From an uncultured Candidatus Saccharibacteria bacterium (GTDB taxonomy: Bacteria > Patescibacteriota > Minisyncoccia > Phycocordibacterales > PALSA-1337), in the NCBI GenBank assembly GCA_964470105.1, contig CAYXZI010000004.1:5271-69270 (forward strand): DNA of 64,000 nt, in the 5' to 3' direction. Position numbers and translations under genes: made by a program. Below are positions 1 through 64,000 of the stretch, in pieces (positions within the stretch are counted from its first letter, which is position 1; the number at the start of each line of letters is the position of its first letter). The notes beneath the pieces are model-generated. The model worked only from the letters and a program-made list of their open reading frames with translations, was not told where the DNA came from and did no database searches.

Positions 1-558
1 AAGCCAAATAGGGAAGTATTAAAGGTGCATGTTGCAAAGATTGCAAAAAAAGAAGGATATACATTAGAAGCAGGAGTATCAGATCTAGTTGCTTTGCTTG
101 GTGACGGATCATTTAGAGATACACTTGGAATTTTACAGAAAGTTATATCTTCTTCAAAAGATAGCAAAGTTTCAATTAAAGAGGTGGAAAGTATAACCGG
201 AGCTCCAAAGGGAAGTCTAGTAAATGATTTTATTATAGCTATTGCATATGGAGACAAGGATAAGGCATTTTCAGTCATATCTAAGGTTAAAGAAGAAAAT
301 ATTTCCATAAAGACATTCATTGCACTGCTTTTGGAGAAAATTAGAATTATTTTGATATTAAAAAACACAACAAAGAATGATTTAAGACAGCATGTGTCTG
401 ATGATGACTGGGAGGTGATTGAAAAGGTAGCAAAGGATGAAAAAAGTAAGATTGGATCACCAACATTACGTGAACTGCTTAAAGCCTATGACGCTACTTC
501 TCTTGCATATATTGAAAGTTTGCCACTTGAATTGATGGTTGTTGACATTATTGGTTAG
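1..558 (+). CDS. dnaX: DNA polymerase III gamma/tau subunit, C-terminal fragment; the 5' end lies outside the window
   Basis: Frame is open from position 1. The motif GSFRDTLGILQKV resembles DnaX domain III. Stop at 556-558. Confidence 0.55.
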   Translation, partial: KPNREVLKVHVAKIAKKEGYTLEAGVSDLVALLGDGSFRDTLGILQKVISSSKDSKVSIKEVESITGAPKGSLVNDFIIAIAYGDKDKAFSVISKVKEENISIKTFIALLLEKIRIILILKNTTKNDLRQHVSDDDWEVIEKVAKDEKSKIGSPTLRELLKAYDATSLAYIESLPLELMVVDIIG

Positions 559-570
559 ACATTATAATAT
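542..570 (+). promoter_or_regulatory. Sigma70-like promoter: TTGACA, 17-nt spacer, TAATAT
   Basis: Hexamers at 542-547 and 565-570. It drives the GC-rich unit that ends at the terminator 1113-1150. Confidence 0.45.
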
Positions 571-609
571 ATTTGTGGCATAGAGATCTGTGCTAGAAAG
601 GAGACTACC

Positions 610-762
610 ATGAATGGCATGGACGATAGCAACACCGGTGTCGGTATGCCCCAGATCGATGGGACCGAACTGCCACCGGCTCTTGATCACCCCAAAGGCG
701 AACAAGAAGTCATTGCTCGGGTGCTTGCACTTGAGCAAGGGGTGGATCAGTTCCGCCCCTGA
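610..762 (+). CDS. Small GC-rich ORF of 50 aa, preceded by AAAGGAG
   Basis: ATG at 610 with an AAGGAG-like motif 6 nt upstream; such motifs are otherwise absent before genes here. Product is Gly/Asp/Pro-rich with no recognised domain. Confidence 0.2.
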   Translation: MNGMDDSNTGVGMPQIDGTELPPALDHPKGEQEVIARVLALEQGVDQFRP

Positions 763-1112
763 AACCAAACCATAAGAAAGAAGGGAGGTGACAAAAGACC
801 CCCAACTCTTCATTAGACCCACCTGCAAGGTTCCGCAGGTGGGTCGCTTCATATCTAATATACATGCTAACGTGTGCCACCAGCTTTTTCTTTAGTTTGA
901 AATATACTTTGTTTGTGGTAATCTTATCGAAGCTGCGCTTATGCCTACGCATAATAAAGGACACGGGAGTGAACAGAGGGATTCCCTCTGCCTCCGTGTA
1001 CAAACAAAGGGCCCGTTGCCACGGGGCATCAGGCGGAAACAAAAACCGGCAGTTGTGATAGCTGCCTTACAGAAAGGGGGTGAAAAAGAATAGAATTACA
1101 CCAATTCATAAT

Positions 1113-1150
1113 GCCTGTCCGTGGCAATTCCCGGACAGGCTGCTGTTTTT
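1113..1150 (+). terminator. Intrinsic terminator
   Basis: Stem GCCTGTCCG / CGGACAGGC followed by TGCTGTTTTT. Confidence 0.6.
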
Positions 1151-1189
1151 ATATTATAAATTAATTTACAAAGTGCTTTTTGTTTCGTC

Positions 1190-1218
1190 TTGTCTAATCT
1201 GTATTTACAAGTTAGTAT
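1190..1218 (+). promoter_or_regulatory. Promoter for tRNA-Gln: TTGTCT, 17-nt spacer, TAGTAT
   Basis: Hexamers at 1190-1195 and 1213-1218, about 18 nt upstream of the tRNA 5' end. Confidence 0.4.
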
Positions 1219-1235
1219 AGAGAAGTTCGATGTTT

Positions 1236-1304
1236 GCGGGATCGTCTAATGGTAGGACTCCAGGTTTTGGTCCTGGCTATCTAGGTTCGAGTCCTAGTCC
1301 CGCA
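1236..1304 (+). tRNA. tRNA-Gln, anticodon UUG
   Basis: Acceptor stem GCGGGAT/GTCCCGC with one GU pair. Anticodon stem CCAGG/CCTGG with loop TTTTGGT. T-arm CTAGG-TTCGAGT-CCTAG. Discriminator A. CCA is not encoded. Confidence 0.8.
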
Positions 1305-1370
1305 GCAAGTAAGTTTACTGTGTTTTGATTGTATATACTCAAGCTAGCCTGATGTGCTAGTATATCTTTT

Positions 1371-1886
1371 ATGAAAGATACAATACTAATCATTGTTGAT
1401 ATGCAGGATTTCTTTCTCAAAAGATTTCCCATTTCTGTGCAACATGAGATAATAGAAAATCAAAAAATAATAATTGATTTTTGTGTGAGAAGAAATATTC
1501 CCTCCATCATAATTGAGTACAAAGCGGGTGGAGTAGAGAGGGGAAAAACTAAGAAAGAATTGGTAGATAGTATTGGAAATAATCTGGTTAATGTAATCGT
1601 TAAGGATAATAATGGAGGATTTACGAAGACAAACCTAGATGTAGTTTTAAATAAACTCAATATTAGGAAGATAATATTAATGGGGTTAAATGCAAATGGA
1701 TGTATACAAGATACTGTAATCGGTGCTAATAATAGAGGCTATAGGGTAATAACATCTAAGGGGATAATCGCTAATTCATCTTCTGGAAATATGGAAATAT
1801 CTAAACGTAATAAAGAGTGGTATATAAAAAATACTGTCTTTTTTGATAATGTTAAGAGTCTTTACACATACCTTAGTAAAAAATAG
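1371..1886 (+). CDS. Isochorismatase-family (cysteine hydrolase) protein
   Basis: N-terminal ILIIVDMQDFF and an LMGLNANGCIQDTVIGA nucleophile-Cys region typical of the family. Confidence 0.6.
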   Translation: MKDTILIIVDMQDFFLKRFPISVQHEIIENQKIIIDFCVRRNIPSIIIEYKAGGVERGKTKKELVDSIGNNLVNVIVKDNNGGFTKTNLDVVLNKLNIRKIILMGLNANGCIQDTVIGANNRGYRVITSKGIIANSSSGNMEISKRNKEWYIKNTVFFDNVKSLYTYLSKK

Positions 1887-1954
1887 GGGATACTGGTTTC
1901 TATTGTGTACTTATACACAATATCAACTATCCTATTATAGGTTATAATTTATAC

Positions 1955-2350
1955 ATGAAGCACACATTATTGTATCTTATTACGCTACTAGTCATCACTC
2001 TATCTGACTTCACATGGTTTAAGCTTTCCTCATCTTTTTATCAAAAAGAAATAGGATTTTTATTTGGATCTAAAATTAACTATTTACCAGTTGCACTTTT
2101 CTATCTAATATATGCATTTGGTATACTGTTTTTTATTATTAATCCTCAGATTAAAGCTGATTCATCGTACATCACTGTGTTTTTAATAGGTGCTTTTTTC
2201 GGGCTAATAGCATATGGAACCTATGATTTTACTAATAATGCAACAATAAATAATTGGCCTGTTATTGTAACAATTGTTGATATTCTATGGGGAATGATAG
2301 TGACTGGTTTCGCTAGTTTGTTTGTATATATTATAAGTAAATATATTTAA
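1955..2350 (+). CDS. Hypothetical polytopic membrane protein
   Basis: 131 aa with about four hydrophobic helices. Confidence 0.45.
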   Translation: MKHTLLYLITLLVITLSDFTWFKLSSSFYQKEIGFLFGSKINYLPVALFYLIYAFGILFFIINPQIKADSSYITVFLIGAFFGLIAYGTYDFTNNATINNWPVIVTIVDILWGMIVTGFASLFVYIISKYI

Positions 2351-2360
2351 TACCAATTAT

Positions 2361-3026
2361 ATGTATAAAATTAAAACAGAAGGATGCTATACTACACCTA
2401 TGATTATCATATATTCTATAATCGCTGTAATTGTTTTGTGGTCTATCTGGGGATTCTTTTCCTCAAGAGTAGAGAGTGCTGAGTATTCAGTTATTGCTTC
2501 AAAGAATGGTTACGAAATCAGACTATATCCAGAACATATTGTTGCTCAAACAACTGTAAAGGGATCATACAATGAGGCATTAAATGAAGGCTTTCGTATT
2601 ATCGCTGGATATATTTTTGGAAACAATGTTAAGAAGCAAGATATTGCAATGACAGCTCCAGTTGTAGAGGAGACTAGTAAATCTGAATCCATATCTATGA
2701 CTACTCCAGTATCATCAAATATCGACGGTGAATATCACACGATAACTTTTGGTATGCCACGATCATATACATTGGAAACATTGCCCACTCCTTCTGATCC
2801 ACGTGTAAAGATAGAGACCATACCAGAGAAGAAGGTCGCTGTTATCAGATTCTCATGGATACGTACCGAATCTCGTGTTCAATCTAAGAAATTGGAACTT
2901 ATTGATCTATTAAAGAAAGACGGTGTGGTTATCAAAGGTGAGCCACAATACGCTGGATATAATGCACCTTGGACTCCACCATGGATGACTAGAAATGAGG
3001 TTATGATTGAAATTAAAGGTAATTAA
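2361..3026 (+). CDS. SOUL/HBP heme-binding family protein
   Basis: N-terminal TM helix, then YEIRLY ... FRIIAGYIFGNN ... IAMTAPV, matching the SOUL family pattern. Confidence 0.5.
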   Translation: MYKIKTEGCYTTPMIIIYSIIAVIVLWSIWGFFSSRVESAEYSVIASKNGYEIRLYPEHIVAQTTVKGSYNEALNEGFRIIAGYIFGNNVKKQDIAMTAPVVEETSKSESISMTTPVSSNIDGEYHTITFGMPRSYTLETLPTPSDPRVKIETIPEKKVAVIRFSWIRTESRVQSKKLELIDLLKKDGVVIKGEPQYAGYNAPWTPPWMTRNEVMIEIKGN

Positions 3027-3106
3027 GAAGAAGTGGTAAGGATATATGAAATAGTCCAACGGAATGCTTCCCGTTGGACTATTTCATGTGTTAATTCTTG
3101 TACCCC

Positions 3107-4894
3107 TTATTCCTTTCTTCTTGCCTTAGCTCTATCTGTGTCAGTTAGGAATTTCTTTCTCAAGCGTACTGAAAGCGGAGTGATCTCCAGGTATTCATCT
3201 TCGCGCATAGTCTCAAGTCCTCTCTCAACATCTATTTTCCAAGCTGGAGTCAACATGATGTGCTCATCATTTCCTGATGATCGCATGTTAGACATAACCT
3301 TTCCTTTACATGGGTTTACATCCATATCATCTCCCTTTGAAGTATCACCAACAACCATTCCTTCGTAAACCTCTGTAGTTGGTTCAATAAATATACGTCC
3401 TCTCTCTTGTAGATTCCATAGAGCAAACGCCAGAGCCTTTCCTGTCATCATTGATGTCATTGATCCGGTTGAATGCTTCTCAATCTCACCAGCATATGGT
3501 TTGAAGTCAATAAAACGACTAGCTAATATACCTTCACCCTTTGTGTCAATAACGAAAGCATTTCTGTAACCCAAAAGACCACGTGTTGGTATTTCAAATA
3601 GGATTCTACTCAGACCATCTTTTGTCTTCATATCTATCATTGTAGCTTTTCGCTTACCAAGTTTTTCGATGATAGCCCCAGTGAATTCTTCTGGTATATC
3701 AACAGTCAATTCTTCAAAAGGTTCACTCTTTACTCCATCTATATCTTTAACGATAACTTGTGGTTGTGATACTTGTAGTTCATATCCCTCACGTCTCATA
3801 TTTTCTAGTAGAACCGCAATATGTAGTTCACCACGACCGAATACTCTGTAGAATTCATTTGATGAGAAATCAACTCTTAGTCCAACGTTAATTTCCAGTT
3901 CCTTCTCTAGTCTCTCTCGTATTTGTCTACCTGTTACGAATTTTCCTTCACGTCCAGCGAATGGGGAAGAGTTAACAAGGAAGTTTAGGGAGATTGTAGG
4001 TTCGTCAATCTTGATTGCAGGTAGAGCAGGTGTTGCTTCGCTATCAGTTAAAGTCTCACCAATGTATATCTGTGGGAATCCAGCTATAGTTACGATGTCT
4101 CCAGCTGTTGCCTCCTGAATTTCAATTCTTTTCTTTCCTTCAAATGTAAATAGCTTGGTAACACGTCCTTGGTTTACAGTTCCATCAATTTTCTTTTCAA
4201 AAACTGTTTGACCAGTCTTAATTGTTCCATCATAAATACGACCTATAGCTAGTCTACCTAGGAAATTGTCATATCCGAGGTTAAAAGTCTGTACTGTAAG
4301 TGGAGCTGTTGCACTATGATCCTTATTTGCTGGTGGTACATGCTCGAGAATCATATCAAGAAGAGGAGTTAGATCTTTTTTCTCATCTGTGAGTTTTCTC
4401 ATAGCGACTCCTTCACGCCCTATAGCATATATAGTAGGGAAGTCGAGCTGAGCATCATTTGCTCCAAGCTCCATGAATAGCTCTAGAACCATTTCATGAC
4501 AGTGATCAGGATTAGCTGCTGGCTTATCTATCTTGTTGATGATAACTATAGGTTTTAGGCCTAGTTCAAGAGACTTCTTAAGTACGAAACGAGTCTGAGG
4601 CATAGGACCCTCCTGTGCATCAACTACTAGAAGCACCGTGTCGATAGAGCGGAGAACACGCTCTACTTCAGAACCGAAGTCTGCGTGTCCTGGAGTGTCC
4701 ACGATATTGATCTTTGCTCCCTTATATTCAATAGATGTATTCTTGGCATAAATAGTGATACCACGCTCTTGCTCTAGGGCATTAGAGTCCATAGTACCAT
4801 CCTCACCATGGCCACATTGGGTCATTATCGCATCTGTTAGGGTAGTCTTACCGTGGTCTACGTGGGCTATGATTGCTATGTTTCGGATATCCAT
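3107..4894 (-). CDS. typA: Translational GTPase TypA/BipA
   Basis: [15 protein letters not shown] and DTPGHADF G-domain motifs; 595 aa with BipA-like C-terminal domains. Confidence 0.9.
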
Positions 4895-4949
4895 AAGATT
4901 TTAATATGTTAAATATGAGAATCTATTAAAGCATAAAAAAAGGCTAAAA

Positions 4950-4995
4950 GTCAAATGAAAACCGCCCGTGGGCGATTCTCATCGATTGGGGCGGC
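4950..4995 (-). terminator. Minus-strand hairpin followed by TTTTCATTT
   Basis: On the plus strand the sequence is CCGCCC...GGGCGG; the reverse complement gives a stem followed by a T-run. It lies after the stop of the 4998..5297 ORF and before the typA promoter region. Confidence 0.4.
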
Positions 4996-4997
4996 TT

Positions 4998-5297
4998 CTA
5001 ACTGAGTACCCTCAGTATTCCGTATGTAGTGGTACCACAATTGGTGACCTCTTTTATACTAGCCTGAAATGGCTGGCTGAATTCGACCATGTCACCACTA
5101 ATGATTATGGTATCGGCTACTCTGGTACATTGGGTTACGTTTATTCTGTACACCATCTTCTCACCTACAGGTACGTGTACCTTGTCTACAAAGTCATATA
5201 TTTGATGACAAACATGTACAGAGATTTGAGCTTTCATTTCCTCTGCGTACCTTAGGCTTGATGTGTTGATTTCCTCAACGATAATATACTGTACCAT
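4998..5297 (-). CDS. Hypothetical protein, 99 aa
   Basis: ORF lies between the GatB/YqeY gene and the terminator hairpin. No recognised domain. Confidence 0.35.
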   Translation of the reverse strand: MVQYIIVEEINTSSLRYAEEMKAQISVHVCHQIYDFVDKVHVPVGEKMVYRINVTQCTRVADTIIISGDMVEFSQPFQASIKEVTNCGTTTYGILRVLS

Positions 5298-5364
5298 AGG
5301 ACTCCTTTGTGCAGTTTGTTTACCAAAATCTACACCTCCTAGGTCTATAACGCAAGAAGGTGCA

Positions 5365-5805
5365 CTACTTCACCATCCCTTCAACTACTTCCTTCACATC
5401 AGCTCCATCAGCTTTTCCTTTTAACTCCTTCATTATCATTCCAATGAATTGACCTAGTTTAGCCTTATCAATCGCACCCTTAGACTCCACAACCTTACGT
5501 ATCTCATCCTTGCTCATCATTTGCGGTAGAAATACTTCAAGTATTTTTAATTCAGCCTTTTCTTTTTCAGCTAAATCACTTCTTCCTCCTTTCTCGAATT
5601 GTTCTATAGAGTCTTTATGTTGCTTAACACTTCTTTTGATTAATGTTAAAGCCCCTTCATCATCAATGAAAGGATTAGGATTTCCTTTTGCTATGAGTTC
5701 ATTTGAGAACAGGGCAGTAAGACCTCTTAGAGTATCGAGCTTAATTGAGTCCTTTGCACGCATTGCATCAATAATTTGTTTTTTAATTGTTTCGTGTATT
5801 GTCAT
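5365..5805 (-). CDS. GatB/YqeY domain protein
   Basis: 146 aa with the family pattern (DAMRAKD, LTLIKRS, EKAELKILE). Confidence 0.75.
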   Translation of the reverse strand: MTIHETIKKQIIDAMRAKDSIKLDTLRGLTALFSNELIAKGNPNPFIDDEGALTLIKRSVKQHKDSIEQFEKGGRSDLAEKEKAELKILEVFLPQMMSKDEIRKVVESKGAIDKAKLGQFIGMIMKELKGKADGADVKEVVEGMVK

Positions 5806-5826
5806 AATGTTGATATAATAGCATAT

Positions 5827-6873
5827 ATGAATACCCTTATCATCATACTCATAGTCCTTGTTGCTATTGCCATAATTGTAATGGTCTCAAATTACAGACG
5901 TTCCTCTGGTAGCAAGGATGATATTGGTCTTAAGTTAATACTAGAACAGATAAATGAACTTAACCGTACAGTTGATGACAAGATTGGTCGTGGACACAGG
6001 GATATGCGTGAATCCATGCAGGTTCAGCTATCAGAATCGACCAGAATGATACGTGAGGTAACTGCTGGACTTACTAAACTTGATGAGACGAACAGGCAAG
6101 TGGTTTCTTTTGCAGATCAACTACAAAATCTCCAAGACATTCTTAAGAATCCTAAACATAGAGGTATACTCGGTGAATACTATCTAGAAACCCTATTAAG
6201 CAATGTACTCGCTCCTAATCAATTCAAAATGCAATATATGTTCGCAAATGGAGAGATTGTGGATGCTGCTGTATTTGTAAAAGACAAGATAATTCCAATT
6301 GATTCAAAGTTTTCTCTAGAGAACTACAACAAGCTTTCTCAAGAACGAGATCCAATTGAAAAAGAAAAGTTAGAAAAAGCATTCGTAAATGATTTAAAAC
6401 TTCGTATTCAAGAGACAGCAAAATATATACGACCAAATGAGGGCACTATGGACTTCGCTTTTATGTTCATTCCTCATGAAGCTATATACTATGATCTATT
6501 AATTAATAAGATAGGTGCAATAACAGAGGAGACTGATAATCTCATACAAAGGGCAGCTAATAAGTACAAGGTAATAATTATATCCCCAACATCATTCTTG
6601 GCATATCTTCAGACTGTTTTACAGGGCTTAAAAGCCTTACAGATTGAGGAGACAGCAAAAGACATTATTAAGCGTGTAGATGAGCTAGGAACTCATTTAA
6701 AGAAGTATGAAGAGTATCATGTAAAGCTCGGTACCTCGCTATCAACAGTCGTTAATCACTACAACCACTCTGGTAAGGAGCTAAGGAAGGTAGATAAGGA
6801 TATTTTACGTATAACAGGGGAGACTCCAGGTCTAGATGTGGGGGTGATTGACCATCCAGACGAGATAGTGTAA
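5827..6873 (+). CDS. rmuC: DNA recombination protein RmuC
   Basis: N-terminal TM helix and coiled coil, with FAFMFIPHEAIYYDLL and KVIIISPTSFLAYLQTV conserved blocks. Start placed at MNTLIII to avoid overlap with the upstream gene. Confidence 0.8.
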   Translation: MNTLIIILIVLVAIAIIVMVSNYRRSSGSKDDIGLKLILEQINELNRTVDDKIGRGHRDMRESMQVQLSESTRMIREVTAGLTKLDETNRQVVSFADQLQNLQDILKNPKHRGILGEYYLETLLSNVLAPNQFKMQYMFANGEIVDAAVFVKDKIIPIDSKFSLENYNKLSQERDPIEKEKLEKAFVNDLKLRIQETAKYIRPNEGTMDFAFMFIPHEAIYYDLLINKIGAITEETDNLIQRAANKYKVIIISPTSFLAYLQTVLQGLKALQIEETAKDIIKRVDELGTHLKKYEEYHVKLGTSLSTVVNHYNHSGKELRKVDKDILRITGETPGLDVGVIDHPDEIV

Positions 6874-6885
6874 TATAACCTAACT

Positions 6886-7203
6886 ATGGAATTTGCAGTA
6901 ATACAAACAGGCGGAAAACAATATAAGGTCAAAGTAGGGGATGAAATCAAGATTGAGAAGATCCTCGGTGACCACAAAGAAGGCGATAAGGTCGTTTTTG
7001 ATAAGGTTTTGCTTGTTGATAATGGAAAGGATACTACTATTGGTACTCCTTACATTGCTAATGCAAAGGTTAATGCAACTATCACTAAAATCGGTCGTCT
7101 ACCGAAAGTTGATGTTATAAAGTACAAGCAGAAGAGTAAATATTTTAAGAAGAACGGTCATAAGCAACCATATTTCCAGGTAAAGATTGAGGGGTTGAAG
7201 TAA
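6886..7203 (+). CDS. rplU: 50S ribosomal protein L21
   Basis: MEFAVIQTGGKQYKV is an L21 signature. It is not followed by rpmA here. Confidence 0.9.
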   Translation: MEFAVIQTGGKQYKVKVGDEIKIEKILGDHKEGDKVVFDKVLLVDNGKDTTIGTPYIANAKVNATITKIGRLPKVDVIKYKQKSKYFKKNGHKQPYFQVKIEGLK

Positions 7204-7210
7204 TTTAAAT

Positions 7211-7849
7211 ATGATGAGTGAGAAGAGCCCTAATTACAGACTGCTAATCAAGGTGGTAGTGATTATTTTCTTTTTTTTAATATCAATTTATTTTACATAT
7301 TATCTTTTTTGGAATATAGAGAATATCAAAATTCCTATCAGAAATGAAGCAACTATAGATGGGTTCGTACTAGTGACGATAGACGACGGTATATTTAATG
7401 ATAATGCCGCAAACGCTATACGTAGGCTATTTCAGGTACCCTTTAATTTGAATACGTTCCAAATTTGTATAAGAAATAGAAGTACCGTTGGAGATACTCT
7501 TGGTCCTGTAGGAGTGGATGTAGACTTTAATATTATCGAGAGTAAGTCTGATCGGGAATTATCAGATCCAATACATCTATCTCCATATGGTGAAGAGTGT
7601 ATTCCATTTGAGTTACAAAGGAAGTTTAGATTAAAAATGATAGAAACTAAATTTAATGTTGATCCTGATCTAGTCTCAAAAAATACAACTTTAAAGTTTT
7701 CTCCAGATATTTCTGTAAACGAAGCCAAAGGGGTTTATCCAAGTCTAAATACTAAACTAATTTCTAGTTTCATCTTTCTTGTAGCATATTTAACGATCCT
7801 AGATTCATTGCTTATATGGACAGAAAGAATTGTAAAATTTTTTAAATAA
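7211..7849 (+). CDS. Hypothetical membrane protein with N- and C-terminal TM helices
   Basis: 212 aa with no recognised domain. It occupies the position where rpmA usually follows rplU. Confidence 0.4.
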   Translation: MMSEKSPNYRLLIKVVVIIFFFLISIYFTYYLFWNIENIKIPIRNEATIDGFVLVTIDDGIFNDNAANAIRRLFQVPFNLNTFQICIRNRSTVGDTLGPVGVDVDFNIIESKSDRELSDPIHLSPYGEECIPFELQRKFRLKMIETKFNVDPDLVSKNTTLKFSPDISVNEAKGVYPSLNTKLISSFIFLVAYLTILDSLLIWTERIVKFFK

Positions 7850-8336
7850 AAAACAATAAAATTTTTCTTCTGTCTACTTGCATATAAATTTATCTGAAAT
7901 ATAATTATCTCATCGTATACAAAGTTTTTGCATTTACGAAGTCAACTTTGTACAATCAAACACACTAATTGAATTGGGATTCGTCGATTTATGCAGGAAG
8001 TGGTAGAAGAACTTCAAGACAAGAAGTAATACTTACTAATAAAAGCGAAAGGGCAAAATAGAGTAGTTTCTAGGAAACATTATTACAATGGTATTGTCAC
8101 CAAGTGGGTGCAAATAAACTAAATCACCCTATATTCACAAAACACATAGAAGATACTCTGCAGTTTATCTCCTGCGTGGAATATATAAGGCAAGTAGTGT
8201 CGGTTGGACGCTAGCCTATACTAAACCAAGTTGGCTTGGGAGGTATCAAAAATAAAAGTTGAAACAACCCCTAGATTGCGAGTACACCCAAATCTCGCCT
8301 TCCTGCATAAGTTGAGGAAATAAATAATTTAAAAAT

Positions 8337-8879
8337 ATGGATCAAGAAAATATTTCAATAAAAAATAGTATTGAAGTGATGGAAAAGGTGATAAAAAGTA
8401 AAATCCTTGTTATTCGCGGTGAAAAGGTAATTCTAGATAAGGATCTTGCAGAGTTATATGAAGTTACAACAAAACGTTTTAATGAGCAAGTCAAAAGGAA
8501 TATAGAAAGATTCCCTAATGATTTTATGTTCAGACTTACGGAGGAGGAGAACTATGGGCTGAACCGGTCGCAAAATGCGACCGGTTCTCAAAAACATCGT
8601 GATCCACGATTTTTACCGTACGCTTTTACTGAACATGGTGTAGCCATGCTTTCATCTGTTTTAAACAGTAAAACAGCGATACAGATGAATATATTGATTA
8701 TTCGGATATTTATAAAAATTAAGGAATGGATTATATCAAACAAAGACCTAGAGCTAAGAGTTGATGAGATAGAAAAGATACAGAGAGGACACTCTGAGTC
8801 CTTAGATTCAGTCGATCTCGCTTTACGACACATTATGGAAGAACCAATTAAACCTCCAGGTAAAATAGGTTTTAATTAA
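8337..8879 (+). CDS. ORF6N-domain (KilA-N-like) DNA-binding protein
   Basis: IRGEKVILDKDLAELYEVTTKRFNEQVKRNIERFPNDFMFRLT and PYAFTEHGVAMLSSVL match the ORF6N family pattern. Confidence 0.7.
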   Translation: MDQENISIKNSIEVMEKVIKSKILVIRGEKVILDKDLAELYEVTTKRFNEQVKRNIERFPNDFMFRLTEEENYGLNRSQNATGSQKHRDPRFLPYAFTEHGVAMLSSVLNSKTAIQMNILIIRIFIKIKEWIISNKDLELRVDEIEKIQRGHSESLDSVDLALRHIMEEPIKPPGKIGFN

Positions 8880-9483
8880 CCCTCTCTCTATTCTTCAATG
8901 CATTCTTAATCGTATCACTATCAGAGTATTCCAGTTCTGTACCAGTTGAAAGACCTCGTCCAAGTACAGTTATGTTTAGTCCCAGATCAGGAAACTTTTG
9001 CTTTATATAATCACGGATAAAATCTGCAGTATGTTCACCTTCAGCATTAGCATTTAAAGAAAGTATAATCTCCTTGTACTGACTACTGGTAATTTTCTTA
9101 ACCAATTCAGTTAACCTCACTTTCTTCTCAGGCTCTTTATCAAGAATTGGAATAGTTCCACCGAGGATGAAGTAGTGACCAGTATATGACTTACTTTTTT
9201 CAATAGCTTCAAAGTCCACATCACGACTTACTATCATTAATTGACTCATATCTCTTCCTTTATCAGAACAGATAGAGCATAGGGTTGTATTACCATCCTG
9301 ATAGAATCGGAAGCATGATGAGCAGACGCGTATATTTTTTTTAATACTTAATATTAGTTTCGCTATCTCATCTAGATATGAAGTATTTTTAGTTAACAGA
9401 AAATATACAAAGCGACGAGCTTGTCTAGGTCCTATACCAGGGAACTCTCTGAAGTATTCTGTTAGTTTAGAAATCGGATCCAT
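8872..9483 (-). CDS. recR: Recombination protein RecR
   Basis: YFREFPGIGPRQARRFVYFLL HhH motif, C4 zinc finger CSSCFR...CSIC, and a Toprim C-terminus. Start taken at MDPISKL. Confidence 0.85.
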   Translation of the reverse strand: MDPISKLTEYFREFPGIGPRQARRFVYFLLTKNTSYLDEIAKLILSIKKNIRVCSSCFRFYQDGNTTLCSICSDKGRDMSQLMIVSRDVDFEAIEKSKSYTGHYFILGGTIPILDKEPEKKVRLTELVKKITSSQYKEIILSLNANAEGEHTADFIRDYIKQKFPDLGLNITVLGRGLSTGTELEYSDSDTIKNALKNRERVN

Positions 9484-10903
9484 TTCCTTGTTGGTCAAAA
9501 TCACCGAAATCACTTTTATCAATATTCATAAATGATGTTTTCTTGTCGTCGAAGTATAGCTCTGCGTATCCAGTAGGTCCATTTCTGTGTTTTTCGATCA
9601 TAATTTTTGCTATGTTAGGCCTTGCTGATGCTGGGTCTTTGTTTAGCTTGTCCTCCCTGTGAATAAACATAACAACATCGGCATCCTGCTCGATAGATCC
9701 TGAATCTCGGAGGTCAGATAGTCTAGGTTCACCACCACGTTGCTCAACTGCACGTGACAACTGTGAAAGAGCAAGTACAGGTACTTCAAGTTCACGTGCC
9801 AATTGCTTTAGAGATCTAGATATTTCTGTAACTTGTTGAACAACATTATCTGAGTTTCTACTCTGCGTTGGTACCATGAGTTGAAGGTAGTCCACAACAA
9901 TTAGTCCTAATCCTTTCTCACTCTTAAGTCTTCTTGCGACTGCACGCATCTTAAGGATATTGTTTGCTGGCTGATCATCGATATATATAGGGGCAGTCGA
10001 AAGTCGATCCATTGCATCACGAATAGCTTTGAAATCATTCTCTACATTTAAATTTTGTCCAGTACGTATCTTCCAAGAATCAACCTGTGATTCTGCAGCA
10101 AGCATACGATCTACCAGTTGTTGGGAACTCATTTCAAGAGAAAATATACCAACTGGTACTTTGTGTTTGATAGCAGCCATACGTGCTATATCAAGAGCAA
10201 GAGACGTTTTACCCATCGAAGGTCGAGCTGCGAGTATGATCAAATCAGATTTTTGTAACCCTGCTAGTTTATTATCTATTGCTTGAAATCCTGTTGGTAT
10301 ACCTCTTAATTCATCCTTAGTCGCATGAAGTTTGTCGATTCTCTCCCAAGCCTCAACAAGTGTATCCTTTAGTGCAATGAACTTATGAGTACCTGTGTAG
10401 TTTGTTACTTCAAATATCTTTTTTTCAGCCTTATCCAATGTTTCTTCAATATCCATTTCCTCATCAAATCCAAGATTACCAACAAACTCTGATGCATTGA
10501 TTAAATCTCGCATTATATTTTTCTTCTGGACAATCTCCGCATAATGTTTTGCATTTGTTGAAGAGGGAACTCCATGAACTAGTTCTGTGAGATATGCCAT
10601 TCCGCCAGCTTGATCAAGTATTTCTCTATCTTTCAATCGTGCTGAAAGAGAAAGGATATCTATTGGTGTACTTTTGCTAAATAGCTCCATCATTGTTGAC
10701 CATATCATCTTGTGGCGGTCGGAATAGAAGGCTTTTTCATTTATGATATCGGTAATGTCGTGCATTACTTCAGGTCGGATCATAATTGAGCCAAGCAAAG
10801 CTTTTTCTGCTTCTAGTGATTGAGGAGGGATTCTAAGATCCTTAGATTTAAAGTATGGTGATGATGTTGGATTCATATTTGTATGCATATTGTAGCATAG
10901 CAA
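9467..10903 (-). CDS. dnaB: Replicative DNA helicase DnaB
   Basis: LEAEKALLGSIM N-terminal domain and the RPSMGKTSLALD Walker A motif. No intein. Confidence 0.9.
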   Translation of the reverse strand: MLCYNMHTNMNPTSSPYFKSKDLRIPPQSLEAEKALLGSIMIRPEVMHDITDIINEKAFYSDRHKMIWSTMMELFSKSTPIDILSLSARLKDREILDQAGGMAYLTELVHGVPSSTNAKHYAEIVQKKNIMRDLINASEFVGNLGFDEEMDIEETLDKAEKKIFEVTNYTGTHKFIALKDTLVEAWERIDKLHATKDELRGIPTGFQAIDNKLAGLQKSDLIILAARPSMGKTSLALDIARMAAIKHKVPVGIFSLEMSSQQLVDRMLAAESQVDSWKIRTGQNLNVENDFKAIRDAMDRLSTAPIYIDDQPANNILKMRAVARRLKSEKGLGLIVVDYLQLMVPTQSRNSDNVVQQVTEISRSLKQLARELEVPVLALSQLSRAVEQRGGEPRLSDLRDSGSIEQDADVVMFIHREDKLNKDPASARPNIAKIMIEKHRNGPTGYAELYFDDKKTSFMNIDKSDFGDFDQQGNGSDF

Positions 10904-11008
10904 ACAAAATATGTTTTATCTCTAAAATTGAATATCGGGTTGATAAGGTGTTGATAGTATTTTCTGACATGAATTATCATTGTATGCAATATTGATGTTG
11001 TTAAACAT

Positions 11009-12433
11009 TTGCAATATAATGCCGCTAATATGAAAAAATACCTTTCTGACTTAGAAAAGCTTGTTCTATTATCAATAATTGCACTTATAGTGGTTGTTTT
11101 TCCAGTTAAAATGGTTAGTGCTAGTGGCTCCCTAGCTGTTACTGGTGTTAGTTCAGTTAAAGTGACCGGTATTGCAAATAATACATACAGTGATGGTTGG
11201 AAGTGGATTTTTCACATAACGCTTCCTAGTGATGAGAATCTAGTCAGGATGAGATTTAGTGACTTTTCTAACGGTTCTCAAATAATCCCAGCTAACAATA
11301 TTAGACTATATTCAGCACAGTCGGTTAATTCAAGTAATGAAGCAACTGCTGTACAAATTTCTGCTGCTGATACATATAGCGATCAAATCAATATTAATTC
11401 AGTACTCGATCTCGACCCTCTTACCGATGGAATACAAATTGATATGAATGTTGATTCGAGAATCCCATTTGGAATAGTGGGTACAGGATATAATACTAGC
11501 TACGATATCACCTCCGAGGCTCCAGAGGTTACGACTCCCGATCAAACTCCTGATGCAGAGGTATATGCTACGACTACTAAGATTACATCCGGACTATGTT
11601 TGTCTCTCGACGTTCCAAAAGGGTTGCAGATGAGAGTTGCAGTATCAGACGGAACTGTTATTTTTGGTACAAGTACACGTGCATACCCAGCCTTTACAGT
11701 GTCTTCTCCCTCAGATCAAACTCTTGCAACATACGGTCACGATTGGTACTTGAGTATAGGGGTATTTCCAGTACTACAGCTAAATACATATTCATTACTC
11801 ACTTATGATGAAGCTCAAGATCCATTTATGGTTGGTTCATCAACTATTTTGGGTAGAATTAAATTTGATAATGTTGGTAATATTACGTACTTGGAGTCTG
11901 TAAATCCTAATTGTCCACAGGTTGAGGTTCCACTAGTTGAAAAACCAATAATCAATTCAAGTGCACCTATAGACGTAACTCAGACAGCTGGTACGCAGTT
12001 TTCAGATCCACTTGCCACCGCTTGGGATTCAGTCGATGGTGACATAACCGAGAAACTTGTTTATTCAAATAATATTCAAATCTGGAACGAAGGTGACTAC
12101 AGAGTAGATGTAAATGTGGTTAATTCAAGAGGATATAGGGCAGACCCGTTTACTCAGTATTTACATCTACTACCAATAACACCAGAGGCGGAGGCTAGAA
12201 AAGTCCTGAATAATACTATCGTTTCAATAGTTGCCTCCATAGACGCTAGTATATTTAAAGTTGGAGATAATCCTGGTGAGTATCCTCAGCAGGCAATGGA
12301 TGATTTGTTGTCTGCAATATCAGATGCGACTAATATAAAAGATAATCCAAGTCTAACAGTTTCGGAATATGTTGAGGCGAATTCAAATTTAAATTTAGCA
12401 ATTGTTACATTTATGAGTAAACGAATAATATAA
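11009..12433 (+). CDS. Secreted/surface protein with a C-terminal Ig-like (DUF5011-type) domain
   Basis: Signal-anchor N-terminus. The C-terminal block DPLATAWDSVDGDITEKLVYSNN...GDYRVDVNVVNSRGYRADP resembles DUF5011/HYR-like Ig domains. Confidence 0.45.
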   Translation: MQYNAANMKKYLSDLEKLVLLSIIALIVVVFPVKMVSASGSLAVTGVSSVKVTGIANNTYSDGWKWIFHITLPSDENLVRMRFSDFSNGSQIIPANNIRLYSAQSVNSSNEATAVQISAADTYSDQININSVLDLDPLTDGIQIDMNVDSRIPFGIVGTGYNTSYDITSEAPEVTTPDQTPDAEVYATTTKITSGLCLSLDVPKGLQMRVAVSDGTVIFGTSTRAYPAFTVSSPSDQTLATYGHDWYLSIGVFPVLQLNTYSLLTYDEAQDPFMVGSSTILGRIKFDNVGNITYLESVNPNCPQVEVPLVEKPIINSSAPIDVTQTAGTQFSDPLATAWDSVDGDITEKLVYSNNIQIWNEGDYRVDVNVVNSRGYRADPFTQYLHLLPITPEAEARKVLNNTIVSIVASIDASIFKVGDNPGEYPQQAMDDLLSAISDATNIKDNPSLTVSEYVEANSNLNLAIVTFMSKRII

Positions 12434-12434
12434 A

Positions 12435-12971
12435 ATGAATACACATTTTTTTAAAAGAATATTCCTCTTTCTTGCTGTCCTTGCTGTAGCAAATTTACAC
12501 ACTACTCATGCTTCTAGTGTTTCAGGTAAATTGGATTCTACAGCTTCAATTGCGAGTCAGCAAGCAGTAACCACAGGGGATACGGATCAATCAAGTAAAA
12601 CAACATCGTCAGGTAGTAAATCTAGTAGCTCAGGTAAGGTAAATAAAACCGAGAGTCAAAATGTTATTTATTCAAATCTTGAACAAACAAATTTCTCAAC
12701 AAATACAGAGAACCCAGATCGTAATTCGCCTGAGATAATAGTTGAGGGGACTCAGGATAATGTTGGTGTTGAAGAGGGTTCTGTATCAAGTACAACAGAT
12801 CAGATTGTTGAAAGCGTGAAAGATGATCAGAATTCACAAACAGCTGCTGCTGTAAATTCATTAGATTGGCTAAATACCAATAATCTACTATGGATCCTAC
12901 TAATAATTCTAATCCTACTAGGAGTTTTCTTTATCTATTCGTACTTTAAAAGAGATAGGCGTGCCTACTAG
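12435..12971 (+). CDS. Ser/Thr-rich secreted protein with a C-terminal TM anchor
   Basis: Signal peptide, low-complexity S/T/Q-rich region, and C-terminal LLWILLIILILLGVFFIY helix followed by KRDRRAY. Confidence 0.4.
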   Translation: MNTHFFKRIFLFLAVLAVANLHTTHASSVSGKLDSTASIASQQAVTTGDTDQSSKTTSSGSKSSSSGKVNKTESQNVIYSNLEQTNFSTNTENPDRNSPEIIVEGTQDNVGVEEGSVSSTTDQIVESVKDDQNSQTAAAVNSLDWLNTNNLLWILLIILILLGVFFIYSYFKRDRRAY

Positions 12972-13081
12972 TTTTGTCTTGTTGATACTCTACGTTGTAA
13001 AGTTAATAGCTGAAGGTAAGCCTTCATAGCTATTTAAAACTGATATTATAGAAAAGGTTTTTTTGGGAAAACTTGAGTAGA

Positions 13082-14449
13082 TTATACTCTATTCAATTCG
13101 AAGCTATCACCAGTATCTTTGACTGTATATCCCCTAGACTCGATTTCCTTTCTTAAAGCATCAGCTTTGTCCCATTCCTTATTATTTCTTGCTTCATTTC
13201 TTGCTTCAGCCAATAGATTCACCTCTGCAGGCACGCTCTCTTTTTCATATGCCTTCATTTCCATAACTGCTTTTAAACCTAAGCCAAATATACTATCAAA
13301 ATCGAGAAGAATTTTAATCTTTTCCTTCGCCTCAACAGAATGATCCTTTATTAGTTCCCAGGCCAGAGCCAGAGCTTCTGGGGTATTGAAATCATCATTT
13401 ACTCTCTCGATAAACTCCTTTCTATAGTCTCTAGGATTAGCAGATGCATGTATATGTTCATACTCTACCTCACTTAATCTTACAAAAGTCTCTATGAATC
13501 TTATAAATGCTGTTTGTGCGGCTTTTACTGCATCAATTGTGAAGTTCACCTGTGACCTATAGTGAGATGTTAGAAGCCAATATCTAAAAGCGATAGGGGA
13601 TATGCCAGCTTCTTCCAGTTCAGCAAGTTTTAGGAAATTTCCTTTCGACTTTGCCATCTTATCGTCATTTACATTCATGAATGCGCAATGTATCCAGTAG
13701 TTAACAAAATGTTTACCAGTTGCTGCTTCAGATTGCGCGATTTCATTCGTATGATGTGGAAAGATTAGGTCTGTTCCGCCTGTATGAATATCAAAATTTG
13801 GTCCAAGAGCTTTTGTGGACATTGCTGAACACTCAATACTCCAACCTGGCCTTCCTTTACCAAATGGCGCATCATAGGATACCTCACCATCATTAGGTGT
13901 GTAAAACTTCCAGAGAGCAAAATCCCTAGGATTCTCTTTTTCGTATTCATCATTTGATATTCTCTCTCGAAGTTTAGATGAGTCAGTTGCTTCTATCTTT
14001 AATTTTGCTAACTTTCCATAGTCCTTAAACAAACCGATACTATAGTACACTCCATCCTTAGTTATATATGCAATTCCTTTTTCTAAAAGAATAGCGATCA
14101 TATCAGTCATTTCTTTAATATGATCTGTTGCTCTCAGGATTCTGTTTGGTGTAAGGATATTAAGTGAATGTAGGTCAGCAAGGAAGAGCGTTTCGTAATG
14201 ACGTGTTAGTTGTTCGAGACTCATCTTGTTCTCCTGACTTCTTCTAATAGTCTTGTCATCCACATCAGTTAAGTTCATTACATGCTTTACGAAATATCCA
14301 TTATATTCAAAAACCCTTCGAATGATGTCGTTTGATGTATATGTTCTTAAATTACCTATATGTGCCGTATCATAAACTGTTGGTCCACAACTATATATAC
14401 CCACTCTTTTCTCCTCAATAGGTTTAAACTCCTCTTTCTTACCACTCAT
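13082..14449 (-). CDS. cysS: Cysteinyl-tRNA synthetase
   Basis: YSCGPTVYDTAHIGNLRTY (HIGH motif) and KMAKSKGN (KMSKS motif). Start taken at MSGKKEEF. Confidence 0.9.
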   Translation of the reverse strand: MSGKKEEFKPIEEKRVGIYSCGPTVYDTAHIGNLRTYTSNDIIRRVFEYNGYFVKHVMNLTDVDDKTIRRSQENKMSLEQLTRHYETLFLADLHSLNILTPNRILRATDHIKEMTDMIAILLEKGIAYITKDGVYYSIGLFKDYGKLAKLKIEATDSSKLRERISNDEYEKENPRDFALWKFYTPNDGEVSYDAPFGKGRPGWSIECSAMSTKALGPNFDIHTGGTDLIFPHHTNEIAQSEAATGKHFVNYWIHCAFMNVNDDKMAKSKGNFLKLAELEEAGISPIAFRYWLLTSHYRSQVNFTIDAVKAAQTAFIRFIETFVRLSEVEYEHIHASANPRDYRKEFIERVNDDFNTPEALALAWELIKDHSVEAKEKIKILLDFDSIFGLGLKAVMEMKAYEKESVPAEVNLLAEARNEARNNKEWDKADALRKEIESRGYTVKDTGDSFELNRV

Positions 14450-14532
14450 TGTGTTGTATATATGTATAGACATATGTTGTAGTATAACCTTCGTATTGTA
14501 TGAAATCAAATTGTTTGAGATAATGCTTAAAC

Positions 14533-15747
14533 ATGAACAAAGATAATATATCTAGAATAACATACACCATTTCAGGTCTAGTAATTGCTTCAATTATCTT
14601 TTCTATCGGTAGTCTATACGGAGAGGGCAGAGGAAGAGAGAAGGCTTTAGAAAGCATAGCACCTGAAGGAATTAAAGTGACAAATGCGCAGTTAGCTCCT
14701 TTTTGGAAAGTTTGGGGAATATTAAGTGAAAAATATGTTGAAGCGACAACAACTGATACACAGAAAAGAATCTGGAGCTCAATTGAAGGTCTAGCTCAGT
14801 CTCAAGGTGATCCATACACGGTATTCTTTCCACCAACAGAGAGCAAGATGTTTAAGAGTGATATAACAGGTAACTTTGAAGGTGTTGGTATGGAAATTGC
14901 AATAAAAGACAAGATTTTAACAGTGGTTTCTCCGCTTAAGAATAGTCCGGCTGAAAAAGCTGGGGTCAAGGCAGGAGATAAGATTATTAAAATTGATGAC
15001 AAAGTTGTCTCTGATCTGCCAGTTGACGAAGCGGTAAAACTAATAAGAGGACCACAGGGTAGTAAGGTTAGAATAGTTTTTCTAAGAGAAGGGCAGTCAG
15101 AACCACTGGAGAAATCAATTACTCGAGGTGTTATTGATATTCCTACTATTGAAACTGAGATAAAAGATAATATTTTTATCATCCGCCTATTTAGCTTCAC
15201 AAGCCAATCACCGGACCTGTTCAGAGAATCTCTACGTTCATTCCTTAAATCTGGTAAAAATAGACTAATAATAGATCTTAGAGGTAATCCTGGTGGATAT
15301 TTAGACGCTGCTTGGGATATAGCAAGTTGGTTCTTGCCCGCTGGGAAAGTGATAGTTACTGAAGATTTTGGTGGTAAAAATGAAAATAAAGTGCTCAGAA
15401 GTAAAGGATATGATGTATTGAACAAGTATTTTGGATCAAACTATAAAATAGTAGTCCTAGTTAACGGTGGTTCAGCATCAGCTGCTGAGATTCTCGCTGG
15501 GGCATTACAAGAGCAGGGTGTGGCAAAATTAGTAGGACAAAAGACTTTTGGCAAAGGATCAGTTCAGGAACTTGTAGAAATTACCCCTGAGACATCTCTT
15601 AAGGTGACGATAGCACGATGGTTGACCCCAAGTGGACACAATCTATCACATGATGGATTAAATCCTGACTATGTTGTCGCTGGTACCGCTAAAGATAGTG
15701 GTACTGATCCACAATTAGATAAGGCAGTTGAAATTTTAAGTAAATAA
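14533..15747 (+). CDS. ctpA: Carboxyl-terminal processing protease (S41) with PDZ domain
   Basis: PDZ region GVGMEIAIKD...SPAEKAGVKAGDKIIKIDD and the S41 motif LIIDLRGNPGGYLDAA. Confidence 0.85.
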   Translation: MNKDNISRITYTISGLVIASIIFSIGSLYGEGRGREKALESIAPEGIKVTNAQLAPFWKVWGILSEKYVEATTTDTQKRIWSSIEGLAQSQGDPYTVFFPPTESKMFKSDITGNFEGVGMEIAIKDKILTVVSPLKNSPAEKAGVKAGDKIIKIDDKVVSDLPVDEAVKLIRGPQGSKVRIVFLREGQSEPLEKSITRGVIDIPTIETEIKDNIFIIRLFSFTSQSPDLFRESLRSFLKSGKNRLIIDLRGNPGGYLDAAWDIASWFLPAGKVIVTEDFGGKNENKVLRSKGYDVLNKYFGSNYKIVVLVNGGSASAAEILAGALQEQGVAKLVGQKTFGKGSVQELVEITPETSLKVTIARWLTPSGHNLSHDGLNPDYVVAGTAKDSGTDPQLDKAVEILSK

Positions 15748-15761
15748 GCTAATATACAACT

Positions 15762-16205
15762 ATGAAAATAATATTATTGAAAGATATAGCTAAGGTTGGA
15801 AAGAAATATGATGTTAAGGATATTAGTGAGGGATATGCACAGAATATGCTCATCCCTAAAGGTTTGGCTATCGCTGCAACCAAAGATGTTCTAAAGAGAA
15901 TAGAGCTTGAGAAAGCGCGTGACGAGGGTGAAAAGAAGTTGAAAGAAGAACTTCTTCTTAACAACCTTAAGGAATTGGACGGTAAGACTATTACAATGAT
16001 AGAAAAGGCCAATGACAAAGGTCATCTATTTGCAGGTATACATAAACCAGAAATTATTCCAGCTATACAGTCACAGACAAGACTACAGATCGATGCTGAA
16101 CATATGGTATTAGATAAACCTATCAAGGAGATCGGGAATCATCAAATAGAAGTTAGGGTAGGGAATAAGAGTATTAAGTTTAACCTCGAGGTTAAGTCTA
16201 AATAG
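15762..16205 (+). CDS. rplI: 50S ribosomal protein L9
   Basis: MKIILLKDIAKVGKKYDVKDISEGYAQNMLIPKGLA. Confidence 0.85.
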   Translation: MKIILLKDIAKVGKKYDVKDISEGYAQNMLIPKGLAIAATKDVLKRIELEKARDEGEKKLKEELLLNNLKELDGKTITMIEKANDKGHLFAGIHKPEIIPAIQSQTRLQIDAEHMVLDKPIKEIGNHQIEVRVGNKSIKFNLEVKSK

Positions 16206-16233
16206 AATAAAATCTTATAGAGAGATAAAAAGA

Positions 16234-16506
16234 CTAGACGATATTTACTATCTTCTTTCTTTTTATTGTATTATCAAAATGAGTCTTTCTCTTTGTTCCG
16301 AACTCAACCTTACCCTCCTTTAGAGCGAAAAGAGTGTGATCCTTACCCATACCAATGTTTCTACCTGGTATTACCTCTGTACCTCTCTGTCGAACGATAA
16401 TAGAGCCAATAGCCACAGTTTCCCCGTGATTTACCTTAACTCCTAAATATTTAGGATTCGAATCCCTTCCGTTAGCGGTCGATCCACCTGATTTTTTGGT
16501 TGCCAT
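16234..16506 (-). CDS. rpmA: 50S ribosomal protein L27
   Basis: [23 protein letters not shown]. It is separated from rplU by about 9 kb. Confidence 0.9.
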
Positions 16507-16653
16507 AGTTCAAACAGTATATACCAATATACCCATATAATGCAAGCTTTTAGGGGGACATATTAGCTATTGACATTTTAGCCTAAAGGTGCTACTATTA
16601 TGTCATTAGCGAGGTAAGTTGATTATATCAATACAGCCTCGCTTTAAAATTAT

Positions 16654-17109
16654 ATGATTGAACTTACAACCGGAATAGCATTTCTTTTGTCATCAATGTA
16701 CGGAGCGGGTAATGCCTCTATTGATGCTGTGGATGTTCAACCATTAACAGCTAATTCAGTAGGTAATGCACCAGCCGTAATATCAACAATTAATAGACAG
16801 TTACTTGAAAAATACCTAAGAGAGAATTTTGCAGATACTCCAATTCTAGTTGAGATTGCAAGATGTGAATCAGAGTTTAGACAGTTCGACAAGAATGGTA
16901 AGGTGGTTCGTGGAAGAGTGGATAATGCCGATGTAGGTGTTATGCAAATCAATGAAAGATATCACCTTGAGAACTCTAAGAAGCTTGGTTTCGATATACA
17001 TACTGTAGAGGGTAACGTAGGATACGCTAAGTACCTTTACAAGAAGTATGGTTCAGAACCATGGAATGCTTCATCTCCTTGTTGGAGTAAGACTGTAGCA
17101 ATGAAATAA
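16654..17109 (+). CDS. Lysozyme-like (SLT/GH23-type) domain protein, secreted
   Basis: ARCESEF...GVMQINERYH resembles the ES...G(L/V)MQI transglycosylase core. N-terminal signal. Confidence 0.4.
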   Translation: MIELTTGIAFLLSSMYGAGNASIDAVDVQPLTANSVGNAPAVISTINRQLLEKYLRENFADTPILVEIARCESEFRQFDKNGKVVRGRVDNADVGVMQINERYHLENSKKLGFDIHTVEGNVGYAKYLYKKYGSEPWNASSPCWSKTVAMK

Positions 17110-17165
17110 TATTAAACAAAAGACTCGTCGAAAGACGAGTTTTTGTTTGTGGTACAATAACTATT

Positions 17166-17501
17166 ATGAAAATTCCTAACAAAGTTCCAGAAAAAGGGTA
17201 TTACTACCACTACAAGCATGATCCTAAAGGTGAAATTAACAACTATGCATATGAAGTTGTTGGTGTTGGTGTGCATACAGAAGATGATTGTAGACCAGAA
17301 GATGCCAATATGGTTGTATACAGACCAATATACGAATCATCAGTATACAAGGCTGGTAAGCTATTTGATCTTAGACCTCTAGATATGTGGATGGGGAGTA
17401 TAGACAAGGAGGGAAAGACTATTTCCAGATTTTCTAAAATTACTGATGAATCGGTAATCAAAAAACTGACTGAGATCAGAGATTTGATGTATGTAAATTA
17501 A
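17166..17501 (+). CDS. DUF1653 domain protein
   Basis: GYYYHYKHDPKGEINNYAYEVVGVGVHTE...MVVYRPIY matches the DUF1653 pattern. Confidence 0.6.
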   Translation: MKIPNKVPEKGYYYHYKHDPKGEINNYAYEVVGVGVHTEDDCRPEDANMVVYRPIYESSVYKAGKLFDLRPLDMWMGSIDKEGKTISRFSKITDESVIKKLTEIRDLMYVN

Positions 17502-17813
17502 AGAGTCCTCCCCGTGGTGGGGAGGAGCTCGTGAAGGGTTACTTCAAGGCGATCAGTCGCCTTCGTGGGGAGGAGGCCTTCTTTCCGAAGGCTCCTTAGT
17601 CTGCTTCTTGGGAACACCTCCGTTTTCGGAGTCCCCGTGCGGTGTTTTTGCGAGGAGAGCGTCACCGATCTCCTGTGCCGATGCCTCAATACTTGATGTG
17701 CTCATCGTAGAATATTATATTCCAATAATTATTTTAAGCAAGCGATAATCAGATTATCATATGTTGATATGTATATTTACAAAGTCATATATTAGTGTTA
17801 TAGTCACAAATGT

Positions 17814-18390
17814 ATGAATCTTGTAATTACAGTTAGATATGGTTTAGAACTACGACGCCGATCGGAGTACGATGCTGAGGCGGTCTTCCAGGTTTATCGA
17901 TAAGAACAGAAACTACCTGAAGCAATGGTTACCCTGGCTCGATGATAGCAAGACAGTTGATGATATTCGAAAGTACATACGAAGTGATGCGGTGGAATTT
18001 GAAAAAAAGGAGGGTTGTGATTTCGGAATCTGGTATGAGGGTCAATGGATTGGGGGAATTGGTCTCAGTTCGTTCGGTACCAAAGACAGAAAAACATCAA
18101 TTGGATACTGGTTATCTGAGGACTTTCAAGGTAGGGGTATAATGACTGATTGTGTTCGTGCCCTTGTTAACTATTGCTTTGAGCATCTAAATCTCAATCG
18201 TATTGTGATACGTTGCGCAAGTGGAAATACCAAGAGCCGGGCTATTCCACAGCGACTCGGATTCAAAGAAGAAGGAGTACTTAGACAATCCGAATGGTTA
18301 TACGACCACTTTGTCGACCTTGTAATGTACGCCTTACTTAAGGAAGATTGGAGTAGAGACCCACAGGTCTTCAAGATCAAAAAGTTATGA
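17814..18390 (+). pseudogene. rimL: RimL-type GNAT N-acetyltransferase with a +1 frameshift near 17890-17903
   Basis: One frame (ATG 17814) reads MNLVITVRYGLELRRRSEYDAEAVFQVYR* and aligns to the RimL N-terminus. The +1 frame continues IDKNRNYLKQWLPW...IGYWLSEDFQGRGI...GFKEEGVLRQSEWLYD, which is RimL-like through to the C-terminus. Terminator follows at 18428-18468. Confidence 0.6.
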
Positions 18391-18427
18391 CATCAGAAAC
18401 GCTATATGAGGACGCGCGGTGAACCTC

Positions 18428-18468
18428 AACCCAGACAATTCGGTCTGGGTTTCATTGTTTATTTTTTT
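18428..18468 (+). terminator. Intrinsic terminator after the rimL-like gene
   Basis: Stem AACCCAGAC / GTCTGGGTT followed by TCATTGTTTATTTTTTT. Confidence 0.6.
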
Positions 18469-18731
18469 CTATAAGCATGGTTAGGGTAGGGGAATTTGAC
18501 CCAAGCTTTGACATGGTCTTCCCCGATGTAGTTTTTTGAACAGATAGCATGTGCAGGGTAGAGAATAATTATATTTTATTTATGGGTACGTAATAAAAAT
18601 TGGTAATTAATATTAATTAATCTGATTATTTTGTGTACATCAGGTGCTGATGGGTGATAGGTTTTCACACCCATTCTCCTCTATATACAACGTCGCACAA
18701 TATATCTTTTACGCACTAGTATAGAGAGAAA

Positions 18732-19013
18732 TTAGGCCAAGAAAAAAGCGTCTTGTTGTCTGACGCTTGTTTCCCCTTTCACTTTTTTATCTAAAATCTT
18801 TATCGACGGTTCCCAGATATATTTTATGAATACTTCACTCCATAAAAACTTTGCTGGCTCCTTTAAATATTTTTGCCAAACAAAAACTGTCACATCCTTG
18901 GCGTATTCCAGGTTAGATTGAGCTACTGGTGAATGCACGGACTTTTTAATGTCAAAACCGAGGTTACCTAATATAATAAGTGCGATGATTGATATAACTA
19001 TCCATTTAATCAT
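18732..19013 (-). CDS. Small membrane protein (hypothetical)
   Basis: 93 aa with an N-terminal TM helix. The 3' end overlaps a minus-strand terminator hairpin at 18742-18772, so the C-terminus is uncertain. Confidence 0.3.
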   Translation of the reverse strand: MIKWIVISIIALIILGNLGFDIKKSVHSPVAQSNLEYAKDVTVFVWQKYLKEPAKFLWSEVFIKYIWEPSIKILDKKVKGETSVRQQDAFFLA

Positions 19014-19043
19014 GTGTTGTATTATATCACCTCTAAATTGATT

Positions 19044-20309
19044 TTAAAGGTAAGAAAGTGGATTAAGATGCGCAGAAGGATCCGCAAGAGGATACAATAC
19101 GTACCCGCACGATGTTTGGACAGATTTGATTTGTACCCCCTGAGTCGCATATAAACCAAAGTGTAGATGAGGTCCAGTAGTAAGACCTGTGTTCCCGCTA
19201 TAGCCTATTAAACCACCGGTTTCCACCTTTTGGCCCAGTATTACTGTTGGTAATGACAGGTGGCCGTACAATGAGGATAGGCCGTTATTATGTTTTATCA
19301 TGACCCACTTACCATATGCACATGGTATATTACCAAAACCGACAATTTCTCCAGCAAGTGCTGCTGTAACCGGAGTACCCACTGTCGCAGCGAAGTCTAG
19401 ACCATAATGCTGACCTGACTTGTAATACTTGAGGCTAGACTTACCGAAATACTGAGTAATTCTAACGCATGTTGTCGGCGAAAAAACACAATTATTGTGT
19501 AATGGCCATTTTAATATGGAACCACTCTTAGGTACGCTATTTGGATCAATAACTAATTTAAGTGATGATTCGAGCTCATTTATTTCCCTCTCGAAAGCCT
19601 CTTTTTGCAATTCCCTCTGCTTAAGCAGTCGAGAATAATTTGCTTCAGAATTTTTAGTCTCATTCAGTAACTCTTTCTTTTCCTTAACTGTACTGGCAAT
19701 TATATTTGCCTGATTCTTAAGATCGTTTGTAAGTACCATCAATTCGGCCTTCTTTTTTTCAGTTAATTTTTTATTTTCCTCAAGATTAATCTTTAGACTC
19801 TCTAAGTCCTTAATTTTATCCTGCATTTTACCTTGTAATACAACAAGCTCATCTGCAGTACGCCACATTTGTGAGAATGATTTTTGTCCCAATATACTTT
19901 CTACAACAGACACTGAATTCATTGTATATATATCAGTGATAGCTTTAGTTATGACTCTTTTTCCATCACTTATTCTATCTCCCTTATCACCAATCTGAAG
20001 ATTTAATTCTTTAATCTCCAGATTTTTAGACGCTATTTTATTCTCTGTTATCTTTGTGTCTGCTTCCAATTTCTTCTTAGAGATGTCCAGAGACTTAATT
20101 GTATTACTTAATGAATCTTTTTCTTTACCCAAAGCATCAATATCTGTTTGATATTGTCTAATTTCAGATTCTAATTTACTTATTGCATCATTCCTATCAT
20201 TAATCTTGTCTTTTATCTCTTCTACAGTTTCAGCTTTTACAGTTTGGGTTAATATGAAGGAAAATACAATAAAAAGTATGGTTATTTTTTTATATTTTAT
20301 CATATGCAA
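19044..20309 (-). CDS. M23 family metallopeptidase with N-terminal coiled coil (EnvC-like)
   Basis: Signal peptide and long coiled coil, then a LytM domain with HYGLDFAA and GPHLHFGLY motifs; the catalytic residues are intact. Confidence 0.8.
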   Translation of the reverse strand: MHMIKYKKITILFIVFSFILTQTVKAETVEEIKDKINDRNDAISKLESEIRQYQTDIDALGKEKDSLSNTIKSLDISKKKLEADTKITENKIASKNLEIKELNLQIGDKGDRISDGKRVITKAITDIYTMNSVSVVESILGQKSFSQMWRTADELVVLQGKMQDKIKDLESLKINLEENKKLTEKKKAELMVLTNDLKNQANIIASTVKEKKELLNETKNSEANYSRLLKQRELQKEAFEREINELESSLKLVIDPNSVPKSGSILKWPLHNNCVFSPTTCVRITQYFGKSSLKYYKSGQHYGLDFAATVGTPVTAALAGEIVGFGNIPCAYGKWVMIKHNNGLSSLYGHLSLPTVILGQKVETGGLIGYSGNTGLTTGPHLHFGLYATQGVQIKSVQTSCGYVLYPLADPSAHLNPLSYL

Positions 20310-21609
20310 ATTTAAGTCTCTTAAGAACCTCTTCCTTGCCTAATATTTCAGATATAGTAAAAGGATCTGGAGACTTATCCTTTCCTGATAGGGCATAGCG
20401 CATAGGCCAGAGTACATTCCCCTTCCCTTTTGATTCAGCTATAGGCCAAATTACATTTTTAACTGAATCCTTTGAAAAATCAGATACATCCTCGAGTAGA
20501 TCAATAATTATTTTTAAATATTCTTTTGTATTTACAAGATCTTTTTCCTGTTTCCATTTTAGTGACTCTATATTGTATTCAGGTAGTGGATTGATGAATG
20601 AAAGCTCTCCAGATAGCACCTCCCCTATTTCTCCTAAATAGCTGATTTTCTCCTTTATTAGAGGGAAAAGTTTGGGCGATGTATTCTTTGGAAGAAAATC
20701 ATTAGCTCGATTAGTAAATTCATCAATACTCATTTTTGATATGTATTGTTTGTTGAACCATTTTAGTTTCTCCTCATTGAAAATTGCCCCAGCCTTCTGT
20801 ATTTTTGAAATATCGAATACTTGGATTAACTCTTCAATACTAAACATTTCTTGATCAGTTCCCGGATTCCATCCAAGCATTGCTAGATAGTTCACTAGAG
20901 CTTCTGGTAGACATCCTTTGTCTCTGTACTCAGTCACACTGACTGCCCCATGCCTTCCTGATAACTTTGACCTATCTGAGGCTAGTATGAGCGGTAAATG
21001 AGCATATAGAGGCTGTGGAGCACCTATAGCTCTTTGTATGAGAATCTGTCTGGGTGTATTTGATATACCATCTTCACCACGGATAATATGCGTAACTCCC
21101 ATTTCAAAATCATCTATAACTACAGCTAGGTGATATAGTGGTTCATTTATATTTCTTGCGATAATAAAATCTTCTAAATCTGTTGTATCTATGGATATTT
21201 CTCCACGAATCAGATCAGTGAAGGTAATTTTAATATTTGGATTTCTAAATCTTACAACTTCATTCTCTTGACCAGCCTTGTCACCTTCCTCTATTTTTTC
21301 TTTTGATAGATAGGCCTTATCCTCAGCAATTAATCTAGCCAAATACTTTTTATATATTTCGTTTCTCTCACTCTGCCTCTCTATCACCTTGTTATCCCAA
21401 GATATACCCAACCAGCTTAGACTGTCCTTCATAATTTCCTCAAATTCAACTTTTGATCTTGCCTTGTCTGTATCTTCAAATCTAAATATGAGCTTACCAC
21501 CATTTTTCTTAGCAAAAATATAGTTAAAAAGAGCTGTTCTTGCACGTCCTATGTGCAGGAAACCAGTAGGGCTTGGTGGAAATCTAGTTATGACGTTACT
21601 TGTATTCAT
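20290..21609 (-). CDS. gltX: Glutamyl-tRNA synthetase
   Basis: RFPPSPTGFLHIGRARTALFNY (HIGH motif) and KLSGRHG (KMSKS-like). Confidence 0.9.
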   Translation of the reverse strand: MNTSNVITRFPPSPTGFLHIGRARTALFNYIFAKKNGGKLIFRFEDTDKARSKVEFEEIMKDSLSWLGISWDNKVIERQSERNEIYKKYLARLIAEDKAYLSKEKIEEGDKAGQENEVVRFRNPNIKITFTDLIRGEISIDTTDLEDFIIARNINEPLYHLAVVIDDFEMGVTHIIRGEDGISNTPRQILIQRAIGAPQPLYAHLPLILASDRSKLSGRHGAVSVTEYRDKGCLPEALVNYLAMLGWNPGTDQEMFSIEELIQVFDISKIQKAGAIFNEEKLKWFNKQYISKMSIDEFTNRANDFLPKNTSPKLFPLIKEKISYLGEIGEVLSGELSFINPLPEYNIESLKWKQEKDLVNTKEYLKIIIDLLEDVSDFSKDSVKNVIWPIAESKGKGNVLWPMRYALSGKDKSPDPFTISEILGKEEVLKRLKFAYDKI

Positions 21610-21675
21610 TAGCGGGTATTATAGCAAAAAAGTACCGATTAAGGTACTTTTTGCATAACATATTGCTATATGTAA

Positions 21676-22179
21676 TTAACCCTTTACCTCTGATACTGTT
21701 GAAGTTGCTCGGAATGGCTTCATTATGATATTTCCAGCCTCATCCTTAAGTGGCATATCCTTTGCAGCATCAAATACCTTATTTCCATCTGTGTCTGAGT
21801 ATATAACTGCATAGTACATACCACTATCGACAGTTGATGTCTTTAGAGTAATCTTACCTGGATTGATACCCTTATCAAAATACTGTGAACCGATTATATC
21901 ACCTGGAGTTCCAGCATTATCCTTCTTTACAACAACAAACCCTGGGTTTGCTAACTGAACTGAAGAAAGATATACAACATTTCCTGGGAATTGATCAGTG
22001 ACCACCACTCGATTCAAATCTTTTGAAGTACTTATTGCTGTATTATCGTTATCATTATCCATATCTGTAGTTACTCCATTACCCTTAAACATATAGTATC
22101 CAAGGAGGATAAGCACGATGATAACAATTACTGTTACTACCCACTGCCATGTTCTAATTCCACTTGTTTCTGGTTGCAT
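21676..22179 (-). CDS. Hypothetical secreted/membrane-anchored protein
   Basis: N-terminal TM anchor with no recognised domain. Confidence 0.4.
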   Translation of the reverse strand: MQPETSGIRTWQWVVTVIVIIVLILLGYYMFKGNGVTTDMDNDNDNTAISTSKDLNRVVVTDQFPGNVVYLSSVQLANPGFVVVKKDNAGTPGDIIGSQYFDKGINPGKITLKTSTVDSGMYYAVIYSDTDGNKVFDAAKDMPLKDEAGNIIMKPFRATSTVSEVKG

Positions 22180-22241
22180 AATTTTTATAATTAAATATTA
22201 ATGCTAATAAATATATTGAGACCACTATTATACCATACTAC

Positions 22242-23378
22242 TTATTCATGTTTCAAGCCAATCTCAAGTATAGCTTCAGCGATTTTAGATGCAGCATCCG
22301 TATGACTAAAGCTCTTTGCTCCTTGTTTCATCTTCTCTCTTATATTCTGATTGTTAAGTATTCTATCAATCTCAGAAACTAGTATATGTGAGTTCAGATT
22401 TTCCTCCTCTATAACCGTGCAGGCTCCACTATGAGCATATGCAAATGCATTTTTAACCTGATCATGACTAACCTCCTTTGAAAGAGGTATGATAATTGAT
22501 GGTATTCCCCATGCTGAAATTTCAAATATGGTTGATCCAGCCCTAGAAATAACGAGATCAGATACGCCTGCAGCCATTCTTATAGCTAAATCATTTAAAT
22601 AGTCAAAAGGATGATATCTGTATGATGTAGTTGAATCCTTAAGAACTACACCCGTCGTCTCTTTAACTACTGCCAAATTATTCCTGCCTGTCTGGTGTAA
22701 TATTTGGTATCTCTTAACAAGTTCACTGACACTATCAATCAATACATCGTTAATTATTTGTGAACCCTGTGATCCACCAAGGATGAATATGGTTGGAGTT
22801 TTTTCTTCAAGGTTTAGAAATTCCCTGGCTCCATTTGATAGAGGTAGAACAATTTCTTTTCTAATTGGATTACCTGTATACGCGACCTTCCCTTCCTTCA
22901 CTTGTTTTTCGAAAGAATTAGCTACTTGTGGATATGATATAGCTATTTTCTGCGCAAAGTTGGCTGCCCATTTATTAACTCTACCAGGTGAGCTATCTGA
23001 TTCGTGAATTATAACTGGTATACGCAATATCTTCGCAGCAAGAAGAGCGGGAAAGCTGGTATAGCCACCTTTAGCAAAAATCACATCCGGATATATACTA
23101 TATACTTTGGTTATTGCAACAAATACACCATAGAGTGTTTTAAAAAGATCAGTAAAGTTAAGTATTGAAAAGTATCTCCTAATCTTTCCCGCAGGTACCT
23201 GTATGAACTCTATCTCATTATCAAACAATGCTCTCGCATTATACCTATTGGGTGACATGAAATAATATTTAGGGGGCAATATCTTTTTCTCAGCTACTTT
23301 ATCATTAAGAGCCTGAACAACTGCAATAATTGGATAGAAATGTCCTCCTGTACCTCCACCTGTAAAAAGAATTTTCAT
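22242..23378 (-). CDS. murG: MurG glycosyltransferase
   Basis: ILFTGGGTGGHFYPIIAV N-terminal motif and a GT28 C-terminal domain. Confidence 0.9.
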   Translation of the reverse strand: MKILFTGGGTGGHFYPIIAVVQALNDKVAEKKILPPKYYFMSPNRYNARALFDNEIEFIQVPAGKIRRYFSILNFTDLFKTLYGVFVAITKVYSIYPDVIFAKGGYTSFPALLAAKILRIPVIIHESDSSPGRVNKWAANFAQKIAISYPQVANSFEKQVKEGKVAYTGNPIRKEIVLPLSNGAREFLNLEEKTPTIFILGGSQGSQIINDVLIDSVSELVKRYQILHQTGRNNLAVVKETTGVVLKDSTTSYRYHPFDYLNDLAIRMAAGVSDLVISRAGSTIFEISAWGIPSIIIPLSKEVSHDQVKNAFAYAHSGACTVIEEENLNSHILVSEIDRILNNQNIREKMKQGAKSFSHTDAASKIAEAILEIGLKHE

Positions 23379-24469
23379 GATTGATATTTAGAAATATTTG
23401 CGATAATTCCAGCAGCTGCTAGGGTGATAATTAAAGCCGTTCCACCGTGACTTACGAATAGAAGCGGCATACCTGATAGCGGTATTAAACCGAGCATTGA
23501 TGATATATTCATAAATGACTCGATTAATATAAGTATAGCAATACCTATTGCAACAAGTCCACCGAATGGGTCCTGCACCTTTACCGATATTTTCATTGAT
23601 CTAATGAAAAAAAGAAGGAAAAGTCCAATTAAGACCAGGCTCCCAATAAAACCGAATTCTTCTGCACCAACAGCAAATATTGAGTCTCCGATGGGTTCGG
23701 GTAAATAATTAAATTTTTGTATACTTTGACCAAATCCTCTTCCAATAATTTGTCCTGAACCTATAGCAATAAGTGATTGCTGTATTTGATATCCTGCACC
23801 CTTGGAGTCTACAGCGCCATTTACGAATGTCATTATTCTCTGTTTAACATATGGACGGAAATATACAAGACTAGCTAATAGCACAAGCATAGTAAGGCAG
23901 AGTAGAGCTATATACCTTAACCTGCCTCCAGCAATATATAGCATTATCATTCCTGTTGTCGCTATAACTACAAGAGTATCCGTATCAGATTGTGCAAGGA
24001 GTAATATTCCCAAAATACCTACGATAATTGCATACGGTAGGATTCCAAATTTGAATGTTTGCACTTTCTCCTTTAATCCGGATAGCCATGCAGCAAAATA
24101 TATTATGAAAGCGATCTTTAAGAACTCTGAAGGTTGGAATGTGATGAATCCCAAGTCTATCCATCTCGATGCTCCTCCATGATTTAATGCAAATGCTGGT
24201 ATGAAAAGTAGGAGATTAATAAAAATCGCACCGATTAAAATATAAAATGCGTATTTTCTAAGCTTTTTATAGTGCAGTCTAGACATAACATAGAAAGCAA
24301 TTATTCCTAGGAATAATCCCATGGATTGATTGAGTGCAACAGATTGAAAACTCGCACCATTACGCGCCAAAAGGCCAAGTGAGGCAGAACTAAAGATAAA
24401 AAAGCCAGTTATCGCTAGTAGGCCAACAGACACTAGAAATAGTTTATCAATCTTTAATTTGTTCATCAT
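23375..24469 (-). CDS. ftsW: SEDS family peptidoglycan polymerase FtsW/RodA
   Basis: About 10 TM helices with SEDS conserved blocks. Adjacent to murG. Confidence 0.85.
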   Translation of the reverse strand: MMNKLKIDKLFLVSVGLLAITGFFIFSSASLGLLARNGASFQSVALNQSMGLFLGIIAFYVMSRLHYKKLRKYAFYILIGAIFINLLLFIPAFALNHGGASRWIDLGFITFQPSEFLKIAFIIYFAAWLSGLKEKVQTFKFGILPYAIIVGILGILLLAQSDTDTLVVIATTGMIMLYIAGGRLRYIALLCLTMLVLLASLVYFRPYVKQRIMTFVNGAVDSKGAGYQIQQSLIAIGSGQIIGRGFGQSIQKFNYLPEPIGDSIFAVGAEEFGFIGSLVLIGLFLLFFIRSMKISVKVQDPFGGLVAIGIAILILIESFMNISSMLGLIPLSGMPLLFVSHGGTALIITLAAAGIIANISKYQS

Positions 24470-25001
24470 TTGTCTGTGTTTTAAATATTTCTATATCTCT
24501 TTTTACTGCTTCGAATTCCGGTATATCTTCTATCTTTGAAATTCCTAAATAAGACATTAGTTCGAGTGTTGGTTTATATAAAAAGCTTCTCTGATCTTGT
24601 GGATTATCAACTCTTTCGATTAATCCACGGATGAGTAGATTTCTTAATATAAATTGAGAATTAACTCCACGTATATAGTCTATATCAGCCCTAGATATAG
24701 GACCTTGGTATAGGATTATAGACATAGTTTCAAGTCCAGCTTTTCCCAAGTCTCTTGATAATTCCTCCTTATTTAATTTCTCAATTAATCCAGAGACCTC
24801 CTTTGCAGTACCCAGTGTCACATCATCCTCCCATTCGATTAGAGTGAGCCCTCTACCGTTCAATGATTCTCTTAACTTTTTAATTCCTTCTTTTATTTCA
24901 TTTACATCCTTTTCTAAAATAGATGCTATTTTTTTAATAGAAAGAGTCTCTGCTTTCCAGAATAGTAATGCTTCAATTTGTGATTCAAGACTTATTTTCA
25001 T
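24447..25001 (-). CDS. scpB: Segregation and condensation protein B
   Basis: IEALLFWKAETLSIKKIASIL and two winged-helix repeats. Confidence 0.8.
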   Translation of the reverse strand: MKISLESQIEALLFWKAETLSIKKIASILEKDVNEIKEGIKKLRESLNGRGLTLIEWEDDVTLGTAKEVSGLIEKLNKEELSRDLGKAGLETMSIILYQGPISRADIDYIRGVNSQFILRNLLIRGLIERVDNPQDQRSFLYKPTLELMSYLGISKIEDIPEFEAVKRDIEIFKTQTNDEQIKD

Positions 25002-25004
25002 ATA

Positions 25005-25736
25005 TTAATTATATCTTGGAACTCCAACTTCTTTTGTTTCCATATGGATATCACCGTAGTGATTCTCTTGTGATACGTGTATTATACCCTGCTTTACGAG
25101 CTCAAGCATAGCTAGAAAACTTACAATAACATTTACTTTTTCCTCTTTATGGATACTGGAGAATTCACTAAACTTCATTTTTAAACCAGAAGTAATACGT
25201 TTTGTAAGACTATCTATCATCTCCTCTAGACTTATAACTTTTCTAACTACAGCCTTAGGAATATTCTCTTTCTTTGGTAAAGATTTTATAATATCTTTAA
25301 TTGCTTGTGCTAGAGAGAGTAGATTCACAGATTCATGAGGTGAGAATACTGGTTCTGATGCTCTAGTTTGAGACTGGGGAAATATAATCTCTTTTCCAAA
25401 CATATCTTTTATGTGTAAACTCGCATCTTTTATTCTCTTGTATATCTTTAGTCGAGTCTCTAGATCATGTATTCCCTCCTCTTCCTCTTCAGTAAGGTTC
25501 AGTGATGGTAGAAGTGATTTTGATTTAATCAAAAGGAGAGTAGAAGCGATGAGAATGAACTGGGCAGCATCAGCCATAGGTAAAGACTCAAAACTTTTGA
25601 TATGATCTATGAAATCATCAGTGACCTTAGCTAAAGCAATATCATTTATGAAAAGTTTTCTCTTTTCAACAAGAGTTAGAAGGAGGTCTAATGGACCCTC
25701 GAAGGCTTCTGTTTTTATTTTAAAAGCATCTGGCAT
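25005..25736 (-). CDS. scpA: Segregation and condensation protein A (kleisin)
   Basis: FEGPLDLLLTLVEKRKLFINDIALAKVTDDF N-terminal kleisin motif. Confidence 0.8.
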   Translation of the reverse strand: MPDAFKIKTEAFEGPLDLLLTLVEKRKLFINDIALAKVTDDFIDHIKSFESLPMADAAQFILIASTLLLIKSKSLLPSLNLTEEEEEGIHDLETRLKIYKRIKDASLHIKDMFGKEIIFPQSQTRASEPVFSPHESVNLLSLAQAIKDIIKSLPKKENIPKAVVRKVISLEEMIDSLTKRITSGLKMKFSEFSSIHKEEKVNVIVSFLAMLELVKQGIIHVSQENHYGDIHMETKEVGVPRYN

Positions 25737-25853
25737 AGAGATATTATAGCAGGAAATTAATTATCTTGACTTATATATTGATTTTGTTAATATTAAATCA
25801 TACTTAAGAAAAAGACCTTGATGGAGCTCGTCTCCATTGAGGGCTTTTTCATT

Positions 25854-26351
25854 CTAGACCACTTTCTTTATTTCTAAGTTTGCTCTTTGCGTATCTATAT
25901 AAGTTATAGGTATTGATAACCTTTTAAGTAGGAGAGAGCATCTATTCCTTGGTGATATCACAGAGAGTAGGGATTTAGTTTCATTGAGAAATCTTGCTAC
26001 ACAGGCAAAATCTCCATCACTAGTAACAATTAATGCTTTCCAAAAGCGCCACAGGTGATAATCATCTACGATCTTTAGAACTAATTCGGAATCACAATTG
26101 CCTTTTATATTACCACTTGAATCTCGAGTAGTCTCCTTAAAAATTAGTTTGTAACCAGAATCACTTAAACTTTTGTACAGCCATTCATTTTTTTGATTAT
26201 GTCCGATAAACAAATATGCATGACTTATATCATATTTATCACTAAGCCAAACTCTAAATCTTTTATAATCTAAATTCCAACCAAGATCCTTCATGCCCTG
26301 GTGTAAGTTTGAACCATCAATATACGCACAGTTGTGTAGACTATCGATCAT
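25854..26351 (-). CDS. NYN-domain (LabA-like, PIN-like) protein
   Basis: YIDGSNL...LIVTSDGDFACVARFL matches the NYN family acidic-residue pattern. 165 aa, stand-alone. Confidence 0.6.
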   Translation of the reverse strand: MIDSLHNCAYIDGSNLHQGMKDLGWNLDYKRFRVWLSDKYDISHAYLFIGHNQKNEWLYKSLSDSGYKLIFKETTRDSSGNIKGNCDSELVLKIVDDYHLWRFWKALIVTSDGDFACVARFLNETKSLLSVISPRNRCSLLLKRLSIPITYIDTQRANLEIKKVV

Positions 26352-26528
26352 CTACCAATACTATCAAACTAGAACTAGAACAAAATAAGATATTGATAAA
26401 ATCTAAATGAAATTTTTATCAGAATTTTATTTGGTAATAGAGCAGGTAAATACTAGGTGAAATCTGCCTTTATTTCACGTACAAAAAAGTAGAGCATAAA
26501 TTATATAATTGTGAAGTAAAATTAGAAG

Positions 26529-27929
26529 TTATTTCCCCTCCTTTATCTCCAATCCCAACTCTTTCAACTGCTTAGCAGTAACCTTCCCTGGTGCCCCCAT
26601 CATTGGATCTCTTCCCTCTCCAGTCTTAGCGAAAGCGATTACTTCTCGAATATTAGGTTCATTCTCAAGTATCATAATTAGTCTATCCAATCCCCATGCC
26701 ATTCCACCATGTGGAGGTGTTCCGGATCCAAGAGCATTAAGCATGTGTCCAAAGTTTCTCTCTATTCTTTCATCCTCATATCCCATAATTTTAAATACAG
26801 ATTTCAAGGCTTCAGGATTATGATTTCTAATACTTCCACCACCAATCTCATATCCATTTAGAACAAGATCGTACTGAGTTGTAAAAATATTCTCTATATT
26901 CTTCTGCTCCATTAGATCTTTCATTGACTCTGGAGTTGGTGCAGAAAATGGATTATGAGTAAATGTCCAACCCTTTGTTTCTTCATCCTTTTCAAACATT
27001 GGGAAATCTACCACCCAAAGAAAAGCTAATTCATTTGGATTGTTTTTATCCTTTCTTATATCTGGCTTATCACTCTTATATTTCTCCATTGCCTCCTTGT
27101 ATGTCATTACTGGAATTGGAGTTTGTTGTATTTCTTTGTTTGGATATATTGATTTAACAAGATCAAGTACGATCTTTTCGTTTACTTCCATCACATCCTT
27201 TTGTTCAACAAAGCTCATTTCCATATCTAGCTGAGTGAATTCTGGCTGACGATCACCACGTGTGTCTTCATCACGCATACAACGAGCAATCTGGAAATAT
27301 TTCTCGAATCCTGAAGCCATTAGTAATTGCTTGTACTGTTGTGGTGATTGAGGGAGAGAGTAGAAGTGACCTACATCTAGTCTTGAAGGAACGATAAAGT
27401 CACGTGAACCTTCTGGAGTTGTTGCTGATAGTAGTGGAGTTTCAATTTCATTAAATCCTTCCTTAGAAAAAGCATTTCTTATATGAAGAGTTAATTTGCT
27501 TCTATTTAAAATATTTTTTTGTAATCTAGGTCTTCTTAGATCCTGATATCGATATTTCAACCTTACTTCCTCATTAATATCCTTTCCATCTTCATGCAAA
27601 TCAAATGGTGGTGTTGAAGCACTATTCAATACCTCAATACCAAGAATCTCAAGCTCTATATCTCCATTTAACTTATCTTTCTGTACATTCTTCTCTGGAC
27701 GAGCATTTACTTTTCCATGCACTTTAACTACCCATTCAGAGCGTAGAGTAGAACCTACAGCATGAGCTTCCTTTGCATTAGGGAGAATCACACCTTGTAT
27801 CTTTCCCGTTACATCACGGAAATCAAAGAAGATTAGTTTACCTTGATCACGGCGTATATCAACCCAGCCTGATATACTAACTTCTTTTCCTAATTGTGAC
27901 TTTAAATCTTTTATATATGTTCTTTCCAT
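26529..27929 (-). CDS. aspS: Aspartyl-tRNA synthetase, GAD-less type
   Basis: WVDIRRDQGKLIFFDFRD anticodon OB fold, FTQLDMEMSF motif 2 region, and GGMAWGLDRLIMIL motif 3. The sequence goes from KSDKPDIRK directly to WVVDFPMFE, so there is no GAD insertion. Start moved to MERTYIK because the longer ORF would run through the T-box terminator. Confidence 0.9.
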   Translation of the reverse strand: MERTYIKDLKSQLGKEVSISGWVDIRRDQGKLIFFDFRDVTGKIQGVILPNAKEAHAVGSTLRSEWVVKVHGKVNARPEKNVQKDKLNGDIELEILGIEVLNSASTPPFDLHEDGKDINEEVRLKYRYQDLRRPRLQKNILNRSKLTLHIRNAFSKEGFNEIETPLLSATTPEGSRDFIVPSRLDVGHFYSLPQSPQQYKQLLMASGFEKYFQIARCMRDEDTRGDRQPEFTQLDMEMSFVEQKDVMEVNEKIVLDLVKSIYPNKEIQQTPIPVMTYKEAMEKYKSDKPDIRKDKNNPNELAFLWVVDFPMFEKDEETKGWTFTHNPFSAPTPESMKDLMEQKNIENIFTTQYDLVLNGYEIGGGSIRNHNPEALKSVFKIMGYEDERIERNFGHMLNALGSGTPPHGGMAWGLDRLIMILENEPNIREVIAFAKTGEGRDPMMGAPGKVTAKQLKELGLEIKEGK

Positions 27930-28135
27930 AAATTTGCTAGTTTTCGGAGAATGAAAAAACCCCTCCGAATTCATTAATAATAAATTCGCAGGGGCGATTT
28001 CATCGCGGTGCCACCCTGTTTTTAACTCATTATCTGCTAGCGAGCAGTGCGTGGGATTCTACTTACCTTGCGGCTTTCTTTCCCTATCTCACCGGTGTCA
28101 GCCGGGTCGTAGATGGGTAAAGTATGACATTAATA
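27930..28135 (-). promoter_or_regulatory. Asp T-box leader upstream of aspS
   Basis: In minus-strand sense it reads AAACAGGGUGGCACCGCGAUGAAAUCG, the conserved T-box sequence; UGGC implies a discriminator G as in tRNA-Asp. It is followed directly by terminator CCCCUGCGAAUU...AAUUCGGAGGGG UUUUUU. GAC triplets occur in the upstream stem region as specifier candidates. Confidence 0.7.
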
Positions 28136-28150
28136 GAAGAAAAAGCAATT

Positions 28151-28179
28151 GTTGACGACAAATAAGTTTCGTGATATAA
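28151..28179 (+). promoter_or_regulatory. Promoter: TTGACG, 17-nt spacer, TATAAA
   Basis: About 11 nt upstream of ATG 28191, giving a very short leader. Confidence 0.4.
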
Positions 28180-28190
28180 AGAAATCTGAT

Positions 28191-28652
28191 ATGAAGACCA
28201 CATACTCTAGAAACGGTCGTCCGCTACCGCGAACAATCAAGGTGTTCAACGAGGATGAGTTCAAGAGACTGGGCGTCGAAGAACTCATTCGTGCCTTGAA
28301 GGCCGATAAGTTCCTTCGCTCGATGGTACAACGGGTTCAGTCTCGGCTCTCTGCTACAAAGCGAGAATATGCCACCTGGATCTTTAAACCCCACTTCCTC
28401 CCTTTTCGTACCGTCGGTACGACTACATATTTGGGTGTGAGAGGAAATGTGTGCGACACAATTCTGACAGCACAACTTTGGATCTACAGACCATCAAAGA
28501 AGGGTGACCCATTCCTTGATGGTAGGGTGACATTTAGTTACCCCCACACCATCTTCCTGTCACATCTCAACGGTGGGTGGAATGTTTCTCTTGGCGATGA
28601 TTCCCCAATGTCTCTCGCTTCGTTGGTCGAGCACATAGAGCAGCTTCGCTAG
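28191..28652 (+). CDS. Hypothetical protein encoded by a GC-rich gene
   Basis: 153 aa at about 50% GC in a 33% GC background. The first 11 nt ATGAAGACCAC are shared with the gene at 38158. Own terminator at 28680-28710. Confidence 0.45.
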   Translation: MKTTYSRNGRPLPRTIKVFNEDEFKRLGVEELIRALKADKFLRSMVQRVQSRLSATKREYATWIFKPHFLPFRTVGTTTYLGVRGNVCDTILTAQLWIYRPSKKGDPFLDGRVTFSYPHTIFLSHLNGGWNVSLGDDSPMSLASLVEHIEQLR

Positions 28653-28679
28653 AAATAGCTGCTCAACCAAACAAAAACA

Positions 28680-28710
28680 GTCCCCGAAATACTCGGGGAC
28701 TTGTTCTTTT
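28680..28710 (+). terminator. Intrinsic terminator
   Basis: Stem GTCCCCGA / TCGGGGAC followed by TTGTTCTTTT. Confidence 0.6.
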
Positions 28711-28815
28711 ATATAACCCCAATCGCTTTCTTAACCTCCAGCATCTTTGCATTTGCAACCTCATTTGCCTTTCGTGATCCTTTTTCTAGTATTTTTCTTA
28801 CTGAATCTAAATCTT
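28711..28815. repeat. Non-coding, about 92%-identical copy of the trpS 3' end; direct repeat partner of 29273-29377
   Basis: Aligns base by base with the segment encoding the TrpS C-terminus (about 8 mismatches over about 105 nt). Similarity ends where the dCTP-deaminase-like gene terminates. Confidence 0.7.
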
Positions 28816-29265
28816 TTTTAATTTACCAAAAACTCCACAAACTATTTTGGTGCCAACATGTAATCTGACAGTCATAGATCCATTGTTTGATATTTCTAGG
28901 GCAAGTTGATTATCAGTGTTCGGTTCACAGAAAAAAGAGCTTTGAGTTACATTTAATCCCATCTGTGCAATAGTCGGTCTTGTACTTAATATACATGTAA
29001 ATTTATTATTTAAGCTTACTTTTTCCTTAGTATAAAAAATAGCAAATGAACCGGGTTTTAATTCAAATCCATCGTTTCCAATTGTATACTCTTCGAATTC
29101 AGGATCTTCTCGTGAATCTATAAATTCCTTAGCTTTAAGAATTCTGTACTTTGAGCCTAGAGTTAATGTATAACTTGCACCCTTAAGGTAACCTGCATCA
29201 AATGGTTCAATTATGATTTCCTTATTTTTTACTAACTGTTCTATATCCTTACCAGATAAAAACAT
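28807..29265 (-). CDS. dCTP deaminase/dUTPase-superfamily protein
   Basis: 152 aa. GKDIEQLVKNKEIIIEPF and GASYTLTLG resemble the dCTP deaminase family. Flanked by the trpS 3'-end repeats. Confidence 0.55.
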   Translation of the reverse strand: MFLSGKDIEQLVKNKEIIIEPFDAGYLKGASYTLTLGSKYRILKAKEFIDSREDPEFEEYTIGNDGFELKPGSFAIFYTKEKVSLNNKFTCILSTRPTIAQMGLNVTQSSFFCEPNTDNQLALEISNNGSMTVRLHVGTKIVCGVFGKLKKI

Positions 29266-29270
29266 AAAAT

Positions 29271-30221
29271 TTATATAACCCCAATCGCTTTCTTGACCTC
29301 CAGCATCTTTGCATTTGCTACCTCATTTACTTTTCGTGATCCTTTTTCTAATATTTTTCGTACTAAATCTAAATCCTTTGCTAGTTCTGTACGCTTATCA
29401 CGTAATGGTTTGATGAATGCATCTAAATCATCGATTAATGCTTCTTTTAGAATTTTATATTTTCCTTTATTCGCATCATAAAGTGTCTTCAACTCTGCTT
29501 CTGTTCGGAAAAGTTTGTGAATATTGTATACATTAGTTGGTACATCTCCACTTGAATCTGTGACGATACTCATCACCGCCTTTGTAATCTCCTCTCGTGT
29601 AGAGAAAAGCGGAATTGTGTTGTTATAGCTCTTAGACATTTTTTGTCCATCGATTCCCGGAATTATTGCAGAATCTTTAAGAATTACTTCTTCAGGAAGT
29701 TTGAAAGTCTCTCCAAAAGTATTGTTAAACTTTTGAGCTATATCACGTGCGTATTCGATATGCTGTTTCTGGTCCTGTCCTACTGGAACTAGATCTGTGT
29801 TGTAAAGTAGAATATCAGCCGCCATTAATACAGGATAGTTGAATGTTCCAACACTAATCTCCTTGTTCTTAGCTTCTGCATCTTTAAAGGCATGTGCACG
29901 CATCAAGAAAGGCATTGATGTAATAGAATCAAAGATCCAAGTTAGTTCTGTGTGAGCTGGAACATCACTTTGCTTAAAAATATTGGAAATATTTGGATCA
30001 ATACCAATAGCTAAATAGTCCAAAGCTAGGTCTAAAGTATGTTCCCGCATTGTCTTTGCATCTTGGATGCTGTTGAGGGCGTGATAGTCAGCAATCATAA
30101 AAAATTTGTGAGCGTCCTTGTGCTCATTTTGTAGATCTACCATTTGCTTCATAGCACCAAAATAGTTACCGATATGTGGTCGGCCTGTTGGTTTAACTCC
30201 TGAAAGTAATATTTTTGACAT
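29271..30221 (-). CDS. trpS: Tryptophanyl-tRNA synthetase
   Basis: KILLSGVKPTGRPHIGNYFGA (HIGH motif) and KMSKSYNNTI (KMSKS motif). Start taken at MSKILLSG. Confidence 0.9.
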   Translation of the reverse strand: MSKILLSGVKPTGRPHIGNYFGAMKQMVDLQNEHKDAHKFFMIADYHALNSIQDAKTMREHTLDLALDYLAIGIDPNISNIFKQSDVPAHTELTWIFDSITSMPFLMRAHAFKDAEAKNKEISVGTFNYPVLMAADILLYNTDLVPVGQDQKQHIEYARDIAQKFNNTFGETFKLPEEVILKDSAIIPGIDGQKMSKSYNNTIPLFSTREEITKAVMSIVTDSSGDVPTNVYNIHKLFRTEAELKTLYDANKGKYKILKEALIDDLDAFIKPLRDKRTELAKDLDLVRKILEKGSRKVNEVANAKMLEVKKAIGVI

Positions 30222-30268
30222 GGATATATAATAGCAAATATGGCCTAAAATGGCGAAAATATTGTATA

Positions 30269-30297
30269 TTGACAGTATTAGATAAATATAGTATACT
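30269..30297 (+). promoter_or_regulatory. Consensus promoter: TTGACA, 17-nt spacer, TATACT
   Basis: The -10 element ends 8 nt before ATG 30306, so the transcript is near-leaderless. Confidence 0.5.
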
Positions 30298-30305
30298 AAA
30301 AAAGT

Positions 30306-30551
30306 ATGAACAAAGCTCTTACTACAGTTATTGTGATCGTTATTGCCTCTGCATGGTTGACGATTCTTCTCCAGCAAAGCCGGCTAGCCAGGCAGGCAGC
30401 CGAGATTTCCGAATGGAAATCCACTGCTCAGATTGCAATCCACAGTCGCAACGTCTATTGGCGAAGAGACCCTTCGCCGCAGGACTTGAGGGATGCGCTT
30501 GATGCATCCAAGCCCATGAACCCAACCATGAGTGGGTACATGCGTAAGTAG
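30306..30551 (+). CDS. Small single-TM protein (81 aa), GC-rich
   Basis: ALTTVIVIVIASAWLTILL TM helix followed by a charged tail. Own promoter and terminator (30572-30606). Confidence 0.4.
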   Translation: MNKALTTVIVIVIASAWLTILLQQSRLARQAAEISEWKSTAQIAIHSRNVYWRRDPSPQDLRDALDASKPMNPTMSGYMRK

Positions 30552-30571
30552 GGTTCAAACAATTCACATCG

Positions 30572-30606
30572 GGCGGGTGCAAAACAAGCACCCGCTCTTT
30601 CTTTTA
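30572..30606 (+). terminator. Intrinsic terminator
   Basis: Stem GCGGGTGC / GCACCCGC followed by TCTTTCTTTTAC. The stem resembles the hairpin at 51604-51626. Confidence 0.55.
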
Positions 30607-33600
30607 CTTTATTTCCTCCCCCCTCATCAAAATGAGATAGAATGCTGGAACCAAGAATAGTGTTAGGAATGAGGAAAGTGTAAGTCCAAATATCACTGAA
30701 CTTCCTAATGCCTGCCAGAATTCATCAGAAAGTGTTACGGGTAATATACCGAATATTGTACAAAGTGATGTTATAAATATTGCTTCAAGTCTAGACTTTC
30801 CAGCATCAACTATTGCATCTTCAAAAGCAATACCACTCTTTAGATTAAGATTAATCTTGTCTACAAGAATAATAGAGTTTTTAACCACAATACCAAAGAG
30901 AGCAAGGATTCCTATAAGTGCCGGCAATCCCAAACTCACATCAAATGTAGCCATACCGAGGAATACTCCAATCAATGCTAGTGGTATTGGTACAAGCACA
31001 ATTAGAGCCTTACGGAAGGAGTTAAATTGTATAACTAGGGTAGCAATGATGAGGAATATGGCCATTAGCATTGCTCGTACAATAGAAGCAAAGGACTCTG
31101 CATTTTGTTCATTCTCTCCACCATATGAAATGATGTATCCTGCCGGTAACTTGTAATCAGCAATCTTTTTCTCAAATGCAGCTAATATAGTTGGACCATT
31201 AGTACTTGAATCAGCTCCGGCTGATAGGACGACAGTTCTTTTCTGATCAATACGAGTAATTACATTTACTGCTGGCTTCAACTCTATCTTTGAAACATCC
31301 TTTAGAAATACAGGCTGCTTAAATGCATTAAGTATTTGAAGATTTTGTATTGATTCTAGATTTGGTAAATTATTTTTATCAAATGTGGCAATGAGTTTTA
31401 TCTCCTTCTCTCCTTTTGCTATCTTAGCAATTTCAACATCAGAAATTGCTGTACGAAGAACTGATCCAACATAGGCAGCAGTTAAGTTATTTCTTTCTAA
31501 AGCAGCCTTATCGAGAACAAAGGTATATTCTGGCACCGAGTCTTTAATAGAAGTGTCTATGTTTATAACTCCAGGTATGGTTGATAGTGATGATCTTAAA
31601 TCACTCATAATTCTCGTAAGCACACCCAGATCATCTCCAGATATGTGAGCTTCAAAAGCTGCACCAGCTGGAGGACCTCCTGCTGCTACTGATACATTTA
31701 TTTTAATACCAGAAATATTAGCCTCAGTTAGATCCTTTCTAATTAAATCTGCTAGTACATATGACTTCATTGATCTCTCCTCCTTTGACTTGAGTGTAAG
31801 ATTAATTGATGAAAGATTAGATGATCCTGTTCCACTACCACCAAATTGTCCTGAATTAGGACTTCCCTGTCCGATGATTGTTGAGTAGCTAGTAACATCA
31901 GGATATGCAGACATTTTTGCCTCAACCAATCTAGTCTTAGCATCAGTCTCATCTAGGTTTGAACCAACTGGAGTACTCATATCTATATATACATAATCTT
32001 GATCGGATACAGGGAAGAATTCATTACGGACTACACCTGTTCCAACCATTGCAATACTTGCAACAAAGAGAATACCGACAAAACCGAGTACCAGTCTCCT
32101 TCTTTTCTTGTCAAAGATATAGTATTTTAAAGTCTTTTCATATATTGGAATAAATTTATGGAAATCAACTATTCCATGTATTAGACGACTTGTGAAATTC
32201 TCATGTGATCGGTCTCCCTGAGAGGCAAGCTTCTTTTTAATGAGAGCGTCACTTTTCCACTCAAGAGACATTAGTCTTTCATTCTCTTTCATCTTTGGTA
32301 CACCTCCCTTTTCATACCACCATATTAGCCATGCTTCAATACCGACTGCTATAATTCCAAGAAATATTTGTAATCCTCCACCGTTATAGAACATGAAAAC
32401 AGAAAAGATGATTAGCAGACCTTCGATTACAAAGAAGAATCTCTTGGTTAAACGTATACGCTCAAGAATTGCTGCAAGAGGGTGATTGATCATTAGAGCA
32501 ATGAAGAGTGACGCTATTAGAGTAATGGAAACAGTAACTGGTATAGATTTAAGGTATTCACCTACGATTCCTGTTGCGAATAGTAGTGGTAGAAATGCCC
32601 ATACAGTAGCTAGGGTGGTTGTAGTTAATACCCACTTAAAATCATTCAGTACCAAAAGCACTGCTTCCTCAGGAGTAAATTTTCCAGTATTTAAATACTG
32701 TTTTGTAGCAGAAACCACTACAATCGCATCATCAACAAGAAGACCTAATGCAAGGATTAGGGAAAATAGTGAAAGAAAGTTAAGTGTCATTCCTAATGCC
32801 TTAAGAACTCCAAAGCTAACAAAGAAAACAAGTGGTATTGCTAAACCAGCCACGAACGCTTCCTTTAAACCGACAATCAGGAATAGAATGATACTAACCA
32901 GAAGTACTGTAATTAAAAAATCATGACTCAATTGATCAAAACTAATACGCACCTCCTTTGCCATATCCATAGTAGTACTATATGTAATACCTGGAGCAAA
33001 AGTTTTAAGCATACTGTCTACAGTGCTTTTAACTGAGTCTACAGTATCTAGTACGGAAGCACCTTGTCTTTTTATAACTGAAAGACTAATCGAGTTTTTT
33101 GATTCAGAACCCAATTGTGACAAACGAGAGTATGAAGTTTTCTTGATTGCCTTTTCACTTACCTTTGCAATATCTTTAAGTAGTATTGTACTACCGTCTG
33201 AGGTGTGCGATACGGGTATACGAGCTATATCAGAAATTTCTGTCATTCTACCATCTACACGGATAGGAAATATTAAGTTCTTATTTTCAAAGTTACCTGA
33301 TGGTATCGCTAGATTTGAAGTCATTACTGCCCTATTTGCCTCATCAACAGTTATGCCATAGAACAGCAATTGATTGTTATCATAAGCAATCTCATATTCC
33401 AGTTCATCACCACCATAAACCCTGACTTCTCTTACCCCTGGGTTCTTTTCGAGTTCATCTTTAATATTATCTACATAGTTACGAAGAGTGAAACCATCAT
33501 ATGGACCAATTAAGGCAATTGACCATATTGGCGCATCATCAAGTGAAATTTCATTTACGACAGGTTCCTTTGCGTCGGTTGATATATCATTCTTAACTGT

Positions 33601-34014
33601 AGCGACCTTATCACGTAAATTTCTAATTGCATCATCTAGATTTTCATTAGCATTAAACTCAACTTGTATAGATGAAAGAGAATTATATGAATTTGATGTT
33701 AGCTTATTAAGCCCCTTCAGACCTGAAAGCTTTGCTTCAATCTTTTTAGTAACAAACTCCTCAACATCAGATGGTGATGCTCCTGGATATACTGTTGTAA
33801 CTATGGCTATTGGAATTTTAACTTCAGGATTTGATTCACGCGGTAATGAAAGGAAAGAGTATATTCCCCATACAGATATTATAACAATGAGAAGAATGAC
33901 TACACGAAAATTAGTTACAAAGAAATTTAACCAGGTATTACGAAGTTCAGGTCTAAATTCTAGACGTTCGAGGTATCGACTATCAGATGATTGTTCTTTA
34001 TTTTTATAATCCAT
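30604..34014 (-). CDS. RND family efflux transporter (AcrB-like)
   Basis: 1136 aa with 12 TM helices and two large periplasmic loops; AcrB/HAE1-type conserved blocks. Confidence 0.85.
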   Translation of the reverse strand: MDYKNKEQSSDSRYLERLEFRPELRNTWLNFFVTNFRVVILLIVIISVWGIYSFLSLPRESNPEVKIPIAIVTTVYPGASPSDVEEFVTKKIEAKLSGLKGLNKLTSNSYNSLSSIQVEFNANENLDDAIRNLRDKVATVKNDISTDAKEPVVNEISLDDAPIWSIALIGPYDGFTLRNYVDNIKDELEKNPGVREVRVYGGDELEYEIAYDNNQLLFYGITVDEANRAVMTSNLAIPSGNFENKNLIFPIRVDGRMTEISDIARIPVSHTSDGSTILLKDIAKVSEKAIKKTSYSRLSQLGSESKNSISLSVIKRQGASVLDTVDSVKSTVDSMLKTFAPGITYSTTMDMAKEVRISFDQLSHDFLITVLLVSIILFLIVGLKEAFVAGLAIPLVFFVSFGVLKALGMTLNFLSLFSLILALGLLVDDAIVVVSATKQYLNTGKFTPEEAVLLVLNDFKWVLTTTTLATVWAFLPLLFATGIVGEYLKSIPVTVSITLIASLFIALMINHPLAAILERIRLTKRFFFVIEGLLIIFSVFMFYNGGGLQIFLGIIAVGIEAWLIWWYEKGGVPKMKENERLMSLEWKSDALIKKKLASQGDRSHENFTSRLIHGIVDFHKFIPIYEKTLKYYIFDKKRRRLVLGFVGILFVASIAMVGTGVVRNEFFPVSDQDYVYIDMSTPVGSNLDETDAKTRLVEAKMSAYPDVTSYSTIIGQGSPNSGQFGGSGTGSSNLSSINLTLKSKEERSMKSYVLADLIRKDLTEANISGIKINVSVAAGGPPAGAAFEAHISGDDLGVLTRIMSDLRSSLSTIPGVINIDTSIKDSVPEYTFVLDKAALERNNLTAAYVGSVLRTAISDVEIAKIAKGEKEIKLIATFDKNNLPNLESIQNLQILNAFKQPVFLKDVSKIELKPAVNVITRIDQKRTVVLSAGADSSTNGPTILAAFEKKIADYKLPAGYIISYGGENEQNAESFASIVRAMLMAIFLIIATLVIQFNSFRKALIVLVPIPLALIGVFLGMATFDVSLGLPALIGILALFGIVVKNSIILVDKINLNLKSGIAFEDAIVDAGKSRLEAIFITSLCTIFGILPVTLSDEFWQALGSSVIFGLTLSSFLTLFLVPAFYLILMRGEEIK

Positions 34015-34016
34015 TT

Positions 34017-35513
34017 TTATTGTACAATTACCTTCTGTCCTTCCTCTAGTTCATATACAGGAGATACAATTTTCATATCTGGATTAATACCACTCGTAAT
34101 TTCTATAAAGTCTCCTTGAATCTTTCCTATTGTTACAGAATTTTTAACTATTTTAGATTCATCATTAACAGTATATACATAGGCAAATCCAGGAACTATC
34201 TTTACATTTTGAATTGGAATCAAATATACCTTGCCCTCAGCAGTAGTTGCAGTAGTTTTTTGTGCTTCAATTAATACATTTACATTCTGTCCAACAATGA
34301 GTCCTGACTCATCCCCATTATCAATTGAGATCTTAGTTTCAACCTTACGATTTACTGTGTTTACACTGGGAGCAACACTCATAACTTTTCCTTTTATATT
34401 TGTCTCAACCATAACGTTAGCTCCAACAGCGATCTTTGAAAGGTCTTCACCACTTGCATATGCCTTAATTTGTAATCCTCCACCACCAACAACCGTAGCA
34501 ATTAGTTGACCTGGTTGTGCCAACTCTCCTTGACGCAACGGTAATCCAGCAATTTTCCCAGATATTGGAGAAGTTATAATTGTCTTAGCTAGTTGAGCTT
34601 CAAGATTTTTAACTATAGCCTGCGCTGAAGATATCTGTGCCTCAGAGCCTGATAGTCCAGATCCAGCGGATGTAAGACTCTTAATTGCTCCATTAATATT
34701 ATTTCTATCTAAGCTTACTGTATTTTGCCAACCAGTTAAAGTTGTATATGTACTAGATACTGGTGTACCCTTTATTGCATCATTTATTACTTTAGAAATA
34801 TCTTCCAAAAGAAGACTTATATTTCTTAGATTTTCTTGTGATGCAGAAATAACGGAGGCAATATCAGTATTACTAGAAGATGTAGTTAGTGAGTCAATAT
34901 TTTTTTTCCATGATACTGATATTTCCTTAGCCTGAAGATATCTCGCCCTTATAGACTCATCGAGATTTCTGTCTGTTATGAAGGAAGATAGACGTTGATT
35001 GCCTCCCGTTTGATCGTATAGAAAAGGACTTAGATCAATACTGATAACCTCATCGGCAATTAAATAGCTACTTTGCAAAGTTTCCAATGCTGATTTTCGT
35101 GGAGCCTCAAGAAAGTCACCAGATGAAGTATACTGTCCTTGCGCCAGTCTCAGCCCTGCTTTAGCCTGATCTAATTGAGCACGGATATCAGCATTTTGTA
35201 ATGTTGCAATCACCTGACCTTTTGTTACATTATCTCCAATTCCCAAATTTACACTCGCAAGCGGGGCTGAAATTTGACTACGAAGATCAACTTGAGATAC
35301 TGATTCAACAATTCCATCTGCAGATATTTTAGAAATATCATTTCTAAAATTACCGACTTCAACTAGAGTAACCTTCTTATCATTACCGGTATTTTCAGAT
35401 ACAACTTTTGATCTTGTGGCAACTCTACCTGCAATTACCGAAGTTATGACAGCAACGATAGCAATACCGGCTGAAAGAACAACGTGACTACGTATGTATG
35501 TAAATATCTTCAT
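34017..35513 (-). CDS. Efflux membrane fusion protein (HlyD/RND adaptor family)
   Basis: N-terminal TM helix, coiled-coil hairpin and lipoyl-like/beta-barrel blocks. Immediately upstream of the RND gene. Confidence 0.75.
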   Translation of the reverse strand: MKIFTYIRSHVVLSAGIAIVAVITSVIAGRVATRSKVVSENTGNDKKVTLVEVGNFRNDISKISADGIVESVSQVDLRSQISAPLASVNLGIGDNVTKGQVIATLQNADIRAQLDQAKAGLRLAQGQYTSSGDFLEAPRKSALETLQSSYLIADEVISIDLSPFLYDQTGGNQRLSSFITDRNLDESIRARYLQAKEISVSWKKNIDSLTTSSSNTDIASVISASQENLRNISLLLEDISKVINDAIKGTPVSSTYTTLTGWQNTVSLDRNNINGAIKSLTSAGSGLSGSEAQISSAQAIVKNLEAQLAKTIITSPISGKIAGLPLRQGELAQPGQLIATVVGGGGLQIKAYASGEDLSKIAVGANVMVETNIKGKVMSVAPSVNTVNRKVETKISIDNGDESGLIVGQNVNVLIEAQKTTATTAEGKVYLIPIQNVKIVPGFAYVYTVNDESKIVKNSVTIGKIQGDFIEITSGINPDMKIVSPVYELEEGQKVIVQ

Positions 35514-35529
35514 ATGTTTTTATTATACC

Positions 35530-36387
35530 CTATATTCCCTCCTTTTTTAATTCTTCAACCAATTTCTGTGCTGATTTTGACAACTTCTTAGGCATATCTA
35601 CTTTTGTAACAATAAGTAAATCCCCTCTTCTACCTCGAGCATCCGGTACACCCTTCTGGCGTACCCTCAATATTTCATTATGTGTCGTACCCGCTGGAAC
35701 CTTTAGCTCTATCTTCCCATCTAATGTCTCGATATCTAGAGTAGCTCCAAGAAGTGCAGTGGTGAGTTTCAAATCTAATTCCATTATCAAGTTATTTCCT
35801 TCTTTTCTAAAAACATCGTGATCTGTAACCCAAACTCTAACAATTAAGTCTCCTTTTCCTCCTGGACCATCTTCTCCTTTACCTGAAACTCTCAATCCTT
35901 GTCCATTTTCAATTCCAGATGGAATCTTTACCTCTATTTTTTCTTTGTCCACAATGATATCTTTTGCAACACCGAATACTGATTCCTTGAATGAAATTTG
36001 AATATCTATATTTATAGTTGCTCCCTTTCTAGGTCTTCTACCTCCTCCTCCAAAGAATTCTCCGAATATATCTCCTAGATCAAATTCAAATGCTTGTCCA
36101 TTCTGACTTTGATATTGTCTTGCGAACTGAGAGAAATCGAAACCGGCACCACCGAATCCTTGTGATCCTGTAAATCCACTAGGTCCGTCTGAACCGAAGG
36201 TATCATATTGCTGACGTTTTTGATCATCAGACAAGGTTGTATATGCTTCATTTATCTCTTTAAACTTAGCATCATTACCCTGATTCTTATCAGGATGGTG
36301 CTCATGAGCAAGCTTACGAAAAGCTTTCTTTATATCGTCTTTTGAGGCGTTTTTATCAACACCTAGGATTTTGTAGTAGTCTTTCAT
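35530..36387 (-). CDS. dnaJ: DnaJ/CbpA-type J-domain co-chaperone without Zn finger
   Basis: J domain DYYKILGV...HPD, G/F-rich linker, and DnaJ C-terminal domains. No CxxCxGxG repeats. Confidence 0.75.
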   Translation of the reverse strand: MKDYYKILGVDKNASKDDIKKAFRKLAHEHHPDKNQGNDAKFKEINEAYTTLSDDQKRQQYDTFGSDGPSGFTGSQGFGGAGFDFSQFARQYQSQNGQAFEFDLGDIFGEFFGGGGRRPRKGATINIDIQISFKESVFGVAKDIIVDKEKIEVKIPSGIENGQGLRVSGKGEDGPGGKGDLIVRVWVTDHDVFRKEGNNLIMELDLKLTTALLGATLDIETLDGKIELKVPAGTTHNEILRVRQKGVPDARGRRGDLLIVTKVDMPKKLSKSAQKLVEELKKEGI

Positions 36388-36429
36388 TACTTTTACATAT
36401 TAACAGAAATGTGTTGTTTAATGGGATTG

Positions 36430-36458
36430 ACTATACGGTGTATCTGTGATATGTTATG
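36430..36458 (+). promoter_or_regulatory. Promoter: TTGACT, 17-nt spacer, TATGTT
   Basis: Upstream of a 5' region containing TTTAGAGAAAGC and CGGATGCT, which are also present before the gene at 38158. Confidence 0.35.
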
Positions 36459-36488
36459 TTTTAGAGAAAGCACCGAGTATGCGCTCGG

Positions 36489-36842
36489 ATGCTAGATAAC
36501 CAACTCATAATGGGATCAAAAATGATCAAAGAAACTGAAACTCAACGCCAGAAACGAGAGGAGAAGGAAGCCATGGGAAAGGAGAGGATACTCAGGCATG
36601 CCAAATCCCTTATTGATGGAATCGAGAGCGGAAAGATGCCCAGGGTAGTGGTTGCTGGGGCGATCCACCAAATACTTGCGGGTGCCGCACTGTATTGCCC
36701 TGATCAGATGATTCTTGTTCACGGGCACAACAAGAAGGAATCAGAGGTGCCAGACCCAGAACTGATCACTCGGACTGCGAAGTGGCTCTCAAAGGCAGAT
36801 GCGGAGATAGAGAGAGCAAGAGAAGAAGGCAATGGATCATAA
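36489..36842 (+). CDS. Hypothetical protein (GC-rich gene); the start codon is uncertain
   Basis: 117 aa ORF at about 50% GC with no recognised domain. Followed by the 46-nt terminator repeat. Confidence 0.4.
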   Translation: MLDNQLIMGSKMIKETETQRQKREEKEAMGKERILRHAKSLIDGIESGKMPRVVVAGAIHQILAGAALYCPDQMILVHGHNKKESEVPDPELITRTAKWLSKADAEIERAREEGNGS

Positions 36843-36844
36843 CC

Positions 36845-36886
36845 GAAAGCCGGCCTCCCCAGTGGACGCCGGCTTCGCTTTTTATA
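36845..36886 (+). terminator. Terminator, repeat copy 1: GAAAGCCGGCCTCCCCAGTGGACGCCGGCTTCGCTTTTT
   Basis: Stem AAGCCGGC / GCCGGCTT followed by a T-run. About 46 nt identical except 1 nt to the element at 38779-38827. Confidence 0.65.
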
Positions 36887-36891
36887 TTTAA

Positions 36892-37893
36892 CTAGACTAA
36901 TAGATTAGTTGTAAGTGCTACCATCAGTTCCTTATCCTTAGGATCACTTTCAGCAATCAACAGTGCTAAAGCTACTAGTGTATTATCATTTATTTTTCTT
37001 TCACCATTTGCTCGTATATCAATTCTATTAAGTCTCAAGAAGAAAACAAAACAGAATGAAGCTATACGCTTATTACCATCTGAGAATGGATGGTCCTTTA
37101 TGATGAAGTACAGTAGATGAGCTGCTTTTTCATCGAGACTTGAATATAGCTCCTTTCCATCAAAAGTTTGATATATGGTTTTAAGTATACCCCGGAAACT
37201 TCCATCACGTTCTATACCGAAGAGATCTGATGCTTCCTTTTTATCTATTAATACAGTCTTTAAGACTTCAATTGAACTATGAATGAATTCATAATCAAAT
37301 TTCTTTTTTTCAATATCCTTACTTTTCCTTAACTTTAGCTCACCTTCATCATATTCCTTAAGAAATTTCCATGAATTAGCATAGTCATGTATTACAGACA
37401 ACAAGCTATTACTCTCGCCTTGGCTTAACTCTCTTTCTCTAACAGTGCGCTGAATGAAGGAAATCTTTTCTTCTAGATCCTTAAGTATTCTATCTGGGAG
37501 ATTACTAACTCTTTCATTGTTAATAACAATACCTTTAATTAGATACTCTCGAAGTGTTGTAGTGGCCCACTGTCTGAATTTAATTGCCTTTGAAGAATTA
37601 GTACGATATCCGACTGCCAGGATGATGTCTAGTGAATATAAGGTAACTGGCTTATATGAATTAGTATTATGCATATTTTGCATATTGCTTTTTTCATCCA
37701 CCTCACCATCACTGAGTGTATTCTTTATGTGTCTAGACACAACCGACTGATCAATTTCGAACAATTCAGCAATCTGAGCCTGTGTTGCCCAAATTGTTTC
37801 CTTATCTGTGTCAGCTCTCAATTCTACTGTCCCATTAGCACTTGTATATATTACAAGCCTACCATCATCATTTTTAATGATATTTGTGTTCAT
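36892..37893 (-). CDS. RhuM-family N-terminal domain fused to a Fic/DOC domain
   Basis: N-terminal LVIYTSANGTVEL...TIWATQAQIAELF is RhuM-like. The C-terminal HPFSDGNKRIASF matches the Fic motif HPFx(D/E)GN(G/K)R. Confidence 0.7.
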   Translation of the reverse strand: MNTNIIKNDDGRLVIYTSANGTVELRADTDKETIWATQAQIAELFEIDQSVVSRHIKNTLSDGEVDEKSNMQNMHNTNSYKPVTLYSLDIILAVGYRTNSSKAIKFRQWATTTLREYLIKGIVINNERVSNLPDRILKDLEEKISFIQRTVRERELSQGESNSLLSVIHDYANSWKFLKEYDEGELKLRKSKDIEKKKFDYEFIHSSIEVLKTVLIDKKEASDLFGIERDGSFRGILKTIYQTFDGKELYSSLDEKAAHLLYFIIKDHPFSDGNKRIASFCFVFFLRLNRIDIRANGERKINDNTLVALALLIAESDPKDKELMVALTTNLLV

Positions 37894-38157
37894 ATTTAGT
37901 TTGTTAGTTAATAATCTAATAAAAAAATGTCATTCTGACTTAATATGTTTGATTCAAAATAAAAATCTCTATTTCTCCTCTCTCCTAAGAAAATATCGAG
38001 CGAGCCTTGTGGGCATTAGTGGGTATATTATACCAAATATGTGTGGGTAATCTGAACTTTACTTTATATAATAAGTGTGTTACTAATAGTCAATATGAAC
38101 ACGAGCGGATGCTCGAAAGTTCTTTGGAAAACTCAACTTTTTGTTTAGAGAAAGCTT

Positions 38158-38748
38158 ATGAAGACCACCCCTACTTTAGAGCGAGTTGTCGATGCAATAC
38201 AGGAGACAGTTATCAAGGAATTGCTCACGGTATGGAGAATCAACCGTGAGATTACGACCGAGAAACTCTCGGCAATGACCTATCGGCAATTGAGGTCCCA
38301 GCTCGGCCCCAAATCAATCCATCGTTTGTATCTCGAGTGTTGGAGTACAATTTCCCCCGACATGGCCTGGATGAAGGATCATGAAAGGAAGCGAGAAAAA
38401 AGATTGTCTCCGATCGAAGTGACTGGCTACTCTATCACATATCAGGAAGTCAGGTGGGCTGAAATTGAAGCAAGTGTCAAAAAGATACAAGTACTCGCCA
38501 CCCCATCAATCAAACTCCTTCTCAAGAAGTTTCGAAAAAAAGGAGAAACTCAGCAAGGTGAATGGGCGTGTGAAAGAGCAGATGATGTATTTCCTAGCAA
38601 ACTTCCTGAAGATCAGCGTCTGCACCCCCTATTTCTGATCAATCAGAGGCTGCAATTCGATGGAGTTCACTTTAGGTTTAAGTTCATGCCTTACAGAAGT
38701 GGACCTGCCAGTACTGATCTGGTCGAAATTGTCGCCAGGAACAGATAG
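38158..38748 (+). CDS. Hypothetical protein (GC-rich gene)
   Basis: 196 aa. Starts with ATGAAGACCAC, as does the gene at 28191. Upstream TTTAGAGAAAGC and CGGATGCT motifs. Followed by terminator repeat copy 2. Confidence 0.45.
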   Translation: MKTTPTLERVVDAIQETVIKELLTVWRINREITTEKLSAMTYRQLRSQLGPKSIHRLYLECWSTISPDMAWMKDHERKREKRLSPIEVTGYSITYQEVRWAEIEASVKKIQVLATPSIKLLLKKFRKKGETQQGEWACERADDVFPSKLPEDQRLHPLFLINQRLQFDGVHFRFKFMPYRSGPASTDLVEIVARNR

Positions 38749-38778
38749 TCCACATCTCTACGACTTACCTGGAACACG

Positions 38779-38817
38779 AAAGCCGGCCTCCCAAGTGGAC
38801 GCCGGCTTCGCTTTTTA
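38779..38817 (+). terminator. Terminator, repeat copy 2
   Basis: Same sequence as 36845-36886 except CCCCAG becomes CCCAAG. Convergent with the dnaK stop codon. Confidence 0.65.
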
Positions 38818-38841
38818 TATTCAATTTTACTTTCTTTTAAT

Positions 38842-40722
38842 TTACTTCTTCTCCTTAAACTCTGCATCCTTTACATCTCCCTCTGGACCCTTGTTCTCTC
38901 CAGTTGGTGGTGTCTGTGCTTGAGCTTTGGATAGTATTTCTCCAATCTTTGATAGCTCAGATGATAGTGCATCAGAAGTTGTCTTTAGTCTTGCAGAATC
39001 TGTTCCATCTTTTGCACTCTTAACATCTGCAATCTTGTCCTCAATGCTCTTTCTAAGATCAGCTGGAACCTTGTCTCCTGCATCCTTAAGAGATTTCTCT
39101 GAAGTATGGATCAATTGCTCTGCCATATTCTTGGCTTCAATCATATCCTTCTTCTTTGCATCTTCAGCAGCATTTACTTCTGCATCATGTTTCATCTTTT
39201 CTACTTCTTCTTTTGAAAGACCTGAACTAGCAGTTATTTTTATACTGTTTGCCTTTCCTGTAGCTTTGTCTTTTGCAGTAACTGAAAGGATACCGTTTGC
39301 ATCTAGATCAAAAGTAACTTCAACTTGTGGCATACCACGTGGAGCTGGAGCTATACCATCTAGAATAAATCTTCCTAATGATTTGTTATCAGCTGATAGC
39401 GGTCTTTCACCTTGAGTAATGTGAATTTCTACAGATGTTTGGTTATCTGCTGCTGTAGAGAAGATTTGAGACTTCTGGGTAGGGATAGTTGTATTCTTTT
39501 CAATGAGTTTTGTAGCTACTCCACCCATTGTCTCTATAGCTAGAGAGAGTGGTGTAACGTCTAGGAGAAGCACTCCCTTAACATCACCGGCTAGTATACC
39601 TCCTTGAATAGCAGCACCTACCGCAACCACCTCGTCAGGATTCACACCTAAGTGTAGCTCCTTACCGAAGAAATCTTTCACAGCTTTTTGCATAGCTGGC
39701 ATACGTGTCTGACCTCCCACCAAGATTACTTCATTAATATCTGCAATCTTAAATGGTGAAGCACTCATAGCACGCTTCGTAATCTCCATTGCTCGATCAA
39801 TGAATTCACGTGTAAGCTCTTCAAGCTTTGCTCGTGTCATAGTTACAAGCAAATGCTTTGGACCATCAGCACCAGATGTTAGGAAAGGAATATTTACTTC
39901 TGTCTGCATAGCTGTTGAAAGTTCTATCTTTGCCTTTTCAGCTGCTTCATCTAATCTCTGTAGAGCTAGAGCATCTTTTCTTACATCAATTCCCTCTTGC
40001 TTCTTGAATTCTTCAGCAAGCCAGTTGATGATCTTCTGATCAATATCCTTACCTCCTAGGTGAGCATCTCCATCAGTTGATTTTACTTCTACAACATCAT
40101 CTCCCACTTCTAGAACTGATATATCAAAAGTTCCTCCACCGAAGTCGAAGACTACGATCTTTTCATCTTTCTTTTTGTCGAAGCCATATGCTAGAGCTGC
40201 AGCTGTTGGTTCGTTTATAATTCGTTTTACATCGAGTCCTGCAATCTTTCCTGCATCCTTTGTTGCTTGTCTCTGTGCATCGTTGAAGTATGCAGGAACG
40301 GTAATAACTGCTTCAGTAACTGGTGAACCTAGACGAGCTTCTGCATCTGCTTTCATTTTTCCTAGAATCATAGCTGATATCTCCTCTGGTCTGTACCATT
40401 TATCACCCATCTTTACTTCAATTCCTCCTGTTGCACTTTTCTGCATTTCAAAAGGAACAGATGCGCGATCCTTTTGTACTGCTGGATCATCAAAGTTGTG
40501 GCCGATAAATCTTTTAATTTGATATATTGTATTTTTTGGATTTGTTACTCCTTGGCGCTTTGCTAGAAGTCCTACCATGCGCTCGCCAGTTTTTGACATA
40601 GCAATGATGGAAGGAGTTGTACGTGCACCTTCTGCGTTTTCTAATATTTTAGGGGTACCAGCTTCCATCACAGCGACGGCTGAGTTGGTGGTACCGAGAT
40701 CGATTCCGATTATTTTGGACAT
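38842..40722 (-). CDS. dnaK: Chaperone DnaK (Hsp70)
   Basis: [18 protein letters not shown] and [10 protein letters not shown] motifs; 626 aa. Confidence 0.95.
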
Positions 40723-40738
40723 ATTGATTTTATTTAAT

Positions 40739-40767
40739 TTGACATTATTAATGTTTTATAGTATATA
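40739..40767 (+). promoter_or_regulatory. Consensus promoter: TTGACA, 17-nt spacer, TATATA
   Basis: The -10 element ends 7 nt before ATG 40774, so the transcript is leaderless. Confidence 0.45.
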
Positions 40768-40773
40768 TATTAC

Positions 40774-40914
40774 ATGAGAAAGCTCTTTTTGGTAACCATT
40801 GTGCTTACTAATGCACTCTTTTCTGTGGCATCAGAGATCATTCTTTTTCTTGCATGTGCAAAAGTTGCACTTATTGCTATCGGAGTGATCTACTTGGTCG
40901 TAAACAAGGTCTGA
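40774..40914 (+). CDS. Small hydrophobic peptide, 46 aa
   Basis: MRKLFLVTIVLTNALFSVASEIILFLACAKVALIAIGVIYLVVNKV. Own promoter and terminator (40935-40971). Confidence 0.35.
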   Translation: MRKLFLVTIVLTNALFSVASEIILFLACAKVALIAIGVIYLVVNKV

Positions 40915-40934
40915 GGTACCTGGAACATCTCATT

Positions 40935-40971
40935 GGTGGCGAGTCTCTTATAGACCGCCACCTTTTCTTTT
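40935..40971 (+). terminator. Intrinsic terminator
   Basis: Stem GGTGGCG / CGCCACC followed by TTTTCTTTT. Confidence 0.55.
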
Positions 40972-41266
40972 ACATAGACGGCGCCCTAGTTGGTTGACTC
41001 ATTAAAAATTCAAGATAAAAATATGGAGATATCTTTGAAACAAAAGAAGGCAGATATTCAAACTCTGTAAACACTTTCTCCTTAAATTCTGGCAAGCAAA
41101 TGACTGTCTCCTTATTCTGTATTAAAGCCTCAGCAGATATAACATGAGGTTGAGGTTTACCATCTACATTTACTATAGTAAATCGTACACGAAATAGGAC
41201 ACCGTTCTTATCTCGAACGATTCTTTCAAAAATACTATTTATATTTTTATTCTGAGTTACTAACAT
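40970..41266 (-). CDS. Hypothetical protein, 98 aa
   Basis: ORF with no recognised domain. Confidence 0.3.
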   Translation of the reverse strand: MLVTQNKNINSIFERIVRDKNGVLFRVRFTIVNVDGKPQPHVISAEALIQNKETVICLPEFKEKVFTEFEYLPSFVSKISPYFYLEFLMSQPTRAPSM

Positions 41267-41414
41267 GTCTGTATTATAACAGGAATTTCAGGCTTGTCTA
41301 TATTTAATTAAATTTACTACCCATACCCAAACTTTTCATATCTCAAATCATTGAGTTTTAAATCATATGCAGTGGTATTGACATTATATACTATAGATGG
41401 TACTATTAAGTAGT

Positions 41415-41612
41415 ATGAATATTGCACCTTGCATTTTCCTCCTCATCATGAACTTCTCTGTCGTTGCTTTTGCCTACTTCTCATACGAGGAGGTGAGGGC
41501 CTTGATAAAAAGACGAGGTAGCCTACTATATTCACTGGTGCTGATAGCGGCCACCGTCGGCTCCGCATACATCATGCACACAGTAATTAAGATGGTCTAC
41601 ATCGGTCAGTAA
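41415..41612 (+). CDS. Small membrane protein (about 65 aa) from a leaderless start
   Basis: Promoter TTGACA-17-TACTAT at 41378-41406, with ATG 41415 placed 8 nt after the -10. Two hydrophobic helices. Confidence 0.35.
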   Translation: MNIAPCIFLLIMNFSVVAFAYFSYEEVRALIKRRGSLLYSLVLIAATVGSAYIMHTVIKMVYIGQ

Positions 41613-41676
41613 CAGTTCTAGGCTATCTATAAACCTAGTTTGACGAGCGCCAGAATGATCTGGCGCTCTTTCGTAT

Positions 41677-42219
41677 CTATTTTGTCTCCCCAATCTTTAC
41701 CTTAGGAGCTTTCAATACCTTACCGTTCAATTCATACCCCTTCTGAACTACAGTCGTAACCGTATTCCCATTCTTTCCATCCTCTATAGCTTCATCACGC
41801 ATAGGGTCAAACGGTTTACCCATAGGGTCAATTTCCTTTAGTCCAAAGCCCTCAAGTACAGTCTTTAACTGATTTGCAATATATTCTACTCCAACTCTCC
41901 AGTTCTTATCTACCTTCTCCCATACCTCTTTGTTCCCCATAGCCATATTGAAGCTATCCAGAACAGGTATTAGCTCACCAATCAAATTTTCATTTGAGAA
42001 TCTAGCAAAATCCTTCTGAGCTTCCTGGTCTCTCTTTCTAGCATTTAGAAACTCAGCCTTGTCTTTTTGCCAGGAATTAAGATATTCCTGCTTCTCTTCA
42101 ATAGCTTTTTTAAGCTTTTCCTTTAGTGCCTTTACTGATTCCATTGCATTTTCTTCCGCAACTACAGAATCATCGATATTTTCATCTTTTTCAATTGTGA
42201 TATCATTTTCTTCTTTCAT
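41677..42219 (-). CDS. grpE: Nucleotide exchange factor GrpE
   Basis: GrpE family pattern with coiled-coil N-terminus and C-terminal beta domain (LDSFNMA motif). Confidence 0.85.
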   Translation of the reverse strand: MKEENDITIEKDENIDDSVVAEENAMESVKALKEKLKKAIEEKQEYLNSWQKDKAEFLNARKRDQEAQKDFARFSNENLIGELIPVLDSFNMAMGNKEVWEKVDKNWRVGVEYIANQLKTVLEGFGLKEIDPMGKPFDPMRDEAIEDGKNGNTVTTVVQKGYELNGKVLKAPKVKIGETK

Positions 42220-42240
42220 ATAAAATAGTATACGTTAGAA

Positions 42241-42299
42241 TTTTAGATTTGCAAATATTTTAAGTTACATGGTATTGTCATATTGGTAACTGCAACCAT
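42241..42299 (+). repeat. 60-nt promoter/leader repeat, copy 1 (TTGCAA-18-TATTGT)
   Basis: Identical to 42783-42841 across about 59 nt. The palindromic TTGCAA at 42248-42253 also serves as the -35 of the divergent grpE promoter. Confidence 0.6.
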
Positions 42300-42344
42300 G
42301 AAATGCAGAAATTATAGGTGCTTAGCACCAGAAAGTATAGTTCC

Positions 42345-42710
42345 ATGAGAAAAATAACTATTGAGTCTGTTCCAGGTGGTATATCTGAGGCAGGCCTATT
42401 CACCGCAGTTGCAGATGCTGTCCACACACTAGGCAAGAGTGCGGACATTATAGTGTTTGTCGGGGTTTATGGTACGAATGATCCGGATGGCGATCGTACT
42501 GGTCTGCACTACAAGTTAAGGCTTGAGATAAAGGAACCAGCAGCCGGTATCTACTACGCACAGAAGGTTTCAGATGAGTTCAAGCTAAGTGGGGACCAAA
42601 CGACCGCTACCCTAACAATGGCGATTGTCGAGAAGGTAAGGGAGTTCATCAGCAATAAGGCTGCTTACCACTCGCGCCTTGCATCAGCATACGAGTCCTT
42701 ACGACAGTGA
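42345..42710 (+). CDS. Hypothetical protein (GC-rich); paralog of the 42839 gene
   Basis: About 121 aa from MRKITIESV. The ORF track gives a GTG start at 42318. It is preceded by a 16-codon uORF (MKCRNYRCLAPESIVP) whose stop overlaps the ATG. Terminator at 42735-42766. Confidence 0.45.
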   Translation: MRKITIESVPGGISEAGLFTAVADAVHTLGKSADIIVFVGVYGTNDPDGDRTGLHYKLRLEIKEPAAGIYYAQKVSDEFKLSGDQTTATLTMAIVEKVREFISNKAAYHSRLASAYESLRQ

Positions 42711-42782
42711 GGACGATATCATTTCTACATTGCAAAGCGGCAAGGTTTTCCCTTGTCGCTTTTTAATTAGCTCTTAAACCAT

Positions 42783-42841
42783 TTTAGATTTGCAAATATT
42801 TTAAGTTACATGGTATTGTCATATTGGTAACTGCAACCATG
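42783..42841 (+). repeat. 60-nt promoter/leader repeat, copy 2
   Basis: Perfect copy of 42241-42299. Here the ATG at the end of the repeat reads straight into the ORF. Confidence 0.6.
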
Positions 42842-43231
42842 GCACCTAAAACCGTGCCTCAAAGAGAAAGTGTTTGTATGGCAGAGATAACGATAAGGAA
42901 AAGTTTGGAATTCGATGATGAGATTTCTCAAAAGATTTGTGTGGATATAATTGACGCCCTTTCATACTTTGGGAATGAACGCCTTGTCATTGATCAGATT
43001 GATCTTTGGCCTAGGATTGTGGGAGATGAATGTGTCCTATCGGTCACCATTACCCACCGAGCTTCAGGGAGAGTAGAGCAATCTACTTTTGAACTCAACA
43101 ACAATTGGAGTCCACACTCGATCGCATTAGCAATCAAAACACACACAGGTATACCCCTTATGTCAGAGGTACCTGTTACCGAAAGGTTAGTATCGACACT
43201 TGGATCAATTCCAATTACACCGATTGGATGA
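42839..43231 (+). CDS. Hypothetical protein (GC-rich); paralog of the 42345 gene
   Basis: MAPK...MAEITIRKSL... The N-terminal region weakly matches the P1 N-terminus (ITI ... DAV/DAL ... FG). Terminator at 43249-43278. Confidence 0.45.
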   Translation: MAPKTVPQRESVCMAEITIRKSLEFDDEISQKICVDIIDALSYFGNERLVIDQIDLWPRIVGDECVLSVTITHRASGRVEQSTFELNNNWSPHSIALAIKTHTGIPLMSEVPVTERLVSTLGSIPITPIG

Positions 43232-43276
43232 TTGGTCCACAAACAAAAGCGCCTGGGTAAACCCCAGGCAACTTTT

Positions 43277-43687
43277 TTATCTCTTAGACCACTGTGGACT
43301 CTTTCTCGCTTTCTTAAGTCCGAACTTACGTCTTTCCTTAGCTCTTGGGTCTCTCTTTAGAAGCCCTGCCTTCTTTAACTTTCCTCTTAGCTCTTTATCA
43401 TATTCAATTAATGCACGAGCTATACCATGTCTTACTGCATCAGCTTGTCCACTTATTCCTCCTCCCTTTGTAACAACTGTAATCTTAAACTTAGTTTCAG
43501 TTAGTTTGGCCTCTTTCATTGATTCAGATGCCATCATTTGCAGCTCTTTTGTTGGGAAATATTCTTCAATAGTTTTTCCATTGATATCATAAGATGTCTT
43601 TGCAGCAGGAGTAATACGAACACGAGCAGATGCTGTCTTTCTTCTCCCTATAGCTTCTATGTATTTGTCCGCTTTCATTGTTGTCAT
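43277..43687 (-). CDS. rpsI: 30S ribosomal protein S9
   Basis: C-terminal PRAKERRKFGLKKARKSPQWSKR. Confidence 0.9.
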   Translation of the reverse strand: MTTMKADKYIEAIGRRKTASARVRITPAAKTSYDINGKTIEEYFPTKELQMMASESMKEAKLTETKFKITVVTKGGGISGQADAVRHGIARALIEYDKELRGKLKKAGLLKRDPRAKERRKFGLKKARKSPQWSKR

Positions 43688-43688
43688 A

Positions 43689-44057
43689 TTATTCTGTAAT
43701 TGTTAAATTTTTCATCATCTGCTTTCTAAGTGTATTTGAAGGAAGCATTCTGTATACTGCTCTCTCAAAAACCTCACTAGCTCCCTTTCTGTTGATTAGG
43801 TGCTCAAGAGATTCAGTGAAAAGTCCTCCTCTGAACCCTGTAAAGGTTACATATTCCTTTTCCTTCATTTTCTTTACACTAAAATCAGCTTTGCTTGTAT
43901 TGATTATACTTACCTTTACTCCTGAAACCTTATTTCTTACAAAATTTACAGTTTTCTTTCCAATTAGCAAACTTGCTGCTTCACTTGCAACTCTTCCTAA
44001 TTTCTTTCCTTGTGCGTCTATTGTGTGGTTCATATTTTTAATATTATACAAATTCAA
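43689..44057 (-). CDS. rplM: 50S ribosomal protein L13
   Basis: IDAQGKKLGRVASEAASLLIGKK. The start may be the internal MNHT, 8 codons downstream. Confidence 0.9.
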   Translation of the reverse strand: MNLYNIKNMNHTIDAQGKKLGRVASEAASLLIGKKTVNFVRNKVSGVKVSIINTSKADFSVKKMKEKEYVTFTGFRGGLFTESLEHLINRKGASEVFERAVYRMLPSNTLRKQMMKNLTITE

Positions 44058-44394
44058 TCAATGCCATTGGCGCTGCATCTAGCGCTCGTGGAGAAAGTTT
44101 AATAATACGAGTATATCCACCCTTTCGATCTGCATACTTCTTTGCAAGTGTATCAAAAAGAACTTTTGCTTCCTTTTCTCCATCTAGCTTTGAAATTACT
44201 ACTCGTCTAGAAGCAACAGTACCTGTCTTTGCTTTTGTTACAAGCTTCTCGACATAAGGTCTTAATTCCTTAGCTTTAGCTAGAGTTGTCTTTATACGAC
44301 TCTCATTAATTAGATTTCTAGCCAAAGATCTCATTAATGCATTACGTGCATCTTTTTCTAGTCCGAATTTTCTTTTTACTGAATGGTGTCTCAT
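44044..44394 (-). CDS. rplQ: 50S ribosomal protein L17
   Basis: MRHHSVKRKFGLEKDARNALMRSLARNLI. Confidence 0.9.
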   Translation of the reverse strand: MRHHSVKRKFGLEKDARNALMRSLARNLINESRIKTTLAKAKELRPYVEKLVTKAKTGTVASRRVVISKLDGEKEAKVLFDTLAKKYADRKGGYTRIIKLSPRALDAAPMALIEFV

Positions 44395-44398
44395 ATTA

Positions 44399-45364
44399 TT
44401 ATTTTAATGTAATTCCGTATTGTGACAATACCTTCTTAATCTCCTGTATACCCTTACTTCCTAGACCTTCGATATCTAGGATGTCTACCTCCTTCTTTCT
44501 TGCTAATCCACCAATTGTTCTTATATTGGCACTTGTAAGAGCTTTTGTTGTTCTTGGTGAAAGACCAATTGCATCGATTCTAGTCTTAAGGAATTCGACG
44601 TCCATTTCTTGCTTTGGTGTATCACTAGAATTTTCAGATACTTCCTCCTTTGTGTCTTCTACAATTTCCTCTTCCTTGAATCCAACAATTGACTTAAGTT
44701 GCATGATCATAAGCTTGATTGAGTCCTCAAGAGCTTCTCTTGCAGTTAAAGTACCATCTGTCTCAATTGAGATTCTTAGACGATTGAAGTCTGTTCTGTC
44801 TCCAACACGCATATTTTCAACTTCATAGTTTACTTTCTTGATTGGAGTAAAGGTTGCATCAAGAGATATAGTTCCGATATCAACACGATCCTTTGTTAGG
44901 ATATCCTTTGATACATAACCGAGTCCTTTTTCTACTGAGATCTCCATATCAAATTCTGAAGACTTGTCTGTAAGAGTCGCGATATGTAGATCTGGATTCA
45001 AAATTTCTACCTGTCCAGGTACTGTTATATCCTTAGCAGTTAATGTCTTAACACCCTTTGCCTTTAGTGTAATTGTTTGTGGCTCATCAGTTATTATCTT
45101 AATTCTTAGCTTCTTTAAATTTAGAAGTATAGCGATAACATCCTCTTTTACTCCCTCAATAGTTGAGAACTCATGCTCTGCTCCCTTTATCTTTACTCTT
45201 GTAACTGCTGCACCAGGAAGTGATGAAAGAATTATTCTTCTAAGTGAATTACCTAGTGTGTGTCCGTATCCAGGATATAGGCCGTCAATTTCGTATATAC
45301 CACTAAAACCCTCCTCTCGGATTATCTTCGGCTTTGATGGAACAATGATTGAATGATTTGACAT
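44399..45364 (-). CDS. rpoA: DNA-directed RNA polymerase alpha subunit
   Basis: N-terminal domain plus C-terminal HhH domain; 321 aa. Confidence 0.95.
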   Translation of the reverse strand: MSNHSIIVPSKPKIIREEGFSGIYEIDGLYPGYGHTLGNSLRRIILSSLPGAAVTRVKIKGAEHEFSTIEGVKEDVIAILLNLKKLRIKIITDEPQTITLKAKGVKTLTAKDITVPGQVEILNPDLHIATLTDKSSEFDMEISVEKGLGYVSKDILTKDRVDIGTISLDATFTPIKKVNYEVENMRVGDRTDFNRLRISIETDGTLTAREALEDSIKLMIMQLKSIVGFKEEEIVEDTKEEVSENSSDTPKQEMDVEFLKTRIDAIGLSPRTTKALTSANIRTIGGLARKKEVDILDIEGLGSKGIQEIKKVLSQYGITLK

Positions 45365-45385
45365 ATATTTTTTATTAAAATTTAA

Positions 45386-45997
45386 TTAACGACTATAAAA
45401 TTCCAAAACTGCTCCTACATTAAACATCAGCTCCGTCGGTGCAACATGCGGTATACCCTCAACCGTAACTTCCTTCTTATCAAAATTGAGTTTCAACCAT
45501 GATGGAATTTTAATTGTCTTTAGTCTTTCATCTAGAGTATTGAATAGGGCTTTCTTTTTACTTCCTTCACGAATACCTATAACATCACCTACTTTCACTT
45601 GGTATGAAGGTATAGTTACAATCTTTCCATTAATTGTTAGGTGGCCGTGAGATGTAACCTGTCTAGCGGCCTGGCGTGTAGTTGCAAATCCTGCTCTTAG
45701 GGCAACATTGTCGAATCTACCCTCTAGGAGATTAATGAGTTTTTCACTTGAATTACCCTTTGATTCTGTAGCTTTGATAATATAATTACCAAATTGCTTA
45801 CTTGTTATACCATAGCTATATCTTGCCTTCTGTTTTTCCAAAAGTCCTAGACCGTAATCACTCTTTGTTCTAGGTTTAGATGATTTACTAGCAGCTTTCT
45901 TTTGCTCTGTTCGCACAGCAAATTTCTGTGTCTGAGTTTTCTCAAAAACACTCACCCCTAGTCTTCTTGCAATTTTATATCTTGGTCCAATTTTCAT
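45386..45997 (-). CDS. rpsD: 30S ribosomal protein S4
   Basis: MKIGPRYKIARRLG and the S4 domain. Confidence 0.95.
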   Translation of the reverse strand: MKIGPRYKIARRLGVSVFEKTQTQKFAVRTEQKKAASKSSKPRTKSDYGLGLLEKQKARYSYGITSKQFGNYIIKATESKGNSSEKLINLLEGRFDNVALRAGFATTRQAARQVTSHGHLTINGKIVTIPSYQVKVGDVIGIREGSKKKALFNTLDERLKTIKIPSWLKLNFDKKEVTVEGIPHVAPTELMFNVGAVLEFYSR

Positions 45998-46009
45998 AAA
46001 AATTAATTA

Positions 46010-46438
46010 TTATACTCGTCTCGGCTTCTTAGGCTGAGGTCCATTATGAGGTACTGGTGTTTCATCTTTAATTGATGAGATATTTACACCTCGAGAAATA
46101 AATCCTCGGATTGCTGATTCTCGACCTGAACCTACTCCCTTTACTATTACCTGAATATCTTTTAGACCTAGAGTCTCTGCCTTAAGAGCTAGAGTTTCTC
46201 CAACCTTTGCAGCTGCGAAAGGTGTACCTTTCTTAGCGCCCTTAAATCCTAGGGTTCCACATGATGACCATAGTACAGCGTTTCCATCTGTGTCAGTTAG
46301 AAGAACCTTAGTATTGTTATATGTAGACTGAACATGCAAAATACCAGAATCCAAACGCTTCTTACTTGAAGAATTTACCTTTGGAGCCTTCTCCTTTGAT
46401 TCTGAACTTTCGGTTGTAACAGTTGTCTTTTTTGCCAT
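46010..46438 (-). CDS. rpsK: 30S ribosomal protein S11
   Basis: S11 signature. Confidence 0.95.
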   Translation of the reverse strand: MAKKTTVTTESSESKEKAPKVNSSSKKRLDSGILHVQSTYNNTKVLLTDTDGNAVLWSSCGTLGFKGAKKGTPFAAAKVGETLALKAETLGLKDIQVIVKGVGSGRESAIRGFISRGVNISSIKDETPVPHNGPQPKKPRRV

Positions 46439-46450
46439 GTTATTTATTTA

Positions 46451-46831
46451 TTATTTCTTCTCTTCCTTTTTTCTACCTGAACCCATAGTCTTTCTGATGT
46501 TACCACGTACAGTTCTTGAATTAGTTTTTGTTCTCTGACCCCTTACTGGAAGGTGTCTTGCATGACGCATACCTCTATATGTCTTAATATCTTTATGTCT
46601 CTTTATATTTGATGCGACCTCACGCTTAAGGTCTCCCTCAATTTTAAATGACTCGATAATCTTTCTGATCTCATTTTCCTGATCAACAGAGAGATCCTTT
46701 GATTTAATTTTTGGATCAATTTTAGCCTGAACTAGTATATCCTTTGCACGTGATCTACCAACACCGTATAGAACAGTGAGTGCAATATCAAGTCTTTTTG
46801 TATCTGGAATTGTTATACCGAGTATTCTCAT
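46451..46831 (-). CDS. rpsM: 30S ribosomal protein S13
   Basis: MRILGITIPDTKRL. Confidence 0.95.
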   Translation of the reverse strand: MRILGITIPDTKRLDIALTVLYGVGRSRAKDILVQAKIDPKIKSKDLSVDQENEIRKIIESFKIEGDLKREVASNIKRHKDIKTYRGMRHARHLPVRGQRTKTNSRTVRGNIRKTMGSGRKKEEKK

Positions 46832-46842
46832 GTTTATGATTA

Positions 46843-46959
46843 TTAGCCTTGTCTTTGTTTATGTCTAGGGTTAGCTTTGCATATAACATATACATAGCTC
46901 TTTCTTCGAACTACTTTACATTTTGGACAAATTTTCTTTACTGATGCCTTGACCTTCAT
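46843..46959 (-). CDS. rpmJ: 50S ribosomal protein L36
   Basis: Manual translation gives [38 protein letters not shown]. Below the ORF-track length cutoff. Confidence 0.85.
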
Positions 46960-46986
46960 TTTTATTTAAAATTTTAGGTATTACTA

Positions 46987-47226
46987 TTAAAATCTTTTTG
47001 TAATGCGCGCTCTGCCTCCATACGGATCTAATTCTAGTTCTACCTTATCTCCAATCAGCACTCTAATACGATGCATTCGCATTTTACCTGCTAAATACGC
47101 AAGCTGTACTTCTTCCTTACCATCAATTTTTACCCTAAACAAAGTATCTGGTAATGCCTCGGTTACTACACCGAATGCAGTGGTTGTTGACTTTTGTTTA
47201 GAGCTATTATTGATCTTGGAATCCAT
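46987..47226 (-). CDS. infA: Translation initiation factor IF-1
   Basis: S1-like OB fold; C-terminal HRIRVLIGDKVELELDPYGGRARITKRF. Confidence 0.9.
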   Translation of the reverse strand: MDSKINNSSKQKSTTTAFGVVTEALPDTLFRVKIDGKEEVQLAYLAGKMRMHRIRVLIGDKVELELDPYGGRARITKRF

Positions 47227-47270
47227 TAAATTTCGCGTTTATCTATACTACCAGAAGTACTGGTTAAAAG

Positions 47271-48629
47271 TCAATGCCTATACTCTATACTAATCTTATC
47301 CTCTGAGCTTGGAAAGGTTCTAAGCCAAAATGGGGTTATTAATGCATATGCATTAGCTATAGATGGGTACTTAGCAAAAACAGCTGAACTATCCTTTAAT
47401 TTTATACTCTTGAGTTCATTTTTTAGCTTCTTTTCTGATATTGTACCGGTTATAGATATTGGTCCCTTTAGTGTAAATATTAGTGGTGTACCTTTCTTTG
47501 CTGAGAAATCTTTAGAATTAGATATTCCGAATGTAAGTTCTCTATCCCCTTCGATTGAATATGTATCTGATGGGAATTTTCTAATTTCCTTGCCCGCTAT
47601 ACTCTTTATTAGTTGTTCATCATTAAATACCGCTCCGTATATTGTGCCCTTAATTACTATCTCCGCTTCTGAAGTTGTTTTCATTACTGGCTCAGGAAAA
47701 CTGAAGTCAAAAGTGTATGAATCTTTATATAGTATCGTATTAGGGGTTAATACATTTGTGAGTTTCTCAACTAATTGAGTCTTTAGCTTTTCCTGCATAC
47801 TTTTTATTGTTTCAGCCTTTACTACAGGATCAATTGTCATCTTGTTTCCAGAGTATCCGCCAGATAGATCAGTCTTTAGACGAGCATAGAAACCGGCATA
47901 CTTCGGTGTTCCCTGATATCCAGGTAGTTTAAGATCGGTTTTTAAGTCTGCTACCTTTATATTGTACTTATCTCCAACCTGATCAGCTACTATATTTACA
48001 GCTATACTACCTGCACTAGTCTTTTTACCAGGAACAACTACAGTTGAAGATGTTCTATACACAAGTCCGTCTGAAGTAGCTAACCTAGTACCAGCAACAA
48101 GGGTTTGAGATGAGGCACTATAGTTATTGTATACAATCGCTGTACCTTTTGCCTTTGTCTGAACGAGCGCACCCTTTACAGCAGCTATACTCTGCTTAAC
48201 TTCATCAGTCGCAGTTACTACATCATAGGTGAAATCATCAGTCATGTTACTAGGACCGACTTTTTTAGCTGTAAATGTTCCATTGACATCAAAATTTGTA
48301 ACTTTTGGAGTTATGGTAACAACAGCCTTAGAATATGAAAGCGACAAGGCGATGCCGATGATCAGAATAGATACAAGAGTAATACCAAAAGCTATTAGAG
48401 TTTTTTTACCAGGTTTAGAGTTATTTACTGGTTTATTTTTTCTACTTTGTATCTTTTCTATTATCTCCTCTTCTACTATTTCATCTACTTCTTCTATAGG
48501 TTGAACGATCTTTCTTCTAGTAGTAGTTTTAGGACTTGTTTTTGGATCCTCATCACGCTCAATAGTAATCTTACGTATTGAACGTCTTTCACCAGGGACT
48601 ATATCTTGTACTACTTTTTTTATGGCCAT
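47271..48629 (-). CDS. Hypothetical membrane-anchored protein
   Basis: 452 aa: charged N-terminal region, one TM helix (LIAFGITLVSILIIGIALSL), and a large extracytoplasmic domain. It sits where secY-adk-map would normally precede infA. Confidence 0.45.
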   Translation of the reverse strand: MAIKKVVQDIVPGERRSIRKITIERDEDPKTSPKTTTRRKIVQPIEEVDEIVEEEIIEKIQSRKNKPVNNSKPGKKTLIAFGITLVSILIIGIALSLSYSKAVVTITPKVTNFDVNGTFTAKKVGPSNMTDDFTYDVVTATDEVKQSIAAVKGALVQTKAKGTAIVYNNYSASSQTLVAGTRLATSDGLVYRTSSTVVVPGKKTSAGSIAVNIVADQVGDKYNIKVADLKTDLKLPGYQGTPKYAGFYARLKTDLSGGYSGNKMTIDPVVKAETIKSMQEKLKTQLVEKLTNVLTPNTILYKDSYTFDFSFPEPVMKTTSEAEIVIKGTIYGAVFNDEQLIKSIAGKEIRKFPSDTYSIEGDRELTFGISNSKDFSAKKGTPLIFTLKGPISITGTISEKKLKNELKSIKLKDSSAVFAKYPSIANAYALITPFWLRTFPSSEDKISIEYRH

Positions 48630-48644
48630 ACAAATTTAAGATTA

Positions 48645-49757
48645 TTATAACATATTGTTTAAGGCAAATGTGTATATCTTCATCATATTACTTTCTGCTG
48701 AGCCTTTACCATATACAACCTTATCACCAATATCAATTGAATCATACTGATTTATACTAAAATTTATCTGATTAATTGAAAGTGCACTTTTAAACAGGTC
48801 GAAGTGGCTATGTGCGGAAAGATATACAGTTCTCGGTATACTGGTTATATCAAGACTGTTCTTAATTGAATTTATACAATCACTACTCCATTTATTCATA
48901 AGCGGTGTAGTAATCTTATCTATACGTCCCATCTCTACCTCACTCAGTTTGTGTCCTTGATAAAGAGAGAGTATTGAATCGCTAGTATCCATATTCTCTT
49001 TATTGCTATTAGCTATTTTTTTTAACAAAGTTGATATTCCAAAAGGAAGTGTGGCGATATGTCTACACAATCCTTCCTTTATAACTATCATATCAGTCAA
49101 TTCTCTATGTATATGTATATAGATAAATTCATTCTTATCCTTAAGAATTTCTCTCAAGGCTGAATATTGTAGTAATAGTCCAGAATGGAATGAATGCTCT
49201 TTGTAGTTAAGGTATTTCGAAAGATGCACTTTAAGTTTTTCTATGAAAATAGATGGTGAAAAAGAGGTTGATATTGATAGTTCAAGTATATGTGCATACT
49301 TATCCTCAACATCTAGAGTGGGATACCCATTCAATCTTATTTCAAATACTTTTTGCTCAATCGGAAATATATCATTTTTCTTATTATCATTATTTAGCTC
49401 TCCTTTGATAATTTCAGACATAAGGGTAGATGTGACTTTGGTTTCAGATTCAAACTTAACCTGGACAGTCTTTAGTTTTGTATTTATCCAAGGCATGGAT
49501 AGTATTACCCTTATATTTCCAATCTTTCTATTACCAACATCTTTTGATATATGCTCCAAAACATCAGATATGAGTTTAAAAGTCTTCTTATTTAAATGCT
49601 CAAGATTTACTATCTCTGTTTTATTACTAAAAGACTTAGTGACAACAGAAAGTATTTGATTACCTCCATAGACTACAGATGCTCTAACTAGCCCACTTTG
49701 AATGTCTAGAATGACATCAAGAACTTTGTTTCTTCCATTAGAAAAAAGCTTAAACAT
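48645..49757 (-). CDS. Actin-fold (FtsA/PilM-like) protein with degenerate ATP-binding motifs
   Basis: VLDVILDIQSGLVRASVV resembles the PilM/FtsA phosphate-1 motif, and IHIHRELTDMIVIKEG resembles phosphate-2. Both lack the usual glycines. Confidence 0.35.
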   Translation of the reverse strand: MFKLFSNGRNKVLDVILDIQSGLVRASVVYGGNQILSVVTKSFSNKTEIVNLEHLNKKTFKLISDVLEHISKDVGNRKIGNIRVILSMPWINTKLKTVQVKFESETKVTSTLMSEIIKGELNNDNKKNDIFPIEQKVFEIRLNGYPTLDVEDKYAHILELSISTSFSPSIFIEKLKVHLSKYLNYKEHSFHSGLLLQYSALREILKDKNEFIYIHIHRELTDMIVIKEGLCRHIATLPFGISTLLKKIANSNKENMDTSDSILSLYQGHKLSEVEMGRIDKITTPLMNKWSSDCINSIKNSLDITSIPRTVYLSAHSHFDLFKSALSINQINFSINQYDSIDIGDKVVYGKGSAESNMMKIYTFALNNML

Positions 49758-49782
49758 AATGCGAATATTATACCATGCAATA

Positions 49783-51558
49783 TTAAATCAAAATAGCTTT
49801 TATTCTTCTAACACCTTGAGATGAAGCTTCTTCCTTTTGAATTTTAAATACGCCTAGCTCATTAGTATTCTTTACATGTGGACCTCCGCAGAACTCCTTT
49901 GAATATGCTGATTTAAGATCATTACCGATATAGTATATTGAAATTGTATCTCCATACTTTTCACCAAAGAAATGTCTCGCGCCTGTTTTTTCTGCCTCTG
50001 CCTTTGGTAGACTTATATTTTGTACAGGTAGTGCTTGTTTAATCTTCTCATTAACAATATCTTCTACTTTCTTCTTCTCTTCATCTGTCATTTTCTTATC
50101 GTAAGAGAAATCAAAACGTAGTCTCTCTGGAGTTATATTTGAACCCTTCTGACCCACACCCTCTCCAAGAACATCATGTAATGCTTGATGGAGTAGGTGT
50201 GTAGCAGTATGATATCTTACTGACATTTCACTTGTATCAGCAAGACCTCCTTTAAACTTTTGTTCAGCTCCGGAACGGGATAGGTCCTGATGCTTTTTAA
50301 ATTCTTGGTTAAATTTCTCTATATCAACCTTAATTCCCTTTTCCTTTGCAAGCTCTAGAGTCAATTCAAGTGGAAAACCGTAACTTGAAAAAAGTGTAAA
50401 AGCATCTACTCCTTTCTCAAATTCCCTTAATCCCTTTTCTAGAGTTTTTCTGAACTTTTCTTCTTCCTGATTAATTTCATGTTGAATATGATCTAAATTA
50501 GATCCGATGACTGGATATGAATCTCTATACACACCAGCAACGACAACAGCAAGATCCTTCAAACTGTATTCTTTCAATCCTAAATGCTGTGCATTCATAA
50601 TTGCACGCCTCAAAAGACGTCTTAGGATATATCCTCTGTCAGTGTTTGAAGGAAGAACACCATCTGCAATTAAAAAAACAGAGGAACGGATGTGATCAGC
50701 AATTATTCTTGCTGATTTTAGATCCCATTTACTAGATTTACTCTTTATTTCATCCATCAATGGTTTGAGTAGGTCAGTATCGTATATATTATCAACACCT
50801 TGTAAGGTCATAGTGAGTCTTTCTAGCCCTGCTCCGGTATCAACAGATGGTTTTGGTAATTTACCAACTATCTTTCCATCCCTCTTCTCATACTGCATAA
50901 ATACATCATTCCAGACCTCCACCACATGTCTTACATCATCAGCCTTTACATATTCATCATGAGTAAGACCTCTACCGCCATAGGTATTTGATACATCATA
51001 AAACATTTCAGTATCTGGACCGCATGGACCATTATCTCCTGCTTCCCACCAGTTATTCTTTGCGGGTAAATAGAAAATCCTATTACCCTCTATATTATTC
51101 TTCTTAAAAATCTCCTTCCAAATATCCGCAGCTTCCTCATCTCTAGGAGCATTCTCATCACCTTCAAATACAGTTACATATAGGCGTCTAGGATCAAGAC
51201 CGAGTCCTTCAGTTTTTGATGTAAGAAATTCATAACTCCAATTTATTGCATCTGTTTTGAAATAGTCGCCAAGGGACCAGTTACCGAGCATTTCAAAAAA
51301 TGTGGCATGTGTTTTATCCCCAATATCATCAATATCAACAGTACGTAAAACCTTTTGTGAATCAACTAATCTCTTGCCCTTTGGATGTTCTTTTCCGAGA
51401 AGATACGGCACTAGAGGCTGCATGCCTGCGGTATTAAAGAGTGTGGAATTAGTCACACCCTTTTCATCTGGAGTTACTAGAGAAGCAGAAGGGATTATAA
51501 CGTGCCCTCTTTTCTCAAAAAAATTAAGGAATTTACTACGTATTTCACTTGATGTCAT
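49783..51558 (-). CDS. alaS: Alanyl-tRNA synthetase, short form without the C-terminal domain
   Basis: N-terminal class II catalytic core (GMQPLVPYLLG) and editing-domain motifs HTATHLL...CGGPHV. At 591 aa it is about 280 aa shorter than canonical AlaRS. Confidence 0.85.
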   Translation of the reverse strand: MTSSEIRSKFLNFFEKRGHVIIPSASLVTPDEKGVTNSTLFNTAGMQPLVPYLLGKEHPKGKRLVDSQKVLRTVDIDDIGDKTHATFFEMLGNWSLGDYFKTDAINWSYEFLTSKTEGLGLDPRRLYVTVFEGDENAPRDEEAADIWKEIFKKNNIEGNRIFYLPAKNNWWEAGDNGPCGPDTEMFYDVSNTYGGRGLTHDEYVKADDVRHVVEVWNDVFMQYEKRDGKIVGKLPKPSVDTGAGLERLTMTLQGVDNIYDTDLLKPLMDEIKSKSSKWDLKSARIIADHIRSSVFLIADGVLPSNTDRGYILRRLLRRAIMNAQHLGLKEYSLKDLAVVVAGVYRDSYPVIGSNLDHIQHEINQEEEKFRKTLEKGLREFEKGVDAFTLFSSYGFPLELTLELAKEKGIKVDIEKFNQEFKKHQDLSRSGAEQKFKGGLADTSEMSVRYHTATHLLHQALHDVLGEGVGQKGSNITPERLRFDFSYDKKMTDEEKKKVEDIVNEKIKQALPVQNISLPKAEAEKTGARHFFGEKYGDTISIYYIGNDLKSAYSKEFCGGPHVKNTNELGVFKIQKEEASSQGVRRIKAILI

Positions 51559-51603
51559 GACAGGAGTTTAGCATAAAATACATTAAATATTAAGTACGAA
51601 GAA

Positions 51604-51626
51604 GCGGGTGTGCAAAGCACACCCGC
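51604..51626 (-). terminator. Minus-strand hairpin GCGGGTGTGC-AAA-GCACACCCGC
   Basis: 10-bp GC stem lying 12 nt after the stop of the 51638..51823 ORF, followed in that orientation by TTCTTCGTACTT. Confidence 0.4.
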
Positions 51627-51637
51627 CCATCTCTTCT

Positions 51638-51823
51638 TCAGAGTTCCTCTAGGGATGGATCTCCAAATGGATCTCCTCTAGTGGTGATTGCAAGCAGCAA
51701 CACAATTGCCACTACTACCACCACCGATACGAGAAGCGTTAGGCCCTCAAGCATCGCCTTCATGTATCCTTTGGTTGCGGAGTCGAGCTCCTGGTTGACT
51801 AAGAGGTCGATTCCCGCAGCCAA
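51638..51823 (-). CDS. Small single-TM protein (GC-rich); start uncertain (TTG at 51823 or internal ATG)
   Basis: LTLLVSVVVVVAIVLLLAITT TM helix. Consensus promoter TTGACT-17-TAGTAT at 51837-51865 on the minus strand. Confidence 0.3.
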   Translation of the reverse strand: MAAGIDLLVNQELDSATKGYMKAMLEGLTLLVSVVVVVAIVLLLAITTRGDPFGDPSLEEL

Positions 51824-51865
51824 TTTTCTAAAATAAATACTACGACTATTTTATATATTAGTCAA

Positions 51866-53668
51866 TTATTTGTTTTTCAATATCCACTTCCTGTACTTCT
51901 CTTCCATATCTTCAAAACTCTTTTTATTAGTAGCTACTACTTGCTTACCATGAACTAGCATGATCTTTGCATTTAGTTTTACTGGTTTTGTATACAATGG
52001 TACCTTAGATAACTTTCGGATTCTCTCTTTTGCCACCCTAAGCATTTCATCCATAGATCTAGTGATATTTCTAATGTATGCATCTGGTTTTAATTCTTTT
52101 TTAGTAGCGATTTTTACAAATTCTCTTGTTGTATACAGCGAACCAAGTTCCCAAACCTTAATCATTTCCTTTCCAACCTTTGGGTTATCTACTATATATC
52201 CATACTTATCAAAAAAATATTCTCTCCATTGATTAAGCGCTAATTCAGCTATACCGTAGCCATGATAGTATGCGGAGCTTTCCCAAGTATATATATGTGG
52301 AACATTCAATATTGATATTGAATCCTCTGACCTATCAAAATATTTACGATTCACATCTTTAGCTGTTTCTATGACAAACTCCTTTGTTAGATTTTTACAT
52401 TCATATATCCTTCTTTCAAACTCCATAACAAAATTAATATGCATCATATCCAAACAAATAAGTGGATGTGTTGCCTTTAACTTTCTTTCAAAAAGTTCAA
52501 ATGGATATGCATTACCCTCCTTATCCTTGGCGTACCTCATTTTCCATTCAATACTACTTGAAATTGTATCCATAAATTGACTATGTGTTTCCGCCCACGA
52601 TACAGAAGCTGGAGGATATTCTGTATTCAAACATGAATCTTTTTGAATTGAGTTTAATCTATCTGCAGCATGTCCTGCTTCATGAAAGACAGTATCAATA
52701 CCATCAACACCAGAACCAATTTGTGATGGAATAGCGGTAGAAGTAAATCCAGCAGAGCCAGGAAGAAAATTACCCTTTGTATCATATCTTACAAGTTCTG
52801 GGTAGTGACAGAAACCATTATCCCACTTACCTTTGCGATCAAGAAGATCAAGCTTCAAAGTACCTCCTCTGTACCCTATACCCAAAGCCGAAAAAGATCT
52901 TCCCCAAAGAGATATAACATTTTCAAATTGGAAATACTTATCCTCCTCTTTTGTAAAATCTCCAGTCATCATGTATCCAAAGTTCCATGGCTTTCTTAAT
53001 CCAGGTTTTTCCTTTTCCAATTCTCTAATATTCTTGAAACCGTATTTTGTCTTTTCATATATCAGATCGAAGACTTTAAACAATTCTTCCTTTGTCATTC
53101 CCTCGTCCAGCTTTGCTTTATACGCATAAAAATCCTCAAAACCTAGAATATTTGCATATTGATTTCTTAGCTTAATCACCTCTATATATGTATCAATCGT
53201 ATCAAGAGGAAGTTTCTCTAGAGCATCAAAACACGCTTTTCTGATAGCTTCATCTGGGTTAGTACGCATCAATGTCCTCATCTTGTTTCTAGACGCTTCG
53301 ACAAATATATTAGTATTTGGATCTATATATCCCTCTTTCCTACTACTATGTGCTTTTAAAATCTTTTCTTCTAGAATTGCAATTTGTTTACGAACAGGAA
53401 TCGCTTCATCTGGTGTTTGATACAAGCCAAAAAACTTATCCCATATCTGTAACCTTCTTTTCTCTTCTCCTTTACTCACAAGTATTGCTTTCTCTACTTT
53501 TTCCTTTAGTTTTTTGTTAGAACGAAAGGCATCACGTTTTTCTAGTGCAGCATTCATTTTCTTTCCATCTTTCACAATACCCATATACTTATCCCAAAAG
53601 GCCTTCTCGTAGTTTGAGTGAAGTTTGTTGTGAGTAGAGTTAAGTGAATTAATTAATTTATTCCGCAT
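51866..53668 (-). CDS. M3-family oligoendopeptidase (PepF-like)
   Basis: 600 aa with an HEAGHA zinc-binding HExxH motif in the expected C-terminal half. Confidence 0.6.
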   Translation of the reverse strand: MRNKLINSLNSTHNKLHSNYEKAFWDKYMGIVKDGKKMNAALEKRDAFRSNKKLKEKVEKAILVSKGEEKRRLQIWDKFFGLYQTPDEAIPVRKQIAILEEKILKAHSSRKEGYIDPNTNIFVEASRNKMRTLMRTNPDEAIRKACFDALEKLPLDTIDTYIEVIKLRNQYANILGFEDFYAYKAKLDEGMTKEELFKVFDLIYEKTKYGFKNIRELEKEKPGLRKPWNFGYMMTGDFTKEEDKYFQFENVISLWGRSFSALGIGYRGGTLKLDLLDRKGKWDNGFCHYPELVRYDTKGNFLPGSAGFTSTAIPSQIGSGVDGIDTVFHEAGHAADRLNSIQKDSCLNTEYPPASVSWAETHSQFMDTISSSIEWKMRYAKDKEGNAYPFELFERKLKATHPLICLDMMHINFVMEFERRIYECKNLTKEFVIETAKDVNRKYFDRSEDSISILNVPHIYTWESSAYYHGYGIAELALNQWREYFFDKYGYIVDNPKVGKEMIKVWELGSLYTTREFVKIATKKELKPDAYIRNITRSMDEMLRVAKERIRKLSKVPLYTKPVKLNAKIMLVHGKQVVATNKKSFEDMEEKYRKWILKNK

Positions 53669-54495
53669 ACAGTCTTGATTTCAGCCAGCACCTCGTCCTT
53701 TTCTTTCTGATTCATACCAATCTCATCTAATATCTTTGCATTATTATATATATCAGTACAAAGCACAATGCCCTTCTTTAATAGCTCCTTTTTATGAGAA
53801 TTGGAAAGAGATATTAAACACGTAAATGGATGAAGGTGTAGTTCTTCAATTATATCTTGTAAATTACCTTTATGAGGATAGTTCCAGCCTAGCATTTTAA
53901 TACCGTTGCACTCACCATAGCGTATTGCTTGATCAGTGAACTTTGTATTAGTAATTAACCAACCCTCATCCAGTTTTCTAACTACTCCGCCGTAATTAAA
54001 CATATTTCCCCGTAGATCATCAAATCTAGCTTTTATATATAGCGCTACTTTCAGATCAGATTTCAAAGCGAGCTCATTATGGAACTTAGCTTCAACCATC
54101 ATTAGTTTGTCTTTGTTCCAAGCAACCACATCAACTTCATGTGGCACACAAACACCTAATACAGTCTGATCAGTTAATGTCTCATAGCCCCAAGATTGAA
54201 ATATCTTGGCAACATATTTTTCAAAAGGAAATCCGTCTGGACCAAGTTCGGAGAGTGCTCTACGCAAAGAGTATTTGATAGCGACTGGCATAGAGTGACT
54301 ACGAAGTAGCTTAAATGCCCTTGAATATATTTCACTAGTCGGCATACCATCGTACATTTCCTTGGCTACGTGCTCTATGATGTCATCAATAATTTCATCA
54401 CTACCACCAGCGTTTTTAAGGGAATCAACTAGCTTTTGTTCTTCGAATAGCTCTTTTGTTCCATCGGCTTTAGTTATGGTTATGAGGTGGTTCAT
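53653..54495 (-). CDS. ATP-cone domain protein with a C-terminal Mrr-like restriction-endonuclease fold domain
   Basis: N-terminal ITITKADGTKELFEEQKLVDSL resembles an ATP cone. The central FEKYVAKIFQSWGYETL...DVVAWNKDKLMMVEAKF matches the Mrr_cat pattern (E...GY...D.VA...V.AK). Confidence 0.55.
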   Translation of the reverse strand: MNHLITITKADGTKELFEEQKLVDSLKNAGGSDEIIDDIIEHVAKEMYDGMPTSEIYSRAFKLLRSHSMPVAIKYSLRRALSELGPDGFPFEKYVAKIFQSWGYETLTDQTVLGVCVPHEVDVVAWNKDKLMMVEAKFHNELALKSDLKVALYIKARFDDLRGNMFNYGGVVRKLDEGWLITNTKFTDQAIRYGECNGIKMLGWNYPHKGNLQDIIEELHLHPFTCLISLSNSHKKELLKKGIVLCTDIYNNAKILDEIGMNQKEKDEVLAEIKTVCGIN

Positions 54496-54578
54496 GGAAT
54501 TATTATATCAGATGTTTAATTAACGAAAAACCCCACCGTAGGGTGGGGCAATTGCTTTCTGCTAACTTGTTGTTGATG

Positions 54579-54866
54579 CTAGTTGATCAACCTACCGTAG
54601 AAGTTTCTCCTTGATATCGGAGTCACTCCAAGATCATATTGTTCTTCCACGACCACAAGATGATCTCGTATCATGAGATCAAGAATCCTTCGCAGCTGGA
54701 AATCGAAAACGTAAATATGACTGTTGCGAAGACTTCTTTGGATGTCACTTAGCCTGTATCGGCGACCGTCCTTCATAAATCTTAGGATATGGTTTCCAGC
54801 GCATTGCTGCATCCATATTGAATACATGACAATTCCGAGCGGAATCAGAAAGATAAAAGTTTTCAT
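54579..54866 (-). CDS. Small membrane-anchored winged-helix-like protein
   Basis: N-terminal TM helix followed by an about 65-aa wHTH-like region. Paralogous to the adjacent 54880 gene. Confidence 0.35.
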   Translation of the reverse strand: MKTFIFLIPLGIVMYSIWMQQCAGNHILRFMKDGRRYRLSDIQRSLRNSHIYVFDFQLRRILDLMIRDHLVVVEEQYDLGVTPISRRNFYGRLIN

Positions 54867-54879
54867 CTTATCAAAGCTG

Positions 54880-55179
54880 TTATAGCGTGAGTCGCCACTT
54901 TTGAATTGGTTGATTGAGTCCGTAGCATGGATCTAGTGTACGTGCTATTTCCCCATGCTTAACCATCTCCCGGATAACTGAGTACAATGTACAGTCAGTT
55001 ACTGTAATACCGCGCTGTGAGAGTTCAATCCTAATCTCCATCACACCCATCGTCTCGACTGGAGACAGGACGAGCTTAACAAAGTGCTTCAGATTCTCCT
55101 TTTTTCGTTGTCTCTCAGTACTTACCCACCAAATCAGAACGAGGGAGGTGAAGAATATACCGACTAATTCAACTTTCAT
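54880..55179 (-). CDS. Small membrane-anchored PadR-like winged-helix protein
   Basis: N-terminal TM helix, then LVLSPVETMGVMEIRIELSQRGITVTDCTLYSVIREMVKHGEIAR, which matches a PadR-type wHTH pattern. Confidence 0.4.
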   Translation of the reverse strand: MKVELVGIFFTSLVLIWWVSTERQRKKENLKHFVKLVLSPVETMGVMEIRIELSQRGITVTDCTLYSVIREMVKHGEIARTLDPCYGLNQPIQKWRLTL

Positions 55180-55267
55180 AAGCCCTATATGGTAAACAGC
55201 AGCTTGATTACTGCTATTGATGATTGACGATCATCTACCAACAGACTACACCTATAAGTACTTTTTT

Positions 55268-56305
55268 TCAATCAATAATTCCCCCACCAAGACAAATCTC
55301 TCCATCATAAAATACTAATGACTGTCCAGAAGAAATTGTGTACTGAGGATCTGTAAATACTACTGTCTTCTCATCGACAAACAATATTTCTTGTAGAGTC
55401 TCTCTGTATCGTGCTCGTGCATGTAACTTTTTTCCAATTAATGATTTACCTTGATTCCAATTAATGTCTCTTAGAGTAATTCTAGTAATTCCATTTGGTA
55501 AATTCCCTTCTGCATTTTTGTTAGCCACAGTAATTGTATTTTTTTTAATATCTTTTGAGACGACATAATATGGTTCATCATTGGGAGTCTTTTTTAGAAT
55601 ATTAAATCCATGTCGTTCTCCGATGGTAAAGAAAAAAGCACCATCATGTTCACCAATTGCTTCTCCATTTATATTTAGAACATCTCCTTTCTTTGAATCA
55701 ATGTAGTGGGATAAAAATTCTTTAATATCTATTTTTCCAATGAAACATAGTCCTTGGCTATCTTTCTTCTCTGCATTAGGTAAATTGAACTTTTTAGCTA
55801 ATTTTCTTACCTCTGGTTTCTCAATGTTACCTACGGGGAATATAGTTTTACCCAATTGTTCCTTGTTTAATGTCCAGAGGAAATATGTCTGATCCTTGTT
55901 TTTATCGTTGCCTGCTATGAGCTTTCCATCTATAACTTGAGCATAGTGACCGGTAGCGACAAAGTCTGCTCCTTGTTTCATAGCCCAGTCGTAAAACCCT
56001 CCAAACTTTACGTAACGATTACACATCACATCAGGATTTGGTGTTCTCCCAGCCCTATATTCACTTATCATATAGTCTACTACCTCTTCCTTGTATTCCT
56101 TTTCTAGATCAAGGGTGATAAATGGTATTTCAAGCTTGGCAGCTACTCTCATGGCATCCATTCTGTCTTCCTTCCATGTACAGTTTATCCAATCTGGTTG
56201 CCAGACTTTTATAAATACTCCAGTTACGTCGTACCCCGCTTTTTTAAGCAAAGCAGCAGAAACAGAGCTATCAACTCCACCTGACATACCTATATATACC
56301 TTCAT
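55268..56305 (-). CDS. mnmA: tRNA-specific 2-thiouridylase MnmA
   Basis: KVYIGMSGGVDSSVSAALL PP-loop motif. The long ORF extends to 56374; start placed at MKVYIG. Confidence 0.9.
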   Translation of the reverse strand: MKVYIGMSGGVDSSVSAALLKKAGYDVTGVFIKVWQPDWINCTWKEDRMDAMRVAAKLEIPFITLDLEKEYKEEVVDYMISEYRAGRTPNPDVMCNRYVKFGGFYDWAMKQGADFVATGHYAQVIDGKLIAGNDKNKDQTYFLWTLNKEQLGKTIFPVGNIEKPEVRKLAKKFNLPNAEKKDSQGLCFIGKIDIKEFLSHYIDSKKGDVLNINGEAIGEHDGAFFFTIGERHGFNILKKTPNDEPYYVVSKDIKKNTITVANKNAEGNLPNGITRITLRDINWNQGKSLIGKKLHARARYRETLQEILFVDEKTVVFTDPQYTISSGQSLVFYDGEICLGGGIID

Positions 56306-56326
56306 ATTTCTTGTTTTCAGCATACC

Positions 56327-56355
56327 TTGACTTTTATGTATGTTTAGTATATAAT
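56327..56355 (+). promoter_or_regulatory. Perfect consensus promoter: TTGACT, 17-nt spacer, TATAAT
   Basis: Hexamers at 56327-56332 and 56350-56355, upstream of the GC-rich gene at 56403. Confidence 0.5.
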
Positions 56356-56402
56356 ATATATCGGATTTGAGCAATGGAGCTCATTTCAAACCTAGAATTG
56401 AA

Positions 56403-56867
56403 ATGTACTTAACCGTATCAACGATCTTCGTCATCTCAACCACCGCGATGATCATCACGAGCATCTACCTCGCCATCAAGGCCAGGAGGTGGAGTCTGTT
56501 GGTGACGGTCGTGTTCTGTGCAATCATCATCCCGTTTAGCTTTTACAAAATGGCAAAACGGGTAATGCACTCGGACTCCACAGTCCCAACTATAACATCA
56601 GTGACAAACGGACTCTACCAAGTCCTTGGCACATACGAGGATGCCGGTGGATACCTCAGCATAGTCCACCGTAGGCAAATCCAATCCGTCATTGTTGAGA
56701 AGAAGTTGGTTGAAACAATACCAGCTGATCCGCTTCCGACATTGATGAGAACGGAATTCCCTGTCACGTCCGGCACGAATGTTCTGGACAACTACCTCAT
56801 CGAGGTAGGCACTGACAAGAGCGCACCATTCGTGCGCGACTACACGCCATTCAAGTATTTCAAATAG
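56403..56867 (+). CDS. Hypothetical protein with two N-terminal TM helices (GC-rich gene)
   Basis: 154 aa from MYLTVS; the ORF track gives a TTG start at 56367. About 50% GC. Tandem hairpin terminator at 56880-56930. Confidence 0.45.
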   Translation: MYLTVSTIFVISTTAMIITSIYLAIKARRWSLLVTVVFCAIIIPFSFYKMAKRVMHSDSTVPTITSVTNGLYQVLGTYEDAGGYLSIVHRRQIQSVIVEKKLVETIPADPLPTLMRTEFPVTSGTNVLDNYLIEVGTDKSAPFVRDYTPFKYFK

Positions 56868-56925
56868 GGACCCTCGTGGTCCCCCCAACACAAACCAGCC
56901 CGCCCCATAAAGGCGGGCAAGTTTT

Positions 56926-57882
56926 TTATCTTAAATACTTACTAATATTTAATAGATGACCTTCGTAGGTGGTAGCGTAATACATTTTTCCATCCCTGCC
57001 AGTGAGATAGAAATAGTATTTTGATGAAACTGGTTCTATTGTAGCCTTTATAGCTTCTATACCTGGATTACTTATCGGACCCTTAGGTAAACCCTTATAT
57101 TTATATGTATTGTATGGTGAATCAATCTTTAGATCATCAAAAGTTACTCCACTAGTTTTACCTGTAAGATAGTAGAATGGTGGGTCGACTTGTAGAAACA
57201 TTCCCTCTTTTAGTCTTTTCCATAATATTCCAGATACCATTTTTCTATCCTCAATATTATTTGCTTCCTCTTCAACAATAGATGCCATGGTTACAATATC
57301 AAAAAGTGGTTTATTAAAATTCTTAATCTCTAAAGCCAGTGGTGCTATCTTTTTATTAAAGTTATCCTTCATTGTCCGTATTACCTCTTCTGGTTTAACA
57401 TTAGAATAGAAATTATATGTATCAGGATATAGAAACCCTTCCTCTGATTTAGCTAGAGATACAAAACGTGCAGCATTAAAGCTTGGTAAGGCCTTTAGGT
57501 ATATATATGCCATATCTGATACATTTGTACCCTCTGGTATTGTTACTCTCACTTTCACCTGTCTCTGATCTCCACTTACCATTCTTTTTGCAATAGTTAA
57601 CATATTCTCTCCTCCAGAGAATCTGTAGTCTCCAGTCTTTATACCCTTATTTCCAGAAAGGATAGTAATTGATATTTTAAATATCAGTTTTGAAGAAATC
57701 ATATTCATATTAAAAAGATCTTGAGCCACCTTACTAACTGATGCCCCCTTTTCTACTTCAAATTCAAATTGCTTTGTTGGAAAATCTTTCGGAGGTTGTG
57801 AAAGTACTGAGACACATAATACAATCACTATGGCAATCAAAAAACTTATATTTAATACTAAATGTTTTTTAAATTGAGACAT
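56926..57882 (-). CDS. mltG: Endolytic murein transglycosylase MltG (YceG family)
   Basis: N-terminal TM helix and a YceG-like domain (MASIVEEEA block). Confidence 0.8.
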   Translation of the reverse strand: MSQFKKHLVLNISFLIAIVIVLCVSVLSQPPKDFPTKQFEFEVEKGASVSKVAQDLFNMNMISSKLIFKISITILSGNKGIKTGDYRFSGGENMLTIAKRMVSGDQRQVKVRVTIPEGTNVSDMAYIYLKALPSFNAARFVSLAKSEEGFLYPDTYNFYSNVKPEEVIRTMKDNFNKKIAPLALEIKNFNKPLFDIVTMASIVEEEANNIEDRKMVSGILWKRLKEGMFLQVDPPFYYLTGKTSGVTFDDLKIDSPYNTYKYKGLPKGPISNPGIEAIKATIEPVSSKYYFYLTGRDGKMYYATTYEGHLLNISKYLR

Positions 57883-57883
57883 A

Positions 57884-59137
57884 CTATATCGGTAGATTTG
57901 AAGGAGCTTCTGATTTCTTTGAAGGTATACGATTTAGACTTGGTGTTGCAGCCACAGCACCAGGTAGGTGGTATATAGTTGCTAATTCTTCTGTGCTCAA
58001 TACAAAGAACTTACTAACGAACGGTTCATAGAAAAATGATCTTCTCTTAAACGCCTCCAAAACTAGTCTAGCCTGCTTGTTCTGTCTATATCCCTTATAG
58101 TCTTCCCATGGATCATTCTTAAATTTTGCTGACCACTTATCACCATTAGGTTTAAAGCCGTTAAAGTTTTCTGTATGGAAATGCTTAAATGAAGAGATAA
58201 TACCACCAATACCATTCGGTTTATCGAAAGAATCCTTTTTAGTAATATATATCGCCCTAACACCCACATCAAAAGCTAGTTTACCCATATTTCTCTCTAT
58301 TGCTTTAATTACCTCCTTTTCTCCATCTGAGAGTGTTGGTGGTATAACTCTTCCTGTTTCTTTATCTTTCTTACCGACAACTTTTGTCTTTGCATCACGC
58401 ACCATGATCTCGTTTATGAGATCAATTGCTTCTTTCTTATACATATCTCCCTTCTTCCATAGATGTTCAGGCATTCTTTGATCCTTTATATGAGCTCGAA
58501 TTATATACTGTATCCAAACCCTCTGATATGGTCCCTGACTACCCAAAAATTCTATGAGTGGTGTCATGGGATCAATCTTAAATTCCTCTTTTGGATCCTT
58601 ATCTAATCCATAATCAATATATGTCTTCAATGGATATGGATCTGCTTTTGTCAGGATAAATTCACCTCCCCACATTTTACTTTCAGCTGGATCAAACTGT
58701 ACACCTAATGTATAGTCTTTTGCTTCGTGAATTTCAATACCTGGGAACTGCGAATAGAATGCAGCCATAACTCCATTCTTTCTTCTGTCTTCTGTTCTTA
58801 TGAAAAACTTTACCACCCCCTCTAAAGAAACTATTTCTAGTGAATATGATGGCCTCTTCTCTCCTTTCCAGTATTGAGCAAAACCGCTACCGTCAGATGT
58901 GTTATGTAGGGAATTTAGAACCAGCTCCATAGCTAGTGGAGACTTTAACATTTCTCTTGGTAGTTTAATTTCTAGCAATGCGTATTTAAGAGAATATATC
59001 CATTCAGAACGTACATAATTTACCCACAATGGCCAGAAGACCATTGATAGTATAAATGCCAAAATAATTGGCGATATTGGCACTACGTAAGTAGTCAGAG
59101 CACTAAATACCTGATCTTGTATCAACGAAAGAATCAT
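57884..59137 (-). CDS. Hypothetical membrane protein
   Basis: 417 aa with an N-terminal TM segment and no recognised domain. Confidence 0.45.
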   Translation of the reverse strand: MILSLIQDQVFSALTTYVVPISPIILAFILSMVFWPLWVNYVRSEWIYSLKYALLEIKLPREMLKSPLAMELVLNSLHNTSDGSGFAQYWKGEKRPSYSLEIVSLEGVVKFFIRTEDRRKNGVMAAFYSQFPGIEIHEAKDYTLGVQFDPAESKMWGGEFILTKADPYPLKTYIDYGLDKDPKEEFKIDPMTPLIEFLGSQGPYQRVWIQYIIRAHIKDQRMPEHLWKKGDMYKKEAIDLINEIMVRDAKTKVVGKKDKETGRVIPPTLSDGEKEVIKAIERNMGKLAFDVGVRAIYITKKDSFDKPNGIGGIISSFKHFHTENFNGFKPNGDKWSAKFKNDPWEDYKGYRQNKQARLVLEAFKRRSFFYEPFVSKFFVLSTEELATIYHLPGAVAATPSLNRIPSKKSEAPSNLPI

Positions 59138-59181
59138 ACGTTGATATTATACCAGCTTTCTATTTTATGGACTACTGTAAC

Positions 59182-60231
59182 CTATGCAGGTAGCTTTGCT
59201 GAATCAGCTATATCGTACTTTCCATCCTTTGTCTTCTTAAAGTTTTTTTGATTTTGTAGATTAACCATTATAGTATTTTCCTTCACATACCTCTCTTTCA
59301 TAACCTTATCAATGATTTCCTCTTTTGTAAGTGGACCATTCTTCTCCAAAATGTTTTTAATAACATCCTTTACAACCCCAGACATATATCCCCATTCTCT
59401 AAGAGCATATAGACCTCTTCCAACTAAAACAAATCTCTTATCCTTTATTAGTTCATTATGTGTAGTTGCAATATGAGCTTTCTTTTTGAAAACTTGAGTA
59501 ATCTGTTTAGCAACTTCTTTAAAGTGTATTGGGGAACCATGCTTTCTGATGACCAAGAATGCATAGTCTCTGACACCCTTTGTCTTTATATTTGAAGAAT
59601 GAGAAACACCCCATTCACCCATAGCGTTCTTTCCGAGTGACTTAGAGATACCTAACCATCTTTTAATGATTTCCTGATTCTTATATTTTTCTGACACTGA
59701 TTCCAAATGAGAAAGGAATCTATTTACGATTTCAGATTCTGGAAGTAGGTCATCGTCTGAAAGACCAGTATATAGTTTTCTTAGAGAGTCTTCTACTTGC
59801 TTAGCCAACTCTTCATTTACATGCCAACGATGCTTAAATTCATCATCCTCCTTCTTCTTTTTGAAACCTTCACCGATAACTAGAATGAAGTGTATATGAT
59901 TCTGCAGTTCTTTATCCTTTGATGCATGACCAAGGAAATCATCCTCGACGACAATTCCACCAAGACTATGTATTAGAGTTTCGATTTCAGCAAAAGCTGT
60001 TTTTTCAGCTTTATATACATCTGACTTTCTGATATTTGTTAGAGCATAGTTTTCTATTTGTCTTACTCGTTCACGAGTAATACCATATAGCTTTCCTATA
60101 GCATCTAGAGTCATTTTATCTGTACTCTTTCCTAGACCGTATCTTTTAATTAGCACCTCACGAGCACGGTCTGGTAAGACTGATAGAAGTCTTTTTGTTG
60201 ATTGTTTTGGTTTGAATTGTATGTTGGCCAT
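59182..60231 (-). CDS. Sigma-70 region-4-like HTH fused to a C-terminal HARE-HTH domain
   Basis: N-terminal REVLIKRYGLGKSTDKMTLDAIGKLYGITRERVRQIENYALTNIRK resembles region 4. C-terminal PIHFKEVAKQI...DKRFVLVGRGLYALREWGY matches the HARE-HTH pattern. Confidence 0.5.
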   Translation of the reverse strand: MANIQFKPKQSTKRLLSVLPDRAREVLIKRYGLGKSTDKMTLDAIGKLYGITRERVRQIENYALTNIRKSDVYKAEKTAFAEIETLIHSLGGIVVEDDFLGHASKDKELQNHIHFILVIGEGFKKKKEDDEFKHRWHVNEELAKQVEDSLRKLYTGLSDDDLLPESEIVNRFLSHLESVSEKYKNQEIIKRWLGISKSLGKNAMGEWGVSHSSNIKTKGVRDYAFLVIRKHGSPIHFKEVAKQITQVFKKKAHIATTHNELIKDKRFVLVGRGLYALREWGYMSGVVKDVIKNILEKNGPLTKEEIIDKVMKERYVKENTIMVNLQNQKNFKKTKDGKYDIADSAKLPA

Positions 60232-60298
60232 GCAATTATTGGTTATTTGATAAGATTGATACTACATTATGATTGATATTGTGTCAAATGTGGTCTAA

Positions 60299-63172
60299 TT
60301 ATACAACTATATTTACGAGTTTGTTTTTAACAAAAATCACTTTTTTCACCTCCTTTCCATCTATCCATTTCTGTATTTCCTCCATATTTAGAGCCGTATT
60401 CTTCAATTCATCATCCGGTGTATCCCTTTTTACTTTTACCTCCCCTCTCGTCTTACCATTAATCTGAATGAATACTGTCACATTGCTTTCTACCAACCTG
60501 TTTGGATCAAACTTTGGCCATTCTGATTCATGTACTGATCCTTTGTTCTTCATCCTCTCCCATATTTCTTCTGTAAAATGTGGTGCAAACGGAGCAACTA
60601 GTTGAATGATTATCTGATAATATTCTTTAGAAATGCTTTTTTCTTTTTCAAATTCATTCAATAGAATCATTATGGAACTAACAGCGGTATTGAATCTCAT
60701 TTCCTCTATATCCTCACTTACCTTCTTTATCGTCTTATGAACTGAAGTCTCAATACTTTCTCCACCACCCTCCCCAATCTTTTCTTGTAACTTCCATATT
60801 CTTTCAATGAATCTTCTTGAACCTGCAATGGTGTTGGTATCCCATGCTATCGCTTGATCAAATGGACCCATAAACATTTCATGTATTCTAAGTGTATCTG
60901 CTCCAACTGTTTTCACTATATCATCTGGATTAACTACATTTCCTACTGACTTAGACATCTTTGCTCCACCTTCAGCTAGAATTAATCCATGTGATGTTCT
61001 CTTCTTATATGGTTCCTTTGTTGGTACAAGACCCAGGTCATAGAGGAATTTATGCCAGAATCGAGAATATAGGAGGTGTAGGGTGGTATGTTCCATACCT
61101 CCGTTATACCAATCAACTGGAGTCCAGTATTTGAGATTCTTTTGACTAGCAAACTCCTTCTTATTATGTGCATCAACGTAACGTAGATAGTACCAACTAG
61201 ATCCAGCCCAGTTAGGCATAGTGTCGGTTTCTCGCTTTGCTTTACCTTTACAATTTGGACATTTAGTATTCACCCATTTATCTAGAGAAGAAAGTGGTGA
61301 TTCACCTGTTTCAGTTGGTTTATAGTTTTTAACTTTTGGGAGCTTGAGTGGTAATTCTTTTTCAGGCACAGGAACTATCCCACATTTTGGACAATGTACA
61401 ACAGGTATTGGTTCTCCCCAATATCTCTGACGAGAGAATATCCAGTCGCGGAGTTTAAACTTCGTTACCCATTTACCTCCAACAAATTCAGTAATTTCTT
61501 TTTTAACAGATTCAGAGTCTTTACCTGTAAAATTACCGGAGTCTAACAACATACCTTCTCCTGTATATATGTATTCAGGATTAAAGATTATATTCTCAAG
61601 GAATTTTCCTTCAGAGACAGTTAGAAAATCAAATAGTTCCTTCTTGCTTTTCCAAGTTATATCATGCAATGCTCGCTCTTTTTCACTAACCACAGATCTG
61701 TCTTCATTTTCTAAATCAAAAAATACATAGTGGAAATGAGCCCATCGATTCACTTCTTTAATTCGATGAAAGAAAAAAGTATTAATATTAACTGGTGAAG
61801 TTCTAATATATTTAAGATTTTTATAGCCAGTCTCCTCTTCGACTTCTCTTCTAGCTGCCACAACTGGATCCTCACCTTCTTCAATTCCTCCTGTTATTAA
61901 ACCGTTCATCTTTGCAATTTTCCAACTTATACAGAGATACTTATCATCTTTAGGATTACGAACAACTACACAAACCGCTTCTCTTTTAATATACGGCAAA
62001 TCTTTTTTTGGAATTGAATCTGTGGCATCAATAAACTTAGGCTCTAGAACATACTTAACATTTAACTTATATTTCTTCGCAAAGTACCAATCTCTCTCAT
62101 CATGAGCAGGTACGGCCATTACTGCACCAGTTCCATAGTCAGATAGGACATAATCAGCTACCCATACTGGTATCTTTTCTTTGGTTGCAGGGTTTATAGC
62201 CCAGACTCCTTTTACTTCAACTCCAGTCTTTGTATTTTTTGCATCAGTTCTTTCTATTGTAGACTTATCCTTTGCTTGTTTTACATATTTCTTTACTTCA
62301 TCAGCATTATTCAATACTCCTTTATGATTATCGTCTATAGCTAGAGTCACCCAAGGATGCTCTGGAGAAAGTACTATATATGTGACTCCGTATATGGTAT
62401 CAGGTCGTGTAGTGAATGCCGGAATCAATCCTGGTTTCTGACCACCCTCGAACTGAATTTCAAAACTGATTTCTGCCCCCTCACTCTTCCCAATCCAATT
62501 TCTCTGTTGAATCTTTATTTTCTCCAAGAATTCAGTCTCATCCAAATCCTTATCAAGTCTCTCTGCATATTTTGTTATAGCCAACATCCACTGTTCCTTT
62601 TCTCGCTGTTCAACTTTTGTACCACATCTATCACAGCATCCATCTACAACTTCTTCATTAGCTAGACCTATCAAGTCCTTAGGACACCAGTTTATGGTCA
62701 TCTTCTTCTTGTATGCCAATCCTTTCTTTAGGAATTGTAGGAATATCCATTGTGTCCATTTATAGTATTTAGGATCTGTAGTATCTATTTCTCTGTCCCA
62801 GTCAAAAGAGAAACCGAGCATCTTCAATTGCTTTCTAAAGTTATCAGTATTCTGTTTAGTAACTATAGCTGGTTGTATACCCGTCTTGATAGCATAGTTC
62901 TCTGTAGGTAGACCAAATGCATCCCAACCTATTGGATACAGTACATTGTATCCCTCTCTTCTTCTCTTACGAGAAATGATGTCCATAGCAGTATTACTTC
63001 TAATGTGGCCTACATGCATACCAGCTCCAGATGGATATGGGAATTCTATGAGAGCATAGAACTTTTTCTTATTTAAATCCTCCTTCACCTTATTAGGCTT
63101 TTTCTTCTCCCAAACCTTCTGCCACTTCTTTTCTATTTTAATATGATCATACTGTTCCATAAAATGTATCAT
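60299..63172 (-). CDS. leuS: Leucyl-tRNA synthetase carrying an embedded Nudix hydrolase domain
   Basis: HIGH (HVGHIRSN) and KMSKS motifs, a TRPDT editing-domain motif, and the zinc knuckle CPKCG. About 100 aa longer than typical LeuRS, due to a roughly 135-aa insertion at residues 395-530. Confidence 0.9.
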   Translation of the reverse strand: MIHFMEQYDHIKIEKKWQKVWEKKKPNKVKEDLNKKKFYALIEFPYPSGAGMHVGHIRSNTAMDIISRKRRREGYNVLYPIGWDAFGLPTENYAIKTGIQPAIVTKQNTDNFRKQLKMLGFSFDWDREIDTTDPKYYKWTQWIFLQFLKKGLAYKKKMTINWCPKDLIGLANEEVVDGCCDRCGTKVEQREKEQWMLAITKYAERLDKDLDETEFLEKIKIQQRNWIGKSEGAEISFEIQFEGGQKPGLIPAFTTRPDTIYGVTYIVLSPEHPWVTLAIDDNHKGVLNNADEVKKYVKQAKDKSTIERTDAKNTKTGVEVKGVWAINPATKEKIPVWVADYVLSDYGTGAVMAVPAHDERDWYFAKKYKLNVKYVLEPKFIDATDSIPKKDLPYIKREAVCVVVRNPKDDKYLCISWKIAKMNGLITGGIEEGEDPVVAARREVEEETGYKNLKYIRTSPVNINTFFFHRIKEVNRWAHFHYVFFDLENEDRSVVSEKERALHDITWKSKKELFDFLTVSEGKFLENIIFNPEYIYTGEGMLLDSGNFTGKDSESVKKEITEFVGGKWVTKFKLRDWIFSRQRYWGEPIPVVHCPKCGIVPVPEKELPLKLPKVKNYKPTETGESPLSSLDKWVNTKCPNCKGKAKRETDTMPNWAGSSWYYLRYVDAHNKKEFASQKNLKYWTPVDWYNGGMEHTTLHLLYSRFWHKFLYDLGLVPTKEPYKKRTSHGLILAEGGAKMSKSVGNVVNPDDIVKTVGADTLRIHEMFMGPFDQAIAWDTNTIAGSRRFIERIWKLQEKIGEGGGESIETSVHKTIKKVSEDIEEMRFNTAVSSIMILLNEFEKEKSISKEYYQIIIQLVAPFAPHFTEEIWERMKNKGSVHESEWPKFDPNRLVESNVTVFIQINGKTRGEVKVKRDTPDDELKNTALNMEEIQKWIDGKEVKKVIFVKNKLVNIVV
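61583..61990 (-). other. Nudix hydrolase domain inserted in LeuRS between the CP1 editing domain and the catalytic-core return
   Basis: Canonical Nudix box GGIEEGEDPVVAARREVEEETGY (G-x5-E-x7-REUxEExGU), encoded at 61823-61891. The position corresponds to the short E. coli linker after KYGLNIKPV. Confidence 0.75.
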
Positions 63173-63180
63173 ATAACAAA

Positions 63181-63212
63181 AAGCCCTCGACGTGAAGTCG
63201 AGGAGCTTTCGA
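63181..63212 (-). terminator. Minus-strand intrinsic terminator 8 nt upstream of the leuS start
   Basis: In minus-strand sense: CCTCGAC-TTCAC-GTCGAGG followed by GCTTTTTGTTA. Confidence 0.5.
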
Positions 63213-63226
63213 GTTATAAGACCTGC

Positions 63227-63367
63227 TCACTTGAGCAAGTCCCGAAATAACGCTGGCTCAGTTGCCGCGATGAGCGCGACAGCTATAGCCAAGAATCCAA
63301 CGAAGAGAATCGCTACCGTCCTTGAACTTCTCTTCTCCTCCGAAGAGGCTGAAAATGAACTGTTCAT
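63227..63367 (-). CDS. Small single-TM peptide (46 aa, GC-rich), or alternatively a structured leader for leuS
   Basis: MNSSFSASSEEKRSSRTVAILFVGFLAIAVALIAATEPALFRDLLK. Extended -10 TGGTATAAT about 5-7 nt before the ATG. Terminator at 63181-63212. Confidence 0.3.
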   Translation of the reverse strand: MNSSFSASSEEKRSSRTVAILFVGFLAIAVALIAATEPALFRDLLK

Positions 63368-63552
63368 ATTCCCTAGTATTATACCACACCATCTATAAAA
63401 AGCAAGTGTCAAGGGTATGCGGTATTATGAGATAAATACTAGACAAAATTATCTAAATCTTGTATTGTTTTGACAGTCAGTTGCACAAGGAGGTTAGTTT
63501 CATCATCGCCAACTGACTAGTTGAGTCTAACCAACTCAGCTCGCCCGCCGGA

Positions 63553-63600
63553 CGCTCTCTCACCCCACATTTAACCAAAGGGAGCGTCCGGCTTTTCTTT
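63553..63600 (+). terminator. Plus-strand terminator: 10-bp stem CCGGACGCTC / GAGCGTCCGG followed by CTTTTCTTTT
   Basis: Closes a roughly 130-nt GC-rich multi-hairpin region (63470-63600) that has no ORF. Confidence 0.45.
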
Positions 63601-63716
63601 TGGATTGAATTATATATTTAAAAGAGTAATATTATTGATGGAGTACTATTCTGAGTATGTACTCCCCAAAGGAGGCTCTGGGGGGTTCGCAACTCTTTTA
63701 CCCCCTGCTTGTTTCG

Positions 63717-63752
63717 TGCCGGTCCGAGTGGACCGGCACTTTCTGTTTTAAA
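63717..63752 (+). terminator. Plus-strand terminator: GTGCCGGTCC-GAGT-GGACCGGCAC followed by TTTCTGTTTTA
   Basis: Closes a second hairpin-rich segment (63640-63752). Confidence 0.45.
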
Positions 63753-63772
63753 TGCATTAATAGATATCAACA

Positions 63773-63970
63773 CTACACCATAAGCAATACAGCACCCAAG
63801 AGAGCAATATTTTTTAGGAAAGAAATTTTTTCGCTTGATTTCTGCTGTGCATCTGAGATTTTCCAAAAAGCATGCATCTTAAATGTAACTGGAATCAAAA
63901 ATACAACAAGAAGTATGAGTGATATAATTTTAAAAATATTAAACAAAACCCCTAGTCCACCTAGGATCAA
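63773..63970 (-). CDS. Membrane protein fragment (DoxX-like?)
   Basis: Two hydrophobic helices. It begins with an in-frame Met near the window end, so the N-terminus may lie outside the window. Weak call. Confidence 0.25.
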   Translation of the reverse strand: MILGGLGVLFNIFKIISLILLVVFLIPVTFKMHAFWKISDAQQKSSEKISFLKNIALLGAVLLMV

Positions 63971-64000
63971 TAGTATTCCAGTAAAATATATTGCGAGACT

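Follow-up and report, generated by a model that had tools for sequence, protein, structure and literature searches.

Recombination at the 3' ends of genes

Prophages such as e14 and phage 21, both in icd, and the islands that target tRNA and tmRNA genes integrate in the 3' ends of genes and bring a replacement end with them. C-terminal displacement and arrays of orphan modules are known from the rhs, cdiA and T6SS effector-immunity loci, and the logic by which displaced 3' fragments are found together with orphan modules has been published for T6SS/Rhs loci (PMC5361080). Homology-facilitated illegitimate recombination (HFIR) was studied in transformable bacteria (de Vries and Wackernagel 2002; Prudhomme et al. 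2002; Meier and Wackernagel 2003; here after the citing passages of PMC5361080) and is also treated in PMC3240628.

The locus described here lies in a window of 64,000 nucleotides, the whole stretch of DNA that was analysed, from an uncultured bacterium. Between trpS and aspS it contains a dcd-like gene, a second copy of the trpS 3' end, a terminator, an orphan ORF and a T-box-like leader (Table 1). In the reading preferred here, the window is probably a recombinant that carries two alternative modules of one slot, brought together by an illegitimate join of two haplotypes, designated A' and B'.

Table 1 Features of the trpS-aspS locus and its surroundings (window coordinates)
Feature	Position	Strand	Remarks
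aspS	26529..27929	-	466 aa, PF00152 and PF01336
aspS leader, reduced T-box-like riboswitch	27930..28131	-	conserved right-hand flank of the slot
Promoter-like region and 5' UTR of the orphan ORF	28132..28190	+	TTGACG, 17 nt, TATAAA, identified by eye
Orphan ORF, GC-rich (about 49%), B-type cassette	28191..28652	+	153 aa, convergent with trpS-dcd
Bidirectional intrinsic terminator	28679..28701		directly after R2; terminator scan of both strands
R2	28708..28817	-	orphan piece of another trpS allele: codons about 282-316 with TAA
dcd-like gene	28807..29265	-	152 aa, PF22769 (DCD); begins 5 nt past the trpS stop
Putative illegitimate junction, dcd 3' end with trpS codon about 281	28810..28822	-	microhomology at most AA(A/G)G
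R1	29270..29379	-	working 3' end of trpS: 35 codons, TAA and 1 nt
trpS, tryptophan-tRNA ligase (type I allele)	29271..30221	-	316 aa, PF00579, TIGR00233
Second GC-rich orphan ORF, RND-trpS spacer	30306..30551	+	81 aa, one predicted TM helix
Terminator of the 81-aa orphan ORF	30571-30597		

The duplicated trpS end

A repeat finder and MAFFT alignment revealed a gapless direct repeat of 110 nt with eight mismatches (93% identity), the copies of which, R1 and R2, are spaced 562 nt apart. Only four families of direct repeats reach 40 nt in the 64-kb window; this one is the longest and is thus far beyond chance. The alignment bears out the original prediction of direct repeats of about 92% identity derived from the trpS 3' end, at a length slightly above the 105 bp given there. 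The trpS gene itself is intact (PF00579, 3.4e-63; TIGR00233, 281 bits, above the cut-off). R2 lacks a start codon and is not joined in frame to dcd; its own reading frame is intact. The claim that 28711-28815 is non-coding does not hold for the whole copy. The last three sense codons of dcd and its TAG (28807-28818) are located at or inside the R2 boundary, in a frame other than that of trpS, and R2 begins about 8 nt upstream of the dcd stop codon, where the similarity had been thought to end. As predicted, exactly one ORF, the dcd-like gene, is found between the two copies. An att/attC-like or frameshift-stimulating structure is present in neither R1 nor R2 (folding z = -0.08 and +0.23), and the repeat finder revealed no inverted repeat within the repeat sequence.

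The sequence belongs to a metagenome-assembled genome of an uncultured organism, and strain mixtures are common in such material, so that a chimera of co-occurring strains or a duplicated read path could have mimicked a repeat; the original prediction had allowed for an assembly duplication. However, a second assembler reproduced the region exactly: the Logan contig SRR10036059_157392 (L001, 1702 nt), which may come from the same reads, is identical to window positions 27726-29427 and covers both copies and both junctions. R1 and R2 differ at eight sites, their longest exact match is 25 nt, and at the junction of the dcd end with R2 only about 2-4 nt are in common with trpS, which would not suffice to create a chimera in a de Bruijn graph; k-mers spanning the junction must exist in the reads. 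An assembly artefact is extremely unlikely, and the repeat is treated as real.

The differences between the copies follow the trpS reading frame. Window trpS and the trpS of the relative L091 are 96% identical in amino acids and 90% in nucleotides, and over 108 nt R1, R2 and the L091 trpS end are equidistant, with eight differences between R1 and R2 and nine from L091 to each of them. Of the eight sites at which R1 and R2 differ, six are synonymous, which holds for no frame but that of trpS (simulation, p = 0.008), and all four changes derived on the R2 branch are synonymous too (about 0.0065), a pattern of purifying selection. At the eight sites R2 has the codons AAA, TCA, AGA, CTA, AAG, GCA, GTT and GTT. 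The R2 peptide is the ancestral consensus, with stop codon and frame retained, and R1 carries two derived amino acid changes (S>L and A>V) relative to R2, L091, L089, L002 and L092. Equidistance and synonymous bias together indicate that R2 is a piece of another functional trpS allele rather than a decaying local copy. The bias establishes that the differences are allelic, not by which route the duplication arose; the pattern is also compatible with a later allele replacement of R1. In its present state R2 is a non-functional trpS pseudogene fragment and the repeat itself is probably a by-product without function.

The dcd-like gene and its junction with R2

The dcd-like product matches PF22769 with 92.8 bits (2.9e-26; cut-off 27) and the equivalog TIGR02274 with 85.7 bits, under the cut-off of 92.8; its best PDB relative is 4xjc (4e-14). 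E. coli Dcd has the catalytic residues Ser111, Arg115 and Glu138 and a C-terminal lid. In the family to which the window protein belongs the Glu is present (LALEISN), the position of R-S-S-x-x-R is occupied by R-P-T-I-A-Q in eight of eight members, and the protein stops about 25-40 residues short of canonical Dcd. Since the homologues comprise 150-153 residues, the window protein is of full length. It ends in FGKLKKI, compared with FSRLAN or FSKLQK in relatives. The GC content of dcd, about 32%, is host-like, and the closest homologue outside the window's own genome shows no more than 74% identity. In viral contigs dcd has no more than distant relatives (26-33%) and the orphan ORF has none, so that a phage origin is not supported. 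PHROGs yielded for dcd a dCTP-deaminase-like match only, and PADLOC gave no match for dcd, the two orphan ORFs of the window and a 217-aa ORF of the relative L085.

The junction was placed by aligning the window with the dcd ends of L082, L085 and L092 and with the trpS sequences of R1 and L091. Similarity to trpS begins at AA(A/G)GATTTAG and the upstream flanks are unrelated. The junction lies at the exact spot where the native dcd stop is expected, the ancestral dcd end being reconstructed from homologues only. It generates the heptamer A_AAA_AAG in the dcd frame, in the context GGTAAATTAAAAAAGATTTAG. A -1 frameshift at this heptamer would fuse Dcd to the 34-residue C-terminal helix of TrpS, and selection on the fusion would keep R2 intact. 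The heptamer is in the correct dcd phase, the -1 frame is the intact R2 trpS frame up to the native TAA, and the changes on the R2 branch are all synonymous. Against expression of R2 stand the flat folding of the downstream sequence (z about 0), which offers no stimulatory structure, the dcd homologues, which end at 150-153 residues with no such fusion in any relative, and the lysine-rich dcd end in an AT-rich genome, of which the heptamer is a by-product. Allelic origin explains the synonymous bias more simply, and the frameshift deserves next to no credence.

Contents of the trpS-aspS interval in relatives

In related Paceibacteria the trpS-aspS interval is a variable slot. The two genes directly adjoin in many relatives, and in the empty type are 8-20 nt apart. 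In A-type genomes the order is trpS-dcd-(T-box)-aspS and the repeat is absent; dcd follows the trpS stop after 4-11 nt in L082-L087 (70-74% amino acid identity of Dcd) and in L092/L093 (59%). The original prediction had named a dcd-like gene at this position without a repeat as an observation that would speak against its interpretation, and these genomes have precisely that arrangement. B-type genomes have the order trpS-terminator-reverse orphan ORF-T-box-aspS and no dcd; they are L088, L089 (orphan ORF 61% identical) and L091. Over 5.45 kb ending at the trpS stop, L085 and L088 share 94% identity, and their T-box leaders are 100% identical; the only difference is dcd in the one and terminator with orphan ORF in the other. 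This clean swap, with no duplication, identifies dcd and the terminator-ORF unit as allelic occupants of one slot.

The window holds both modules. From 28768 to 26530 it is collinear with L089 through the trpS 3' end, terminator, ORF, T-box and aspS, and positions 28817-28693 are 91% identical to the trpS end and terminator of L091. Terminator and GC-rich ORF are contiguous with the extra trpS fragment, as they are with trpS in L088, L089 and L091. The suggestion that the gene at 28191-28652 was acquired in the same segment as dcd is correct insofar as both belong to the same story; the unit contiguous with R2 consists, however, of terminator and ORF and does not include dcd.

The terminator (folding energy -22.4 kcal/mol, z = -4.1) recurs as the same hairpin behind the trpS stop of L088, L089 and L091. 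The 153-aa product of the orphan ORF has no match in Pfam, NCBIfam, PADLOC or PHROG. Among 5.8 billion proteins it has two homologue clusters besides its own, one located between trpS and the T-box leader of L088 and L089, the other (P0012, L090) on a 689-nt contig with no flanking context; outside the window's own genome the closest homologue is no more than 64% identical. An AlphaFold2 model of the product, computed with its two homologues, was of low confidence (mean pLDDT 38, pTM 0.29). An exact-protein look-up of this sequence and of the 316-aa TrpS found no record, probably a result of differing start-codon calls. The promoter-like region of the ORF is conserved in L088, L089 and L091 and was not listed by the promoter scan.

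The predicted T-box region of aspS was found as a T-box-like leader. It contains GGGTGGCACCGCG / GGGUGGCACCGCG box and a terminator hairpin with U run, lacks most of stem I, and matches RF00230 at 27987-28119 with 35.3 bits (E = 2.3e-6), under the gathering score of 93; the match came from a permissive scan only, Rfam at the gathering threshold giving nothing at the locus. The leader is 89-100% conserved in L082, L085, L088, L089 and L091.

A second, distinct variable slot is the RND-trpS spacer, at the opposite end of trpS. The 81-aa orphan ORF is missing from L082 and L092, in which the spacer measures 21-55 nt, and L085 and L088 have there the unrelated 217-aa ORF. A single mobile family of GC-rich genes was considered and rejected, as the window's GC-rich orphan ORFs proved not to be paralogous.

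Whole synthetase genes are exchanged as well. The TrpS alleles of L088 and L089 are only 35-38% identical in contexts that are 92-97% identical, and the AspS of L082 is 39% identical behind a leader that is 89% identical. L092 and the window agree in RND (96%) and AspS (97%) but diverge in TrpS (73%) and Dcd (59%).

These comparisons bear on a purely local origin of the repeat, in which a 110-nt stretch of trpS was copied inside a single genome, through replication slippage, template switching or a tandem duplication of the R-dcd unit followed by loss or replacement, with subsequent divergence of the copies or an exchange of trpS for a different allele. The repeats lie close together in direct orientation and have no gaps, as such copying would leave them, and trpS allele replacement, which occurs in the clade, could have created the allelic differences afterwards; duplication followed by replacement would yield the same synonymous pattern. 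Neutral decay of a local copy does not lead one to expect four of four synonymous changes on the R2 branch and the retention of peptide, stop and frame. R2, moreover, is contiguous with the B-type terminator just as the trpS end is in the complete loci of L089 and L091, and local duplication requires extra steps and a parent with both dcd and the terminator-orphan ORF unit, which was not seen. It is an unlikely origin.

Site-specific integration, an improbable alternative

The original prediction took the duplicated trpS end as a mark of recombination that had added DNA between trpS and aspS, which the evidence supports, and gave site-specific integration of dcd as the first of two routes, which the evidence does not. 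According to this scenario a recombinase encoded elsewhere inserted dcd together with a copy of the trpS end, as a small integrase-less or cis-mobilisable element that regenerated trpS and left attL/attR-like repeats. The repeats indeed bound exactly one gene next to a regenerated trpS 3' end, compared with L089 and L091 the window has a precise 562-nt insertion of dcd and one repeat, and a gene-end mimic carried by an element would also give synonymous-biased differences. However, among about 45 large ORFs of the 64-kb window Pfam identified no integrase, recombinase or transposase. The repeat has neither inverted-repeat nor hairpin structure, the GC content of dcd matches that of the host, and viral contigs hold none but distant relatives of dcd. 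The same gene occupies the same place in three other lineages without a repeat, and the L085/L088 swap left no att duplication. Of the properties of an att-flanked element, repeats with a regenerated trpS are present, an integrase is absent and the cargo is not always flanked by repeats. Integration by this route is quite improbable. An integron cassette was rejected, as the repeat contains no attC-type inverted repeat and the window no IntI integrase.

The trpS-aspS interval could also be a dedicated cassette-exchange site, at which single-gene modules (dcd, orphan ORFs, ClpP-like genes or whole trpS or aspS alleles) travel on small circles with the trpS 3' end as the recombination site. R1-dcd-R2 could then be an integrated, excisable cassette of 562 bp. 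We regard such a site as very improbable.

A proposed origin of the locus

The second route named in the original prediction, gene capture mediated by recombination, comes close to the evidence; the parental types of both modules occur in relatives. The probable origin, an illegitimate join of two haplotypes, would have proceeded as follows. The trpS-aspS interval of the Paceibacteria lineage would be a recombination-prone slot with interchangeable contents. Parent A' would have had the order trpS-dcd-T-box-aspS and parent B' the order trpS-terminator-reverse GC-rich ORF-T-box-aspS, with trpS 3' ends about 93% identical. A single illegitimate event would have joined the very end of dcd of A' to trpS codon about 281 of B', and on its other side the exchange was presumably completed by ordinary homologous recombination between conserved flanking sequences. 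Such a process would be HFIR, plausibly following DNA uptake. The product would be trpS(R1)-dcd-R2-terminator-orphan ORF-T-box-aspS, in which R2 comprises the last 35 codons of the other allele. R2 would incidentally supply the last one or two codons and the stop of dcd, in another frame, and the R2 block would leave the trpS-dcd transcript with the former trpS terminator at its end. Recombination between the 110-nt repeats could delete dcd as a 562-bp circle and restore a B-type locus.

The one-step join, the identity of the recipient parent and transformation as the route are inferred elements of this model, in which natural transformation is assumed; of proteins that bear on DNA uptake or RecA-dependent anchoring, only RecR, RmuC and DnaB were seen in the window. 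The very short microhomology at the junction and the reliance on homologues for the ancestral dcd end count against the model. The A' parent would need the type I trpS with the R1 allele and a near-identical dcd, the B' parent the R2 allele and a near-identical orphan ORF; searches with homologues of dcd and of the orphan ORF, together with a scan of metagenomes by 24-mers, brought up L091, a close relative of the B-type, but neither of these haplotypes. The mechanism is ordinary and the locus notably mosaic.

The repeat is useful as a dated footprint, which shows the operon-like run of essential genes trpS-aspS to be a frequent site of exchange in these uncultured bacteria with reduced genomes. 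Three kinds of exchange meet at the locus: accessory single-gene modules are swapped with borders sharp to the base pair, deeply divergent synthetase alleles (35-39% identity) are swapped in otherwise near-identical genomes, and illegitimate joins would now and then stack modules. These observations are relevant to the question of how Patescibacteria gain genes when no mobile element is evident. In an annotation, R2 is best entered as a pseudogene fragment of trpS, and the label of island cargo should be avoided for dcd.

Comparison with known systems

The integron cassette resembles the dcd unit in being a promoter-less single ORF of about 0.5 kb in a strain-variable slot; the window differs in having neither IntI nor an imperfect palindrome of the attC type, and its repeat belongs to the coding sequence of the adjacent gene. 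With the icd prophages e14 and phage 21 and with tRNA/tmRNA-targeting islands the window shares an intact gene, extra DNA flanked by direct repeats of the gene's 3' end, and differences between the copies that are mainly synonymous. Unlike these elements, the window has no integrase, no element-sized cargo and no compositional signature, and dcd is repeat-free in relatives.

The rhs, cdiA and T6SS loci share with the window the order of main gene, new module, retained 3' fragment and old module, and a history in which clean swaps between related strains go back to ordinary homologous recombination, and stacked modules to a less frequent illegitimate event. In the window, by contrast, the anchor is the housekeeping gene of an aminoacyl-tRNA synthetase and not a polymorphic toxin, the dcd and orphan-ORF modules have no toxin/immunity relationship, and a single displaced fragment takes the place of an array.

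In HFIR one end of the exchange lies in conserved homology and the other is a join through a microhomology of a few bases, foreign or alternative DNA is added beside an anchor gene, and part of the anchor region may stay behind as a duplicate, all of which the window would share under the proposed join. The published HFIR studies differ from the present case, which concerns an uncultured Paceibacteria bacterium and is inferred from comparative genomics only, with donor, recipient and uptake route postulated. Of the features that point to HFIR, the window and its relatives provide three: both parental haplotype architectures are found in relatives, R2 is collinear with the displaced B-type module, and the differences mark R2 as part of a different functional trpS allele.

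Duplication of the trpS 3' end

The 3' end of trpS occurs twice in the window. R2, the second copy, which lies beyond dcd, and R1, which forms the working end of trpS, were aligned by a repeat finder and MAFFT as a gap-free direct repeat of 110 nt with 8 mismatches and a spacing of 562 nt. Only four families of direct repeats reach 40 nt in the window, and this is the longest of them. R1 comprises the final 35 codons of trpS, the TAA and one base; R2 keeps the trpS frame open to the same TAA and has no start codon. Positions 27726-29427 recur without change in a Logan contig of run SRR10036059 and the longest identical run common to R1 and R2 is 25 bases, so the duplication is present in the reads and was not made by the assembler; an assembly artefact is hardly credible. 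The duplicated trpS end of the original prediction is thus confirmed.

The dcd-like ORF ends with GGT AAA TTA AAA AAG ATT TAG and reads into R2 in a frame other than that of trpS. Since similarity to trpS starts at about AA(A/G)GATTTAG, the stop codon and the last one or two codons of dcd are supplied by R2. The end of dcd also contains A_AAA_AAG, a classic -1 slippery heptamer. A -1 frameshift fusing Dcd to the R2 peptide is geometrically possible, as the heptamer is in phase and a -1 shift leads into the trpS frame that is intact in R2; however, a stimulatory structure was not found and relatives lack such a fusion. Frameshifting is very improbable and the heptamer probably coincidental.

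Features of the window discussed in the text
Feature	Position	Strand	Remarks
RND transporter	34014-30604	-	first in minus-strand gene order
81-aa GC-rich ORF with strong terminator	30306-30597	+	one predicted TM helix
trpS	30221-29271	-	after RND transporter
R1	29270-29379		
dcd-like ORF	29265-28807	-	after trpS
A_AAA_AAG heptamer	28810-28822	-	in phase at dcd end
R2	28708-28817		
Bidirectional terminator	28679-28701	both	directly after R2; z=-4.1
Orphan ORF	28191-28652	+	convergent, beyond terminator; ~49% GC (genome ~35%)
aspS leader	27930-28131	-	
aspS	27929-26529	-	after dcd-like ORF
Two orphan ORFs	36489-36842; 38158-38748	+	55-nt hairpin after each
55-nt hairpin, two copies	36844-36898; 38777-38831		
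RhuM/Fic gene	36892-37893		
61-nt direct repeat	42240-42300; 42781-42841		
Two unrelated GC-richer orphan ORFs	about 42299/42345-42710; 42839-43231	+	tandem, each behind 61-nt repeat
Leucyl-tRNA synthetase	60299-63172	-	957 aa

The trpS-aspS interval in relatives

A TrpS scan of GTDB species genomes yielded Paceibacteria/Parcubacteria relatives. The gap between trpS and aspS is 8-21 nt in many of them (loci L002, L010, L014, L015, L022, L027, L028) and 0.2-4.5 kb in others, where unrelated genes, among them ClpP-like ORFs and ABC-transporter-like genes, occupy it; the interval is therefore a variable slot. The dcd family forms 10 clusters of 150-153 aa, so the dcd of the window is full length. 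Its nearest homologues, at 74% and 70%, are found in L082-L087, in the order RND-trpS-(6-11 nt)-dcd-(~210-nt conserved leader)-aspS-scpA-scpB-ftsW-murG, syntenic with the window, with neither the trpS repeat nor the GC-rich ORF. L092 and L093 have the order trpS-(4 nt)-dcd-(33 nt)-aspS, and again the repeat is absent. These loci contradict the original prediction that the event that made the repeat inserted dcd, for which relatives with the gene in this position and no repeat had been named as counterevidence.

The orphan ORF gave no family match, and AlphaFold2 produced no usable model of it (pLDDT 38). Apart from the ORF's own cluster, a search of 5.8 billion proteins revealed only two clusters of homologues. 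P0013 (61%) lies between trpS and the T-box leader in L088 and L089, convergent with trpS and immediately past the same terminator, with dcd absent; P0012 (64%) lies on a 689-nt contig (L090) with no neighbouring genes. Metagenome contig L091, retrieved with a 24-mer from the trpS end, carries a trpS 90% identical to that of the window (96% in amino acids), followed at once by the same terminator, a different, ClpP-like reverse ORF (PF00574, 5.2e-14), the T-box leader and aspS, without dcd. The same conserved terminator/promoter frame encloses this ORF (1977-2501, -) and the orphan ORF of the window. A reverse ORF in the slot of L004 (6989-7519, -) is ClpP-like by sequence resemblance only.

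Such B-type loci (trpS-terminator-reverse ORF-T-box-aspS) differ from the window by 562 nt, which, like the single gene between the repeats, would suit a site-specific or trans-mobilised cassette. But no recombinase was found in the window, the repeat has no att-like structure, the GC content of dcd is host-like, close viral relatives were not found and dcd loci without the repeat exist; a cassette is quite unlikely.

Upstream of aspS, the leader resembles a reduced T-box; it scores sub-threshold in Rfam but is strongly conserved and has the T-box sequence and a terminator. Most of stem I is missing; a possible GAC specifier and a UGGC bulge are seen. Such leaders occur in a subset only (window, L082, L085, L088, L089, L091, L023) and are absent where trpS directly adjoins aspS.

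A mosaic locus

Over the 5.45 kb that end with the trpS stop codon, L085 (dcd) and L088 (orphan ORF) share 94% identity, and their leaders agree at 100% in the first 154 nt; their sole difference is dcd versus terminator plus ORF. The ORF modules of L088 and L089 are 97% identical whereas their TrpS proteins share only ~35%, with the break at the trpS stop codon. Two types of TrpS, I with 314-316 aa and II with 334-335 aa, share only 35-38% identity within flanks of 92-97% identity. AspS of L082 is only 39% identical although its leader and 5' end are 89% identical, which places a breakpoint inside aspS. L092 comes closest to the window in RND (96% aa) and AspS (97%); in TrpS (73%) and Dcd (59%) it does not. 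In reverse-ORF cassettes the terminator and promoter frame is conserved though the enclosed ORF differs. These clean swaps, divergent synthetase alleles in near-identical contexts and conserved cassette frames point to frequent homologous exchange via conserved flanks rather than a dedicated recombinase. More interesting than the mechanism behind the repeat is the mosaic nature of the trpS-aspS locus in these Paceibacteria.

A second variable slot, the RND-trpS spacer, lies on the other side of trpS. It holds an 81-aa ORF in the window; in L085 and L088 the occupant is an orphan ORF of 217 aa unrelated to it, and in L082 and L092 the spacer measures 21-55 nt.

Canonical dCTP deaminases have an RSSxxR motif and a C-terminal lid. 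The Dcd-like protein passes Pfam PF22769, falls below the TIGR02274 equivalog cut-off and has 4xjc (4e-14) as its best solved relative. It keeps the catalytic Glu, has RPTIAQ in place of RSSxxR and lacks the lid. The same holds, with RPT(I/M)AQ, for its 150-153-aa subfamily (P0002-P0008), which may, judging from these motifs, not be a conventional dCTP deaminase; such activity of the window protein is uncertain.

Elsewhere in the window, a reverse orphan ORF with a hairpin, the pattern seen beside trpS, recurs near dnaJ/dnaK: two orphan ORFs, with GC-rich, terminator-like hairpins 91% identical to each other, break up the dnaJ-RhuM/Fic-dnaK series of genes. Two tandem orphan ORFs are wedged between what we take, from their sequence, to be a grpE-like gene and rpsI/rplM; the 100% identical 61-nt repeats ahead of them provide a common promoter/5'-UTR including the ATG. 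The leucyl-tRNA synthetase has a NUDIX domain (PF00293, residues 397-518, 1.5e-13) inserted past the editing domain.

Origin of R2

From 28768 to 26530 the window follows L089 collinearly, starting inside the L089 trpS 3' end, and 28817-28693 matches the trpS end and terminator of L091 at 91%; R2 is thus to be grouped with the B-type block. In a comparison over 108 nt, R1, R2 and L091 stand equally far apart (8, 9 and 9 differences). When read in the trpS frame, six of the eight sites at which R1 and R2 differ are synonymous, compared with one in each of the other two frames (p=0.008, substitution simulation with matched transition/transversion ratio). With L091 and L089 used for polarisation, all four R2-branch changes are synonymous (about 0.0065). 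The R2 peptide is the ancestral consensus; the working copy has two derived replacements. Equidistance, synonymous differences and the ancestral peptide indicate that R2 is a fragment, stranded not long ago, of a different functional trpS allele. Local duplication, which is unlikely, requires an unseen parent and additional steps and leaves the synonymous-only R2 changes unexplained, unless a later replacement of trpS by a different allele is assumed.

The simplest path to a stranded allele fragment is a single illegitimate join of haplotypes A' (trpS-dcd-leader) and B' (trpS-terminator-ORF-leader). The dcd stop of A' would have been joined to B' at about codon 281 of trpS, and the other end of the exchange would have been resolved in homologous flanks, by homology-facilitated illegitimate recombination. 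Joins that damage neither dcd nor the regulation of aspS would be confined to the few bases separating the dcd stop from the leader; that the junction spares dcd would reflect survivorship, because only such joins survive. We infer the recipient parent and the transfer route. R1 and R2 could mediate loss of dcd by homologous recombination. Of the earlier interpretation, recombination with gene capture, recorded by the repeat, stands; the integrase footprint does not, and the data do not demonstrate that dcd was the cargo. Mechanisms of this kind are already known: at T6SS and rhs loci, the same reasoning has been put forward to account for displaced 3' fragments and orphan modules (PMC5361080; PMC3240628).

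Follow-up and report, generated by a model that had tools for sequence, protein, structure and literature searches.

A RhuM-Doc gene and variable GC-rich orphan genes in the grpE-dnaK-dnaJ cluster of an uncultured Candidatus Saccharibacteria bacterium

Layout of the chaperone cluster

The genes for the chaperones GrpE, DnaK and DnaJ lie close together in a 64,000-nucleotide stretch of DNA (the window; GCA_964470105.1 CAYXZI010000004.1:5271-69270). The features of the segment are listed below; promoters and terminators were predicted from consensus matches or folding energies.

35530-36387, minus: dnaJ (Pfam DnaJ 1.3e-25, DnaJ_C 2e-41)
36427-36488, plus: promoter-like site TTGACT-17-TATGTT and 5' hairpin CCGAG..CTCGG of the o117 cassette
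36489-36842, plus: o117, GC-rich (0.49) orphan gene, 117 aa; slot 1 (dnaJ to RhuM-Doc), convergent with the latter
36844-36898: predicted terminator hairpin T1, common to o117 (plus) and RhuM-Doc (minus), a 55-nt repeat of T2
36892-37893, minus: RhuM-Doc gene, 333 aa (Pfam, NCBIfam, PADLOC, PHROG, PDB, AF2 with Foldseek)
38027-38056, minus: promoter-like site for RhuM-Doc, TTCAGA-18-TATAAT with TG (consensus scan, 10/12 matches)
38095-38124, plus: 5' leader hairpin of the o196 cassette, GAACA-CGAGC-GGAT-GCTCG-AAAGTTCTT
38158-38748, plus: o196, GC-rich (0.46), fast-evolving small protein gene, 196 aa; slot 2 (RhuM-Doc to dnaK), convergent with the latter
38777-38831: predicted terminator hairpin T2, common to o196 (plus) and dnaK (minus)
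38842-40722, minus: dnaK (Pfam HSP70 5.4e-244)
40774-40914, plus: o46, hydrophobic peptide ORF of 46 aa, apparently leaderless, variable spacer content
40970-41266, minus: o98, conserved clade-specific gene of 98 aa between grpE and dnaK
41397-41668, plus: o71, small two-helix membrane ORF (71 aa), with a hairpin terminator common to o71 and grpE (41645-41668)
41677-42219, minus: grpE (Pfam GrpE 1.4e-34)
42240-43275, plus: two opposite-strand orphan cassettes upstream of grpE, o130 (ATG 42345-42710) and o135 (ATG 42878-43231)

The first-pass annotation had placed grpE, dnaK and dnaJ apart from each other, in canonical order on the minus strand, and Pfam confirmed both coordinates and order. 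The spacers measure 2454 bp (dnaK-dnaJ) and 954 bp (grpE-dnaK). An identical arrangement was found in four independent assemblies (SRR10036056, SRR10036059, SRR10036063, SRR10036065); thus it is not a misassembly. The dnaK operon is split physically, as had been claimed. Among 47 related genomes, 17 have a dnaK-dnaJ distance of just 19-130 bp. Strong hairpin terminators are predicted 3' of grpE, dnaK and the RhuM-Doc gene, a promoter-like site was found for each gene, and the cluster is probably interrupted transcriptionally too. The DnaJ product (285 aa) has a J domain and a C-terminal domain and is class-B-like; no zinc finger (DnaJ_CXXCXGXG) was matched by Pfam, and the NCBIfam DnaJ models scored under their cut-offs. 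No CIRCE operator was found within the window.

The grpE-dnaK spacer had been described as about 1 kb with a leaderless hydrophobic peptide gene and two small ORFs. All of these are present; however, the ORF at 40970-41266 (o98) is a conserved gene, with homologues at the same place and strand in 49 of 80 related loci. Its C-terminal tail, SQPTRAP, is invariant, and no family match was obtained in Pfam, NCBIfam, PADLOC or PHROG. The ATG of o46 lies about 7 nt after a predicted promoter (TTGACA-17-TATAGT). In L005, the closest of the GrpE-selected representatives (chaperones 96-98% identical), this spacer has another length and sequence. Upstream of grpE, a perfect 61-nt promoter/leader repeat precedes o130 (42240-42300) and o135 (42781-42841). 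L005 has one copy of the repeat and lacks the o130 unit; its o135 counterpart is 51% identical (dN/dS 0.34), and the flanks are nearly identical in the alignment.

The RhuM-Doc gene

A gene with a RhuM N-terminus and a Fic C-terminus had been reported between dnaK and dnaJ. Both domains were recovered by Pfam above cut-off: Virulence_RhuM with 70.5 bits (cut-off 33.7) and Fic/DOC (PF02661) with 42.2 bits (cut-off 24). The reported opposite strand was wrong: the gene is on the minus strand, like dnaK and dnaJ. N-terminal beta strands and a winged-helix (RhuM) domain are followed by a helical linker and a C-terminal Doc-type Fic fold. PADLOC PDC-S23 matches residues 10-332 of 333 (4.6e-113), the PHROG match is a Doc-like toxin, and the PDB match is Doc 9vzc. 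The AF2 model, of moderate quality (pLDDT 65, pTM 0.43), has P1 Doc 3k33_A as its best Foldseek match. The motif HPFSDGNKR (residues 268-276) fits the Doc consensus HxFx(D/N)(A/G)NKR and not the AMPylating HxFx(D/E)GNGR, and NCBIfam DOC_P1 scored 48 bits (cut-off 38.65). AMPylation, the activity first proposed, is unlikely because the motif is of the Doc type (kinase form). The FicA-like inhibitory helix motif (S/T)xxxE(G/N), suggested as a check, is absent from the three proteins searched (RhuM-Doc, o117 and o196).

In 11 distinct related loci RhuM-Doc follows dnaK in the same orientation, and in 10 it directly precedes dnaJ; these copies are 57-94% identical among themselves. In L085 (RhuM-Doc 94% identical) the order is dnaJ / cassette / RhuM-Doc / cassette / dnaK, as in the window. 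L095 has a tight operon, with spacers of 36 nt and 4 nt around RhuM-Doc, and the spacer to dnaJ is 15 nt in L094 and 28 nt in L091. Of seven homologues sampled at 60-76% identity, six are encoded in the dnaK-dnaJ gap, on the strand of the two flanking genes, and linkage to dnaK/dnaJ was seen in all three metagenome loci with RhuM-Doc at 62% identity or more. The copy in L101 (61%) is not linked. None of the 76 homologues sampled at 52% identity or below is near dnaK; most often they stand beside type I R-M subunits. Given that RhuM-Doc is present in only 3 of 80 GrpE-selected species representatives, ancient residence requires many losses.

All dnaK/dnaJ-linked copies fall into one clade of a quick neighbor-joining tree, computed without support values; the clade also includes L093 and L101, in which RhuM-Doc does not adjoin dnaJ. 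RhuM-Doc identity correlated with that of DnaJ (Spearman 0.81) and DnaK (0.78) at the same loci, the pairwise values not being independent. Recombination of the whole dnaK-dnaJ segment among related genomes would likewise yield co-divergence with the flanking genes. Against L085, dN/dS was 0.037 for RhuM-Doc and similar for DnaJ (0.026). Loss of the gene was seen directly in L010, which is closely related to L011: the 3'-terminal 65 nt of the RhuM-Doc gene and its terminator remain at 95% identity, with a 25-aa fragment, and the gene body is absent.

The GC-rich orphan genes and their signals

The two GC-rich genes do flank RhuM-Doc as had been described (window mean GC 0.37, housekeeping genes about 0.36); it is they that lie on the opposite, plus strand. 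The window has nine GC-rich orphan ORFs, each on the strand opposite to its neighbors. No match for o117 was found in Pfam, NCBIfam, PADLOC or PHROG, nor any viral relative, and a search of 5.8 billion proteins returned only o117 itself. With no homologue, o117 is a putative coding gene. For o196, one homologue (70% identity) was found among 5.8 billion proteins and five matches among 1.84 billion representatives. The dN/dS of o196 is 0.24, with an in-frame indel, and that of o135 0.34, against 0.02-0.05 for their neighbors. From these patterns of change, both are judged to be coding but fast-evolving.

The 5' hairpin of o117 (-13.9 kcal/mol, z -4.4) and its promoter-like site overlap the promoter region of the divergent dnaJ gene, a region conserved in L005, L013 and L085. 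The region of the RhuM-Doc promoter-like site is conserved with L085. The o196 leader hairpin (-10.6 kcal/mol, z -3.0) has counterparts before a different ORF in L005 (15122-15144) and before the o196 homologue in L085; variants with altered stems occur in L085 slot 2 and L096. T1 and T2 form a 55-nt direct repeat (91% identity, 0 expected by chance) that brackets a 1.9-kb unit of RhuM-Doc and o196. The predicted energy of T1 is -20 kcal/mol on the plus strand and -25 on the minus strand (z about -4). The T1 element is also found 3' of RhuM-Doc in L085, L090 and L098, and the T2 element directly 3' of dnaK in L012, L013, L025, L085, L090 and L098, with covarying stems. The repeat is best read as a conserved terminator of dnaK and RhuM-Doc in several genomes.

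Proposed layers of different age, and the closest known systems

We propose that the segment consists of two layers of different age, an old resident (RhuM-Doc) and newcomers (the orphan genes), with a probability of about 0.7 for this explanation as a whole. RhuM-Doc would be an ancient, often-lost member of a grpE-(o98)-dnaK-X-dnaJ cluster, vertically inherited in one Paceibacteria group ('Taylorbacteria'-like CPR). A single capture from the widespread RhuM/Fic/DOC family (PADLOC candidate defence family PDC-S23) would have been followed by strong purifying selection and by repeated loss. The second layer would be orphan genes of the opposite strand that are small and GC-rich and evolve fast, each unit with its own promoter, a 5' hairpin and a hairpin terminator common to the convergent housekeeping gene. 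Such units appear to fill slots beside RhuM-Doc and in the grpE-dnaK and S9-grpE spacers, and close relatives appear to differ by their gain, their loss and their movement from slot to slot. These units, and not RhuM-Doc, would have split the tight operon of some relatives into the separate transcription units of the window. In the comparison of synteny that had been proposed, dnaK and dnaJ are close in some relatives, and RhuM-Doc lies between them in others. For RhuM-Doc the arrangement is probably ancestral, which by the criterion of the first-pass annotation speaks largely against its being an insertion.

RhuM-Doc had been taken for an inserted element, and a recent mobile islet of a toxin or defence gene with two GC-rich neighbors in a contiguous dnaK-dnaJ operon would agree with the compact relatives, with the absence of RhuM-Doc from L005 and most GrpE-selected relatives, with the direct repeats and with the R-M or defence contexts of the wider family. 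The dnaK-dnaJ gap is moreover a hot spot for accessory genes: L005 has unrelated genes there, and other genomes have MazF/PemK, YafQ/RelE-like, ClpP-like and other Fic genes. Such an origin is improbable, however. The repeat coincides with the conserved terminator, no integrase or transposase was noticed among the spacer ORFs, and recent insertion of RhuM-Doc is largely refuted by its recurrent position (tight operons included), single clade, co-divergence with DnaJ and DnaK, and strong purifying selection. That RhuM-Doc is instead dedicated to the Hsp70 system, modifying DnaK, DnaJ or GrpE or held in check by them, is doubtful, though gene order would then reflect a partnership. Synteny is conserved over deep divergence, with translationally tight spacing to dnaJ; two unrelated Fic-domain genes occupy the same gap (L020 and L022); every Fic-motif ORF in 1.33 Mb of related loci is downstream of dnaK; and Fic regulation of Hsp70 has a eukaryotic precedent in FICD and BiP (PMC4739761). 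However, the gene is missing from most relatives and so is not needed for chaperone function, the motif is Doc-type, EF-Tu was the only characterized target of the Doc family as of a 2014 review, and a gap that also collects MazF- and RelE-type toxins would itself enrich Fic/Doc genes.

For the GC-rich genes, immunity or antitoxin partnership had been suggested beside independent cargo. Doc toxins normally have a Phd antitoxin (PMC4177925), small opposite-strand ORFs lie beside RhuM-Doc in most loci, and the o196 family adjoins it both in the window and in L085. A toxin-antitoxin or toxin-immunity module is nonetheless very improbable. The flanking ORFs differ between genomes with 94% identical RhuM-Doc and belong to many unrelated families; o117 is without homologues; an o196 homologue is in the other slot in L085, and another adjoins dnaK without RhuM-Doc in L096. 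RhuM-Doc has no small ORF neighbor in L095 and abuts dnaJ in L091 and L094, the neighbors are convergent with predicted promoters of their own and not in an operon with the toxin, and the inhibitory motif is absent. Since the GC-rich genes vary between close relatives and occur without RhuM-Doc, these comparisons identify them as self-contained orphan cargo, not antitoxins. Structured non-coding RNAs or remnants are a highly unlikely reading of the GC-rich segments. GC-rich DNA in a 37% GC genome yields long chance ORFs, protein family matches are lacking, the AF2 model of o196 is unconfident (pLDDT 39), and the predicted fold of a similar islet (30237-30601) is far more stable than those of shuffled versions of it (z -5.6). 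Yet o196 and o135 keep their frames although the proteins have diverged by 30-50%; changes are in excess at third positions, indels are in-frame and dN/dS is 0.24-0.34. At the protein level, homologues of o196 were found with 32-40% identity; Rfam gave no match even at E <=5; and the predicted o117 transcript is not unusually structured (z -1.3).

Under the two-layer explanation, RhuM-Doc would act as a single-chain protein with no separately encoded antitoxin, its N-terminal winged-helix/RhuM domain being a putative regulatory or sensing module. The lysine at motif position 8 of the Doc-type fold leads us to expect transfer of phosphate rather than AMP. Phosphate transfer by P1 Doc inactivates EF-Tu and stops translation. 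The conserved place in the Hsp70 cluster suggests expression with, or control by, the chaperone system, and RhuM-Doc could be a stress- or phage-triggered brake on translation; activity, target and chaperone link are proposed from family knowledge and gene order.

The canonical (hrcA-)grpE-dnaK-dnaJ heat-shock operon, present in compact form in some relatives, shares gene order and strand with the window cluster. The latter differs by two extra conserved genes (o98 and RhuM-Doc), by opposite-strand cassettes with hairpin terminators that set the genes apart, and by the lack of a CIRCE operator in the window and of a DnaJ zinc finger. AMPylating Fic proteins (FicT/FicA, VopS, FICD/HYPE) share the Fido fold superfamily, and the action of FICD on BiP makes the genomic link to dnaK suggestive; however, motif positions 8 and 12 of RhuM-Doc are K and S, not G and R, and with the inhibitory motif also absent AMP transfer is not expected. 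With P1 Doc (Phd-Doc), RhuM-Doc shares the consensus, the lysine and, by its model, the closest structure; here Doc is the C-terminal domain of a longer protein, with no Phd-like gene upstream and not on a phage or plasmid. PDC-S23 (NCBI 'virulence protein RhuM/Fic/DOC family protein', about 8000 homologues) has the same two-part architecture over its full length. It is a candidate system only, and no paper testing it was found. Unlike the sampled homologues at 52% identity or less, the dnaK-linked subgroup occupies the dnaK-dnaJ gap, and its evolution resembles that of a housekeeping gene. PDC-S05, a RhuM-domain single-gene candidate defence system, shares the N-terminal ~150-210 residues (1.2e-52); its models match only the N-terminal ~150-220 residues of RhuM-Doc and not the Doc domain. 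One PDC-S05 representative lowered the plating of T7 and T5 about 1000-fold (preprint 10.1101/2024.09.26.614923).

The dnaK cluster and the descent of RhuM-Doc

Gene content and closest relatives assign the window to a Patescibacteria (CPR) bacterium of the Paceibacteria / "Candidatus Taylorbacteria" type. The chaperone genes were assigned with Pfam. RhuM-Doc denotes the RhuM-Fic gene between dnaK and dnaJ; small ORFs are named by their length in amino acids (o117, o196). The cluster is laid out as follows:

35530-36387, minus strand: dnaJ
36489-36842, plus strand: o117, GC-rich orphan ORF (GC 0.49)
36892-37893, minus strand: RhuM-Doc, 333 aa
38158-38748, plus strand: o196, GC-rich orphan ORF (GC 0.46)
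38842-40722, minus strand: dnaK
41677-42219, minus strand: grpE

The first-pass annotation described a split dnaK operon with the RhuM-Fic gene on the opposite strand. The split was confirmed, the spacers measuring 954 bp (grpE-dnaK) and 2454 bp (dnaK-dnaJ) in a window of 37% GC, and an assembly artefact is excluded because the identical arrangement is present in four independent public assemblies. The strand requires correction: RhuM-Doc shares the minus strand with dnaK and dnaJ, and it is the two GC-rich ORFs that occupy the plus strand. Unlike a canonical grpE-dnaK-dnaJ operon, the genes are non-contiguous and lack the CIRCE heat-shock operator (no site with three or fewer mismatches in the 64 kb). 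Terminator hairpins were predicted 3′ of grpE, dnaK, and RhuM-Doc. The tRNA/tmRNA search returned a single tRNA-Gln, unrelated to the locus.

The grpE-dnaK spacer contains a conserved clade-specific ORF, o98 (40970-41266, minus strand), homologues of which are found at the equivalent position in 49 of 80 loci from relatives and share an invariant C-terminal tail, SQPTRAP(S/A). No match was found in any family library searched; o98 looks like an unrecognized extra member of the grpE-dnaK operon. Two small hydrophobic ORFs on the plus strand of the same spacer (40774-40914 and 41415-41612) start 7-9 nt after good -10 boxes; they look leaderless and resemble small membrane or type-I-toxin-like peptides. 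The spacers with these ORFs are not alignable to L005, the closest representative locus. The dnaJ product of the window (35530-36387) is without a zinc-finger domain, as are most DnaJ proteins of RhuM-Doc-carrying genomes (283-311 aa); a zinc-finger DnaJ of about 368 aa is kept in L092 (8800-9906), L100 (6797-7903), and many relatives with contiguous dnaK-dnaJ.

For synteny comparison, 80 species-representative loci were fetched through GrpE and the window proteins were mapped onto them. The conserved backbone of these loci is rpoA-L17-L13-S9-grpE-o98-dnaK-dnaJ. Its spacers differ greatly in length; the one between dnaK and dnaJ measures anywhere from 19 bp to 4.4 kb in relatives and falls below 150 bp in 17 of 47 genomes. 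RhuM-Doc was present in three of the 80 loci only (L007, L011, L067), and L005, whose chaperones are 96-98% identical to those of the window, has unrelated genes in the dnaK-dnaJ gap. Taken alone, the GrpE-selected loci look like a case of insertion.

The picture from the RhuM-Doc side is the opposite. The locus with a 94% identical RhuM-Doc (L085) has the layout of the window, and of seven homologues sampled in the 60-76% identity range, six are flanked by dnaK and dnaJ and share their strand. In all, the gene was located in the grpE-dnaK-dnaJ cluster in the window and 11 distinct related loci. L095 has a tight grpE-x-dnaK-RhuM-Doc-dnaJ operon, with spacers of 36 nt (dnaK to RhuM-Doc) and 4 nt (RhuM-Doc to dnaJ); the distance from the end of RhuM-Doc to dnaJ is 15 nt in L094 and 28 nt in L091. 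In a metagenome sample of 80 RhuM-Doc homologues, all three with at least 62% identity were linked to dnaK/dnaJ, and none of the 76 with 52% identity or less was; one locus at 61% (L101) was unlinked too. The commonest neighbours of unlinked copies are type I restriction-modification subunits, in agreement with a report that RhuM proteins are enriched close to targets of programmed inversion, which are mostly type I restriction-modification specificity genes (PMC9881135).

Every linked copy fell into one clade of a neighbor-joining tree, with two unlinked exceptions nested within it, and pairwise RhuM-Doc identity tracks the identity of DnaJ (Spearman 0.81) and DnaK (0.78) from the same loci. 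Against L085, dN/dS was 0.037 for RhuM-Doc and 0.026 for DnaJ. Loss of the gene is directly visible in L010, a close relative of L011, where the gene body is gone and the last 65 nt of RhuM-Doc with its terminator are kept at 95% identity, together with a 25-residue fragment of the protein. The simplest reading is a single ancient capture into the chaperone cluster, followed by vertical descent and frequent loss. The proposal that insertion of the RhuM-Fic gene split the operon is thus not supported, linked copies forming one clade that co-diverges with DnaJ and DnaK. The first-pass annotation had named an ancestral interruption in relatives as the finding that would speak against it; on the capture-and-loss reading this is largely the situation of RhuM-Doc, though it is no universal core gene.

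Domains and active-site motif of RhuM-Doc

The protein combines a Virulence_RhuM domain (PF13310, 70.5 bits against a cut-off of 33.7, covering model positions 10-88 of 252 only) with a Fic/DOC domain at residues 235-286 (PF02661, 42.2 bits, cut-off 24). Its C-terminus also scored 48.0 bits with NCBIfam TIGR01550 DOC_P1 (curated cut-off 38.65), and the protein matched PHROG 577, "Doc-like toxin" (6.5e-18); the sole solved structure matched by sequence was PDB 9vzc, "Death-on-curing family protein" (1.7e-4). In an AlphaFold (AF2) model built from 28 homologues (pLDDT 65), beta strands and a winged helix-turn-helix at the N-terminus are followed by long linker helices and, at the C-terminus, a helical domain. 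The top Foldseek match of this model was P1 Doc (3k33_A; probability 1.0, target TM 0.57, but an E of only 0.035).

The active-site motif, HPFSDGNKR (residues 268-276), lies in a stretch, KDHPFSDGNKR, that is invariant across the 28 homologues, and it fits the consensus of the Doc subfamily, HxFx(D/N)(A/G)NKR (PMC4177925). It differs from the HxFx(D/E)GNGRxxR of AMPylating Fic proteins in having lysine at position 8 and serine at position 12 (HPFSDGNKRIAS). It has been shown that, with the position-8 lysine, P1 Doc binds ATP in an inverted orientation and acts as an EF-Tu kinase (PMC4177925). AMPylation, which had been put forward as the typical activity, therefore finds no support in the Doc form of the motif. 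The first-pass annotation also suggested a check for the FicA-like inhibitory helix motif (S/T)xxxE(G/N), which belongs to AMPylating Fic classes I-III; it is absent from RhuM-Doc and from the neighboring ORFs o117, o196, o130, o135, o98, o71, and o46.

From end to end RhuM-Doc matches the PADLOC candidate defence family PDC-S23 (PDLC04965; 4.6e-113; residues 10-332 to model positions 4-323 of 327); the match to PDC-S05 is confined to the N-terminal half. A preprint describes lower phage plating with one PDC-S05 representative (10.1101/2024.09.26.614923); a literature search for PDC-S23 found no published test of phage protection. The family is large (about 8000 homologues), under the NCBI name "virulence protein RhuM/Fic/DOC family protein."

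GC-rich orphan cassettes

The GC-rich units on either side of RhuM-Doc are self-contained and lie on the opposite strand, each with a predicted promoter-like site, short 5′ hairpin, and strong terminator hairpin, the last of which is predicted to double for the convergent dnaK or RhuM-Doc. A 55-nt repeat 3′ of o117 and o196 is this dnaK/RhuM-Doc terminator hairpin, and a related element with covarying stems is found 3′ of dnaK and RhuM-Doc in several other genomes. Among 5.8 billion proteins o117 matched only itself and o196 had one homologue, with five matches to o196 in 1.84 billion cluster representatives; neither has a family match. Judged from the sequence, the GC-rich ORFs are coding because of the substitution patterns of o196 (dN/dS 0.24 against its L085 homologue, with an in-frame indel and excess third-position change) and of o135, from a similar cassette upstream of grpE (dN/dS 0.34; 51% identity where GrpE is 96% identical). 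The AF2 model of o196, built from two sequences, was unusable (pLDDT 39).

Even close relatives differ in cassette content. The L085 homologue of o196 occupies the opposite slot, the one between dnaJ and RhuM-Doc, with another ORF (86 aa) beside dnaK; in L005 the 5′ leader of o196 stands before yet another ORF; and in L096 an o196-like gene adjoins dnaK without RhuM-Doc. The small ORFs beside RhuM-Doc in the eleven loci belong to many unrelated families. Given this turnover, the GC-rich genes are not cognate partners of RhuM-Doc, and the suggestion that they could be antitoxins or immunity genes is not upheld. It is these cassettes that break up the operon in the window.

The pattern extends beyond this locus: each of the nine GC-rich orphan ORFs in the window is encoded opposite to its housekeeping neighbors, and their GC content is 0.42-0.49, against 0.36 for housekeeping genes (710-1042, 28149-28652, 30306-30551, 36489-36842, 38158-38748, 41397-41612, 42345-42710, 42878-43231, and 56367-56867). 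Those inspected have their own predicted promoter-like site and hairpin terminator, and none of the nine has a Pfam match. A perfect 61-nt direct repeat (42240-42300 and 42781-42841), containing promoter and transcript start, bounds the 541-bp unit of o130. In L005 the repeat is single and the o130 unit missing; the arrangement in the window looks like the recent addition of a cassette at a promoter that is itself conserved.

Several alternative readings were rejected. All-against-all BLASTP gave no paralogy among the GC-rich ORFs, repeats being confined to regulatory flanks, and o130 and o135 have no detectable similarity that would mark them as diverged tandem duplicates. A phage origin was dismissed: pattern scans of IMG/VR found no relatives of o117, o196, or RhuM-Doc, and the orphans have no PHROG match. 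The 5′ hairpin as a heat-shock operator was set aside on its single occurrence in the window and the lack of CIRCE. Integron cassettes are promoterless, form one array, and have attC ends and an adjacent integrase, and the GC-rich units do not fit this pattern. They have promoter-like sites of their own and stand one by one among housekeeping genes. Their common 3′ hairpin is the dnaK/RhuM-Doc terminator, conserved with other cassettes, rather than an attC site, and no integrase domain was found among the ORFs scanned. Rfam gave nothing in the GC-rich parts (window at gathering thresholds; 29500-44000 at E up to 5).

Other features of these units were observed. Predicted transcripts of several different cassettes start with a 5′ hairpin followed by AGTTCTT, the stem sequence changed and the pairing kept (window 38095-38124; L005 15122-15144; L085 8313-8335 and 10250-10271; L096 about 845-875); the hairpin could stabilize the mRNA 5′ end, act as an operator, or be a site of recombination. 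In several genomes, small ORFs with a CxxC...CxxC zinc-ribbon pattern recur beside RhuM-Doc, on the opposite strand and in either slot (L007 20159-20329; L090 6669-6872; L067 7490-7720; L092 8124-8339); the window has none. A GC-rich islet between an RND pump gene and trpS (30237-30601), missing in L085, folds on the plus strand far better than shuffled sequence (z -5.6) and contains an ORF of 81 aa (hydrophobic helix at the N-terminus), a predicted TTGACA-17-TATAGT promoter, and a predicted terminator. As listed, with its long TTG start, ORF 29271-30377 reaches into the islet, and this start is probably placed too far upstream. A 110-nt direct repeat (28708-28817 and 29270-29379, 92.7% identity) flanks ORF 28807-29265, the L085 counterpart of which has a dCTP-deaminase (DCD) domain.

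A possible chaperone link and comparison with known systems

We propose that RhuM-Doc may be a Doc-type kinase that controls itself within a single chain. Regulation would be the role of the RhuM/winged-helix part, and the substrate of the Doc part would be a translation factor, as EF-Tu is for P1 Doc. Location in the Hsp70 cluster would couple expression or control of the enzyme to proteotoxic or phage stress. Taken further, RhuM-Doc would be not a stray toxin but a chaperone-coupled signaling enzyme, a Doc-type kinase that a CPR lineage has integrated into its Hsp70 operon. It might phosphorylate DnaK, DnaJ, or GrpE; alternatively, chaperones titrated by unfolded or phage proteins might release RhuM-Doc, with translation being shut down. 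We give this chaperone-coupled reading a probability of about 15%.

A specific link of this kind, on the FICD-BiP pattern (PMC4739761), would fit the presence of two unrelated Fic genes in the same dnaK-dnaJ gap (L020 and L022) and the position of every Fic-motif ORF in 1.33 Mb of related loci, which is downstream of dnaK. MazF- and RelE/YafQ-type toxins accumulate in this gap as well, however, so that much of the Fic clustering is accounted for by a general toxin hot spot and the specific link is unlikely. Toxin-type accessory genes concentrate in the dnaK-dnaJ gap: other relatives have unrelated Fic-domain genes there (one with the canonical HPFTDGNGR), MazF/PemK, RelE/YafQ-like pairs, and a ClpP-like gene (L020 14339-15391; L022 17201-17947 and 16049-16438; L067 8347-8971 and 10071-10531; L013 13476-14000).

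The protein family was known already, and its Doc chemistry is predicted from known rules. What is new is that, in a CPR lineage, RhuM-Doc resides stably within the dnaK operon; no earlier report was found, and a literature search returned nothing linking RhuM, Fic, or Doc to the dnaK operon or to Patescibacteria toxin-antitoxin systems. Residence in this operon is a useful functional clue for a very common uncharacterized family (about 8000 close homologues), in which no tested function was found for the RhuM-Doc (PDC-S23) architecture. A subgroup long kept in the Hsp70 operon under housekeeping-like selection, without an antitoxin, offers a concrete, testable hypothesis on what it is that the family senses or controls. 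The locus also illustrates clearly the fragmentation of compact CPR operons, in which small, self-contained orphan genes are interposed on the opposite strand and have hairpin terminators in common with the adjacent genes. For annotation, a toxin-like gene in a core operon need not be a recent insertion, and a HPFSDGNKR-type motif is not to be called an AMPylase.

Known systems differ from this arrangement in several respects. In Phd-Doc type II toxin-antitoxin systems a Phd-type antitoxin is encoded directly upstream in the same operon, whereas RhuM-Doc is without one, no co-oriented small ORF being found upstream of it in the window. PDC-S23 candidates are expected among defence genes; the unlinked homologues are most often beside type I restriction-modification genes, whereas RhuM-Doc sits in a chaperone cluster. 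If the chaperone-coupled reading were true, RhuM-Doc would provide a first functional clue for PDC-S23 and a bacterial counterpart of the FICD-BiP circuit.

Follow-up and report, generated by a model that had tools for sequence, protein, structure and literature searches.

A candidate hot spot of exchangeable orphan gene cassettes between dnaJ and dnaK in a Patescibacteria genome

The interval between dnaJ and dnaK in the genome of an ultra-small Patescibacteria (Paceibacteria-type) bacterium is probably a locus-bound hot spot in which moron-like expression cassettes are shuffled by homologous recombination. Within the window, the 64-kb stretch of DNA that we analyzed, the heat-shock dnaK-dnaJ gene cluster carries two GC-rich units, A and B, whose mutually unrelated ORFs sit on either side of a RhuM/Fic-Doc gene. 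The genomes of Patescibacteria are very small and streamlined, and how these bacteria acquire and try out new genes is poorly understood. The locus would offer a concrete route: a small, delimited site in an essential chaperone operon, with a fixed promoter and a reusable leader and terminator, in which orphan genes are swapped among close relatives.

Two orphan units in the dnaK-dnaJ gene cluster

The conserved left flank of the variable region is dnaJ (positions 35530 to 36387, minus strand), a 285-aa ORF with 96% amino acid identity to its ortholog in the closest relative, L005 (dS 0.93, dN/dS 0.026); the identical gene in two further contigs, L001 and L002, carries DnaJ and DnaJ_C Pfam tags. 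The conserved right flank is dnaK (38842 to 40722, minus strand), a 626-aa ORF with HSP70 sequence whose orthologs carry HSP70 Pfam tags. Between them lies the semiconserved RhuM/Fic-Doc family gene (36892 to 37893, minus strand; Pfam Virulence_RhuM and Fic), hereafter RhuM, which matches the candidate defence family PDC-S23 in PADLOC (E 5e-113), is found between dnaK and dnaJ in many Paceibacteria, and has dS 0.80 and omega 0.037 against L005. The surrounding ∼10 kb on each side encode, besides dnaJ and dnaK, a membrane-fusion protein, an RND pump, tRNA synthetases, a dCTP-deaminase-like gene, grpE, ribosomal proteins, and rpoA. Units A and B are oriented against the operon, on the strand opposite to dnaJ, RhuM, and dnaK. 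Four further contigs (L001 to L004), checked for polymorphism in the source population, are 100% identical across the locus.

The ORF of unit A (36489 to 36842, plus strand) encodes 117 aa from its first ATG, or possibly 106 aa from the ATG at 36522, and its orphan product is predicted to be helical. Searches of Pfam, PHROG, and PADLOC returned nothing for this protein, whose sole database match is itself; an ORF of 146 aa at the corresponding slot in L007 is weakly similar to it (30% identity, E 8e-4). A single-sequence AF2 model contains three helices at pLDDT 65, too weak to justify a fold search. The ORF of unit B (38158 to 38748, plus strand; 196 aa) encodes a fast-evolving, lineage-restricted protein that is 70% identical to its ortholog P0002 in L005, with dS 0.72 and an in-frame 4-codon indel, and its dN/dS of 0.24 establishes B as a real protein-coding gene. 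Just 4 credible representatives of the family, plus one spurious repeat protein, were found among 1.84 billion proteins, and conserved residues are kept in five credible B-family sequences (three full-length, one shorter fragment). The AF2 model of B (pLDDT 77) shows a confident fold for much of the protein and matches no PDB fold. B evolves ∼6 to 10 times faster than its neighbors (omega 0.24 versus 0.03), and identity within its family falls to 32% where that of RhuM is still 88%. GC3 is 0.51 in A and 0.49 in B.

An earlier reading of this DNA, made from the sequence alone, had described the two proteins as mutually unrelated, and our comparisons agree: A and B align in BLASTP only at E 3.7, and hhalign of the B family against A and its L007 relative found nothing. 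Profile comparison of B with D, another cassette family of the related loci described below, also found nothing, and families A, B, C, D, and E have no match in Pfam, PADLOC, or PHROG. As a weak guess, the cassette proteins are perhaps conflict-related accessory proteins, since their neighbors include RhuM/Doc, a PemK toxin-antitoxin pair, and MazG-like genes.

A shared terminator and a structure-conserved leader

Both ORFs end in the same element, as the sequence-only reading had recognized. The first copy (36844 to 36888, plus strand) is a two-tier hairpin with a U-run located 3 nt from the RhuM stop codon; the second (38777 to 38821, plus strand) closes the conserved 3' UTR of unit B (38749 to 38821) and lies 20 nt from the dnaK stop codon. 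The copies are identical at 44 of 45 nt, with similarity reaching 55 nt at 91% (repeat family D4), and are exactly two in the 64-kb window, against 0 matches expected from shuffles. Each is predicted to fold into a two-tier hairpin of −20 to −22 kcal/mol (z −3.8 to −4.5) with a bulged A and an internal loop, followed by GCUUUUUAUAUU. The hairpin starts 1 to 28 nt past stop codons, and its sequence has the features of an intrinsic (Rho-independent) terminator. The same family, with the consensus AARCCGGC / yCCC..GGGA / GCCGGYTT and then a U-run, occurs 3' of 14 ORFs from ten unrelated families in 8 genomes. Its outer stem shows compensatory changes in 3 of 8 pairs, with 97% of cells paired, and its G-U wobbles fall on the cassette sense strand.

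When we modeled the terminator by covariance (model R1), the two copies scored 57.8 bits (unit A) and 55.9 bits (unit B), and no others were found in 64 kb. Across 213 kb of related loci, every match it gave between E 1e-13 and 1e-5 marks the 3' end of a cassette in the dnaK/dnaJ region, the sole exception being a symmetric hairpin near a contig end in L008. Over the sequence covered, 64 kb of the source genome and 4 to 13 kb of each relative, there is thus no sign of the genome-wide or autonomously mobile family that had been suggested. A strict terminator pattern had 0 matches in 185,579 species genomes and is probably too strict, because L005's own copy would fail it. Rfam searches, in gathering mode for the window and in E-value mode for the locus and whole window, returned no family for leader, terminator, or ORFs.

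The dnaJ-side slot (slot 1) begins with a resident predicted promoter, P1 (36427 to 36455, plus strand), which adjoins dnaJ, was matched by a promoter scan, and consists of TTGACT, a 17-nt spacer, and TATGTT with an upstream TG. The P1 pattern TATTGAC-N17-TGnTAT is kept in 8 genomes, among them one with an empty slot, and conservation ends directly past the −10 element, beyond which seven different ORFs follow across genomes. A promoter-like region of the dnaK-side slot (slot 2), P2 (38058 to 38087, plus strand), was read off the sequence as TTTACT, a 17-nt spacer, and TG-n-TACTAA and may function as a promoter. P2 is kept before cassette C in L005 and L169 and also occurs upstream of a B-family gene in L171.

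The leader of unit B (38092 to 38157, plus strand) comprises a hairpin, CGAGC-GGAT-GCTCG (38102 to 38115), then AGTTCTTT (38118 to 38125) and TTTAGAGAAAGC (38144 to 38155), and is identical to that of its L005 ortholog at 54 of 57 positions (95%), while synonymous sites differ by ∼50%. The same arrangement of a hairpin and AGTTCTTY lies upstream of B in four genomes, of C and D in two each, and of one further ORF, with stems (CGAGC, AGGC, CTGGCA, GGAC, and CGAG) that differ in sequence and all pair. At least four unrelated ORF families begin with a conserved leader in which a variable-sequence hairpin precedes AGTTCTTY. These counts come from a hairpin-plus-AGTTCTT scan, which replaced a covariance model of the leader because MAFFT failed to bring the variable hairpins into register. 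The hairpin of unit A (36473 to 36488, plus strand; CCGAG-TATGCG-CTCGG) is a degenerate member of the leader family that lacks the AGTTCTTY tail and is close to the cassette C leader CCGAGCATGTACTCG. On inspection, the leader does not resemble CIRCE in arms or spacing, and an RNA thermometer was rejected in that the hairpin leaves the start region uncovered. Between B and its L005 ortholog the leader is 95% identical, the 3' UTR and terminator 91%, and the ORF 78%, and flanks are far better conserved than ORFs. We infer that leader and terminator, on which constraint is much stronger than on the ORFs, may each work as an RNA element on the sense strand of the cassette.

The conserved element is this structure-conserved leader rather than the 5' motifs on which the sequence-only reading had relied. 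The 12-mer TTTAGAGAAAGC does occur exactly twice (36460 to 36471, plus strand, between the −10 element and the leader hairpin of unit A, and in the leader of B), which has p ∼0.003 to 0.004 for a shared 12-mer, but B's ortholog reads TTTAGAAATTAC. The shared CGGATGCT is at chance level, with four copies in the window and a shared 8-mer expected in 50 to 60% of such region pairs. Palindromes do stand beside the motifs in both units, but in opposite order: the 12-mer lies 5' of the hairpin in unit A but 3' of it, directly next to the ATG, in unit B, so that there is no collinear shared 5' segment.

Exchange of slot contents among related loci

We compared the interval across ∼10 related Paceibacteria loci, and dnaJ, RhuM, and dnaK bracket both slots in ∼10 genomes. 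The slots hold 0 to 5 genes each, mostly opposite-strand orphans, and across the loci they contain ∼20 unrelated ORF families, with cassette ORFs of 69 to 200 aa and tandem arrays of at most 3 cassettes. In order from the dnaJ side to the dnaK side, the window carries A and B; L005 carries B and C; and L169 carries D, B, and PRA-PH in the first slot and C in the second. L166, L170, L007, L173, and L171 all differ in slot contents, and in L171, which lacks RhuM there, the space from dnaJ to dnaK holds cassettes of the B, E, and membrane families. L167 and L168 have RhuM with both slots empty. Families B, C, D, E, the membrane protein, and PRA-PH turn up repeatedly in differing genomes and slots, and some slot genes have recognizable unrelated domains (PemK, PRA-PH, and DUF2268). 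Slot contents thus differ in every related genome examined, the strain-to-strain variability that the sequence-only reading had set as a test of its modular units with conserved noncoding flanks and swapped ORFs, and the modular reading is upheld by two further observations. B occupies slot 2 here and its ortholog slot 1 in L005, with homology between slots that begins near the transcription start, just 5' of the leader hairpin, and ends with the terminator. Between L005 and L169, cassette C has a dS of 0.10 and the adjacent RhuM a dS of 0.82, an 8-fold synonymous deficit, within a ∼420-bp block of 97 to 100% identity that spans P2 and C.

We hypothesize that A and B are autonomous transcription units, each consisting of one small, fast-evolving orphan gene with a sigma-70-type promoter and a short structured leader on its 5' side and an intrinsic terminator on its 3' side; the leader would keep its pairing as its hairpin sequence varies, with AGUUCUUY next in most family members. 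The leader and terminator common to many cassettes, together with the conserved dnaJ, RhuM, and dnaK and the resident promoter, could then serve as homology patches. RecA-type recombination or gene conversion, acting both inside the locus and on DNA imported from related strains, would duplicate, move, replace, and delete whole transcribed units. Patescibacteria carry competence and homologous-recombination genes (PMC12455944). In a likely history, whose sequence of events we pieced together from only three close genomes, B would first have resided in the dnaJ-side slot along with its own terminator, as in L005 and L169; B would next have been copied to the dnaK-side slot, displacing a C-type cassette; and A would have replaced the B ORF in the dnaJ-side slot. 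The near identity of the window's two terminators would follow from the B terminator having remained behind A.

Some observations fit this recombinational hot spot less comfortably. Ten families with one terminator family, and at least four with one leader, are more than simple turnover predicts, and such flanks across unrelated ORFs call either for a dedicated mechanism or for ORFs having been replaced repeatedly while the expression frame around them was retained. The common patches are short (40 to 60 bp), which is close to the minimum at which RecA recombines DNA efficiently, and the high GC3 of B persists at dS ∼0.7 in an AT-rich genome.

Alternative explanations

A dedicated mechanism could consist of hairpin-directed recombination, with leader and terminator hairpins as the sites (compare attC and the subterminal hairpins of IS200/IS605) and the enzyme encoded elsewhere, a reading we consider unlikely. 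It is likewise doubtful that the locus represents a previously undescribed Paceibacteria cassette system, in which unrelated orphan ORFs, each bounded by a 5' hairpin with AGTTCTTY and a two-tier 3' hairpin, are captured and moved as units and inserted behind resident dnaK-operon promoters, and we give a similarly low probability to the hairpins of such a system doubling as sites for an enzyme or for RNA- or single-stranded-DNA-based copying independent of integron integrases. Both end structures are common to unrelated ORFs, the unit that passed from slot to slot is bounded approximately by the transcription start and the far end of the terminator hairpin, the bulged A and internal loop recall folded attC sites, GAACACGA lies immediately 5' of both B hairpins (at 38097 and 38772), and one empty site keeps half a terminator. 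Weighing against these points, no integrase, transposase, or recombinase domain was found within ∼10 kb in the window or in the gene lists of the ∼10 related loci, in line with the sequence-only reading, which had seen neither integrase nor attC. The attC core (RYYYAAC...GTTRRRY) is absent from the terminator stem, AARCCGGC...GCCGGYTT, which is only ∼40 nt long; the two end hairpins are unlike each other, and R1 finds no match to the leader. The covariation of leader stems and the sense-strand position of the terminator's G-U wobbles indicate an RNA function, the copies are confined to one locus across the window and 213 kb of relatives, and each cassette has its own predicted promoter. If the hairpins were nonetheless recombination sites, they would define a new cassette mechanism.

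We also give little credence to an origin without exchange, in which one ancestral gene was duplicated in tandem and its protein products diverged past recognition while leader and terminator were kept. Such a history would suit the homology of leader and terminator across families, the rapid divergence of B relative to its neighbors and to RhuM, and the barely detectable relative of A in the same slot of L007. It does not sit well with the presence of B in different slots of the two closest genomes, the discordance between C and the adjacent RhuM, an ORF length range of 69 to 200 aa with nothing found in profile comparisons between families, the unrelated domains of some slot genes, or the occurrence of empty sites.

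A quite improbable reading makes the small ORFs partners of RhuM/Fic-Doc, as variable antitoxins, immunity proteins, or specificity factors, and would explain why they cluster there. The gene between the ORFs does resemble a Doc-type toxin and match a candidate defence family, the slots hold other conflict genes (the PemK pair and MazG-like PRA-PH), and the sequence-only reading had drawn an analogy to orphan toxin/immunity modules, but RhuM stands between two empty slots in L167 and L168, L171 has cassettes without RhuM, the cassettes are separate convergent or divergent units rather than operon partners, and none matches an antitoxin or defence family. GC-rich islands of AT-rich genomes are often RNA genes, and the GC-rich segments here have better-kept noncoding flanks than ORFs and encode proteins of no known family, but it is extremely improbable that they are structured noncoding RNAs with accidental ORFs, given the dN/dS and in-frame indel of B, its conserved residues and confident AF2 fold, the lack of an Rfam match, and a 196-codon ORF that is unexpected by chance at 46% GC.

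Comparison with known systems

The locus closely recalls the minimal mobile elements (MMEs) of Neisseria (Saunders & Snyder 2002; Snyder et al. 2007), which, in the definition as quoted in PMC3082526, comprise conserved flanking genes, strain-variable whole-gene cassettes, no mobility genes, and uptake by transformation with homologous recombination in the flanks. Alike are the conserved flanking genes, the differing whole-gene cassettes between strains, the lack of mobility genes in any locus list, the host organisms' DNA-uptake and recombination genes, the probable role of homologous recombination, and one cassette whose divergence is discordant with its flank. Transformation-mediated exchange here would rest on the C dS discordance together with the phylum's competence genes. 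The locus differs from MMEs in that its unrelated cassettes have a common leader and terminator, a resident promoter is predicted to drive the unit adjoining dnaJ, and B moved between two slots of one locus, for which flanking-gene homology alone is insufficient.

Phage morons, described by Hendrix and colleagues, are reportedly independent units, each a gene with its own promoter and terminator, that deviate in base composition and are inserted between genes of the phage. The cassettes resemble them in having a predicted promoter, one small ORF, and a predicted intrinsic terminator, in a GC3 of ∼0.5 versus ∼0.25, and in lying between functional genes without disturbing them. They differ in their setting, a core chromosome (ribosomal protein genes, rpoA, grpE, dnaK, dnaJ, and tRNA synthetases) rather than a prophage, and in having no PHROG match and no relatives in viral contigs: no B homolog was found there, a generic GC-stem pattern had 31 matches, only one of which scored, weakly, with the model (33 bits), and a second pattern had 0. 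A metagenome scan with RhuM returned distant relatives only.

Integron cassette arrays depend on the IntI tyrosine recombinase and on attC sites with R''/L'' and L'/R' boxes, and their promoterless cassettes are expressed from a common Pc. A fixed promoter platform, exchangeable single-ORF units, an imperfect hairpin with a bulged base at the end, and one-orientation arrays are shared, but the integron analogy drawn in the sequence-only reading does not hold on the features tested: the locus has no IntI and no attI, its ∼40-nt hairpin is terminator-like and lacks R/L core sites, and most cassettes have their own promoter-like site, which leaves P1 as a partial analogy to Pc only. Chromosomal hot spots and defence islands similarly gather fast-turnover accessory genes, including toxin-antitoxin and candidate defence genes, at a few intergenic sites between core genes; the present example is very small, lies inside a chaperone operon, and holds mainly lineage-restricted orphans with common regulatory flanks. 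REP/BIME and MITE-like repeats are present in many dispersed intergenic copies. Of the terminator, the 64 kb of the source genome covered here contain 2, and each significant copy in relatives belongs to this locus. Compared with toxin-antitoxin or orphan immunity modules, the cassettes lack family homology and are separate from the RhuM transcription unit. The locus is tractable for studying orphan-gene origin and turnover, recombination in an uncultivated phylum, and two RNA elements more constrained than the proteins they flank.

Other GC-rich units in the window

A second example of the same theme (42240 to 43260, plus strand) lies upstream of grpE, where a 61-nt perfect direct repeat (42240 to 42300 and 42781 to 42841; family D3) that includes a promoter-like site and the leader start precedes two unrelated GC-rich ORFs (42348 to 42710 and 42878 to 43231), each with its own terminator and with no alignment to each other. 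GC3 is ∼0.5 in the cassettes versus 0.20 to 0.30 in host genes. B keeps its high GC3 despite a dS of ∼0.7 in an AT-rich genome, and biased gene conversion is offered here as no more than a guess.

A third GC-rich opposite-strand orphan unit (28150 to 28705, plus strand; ORF 28191 to 28652) has its own promoter-like site and terminator and is missing from L005. Its leader is otherwise unrelated to that of B, and the two proteins have no mutual match in all-against-all BLASTP. The ORF start that it had been reported to share with B, ATGAAGACCAC, is indeed present at 28191 and 38158 only in the 64-kb window, but the B ortholog has ATGAAGACTAC instead.

Variable slots between dnaJ and dnaK

The window is AT-rich (∼36% GC), and the core genes around the locus (rpsI, rplM, rplQ, rpoA, rpsD, grpE, dnaK, and dnaJ) lie on the minus strand, as do the neighboring genes for a membrane-fusion protein, an RND pump, and two tRNA synthetases. 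Between dnaJ (35530-36387) and dnaK (38842-40722), the left and right boundaries of a variable region, two small GC-rich plus-strand ORFs, A (36489-36842) and B (38158-38748), flank a minus-strand RhuM/Fic-Doc gene (36892-37893) that matches Pfam Virulence_RhuM and Fic and the PADLOC candidate PDC-S23 (E = 5e-113). The A and B proteins are unrelated at the sequence level, as the sequence-only reading had proposed. Our comparison took in a 64-kb part of the source genome together with short flanking stretches from relatives, which were reached through the close homolog of B, RhuM protein searches, and look-ups of the closest RhuM homologs.

In many Paceibacteria the RhuM gene separates dnaK from dnaJ, and the intergenic slots on its dnaJ side (slot 1) and dnaK side (slot 2) are both hypervariable. 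Four further assemblies represent the same strain, with 100% identity throughout the locus. A single close homolog of B, P0002 (70% identity), is encoded on contig L005, where the gene order is dnaJ, B', RhuM, C (a new ORF of 86 aa), and dnaK, so that B is found on the dnaK side in the window and on the dnaJ side in L005. Slot 1 of the related locus L169 holds D, B'', and a PRA-PH gene, with C in slot 2; D is also present in slot 2 of L166, where slot 1 contains two genes and slot 2 contains five, a PemK pair among them. L173 carries PRA-PH and one orphan ORF in slot 1 and two orphan ORFs in slot 2. Slot 2 is empty in three loci whose slot 1 holds an A-like 146-aa ORF and E (L007), one 69-aa ORF (L006), or two orphan ORFs (L170). 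In L009 and L012, viewed on the dnaJ side, RhuM adjoins dnaJ directly. L171, without RhuM, reads dnaJ, E, B, membrane protein, dnaK. The presence/absence variation expected of cassettes is thus borne out, in that slot contents differ among related loci and both slots are empty in L167 and L168, while families B, C, D, and E, the membrane protein, and PRA-PH recur across different genomes.

The RhuM/Fic-Doc protein, with the motif HPFSDGNKR, is present in the window and in L006 to L009, L012, L166 to L170, and L173. Its identity across the many Paceibacteria that keep it in this position is 60 to 94%, and it persists even with both slots empty. From its place inside the Hsp70 operon, its role could be chaperone-related rather than that of a toxin; eukaryotic FICD modifies the Hsp70 BiP.

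A shared terminator element and slot-specific predicted promoters

The near-identical 3' element noted behind both ORFs was confirmed, with exactly two copies in the window (36844-36888 behind A and 38777-38821 behind B) that are identical at 44 of 45 positions where none would be expected by chance. Both fold into a two-tier hairpin (-20 to -22 kcal/mol) followed by a U-run, and 14 cassette ends from 8 genomes align as one terminator family, with 97% of cells in the outer stem paired and compensatory changes in 3 of its 8 pairs. Both G-U wobbles of the stem are on the cassette sense strand, consistent with a hairpin that forms in RNA transcribed from the cassette. Searching the window with a covariance model of this family (R1) gave the same two copies and no others, at 58 and 56 bits, against 14.5 bits for the best-scoring other element. 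Across 213 kb of related loci its matches (E = 1e-13 to 1e-5) were cassette 3' ends of the dnaK/dnaJ locus, including two new copies in L171, with one exception, a single symmetric hairpin close to a contig end in L008.

The proposed 5' motifs fare less well. TTTAGAGAAAGC, proposed as a shared upstream motif, is indeed confined to the two units (p ∼0.003 for a shared 12-mer) but is absent from the B ortholog, while CGGATGCT occurs at chance frequency; moreover, the order of the 12-mer relative to the CGGATGCT hairpin is reversed between A and B, so that they do not form a collinear shared segment. The start ATGAAGACCAC that B has in common with the gene at 28191 was confirmed, but the ortholog has not kept it and the two genes show no further similarity. 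A second common element was instead found in the leader, a 4- to 6-bp hairpin followed after 0 to 3 nt by AGTTCTTY, with stems that vary even between B orthologs (CGAGC, AGGC, and CTGGCA). It lies upstream of B (4 genomes), C (2), D (2), and one further ORF and is otherwise rare; the leader of unit A is a degenerate version, close to the hairpin of C.

Slot alignments between the window and L005 show that the promoter region belongs to each slot, that the leader and 3' UTR travel with B, and that the terminator is common to all; the B segment common to both positions extends from near the predicted transcription start (ATGAACAC...) to TTTTTATATTC. The predicted slot 1 promoter, P1, is conserved in 8 genomes, one with an empty slot among them, and has seven different ORFs behind it, with similarity stopping just past the -10 element. 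In the empty slot of L167 (intergenic RhuM-dnaJ, 3630-3750), P1 is kept together with only the 3' half of the family terminator (CCACTTGGGATGCCGGTCTTTT), and from these remnants the empty state seems to be a product of cassette deletion and not an ancestral unoccupied site.

We also note that GAACACGA, present 5 times in the window where 0.8 copies would be expected, stands directly 5' of the leader hairpin of unit B (copy at 38097-38104) and of its terminator hairpin (copy at 38772-38779), and that ACAC(C)GA before the terminator is a tendency in related cassettes too.

Evolution of the cassette proteins

Between the window and L005, dS and dN/dS were 0.93 and 0.026 for dnaJ, 0.80 and 0.037 for RhuM, and 0.72 and 0.24 for B, which is also separated from its ortholog by an in-frame indel. 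Together these values and the indel indicate that B is a genuine, resident gene whose protein evolves fast. Identity to the ortholog is 95% in the leader and 91% in the 3' UTR and terminator, compared with 78% in the ORF, and since about half of the synonymous sites differ, this pattern points to strong constraint on the flanks of B. For L005 and L169, dS and dN/dS were 0.82 and 0.067 for RhuM and 0.10 and 0.10 for C; the low dS of C coincides with a ∼420-bp block of 97 to 100% identity that spans the predicted slot 2 promoter (P2) and C, which we read as a recent exchange between lineages.

Of 1.84 billion proteins, only 4 are credible representatives of the B family, a further match to a repeat protein being spurious; the family's moderately confident AF2 model had no fold match in the PDB. 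No cassette protein matched Pfam, PHROGs, or PADLOC, and profile comparisons between the cassette families found nothing. GC3 is ∼0.5 in the cassettes versus 0.20 to 0.30 in host genes, a difference that might stem from gene conversion biased toward GC if the locus is a hot spot of recombination. B retains a GC3 near 0.5 despite a residence long enough for a dS of ∼0.7.

Proposed moron-like cassettes in a probable recombination hot spot

On balance, we favor the view that these units are moron-like expression cassettes, resembling the autonomous promoter-gene-terminator units of phages in their predicted promoters and terminators, that occupy a hot spot between conserved genes and are probably shuffled by homologous recombination or gene conversion. 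Such events would draw their homology from the conserved genes, from the promoters resident in the slots, and from the leader and terminator patches that cassettes share. Slot 1 would first have held B and its terminator, as it does in L005 and L169; both would have been copied into slot 2, and A would later have taken the place of the B ORF in slot 1. This copying and replacement, the order of which we infer, best explains the near-identity of the two window terminators. In its conserved flanking genes, its differing whole-gene cassettes, and the absence of mobility genes from the loci compared, the locus matches the definition of minimal mobile elements in Neisseria (PMC3082526), and shuffling by recombination fits the competence and recombination genes reported for Patescibacteria (PMC12455944).

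A dedicated mechanism directed by the hairpins could also move the cassettes, and it would accommodate flanks common to ten unrelated ORF families and a moved unit that coincides with the predicted transcribed unit, though we consider it improbable. The earlier analogy to integron cassettes fails, since no integrase gene was found near the locus in the window or in the related loci, the shared hairpin lacks an attC core, and the cassettes carry their own predicted promoters.

Related repeats elsewhere in the window

A 61-nt perfect direct repeat (42240-42300 and 42781-42841) containing a promoter-like site, an inverted repeat, and the leader start precedes two unrelated GC-rich plus-strand ORFs (42348-42710 and 42878-43231), each ending in a terminator of its own, immediately upstream of grpE. 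This pair mirrors A and B in having identical 5' ends and different ORFs. A GC-rich orphan unit of similar design (28191-28652; GC3 0.55) with its own promoter-like site and terminator lies, with a T-box-like leader match (27987-28119, minus strand; 35 bits, below the Rfam cut-off of 93), between a deaminase gene and a class II synthetase gene. In L005 the orphan unit is absent and these two genes are only ∼34 nt apart, indicating that the ∼800-nt segment (around 27987-28705) is strain-specific. The dCTP-deaminase-like gene itself (28807-29265) is bracketed by a 110-nt direct repeat of 93% identity (28708-28817 and 29270-29379), in which the class I (Trp/Tyr-type) tRNA synthetase gene has its 3' end duplicated just downstream of the deaminase gene. 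The same two synthetase genes are adjacent in L006 without the deaminase gene, which thus resembles an insertion with a duplicated flank on either side. In the source genome, inserted genes are thus repeatedly accompanied by directly repeated regulatory or flanking sequence, and such repeats would be the traces expected of recombination-based insertion or duplication. Pfam and Rfam gave no convincing match for a separate GC-rich island (56367-56891; ∼48% GC), in which ORFs of 166 aa (plus strand; GC3 0.62) and 97 aa (minus strand) overlap.
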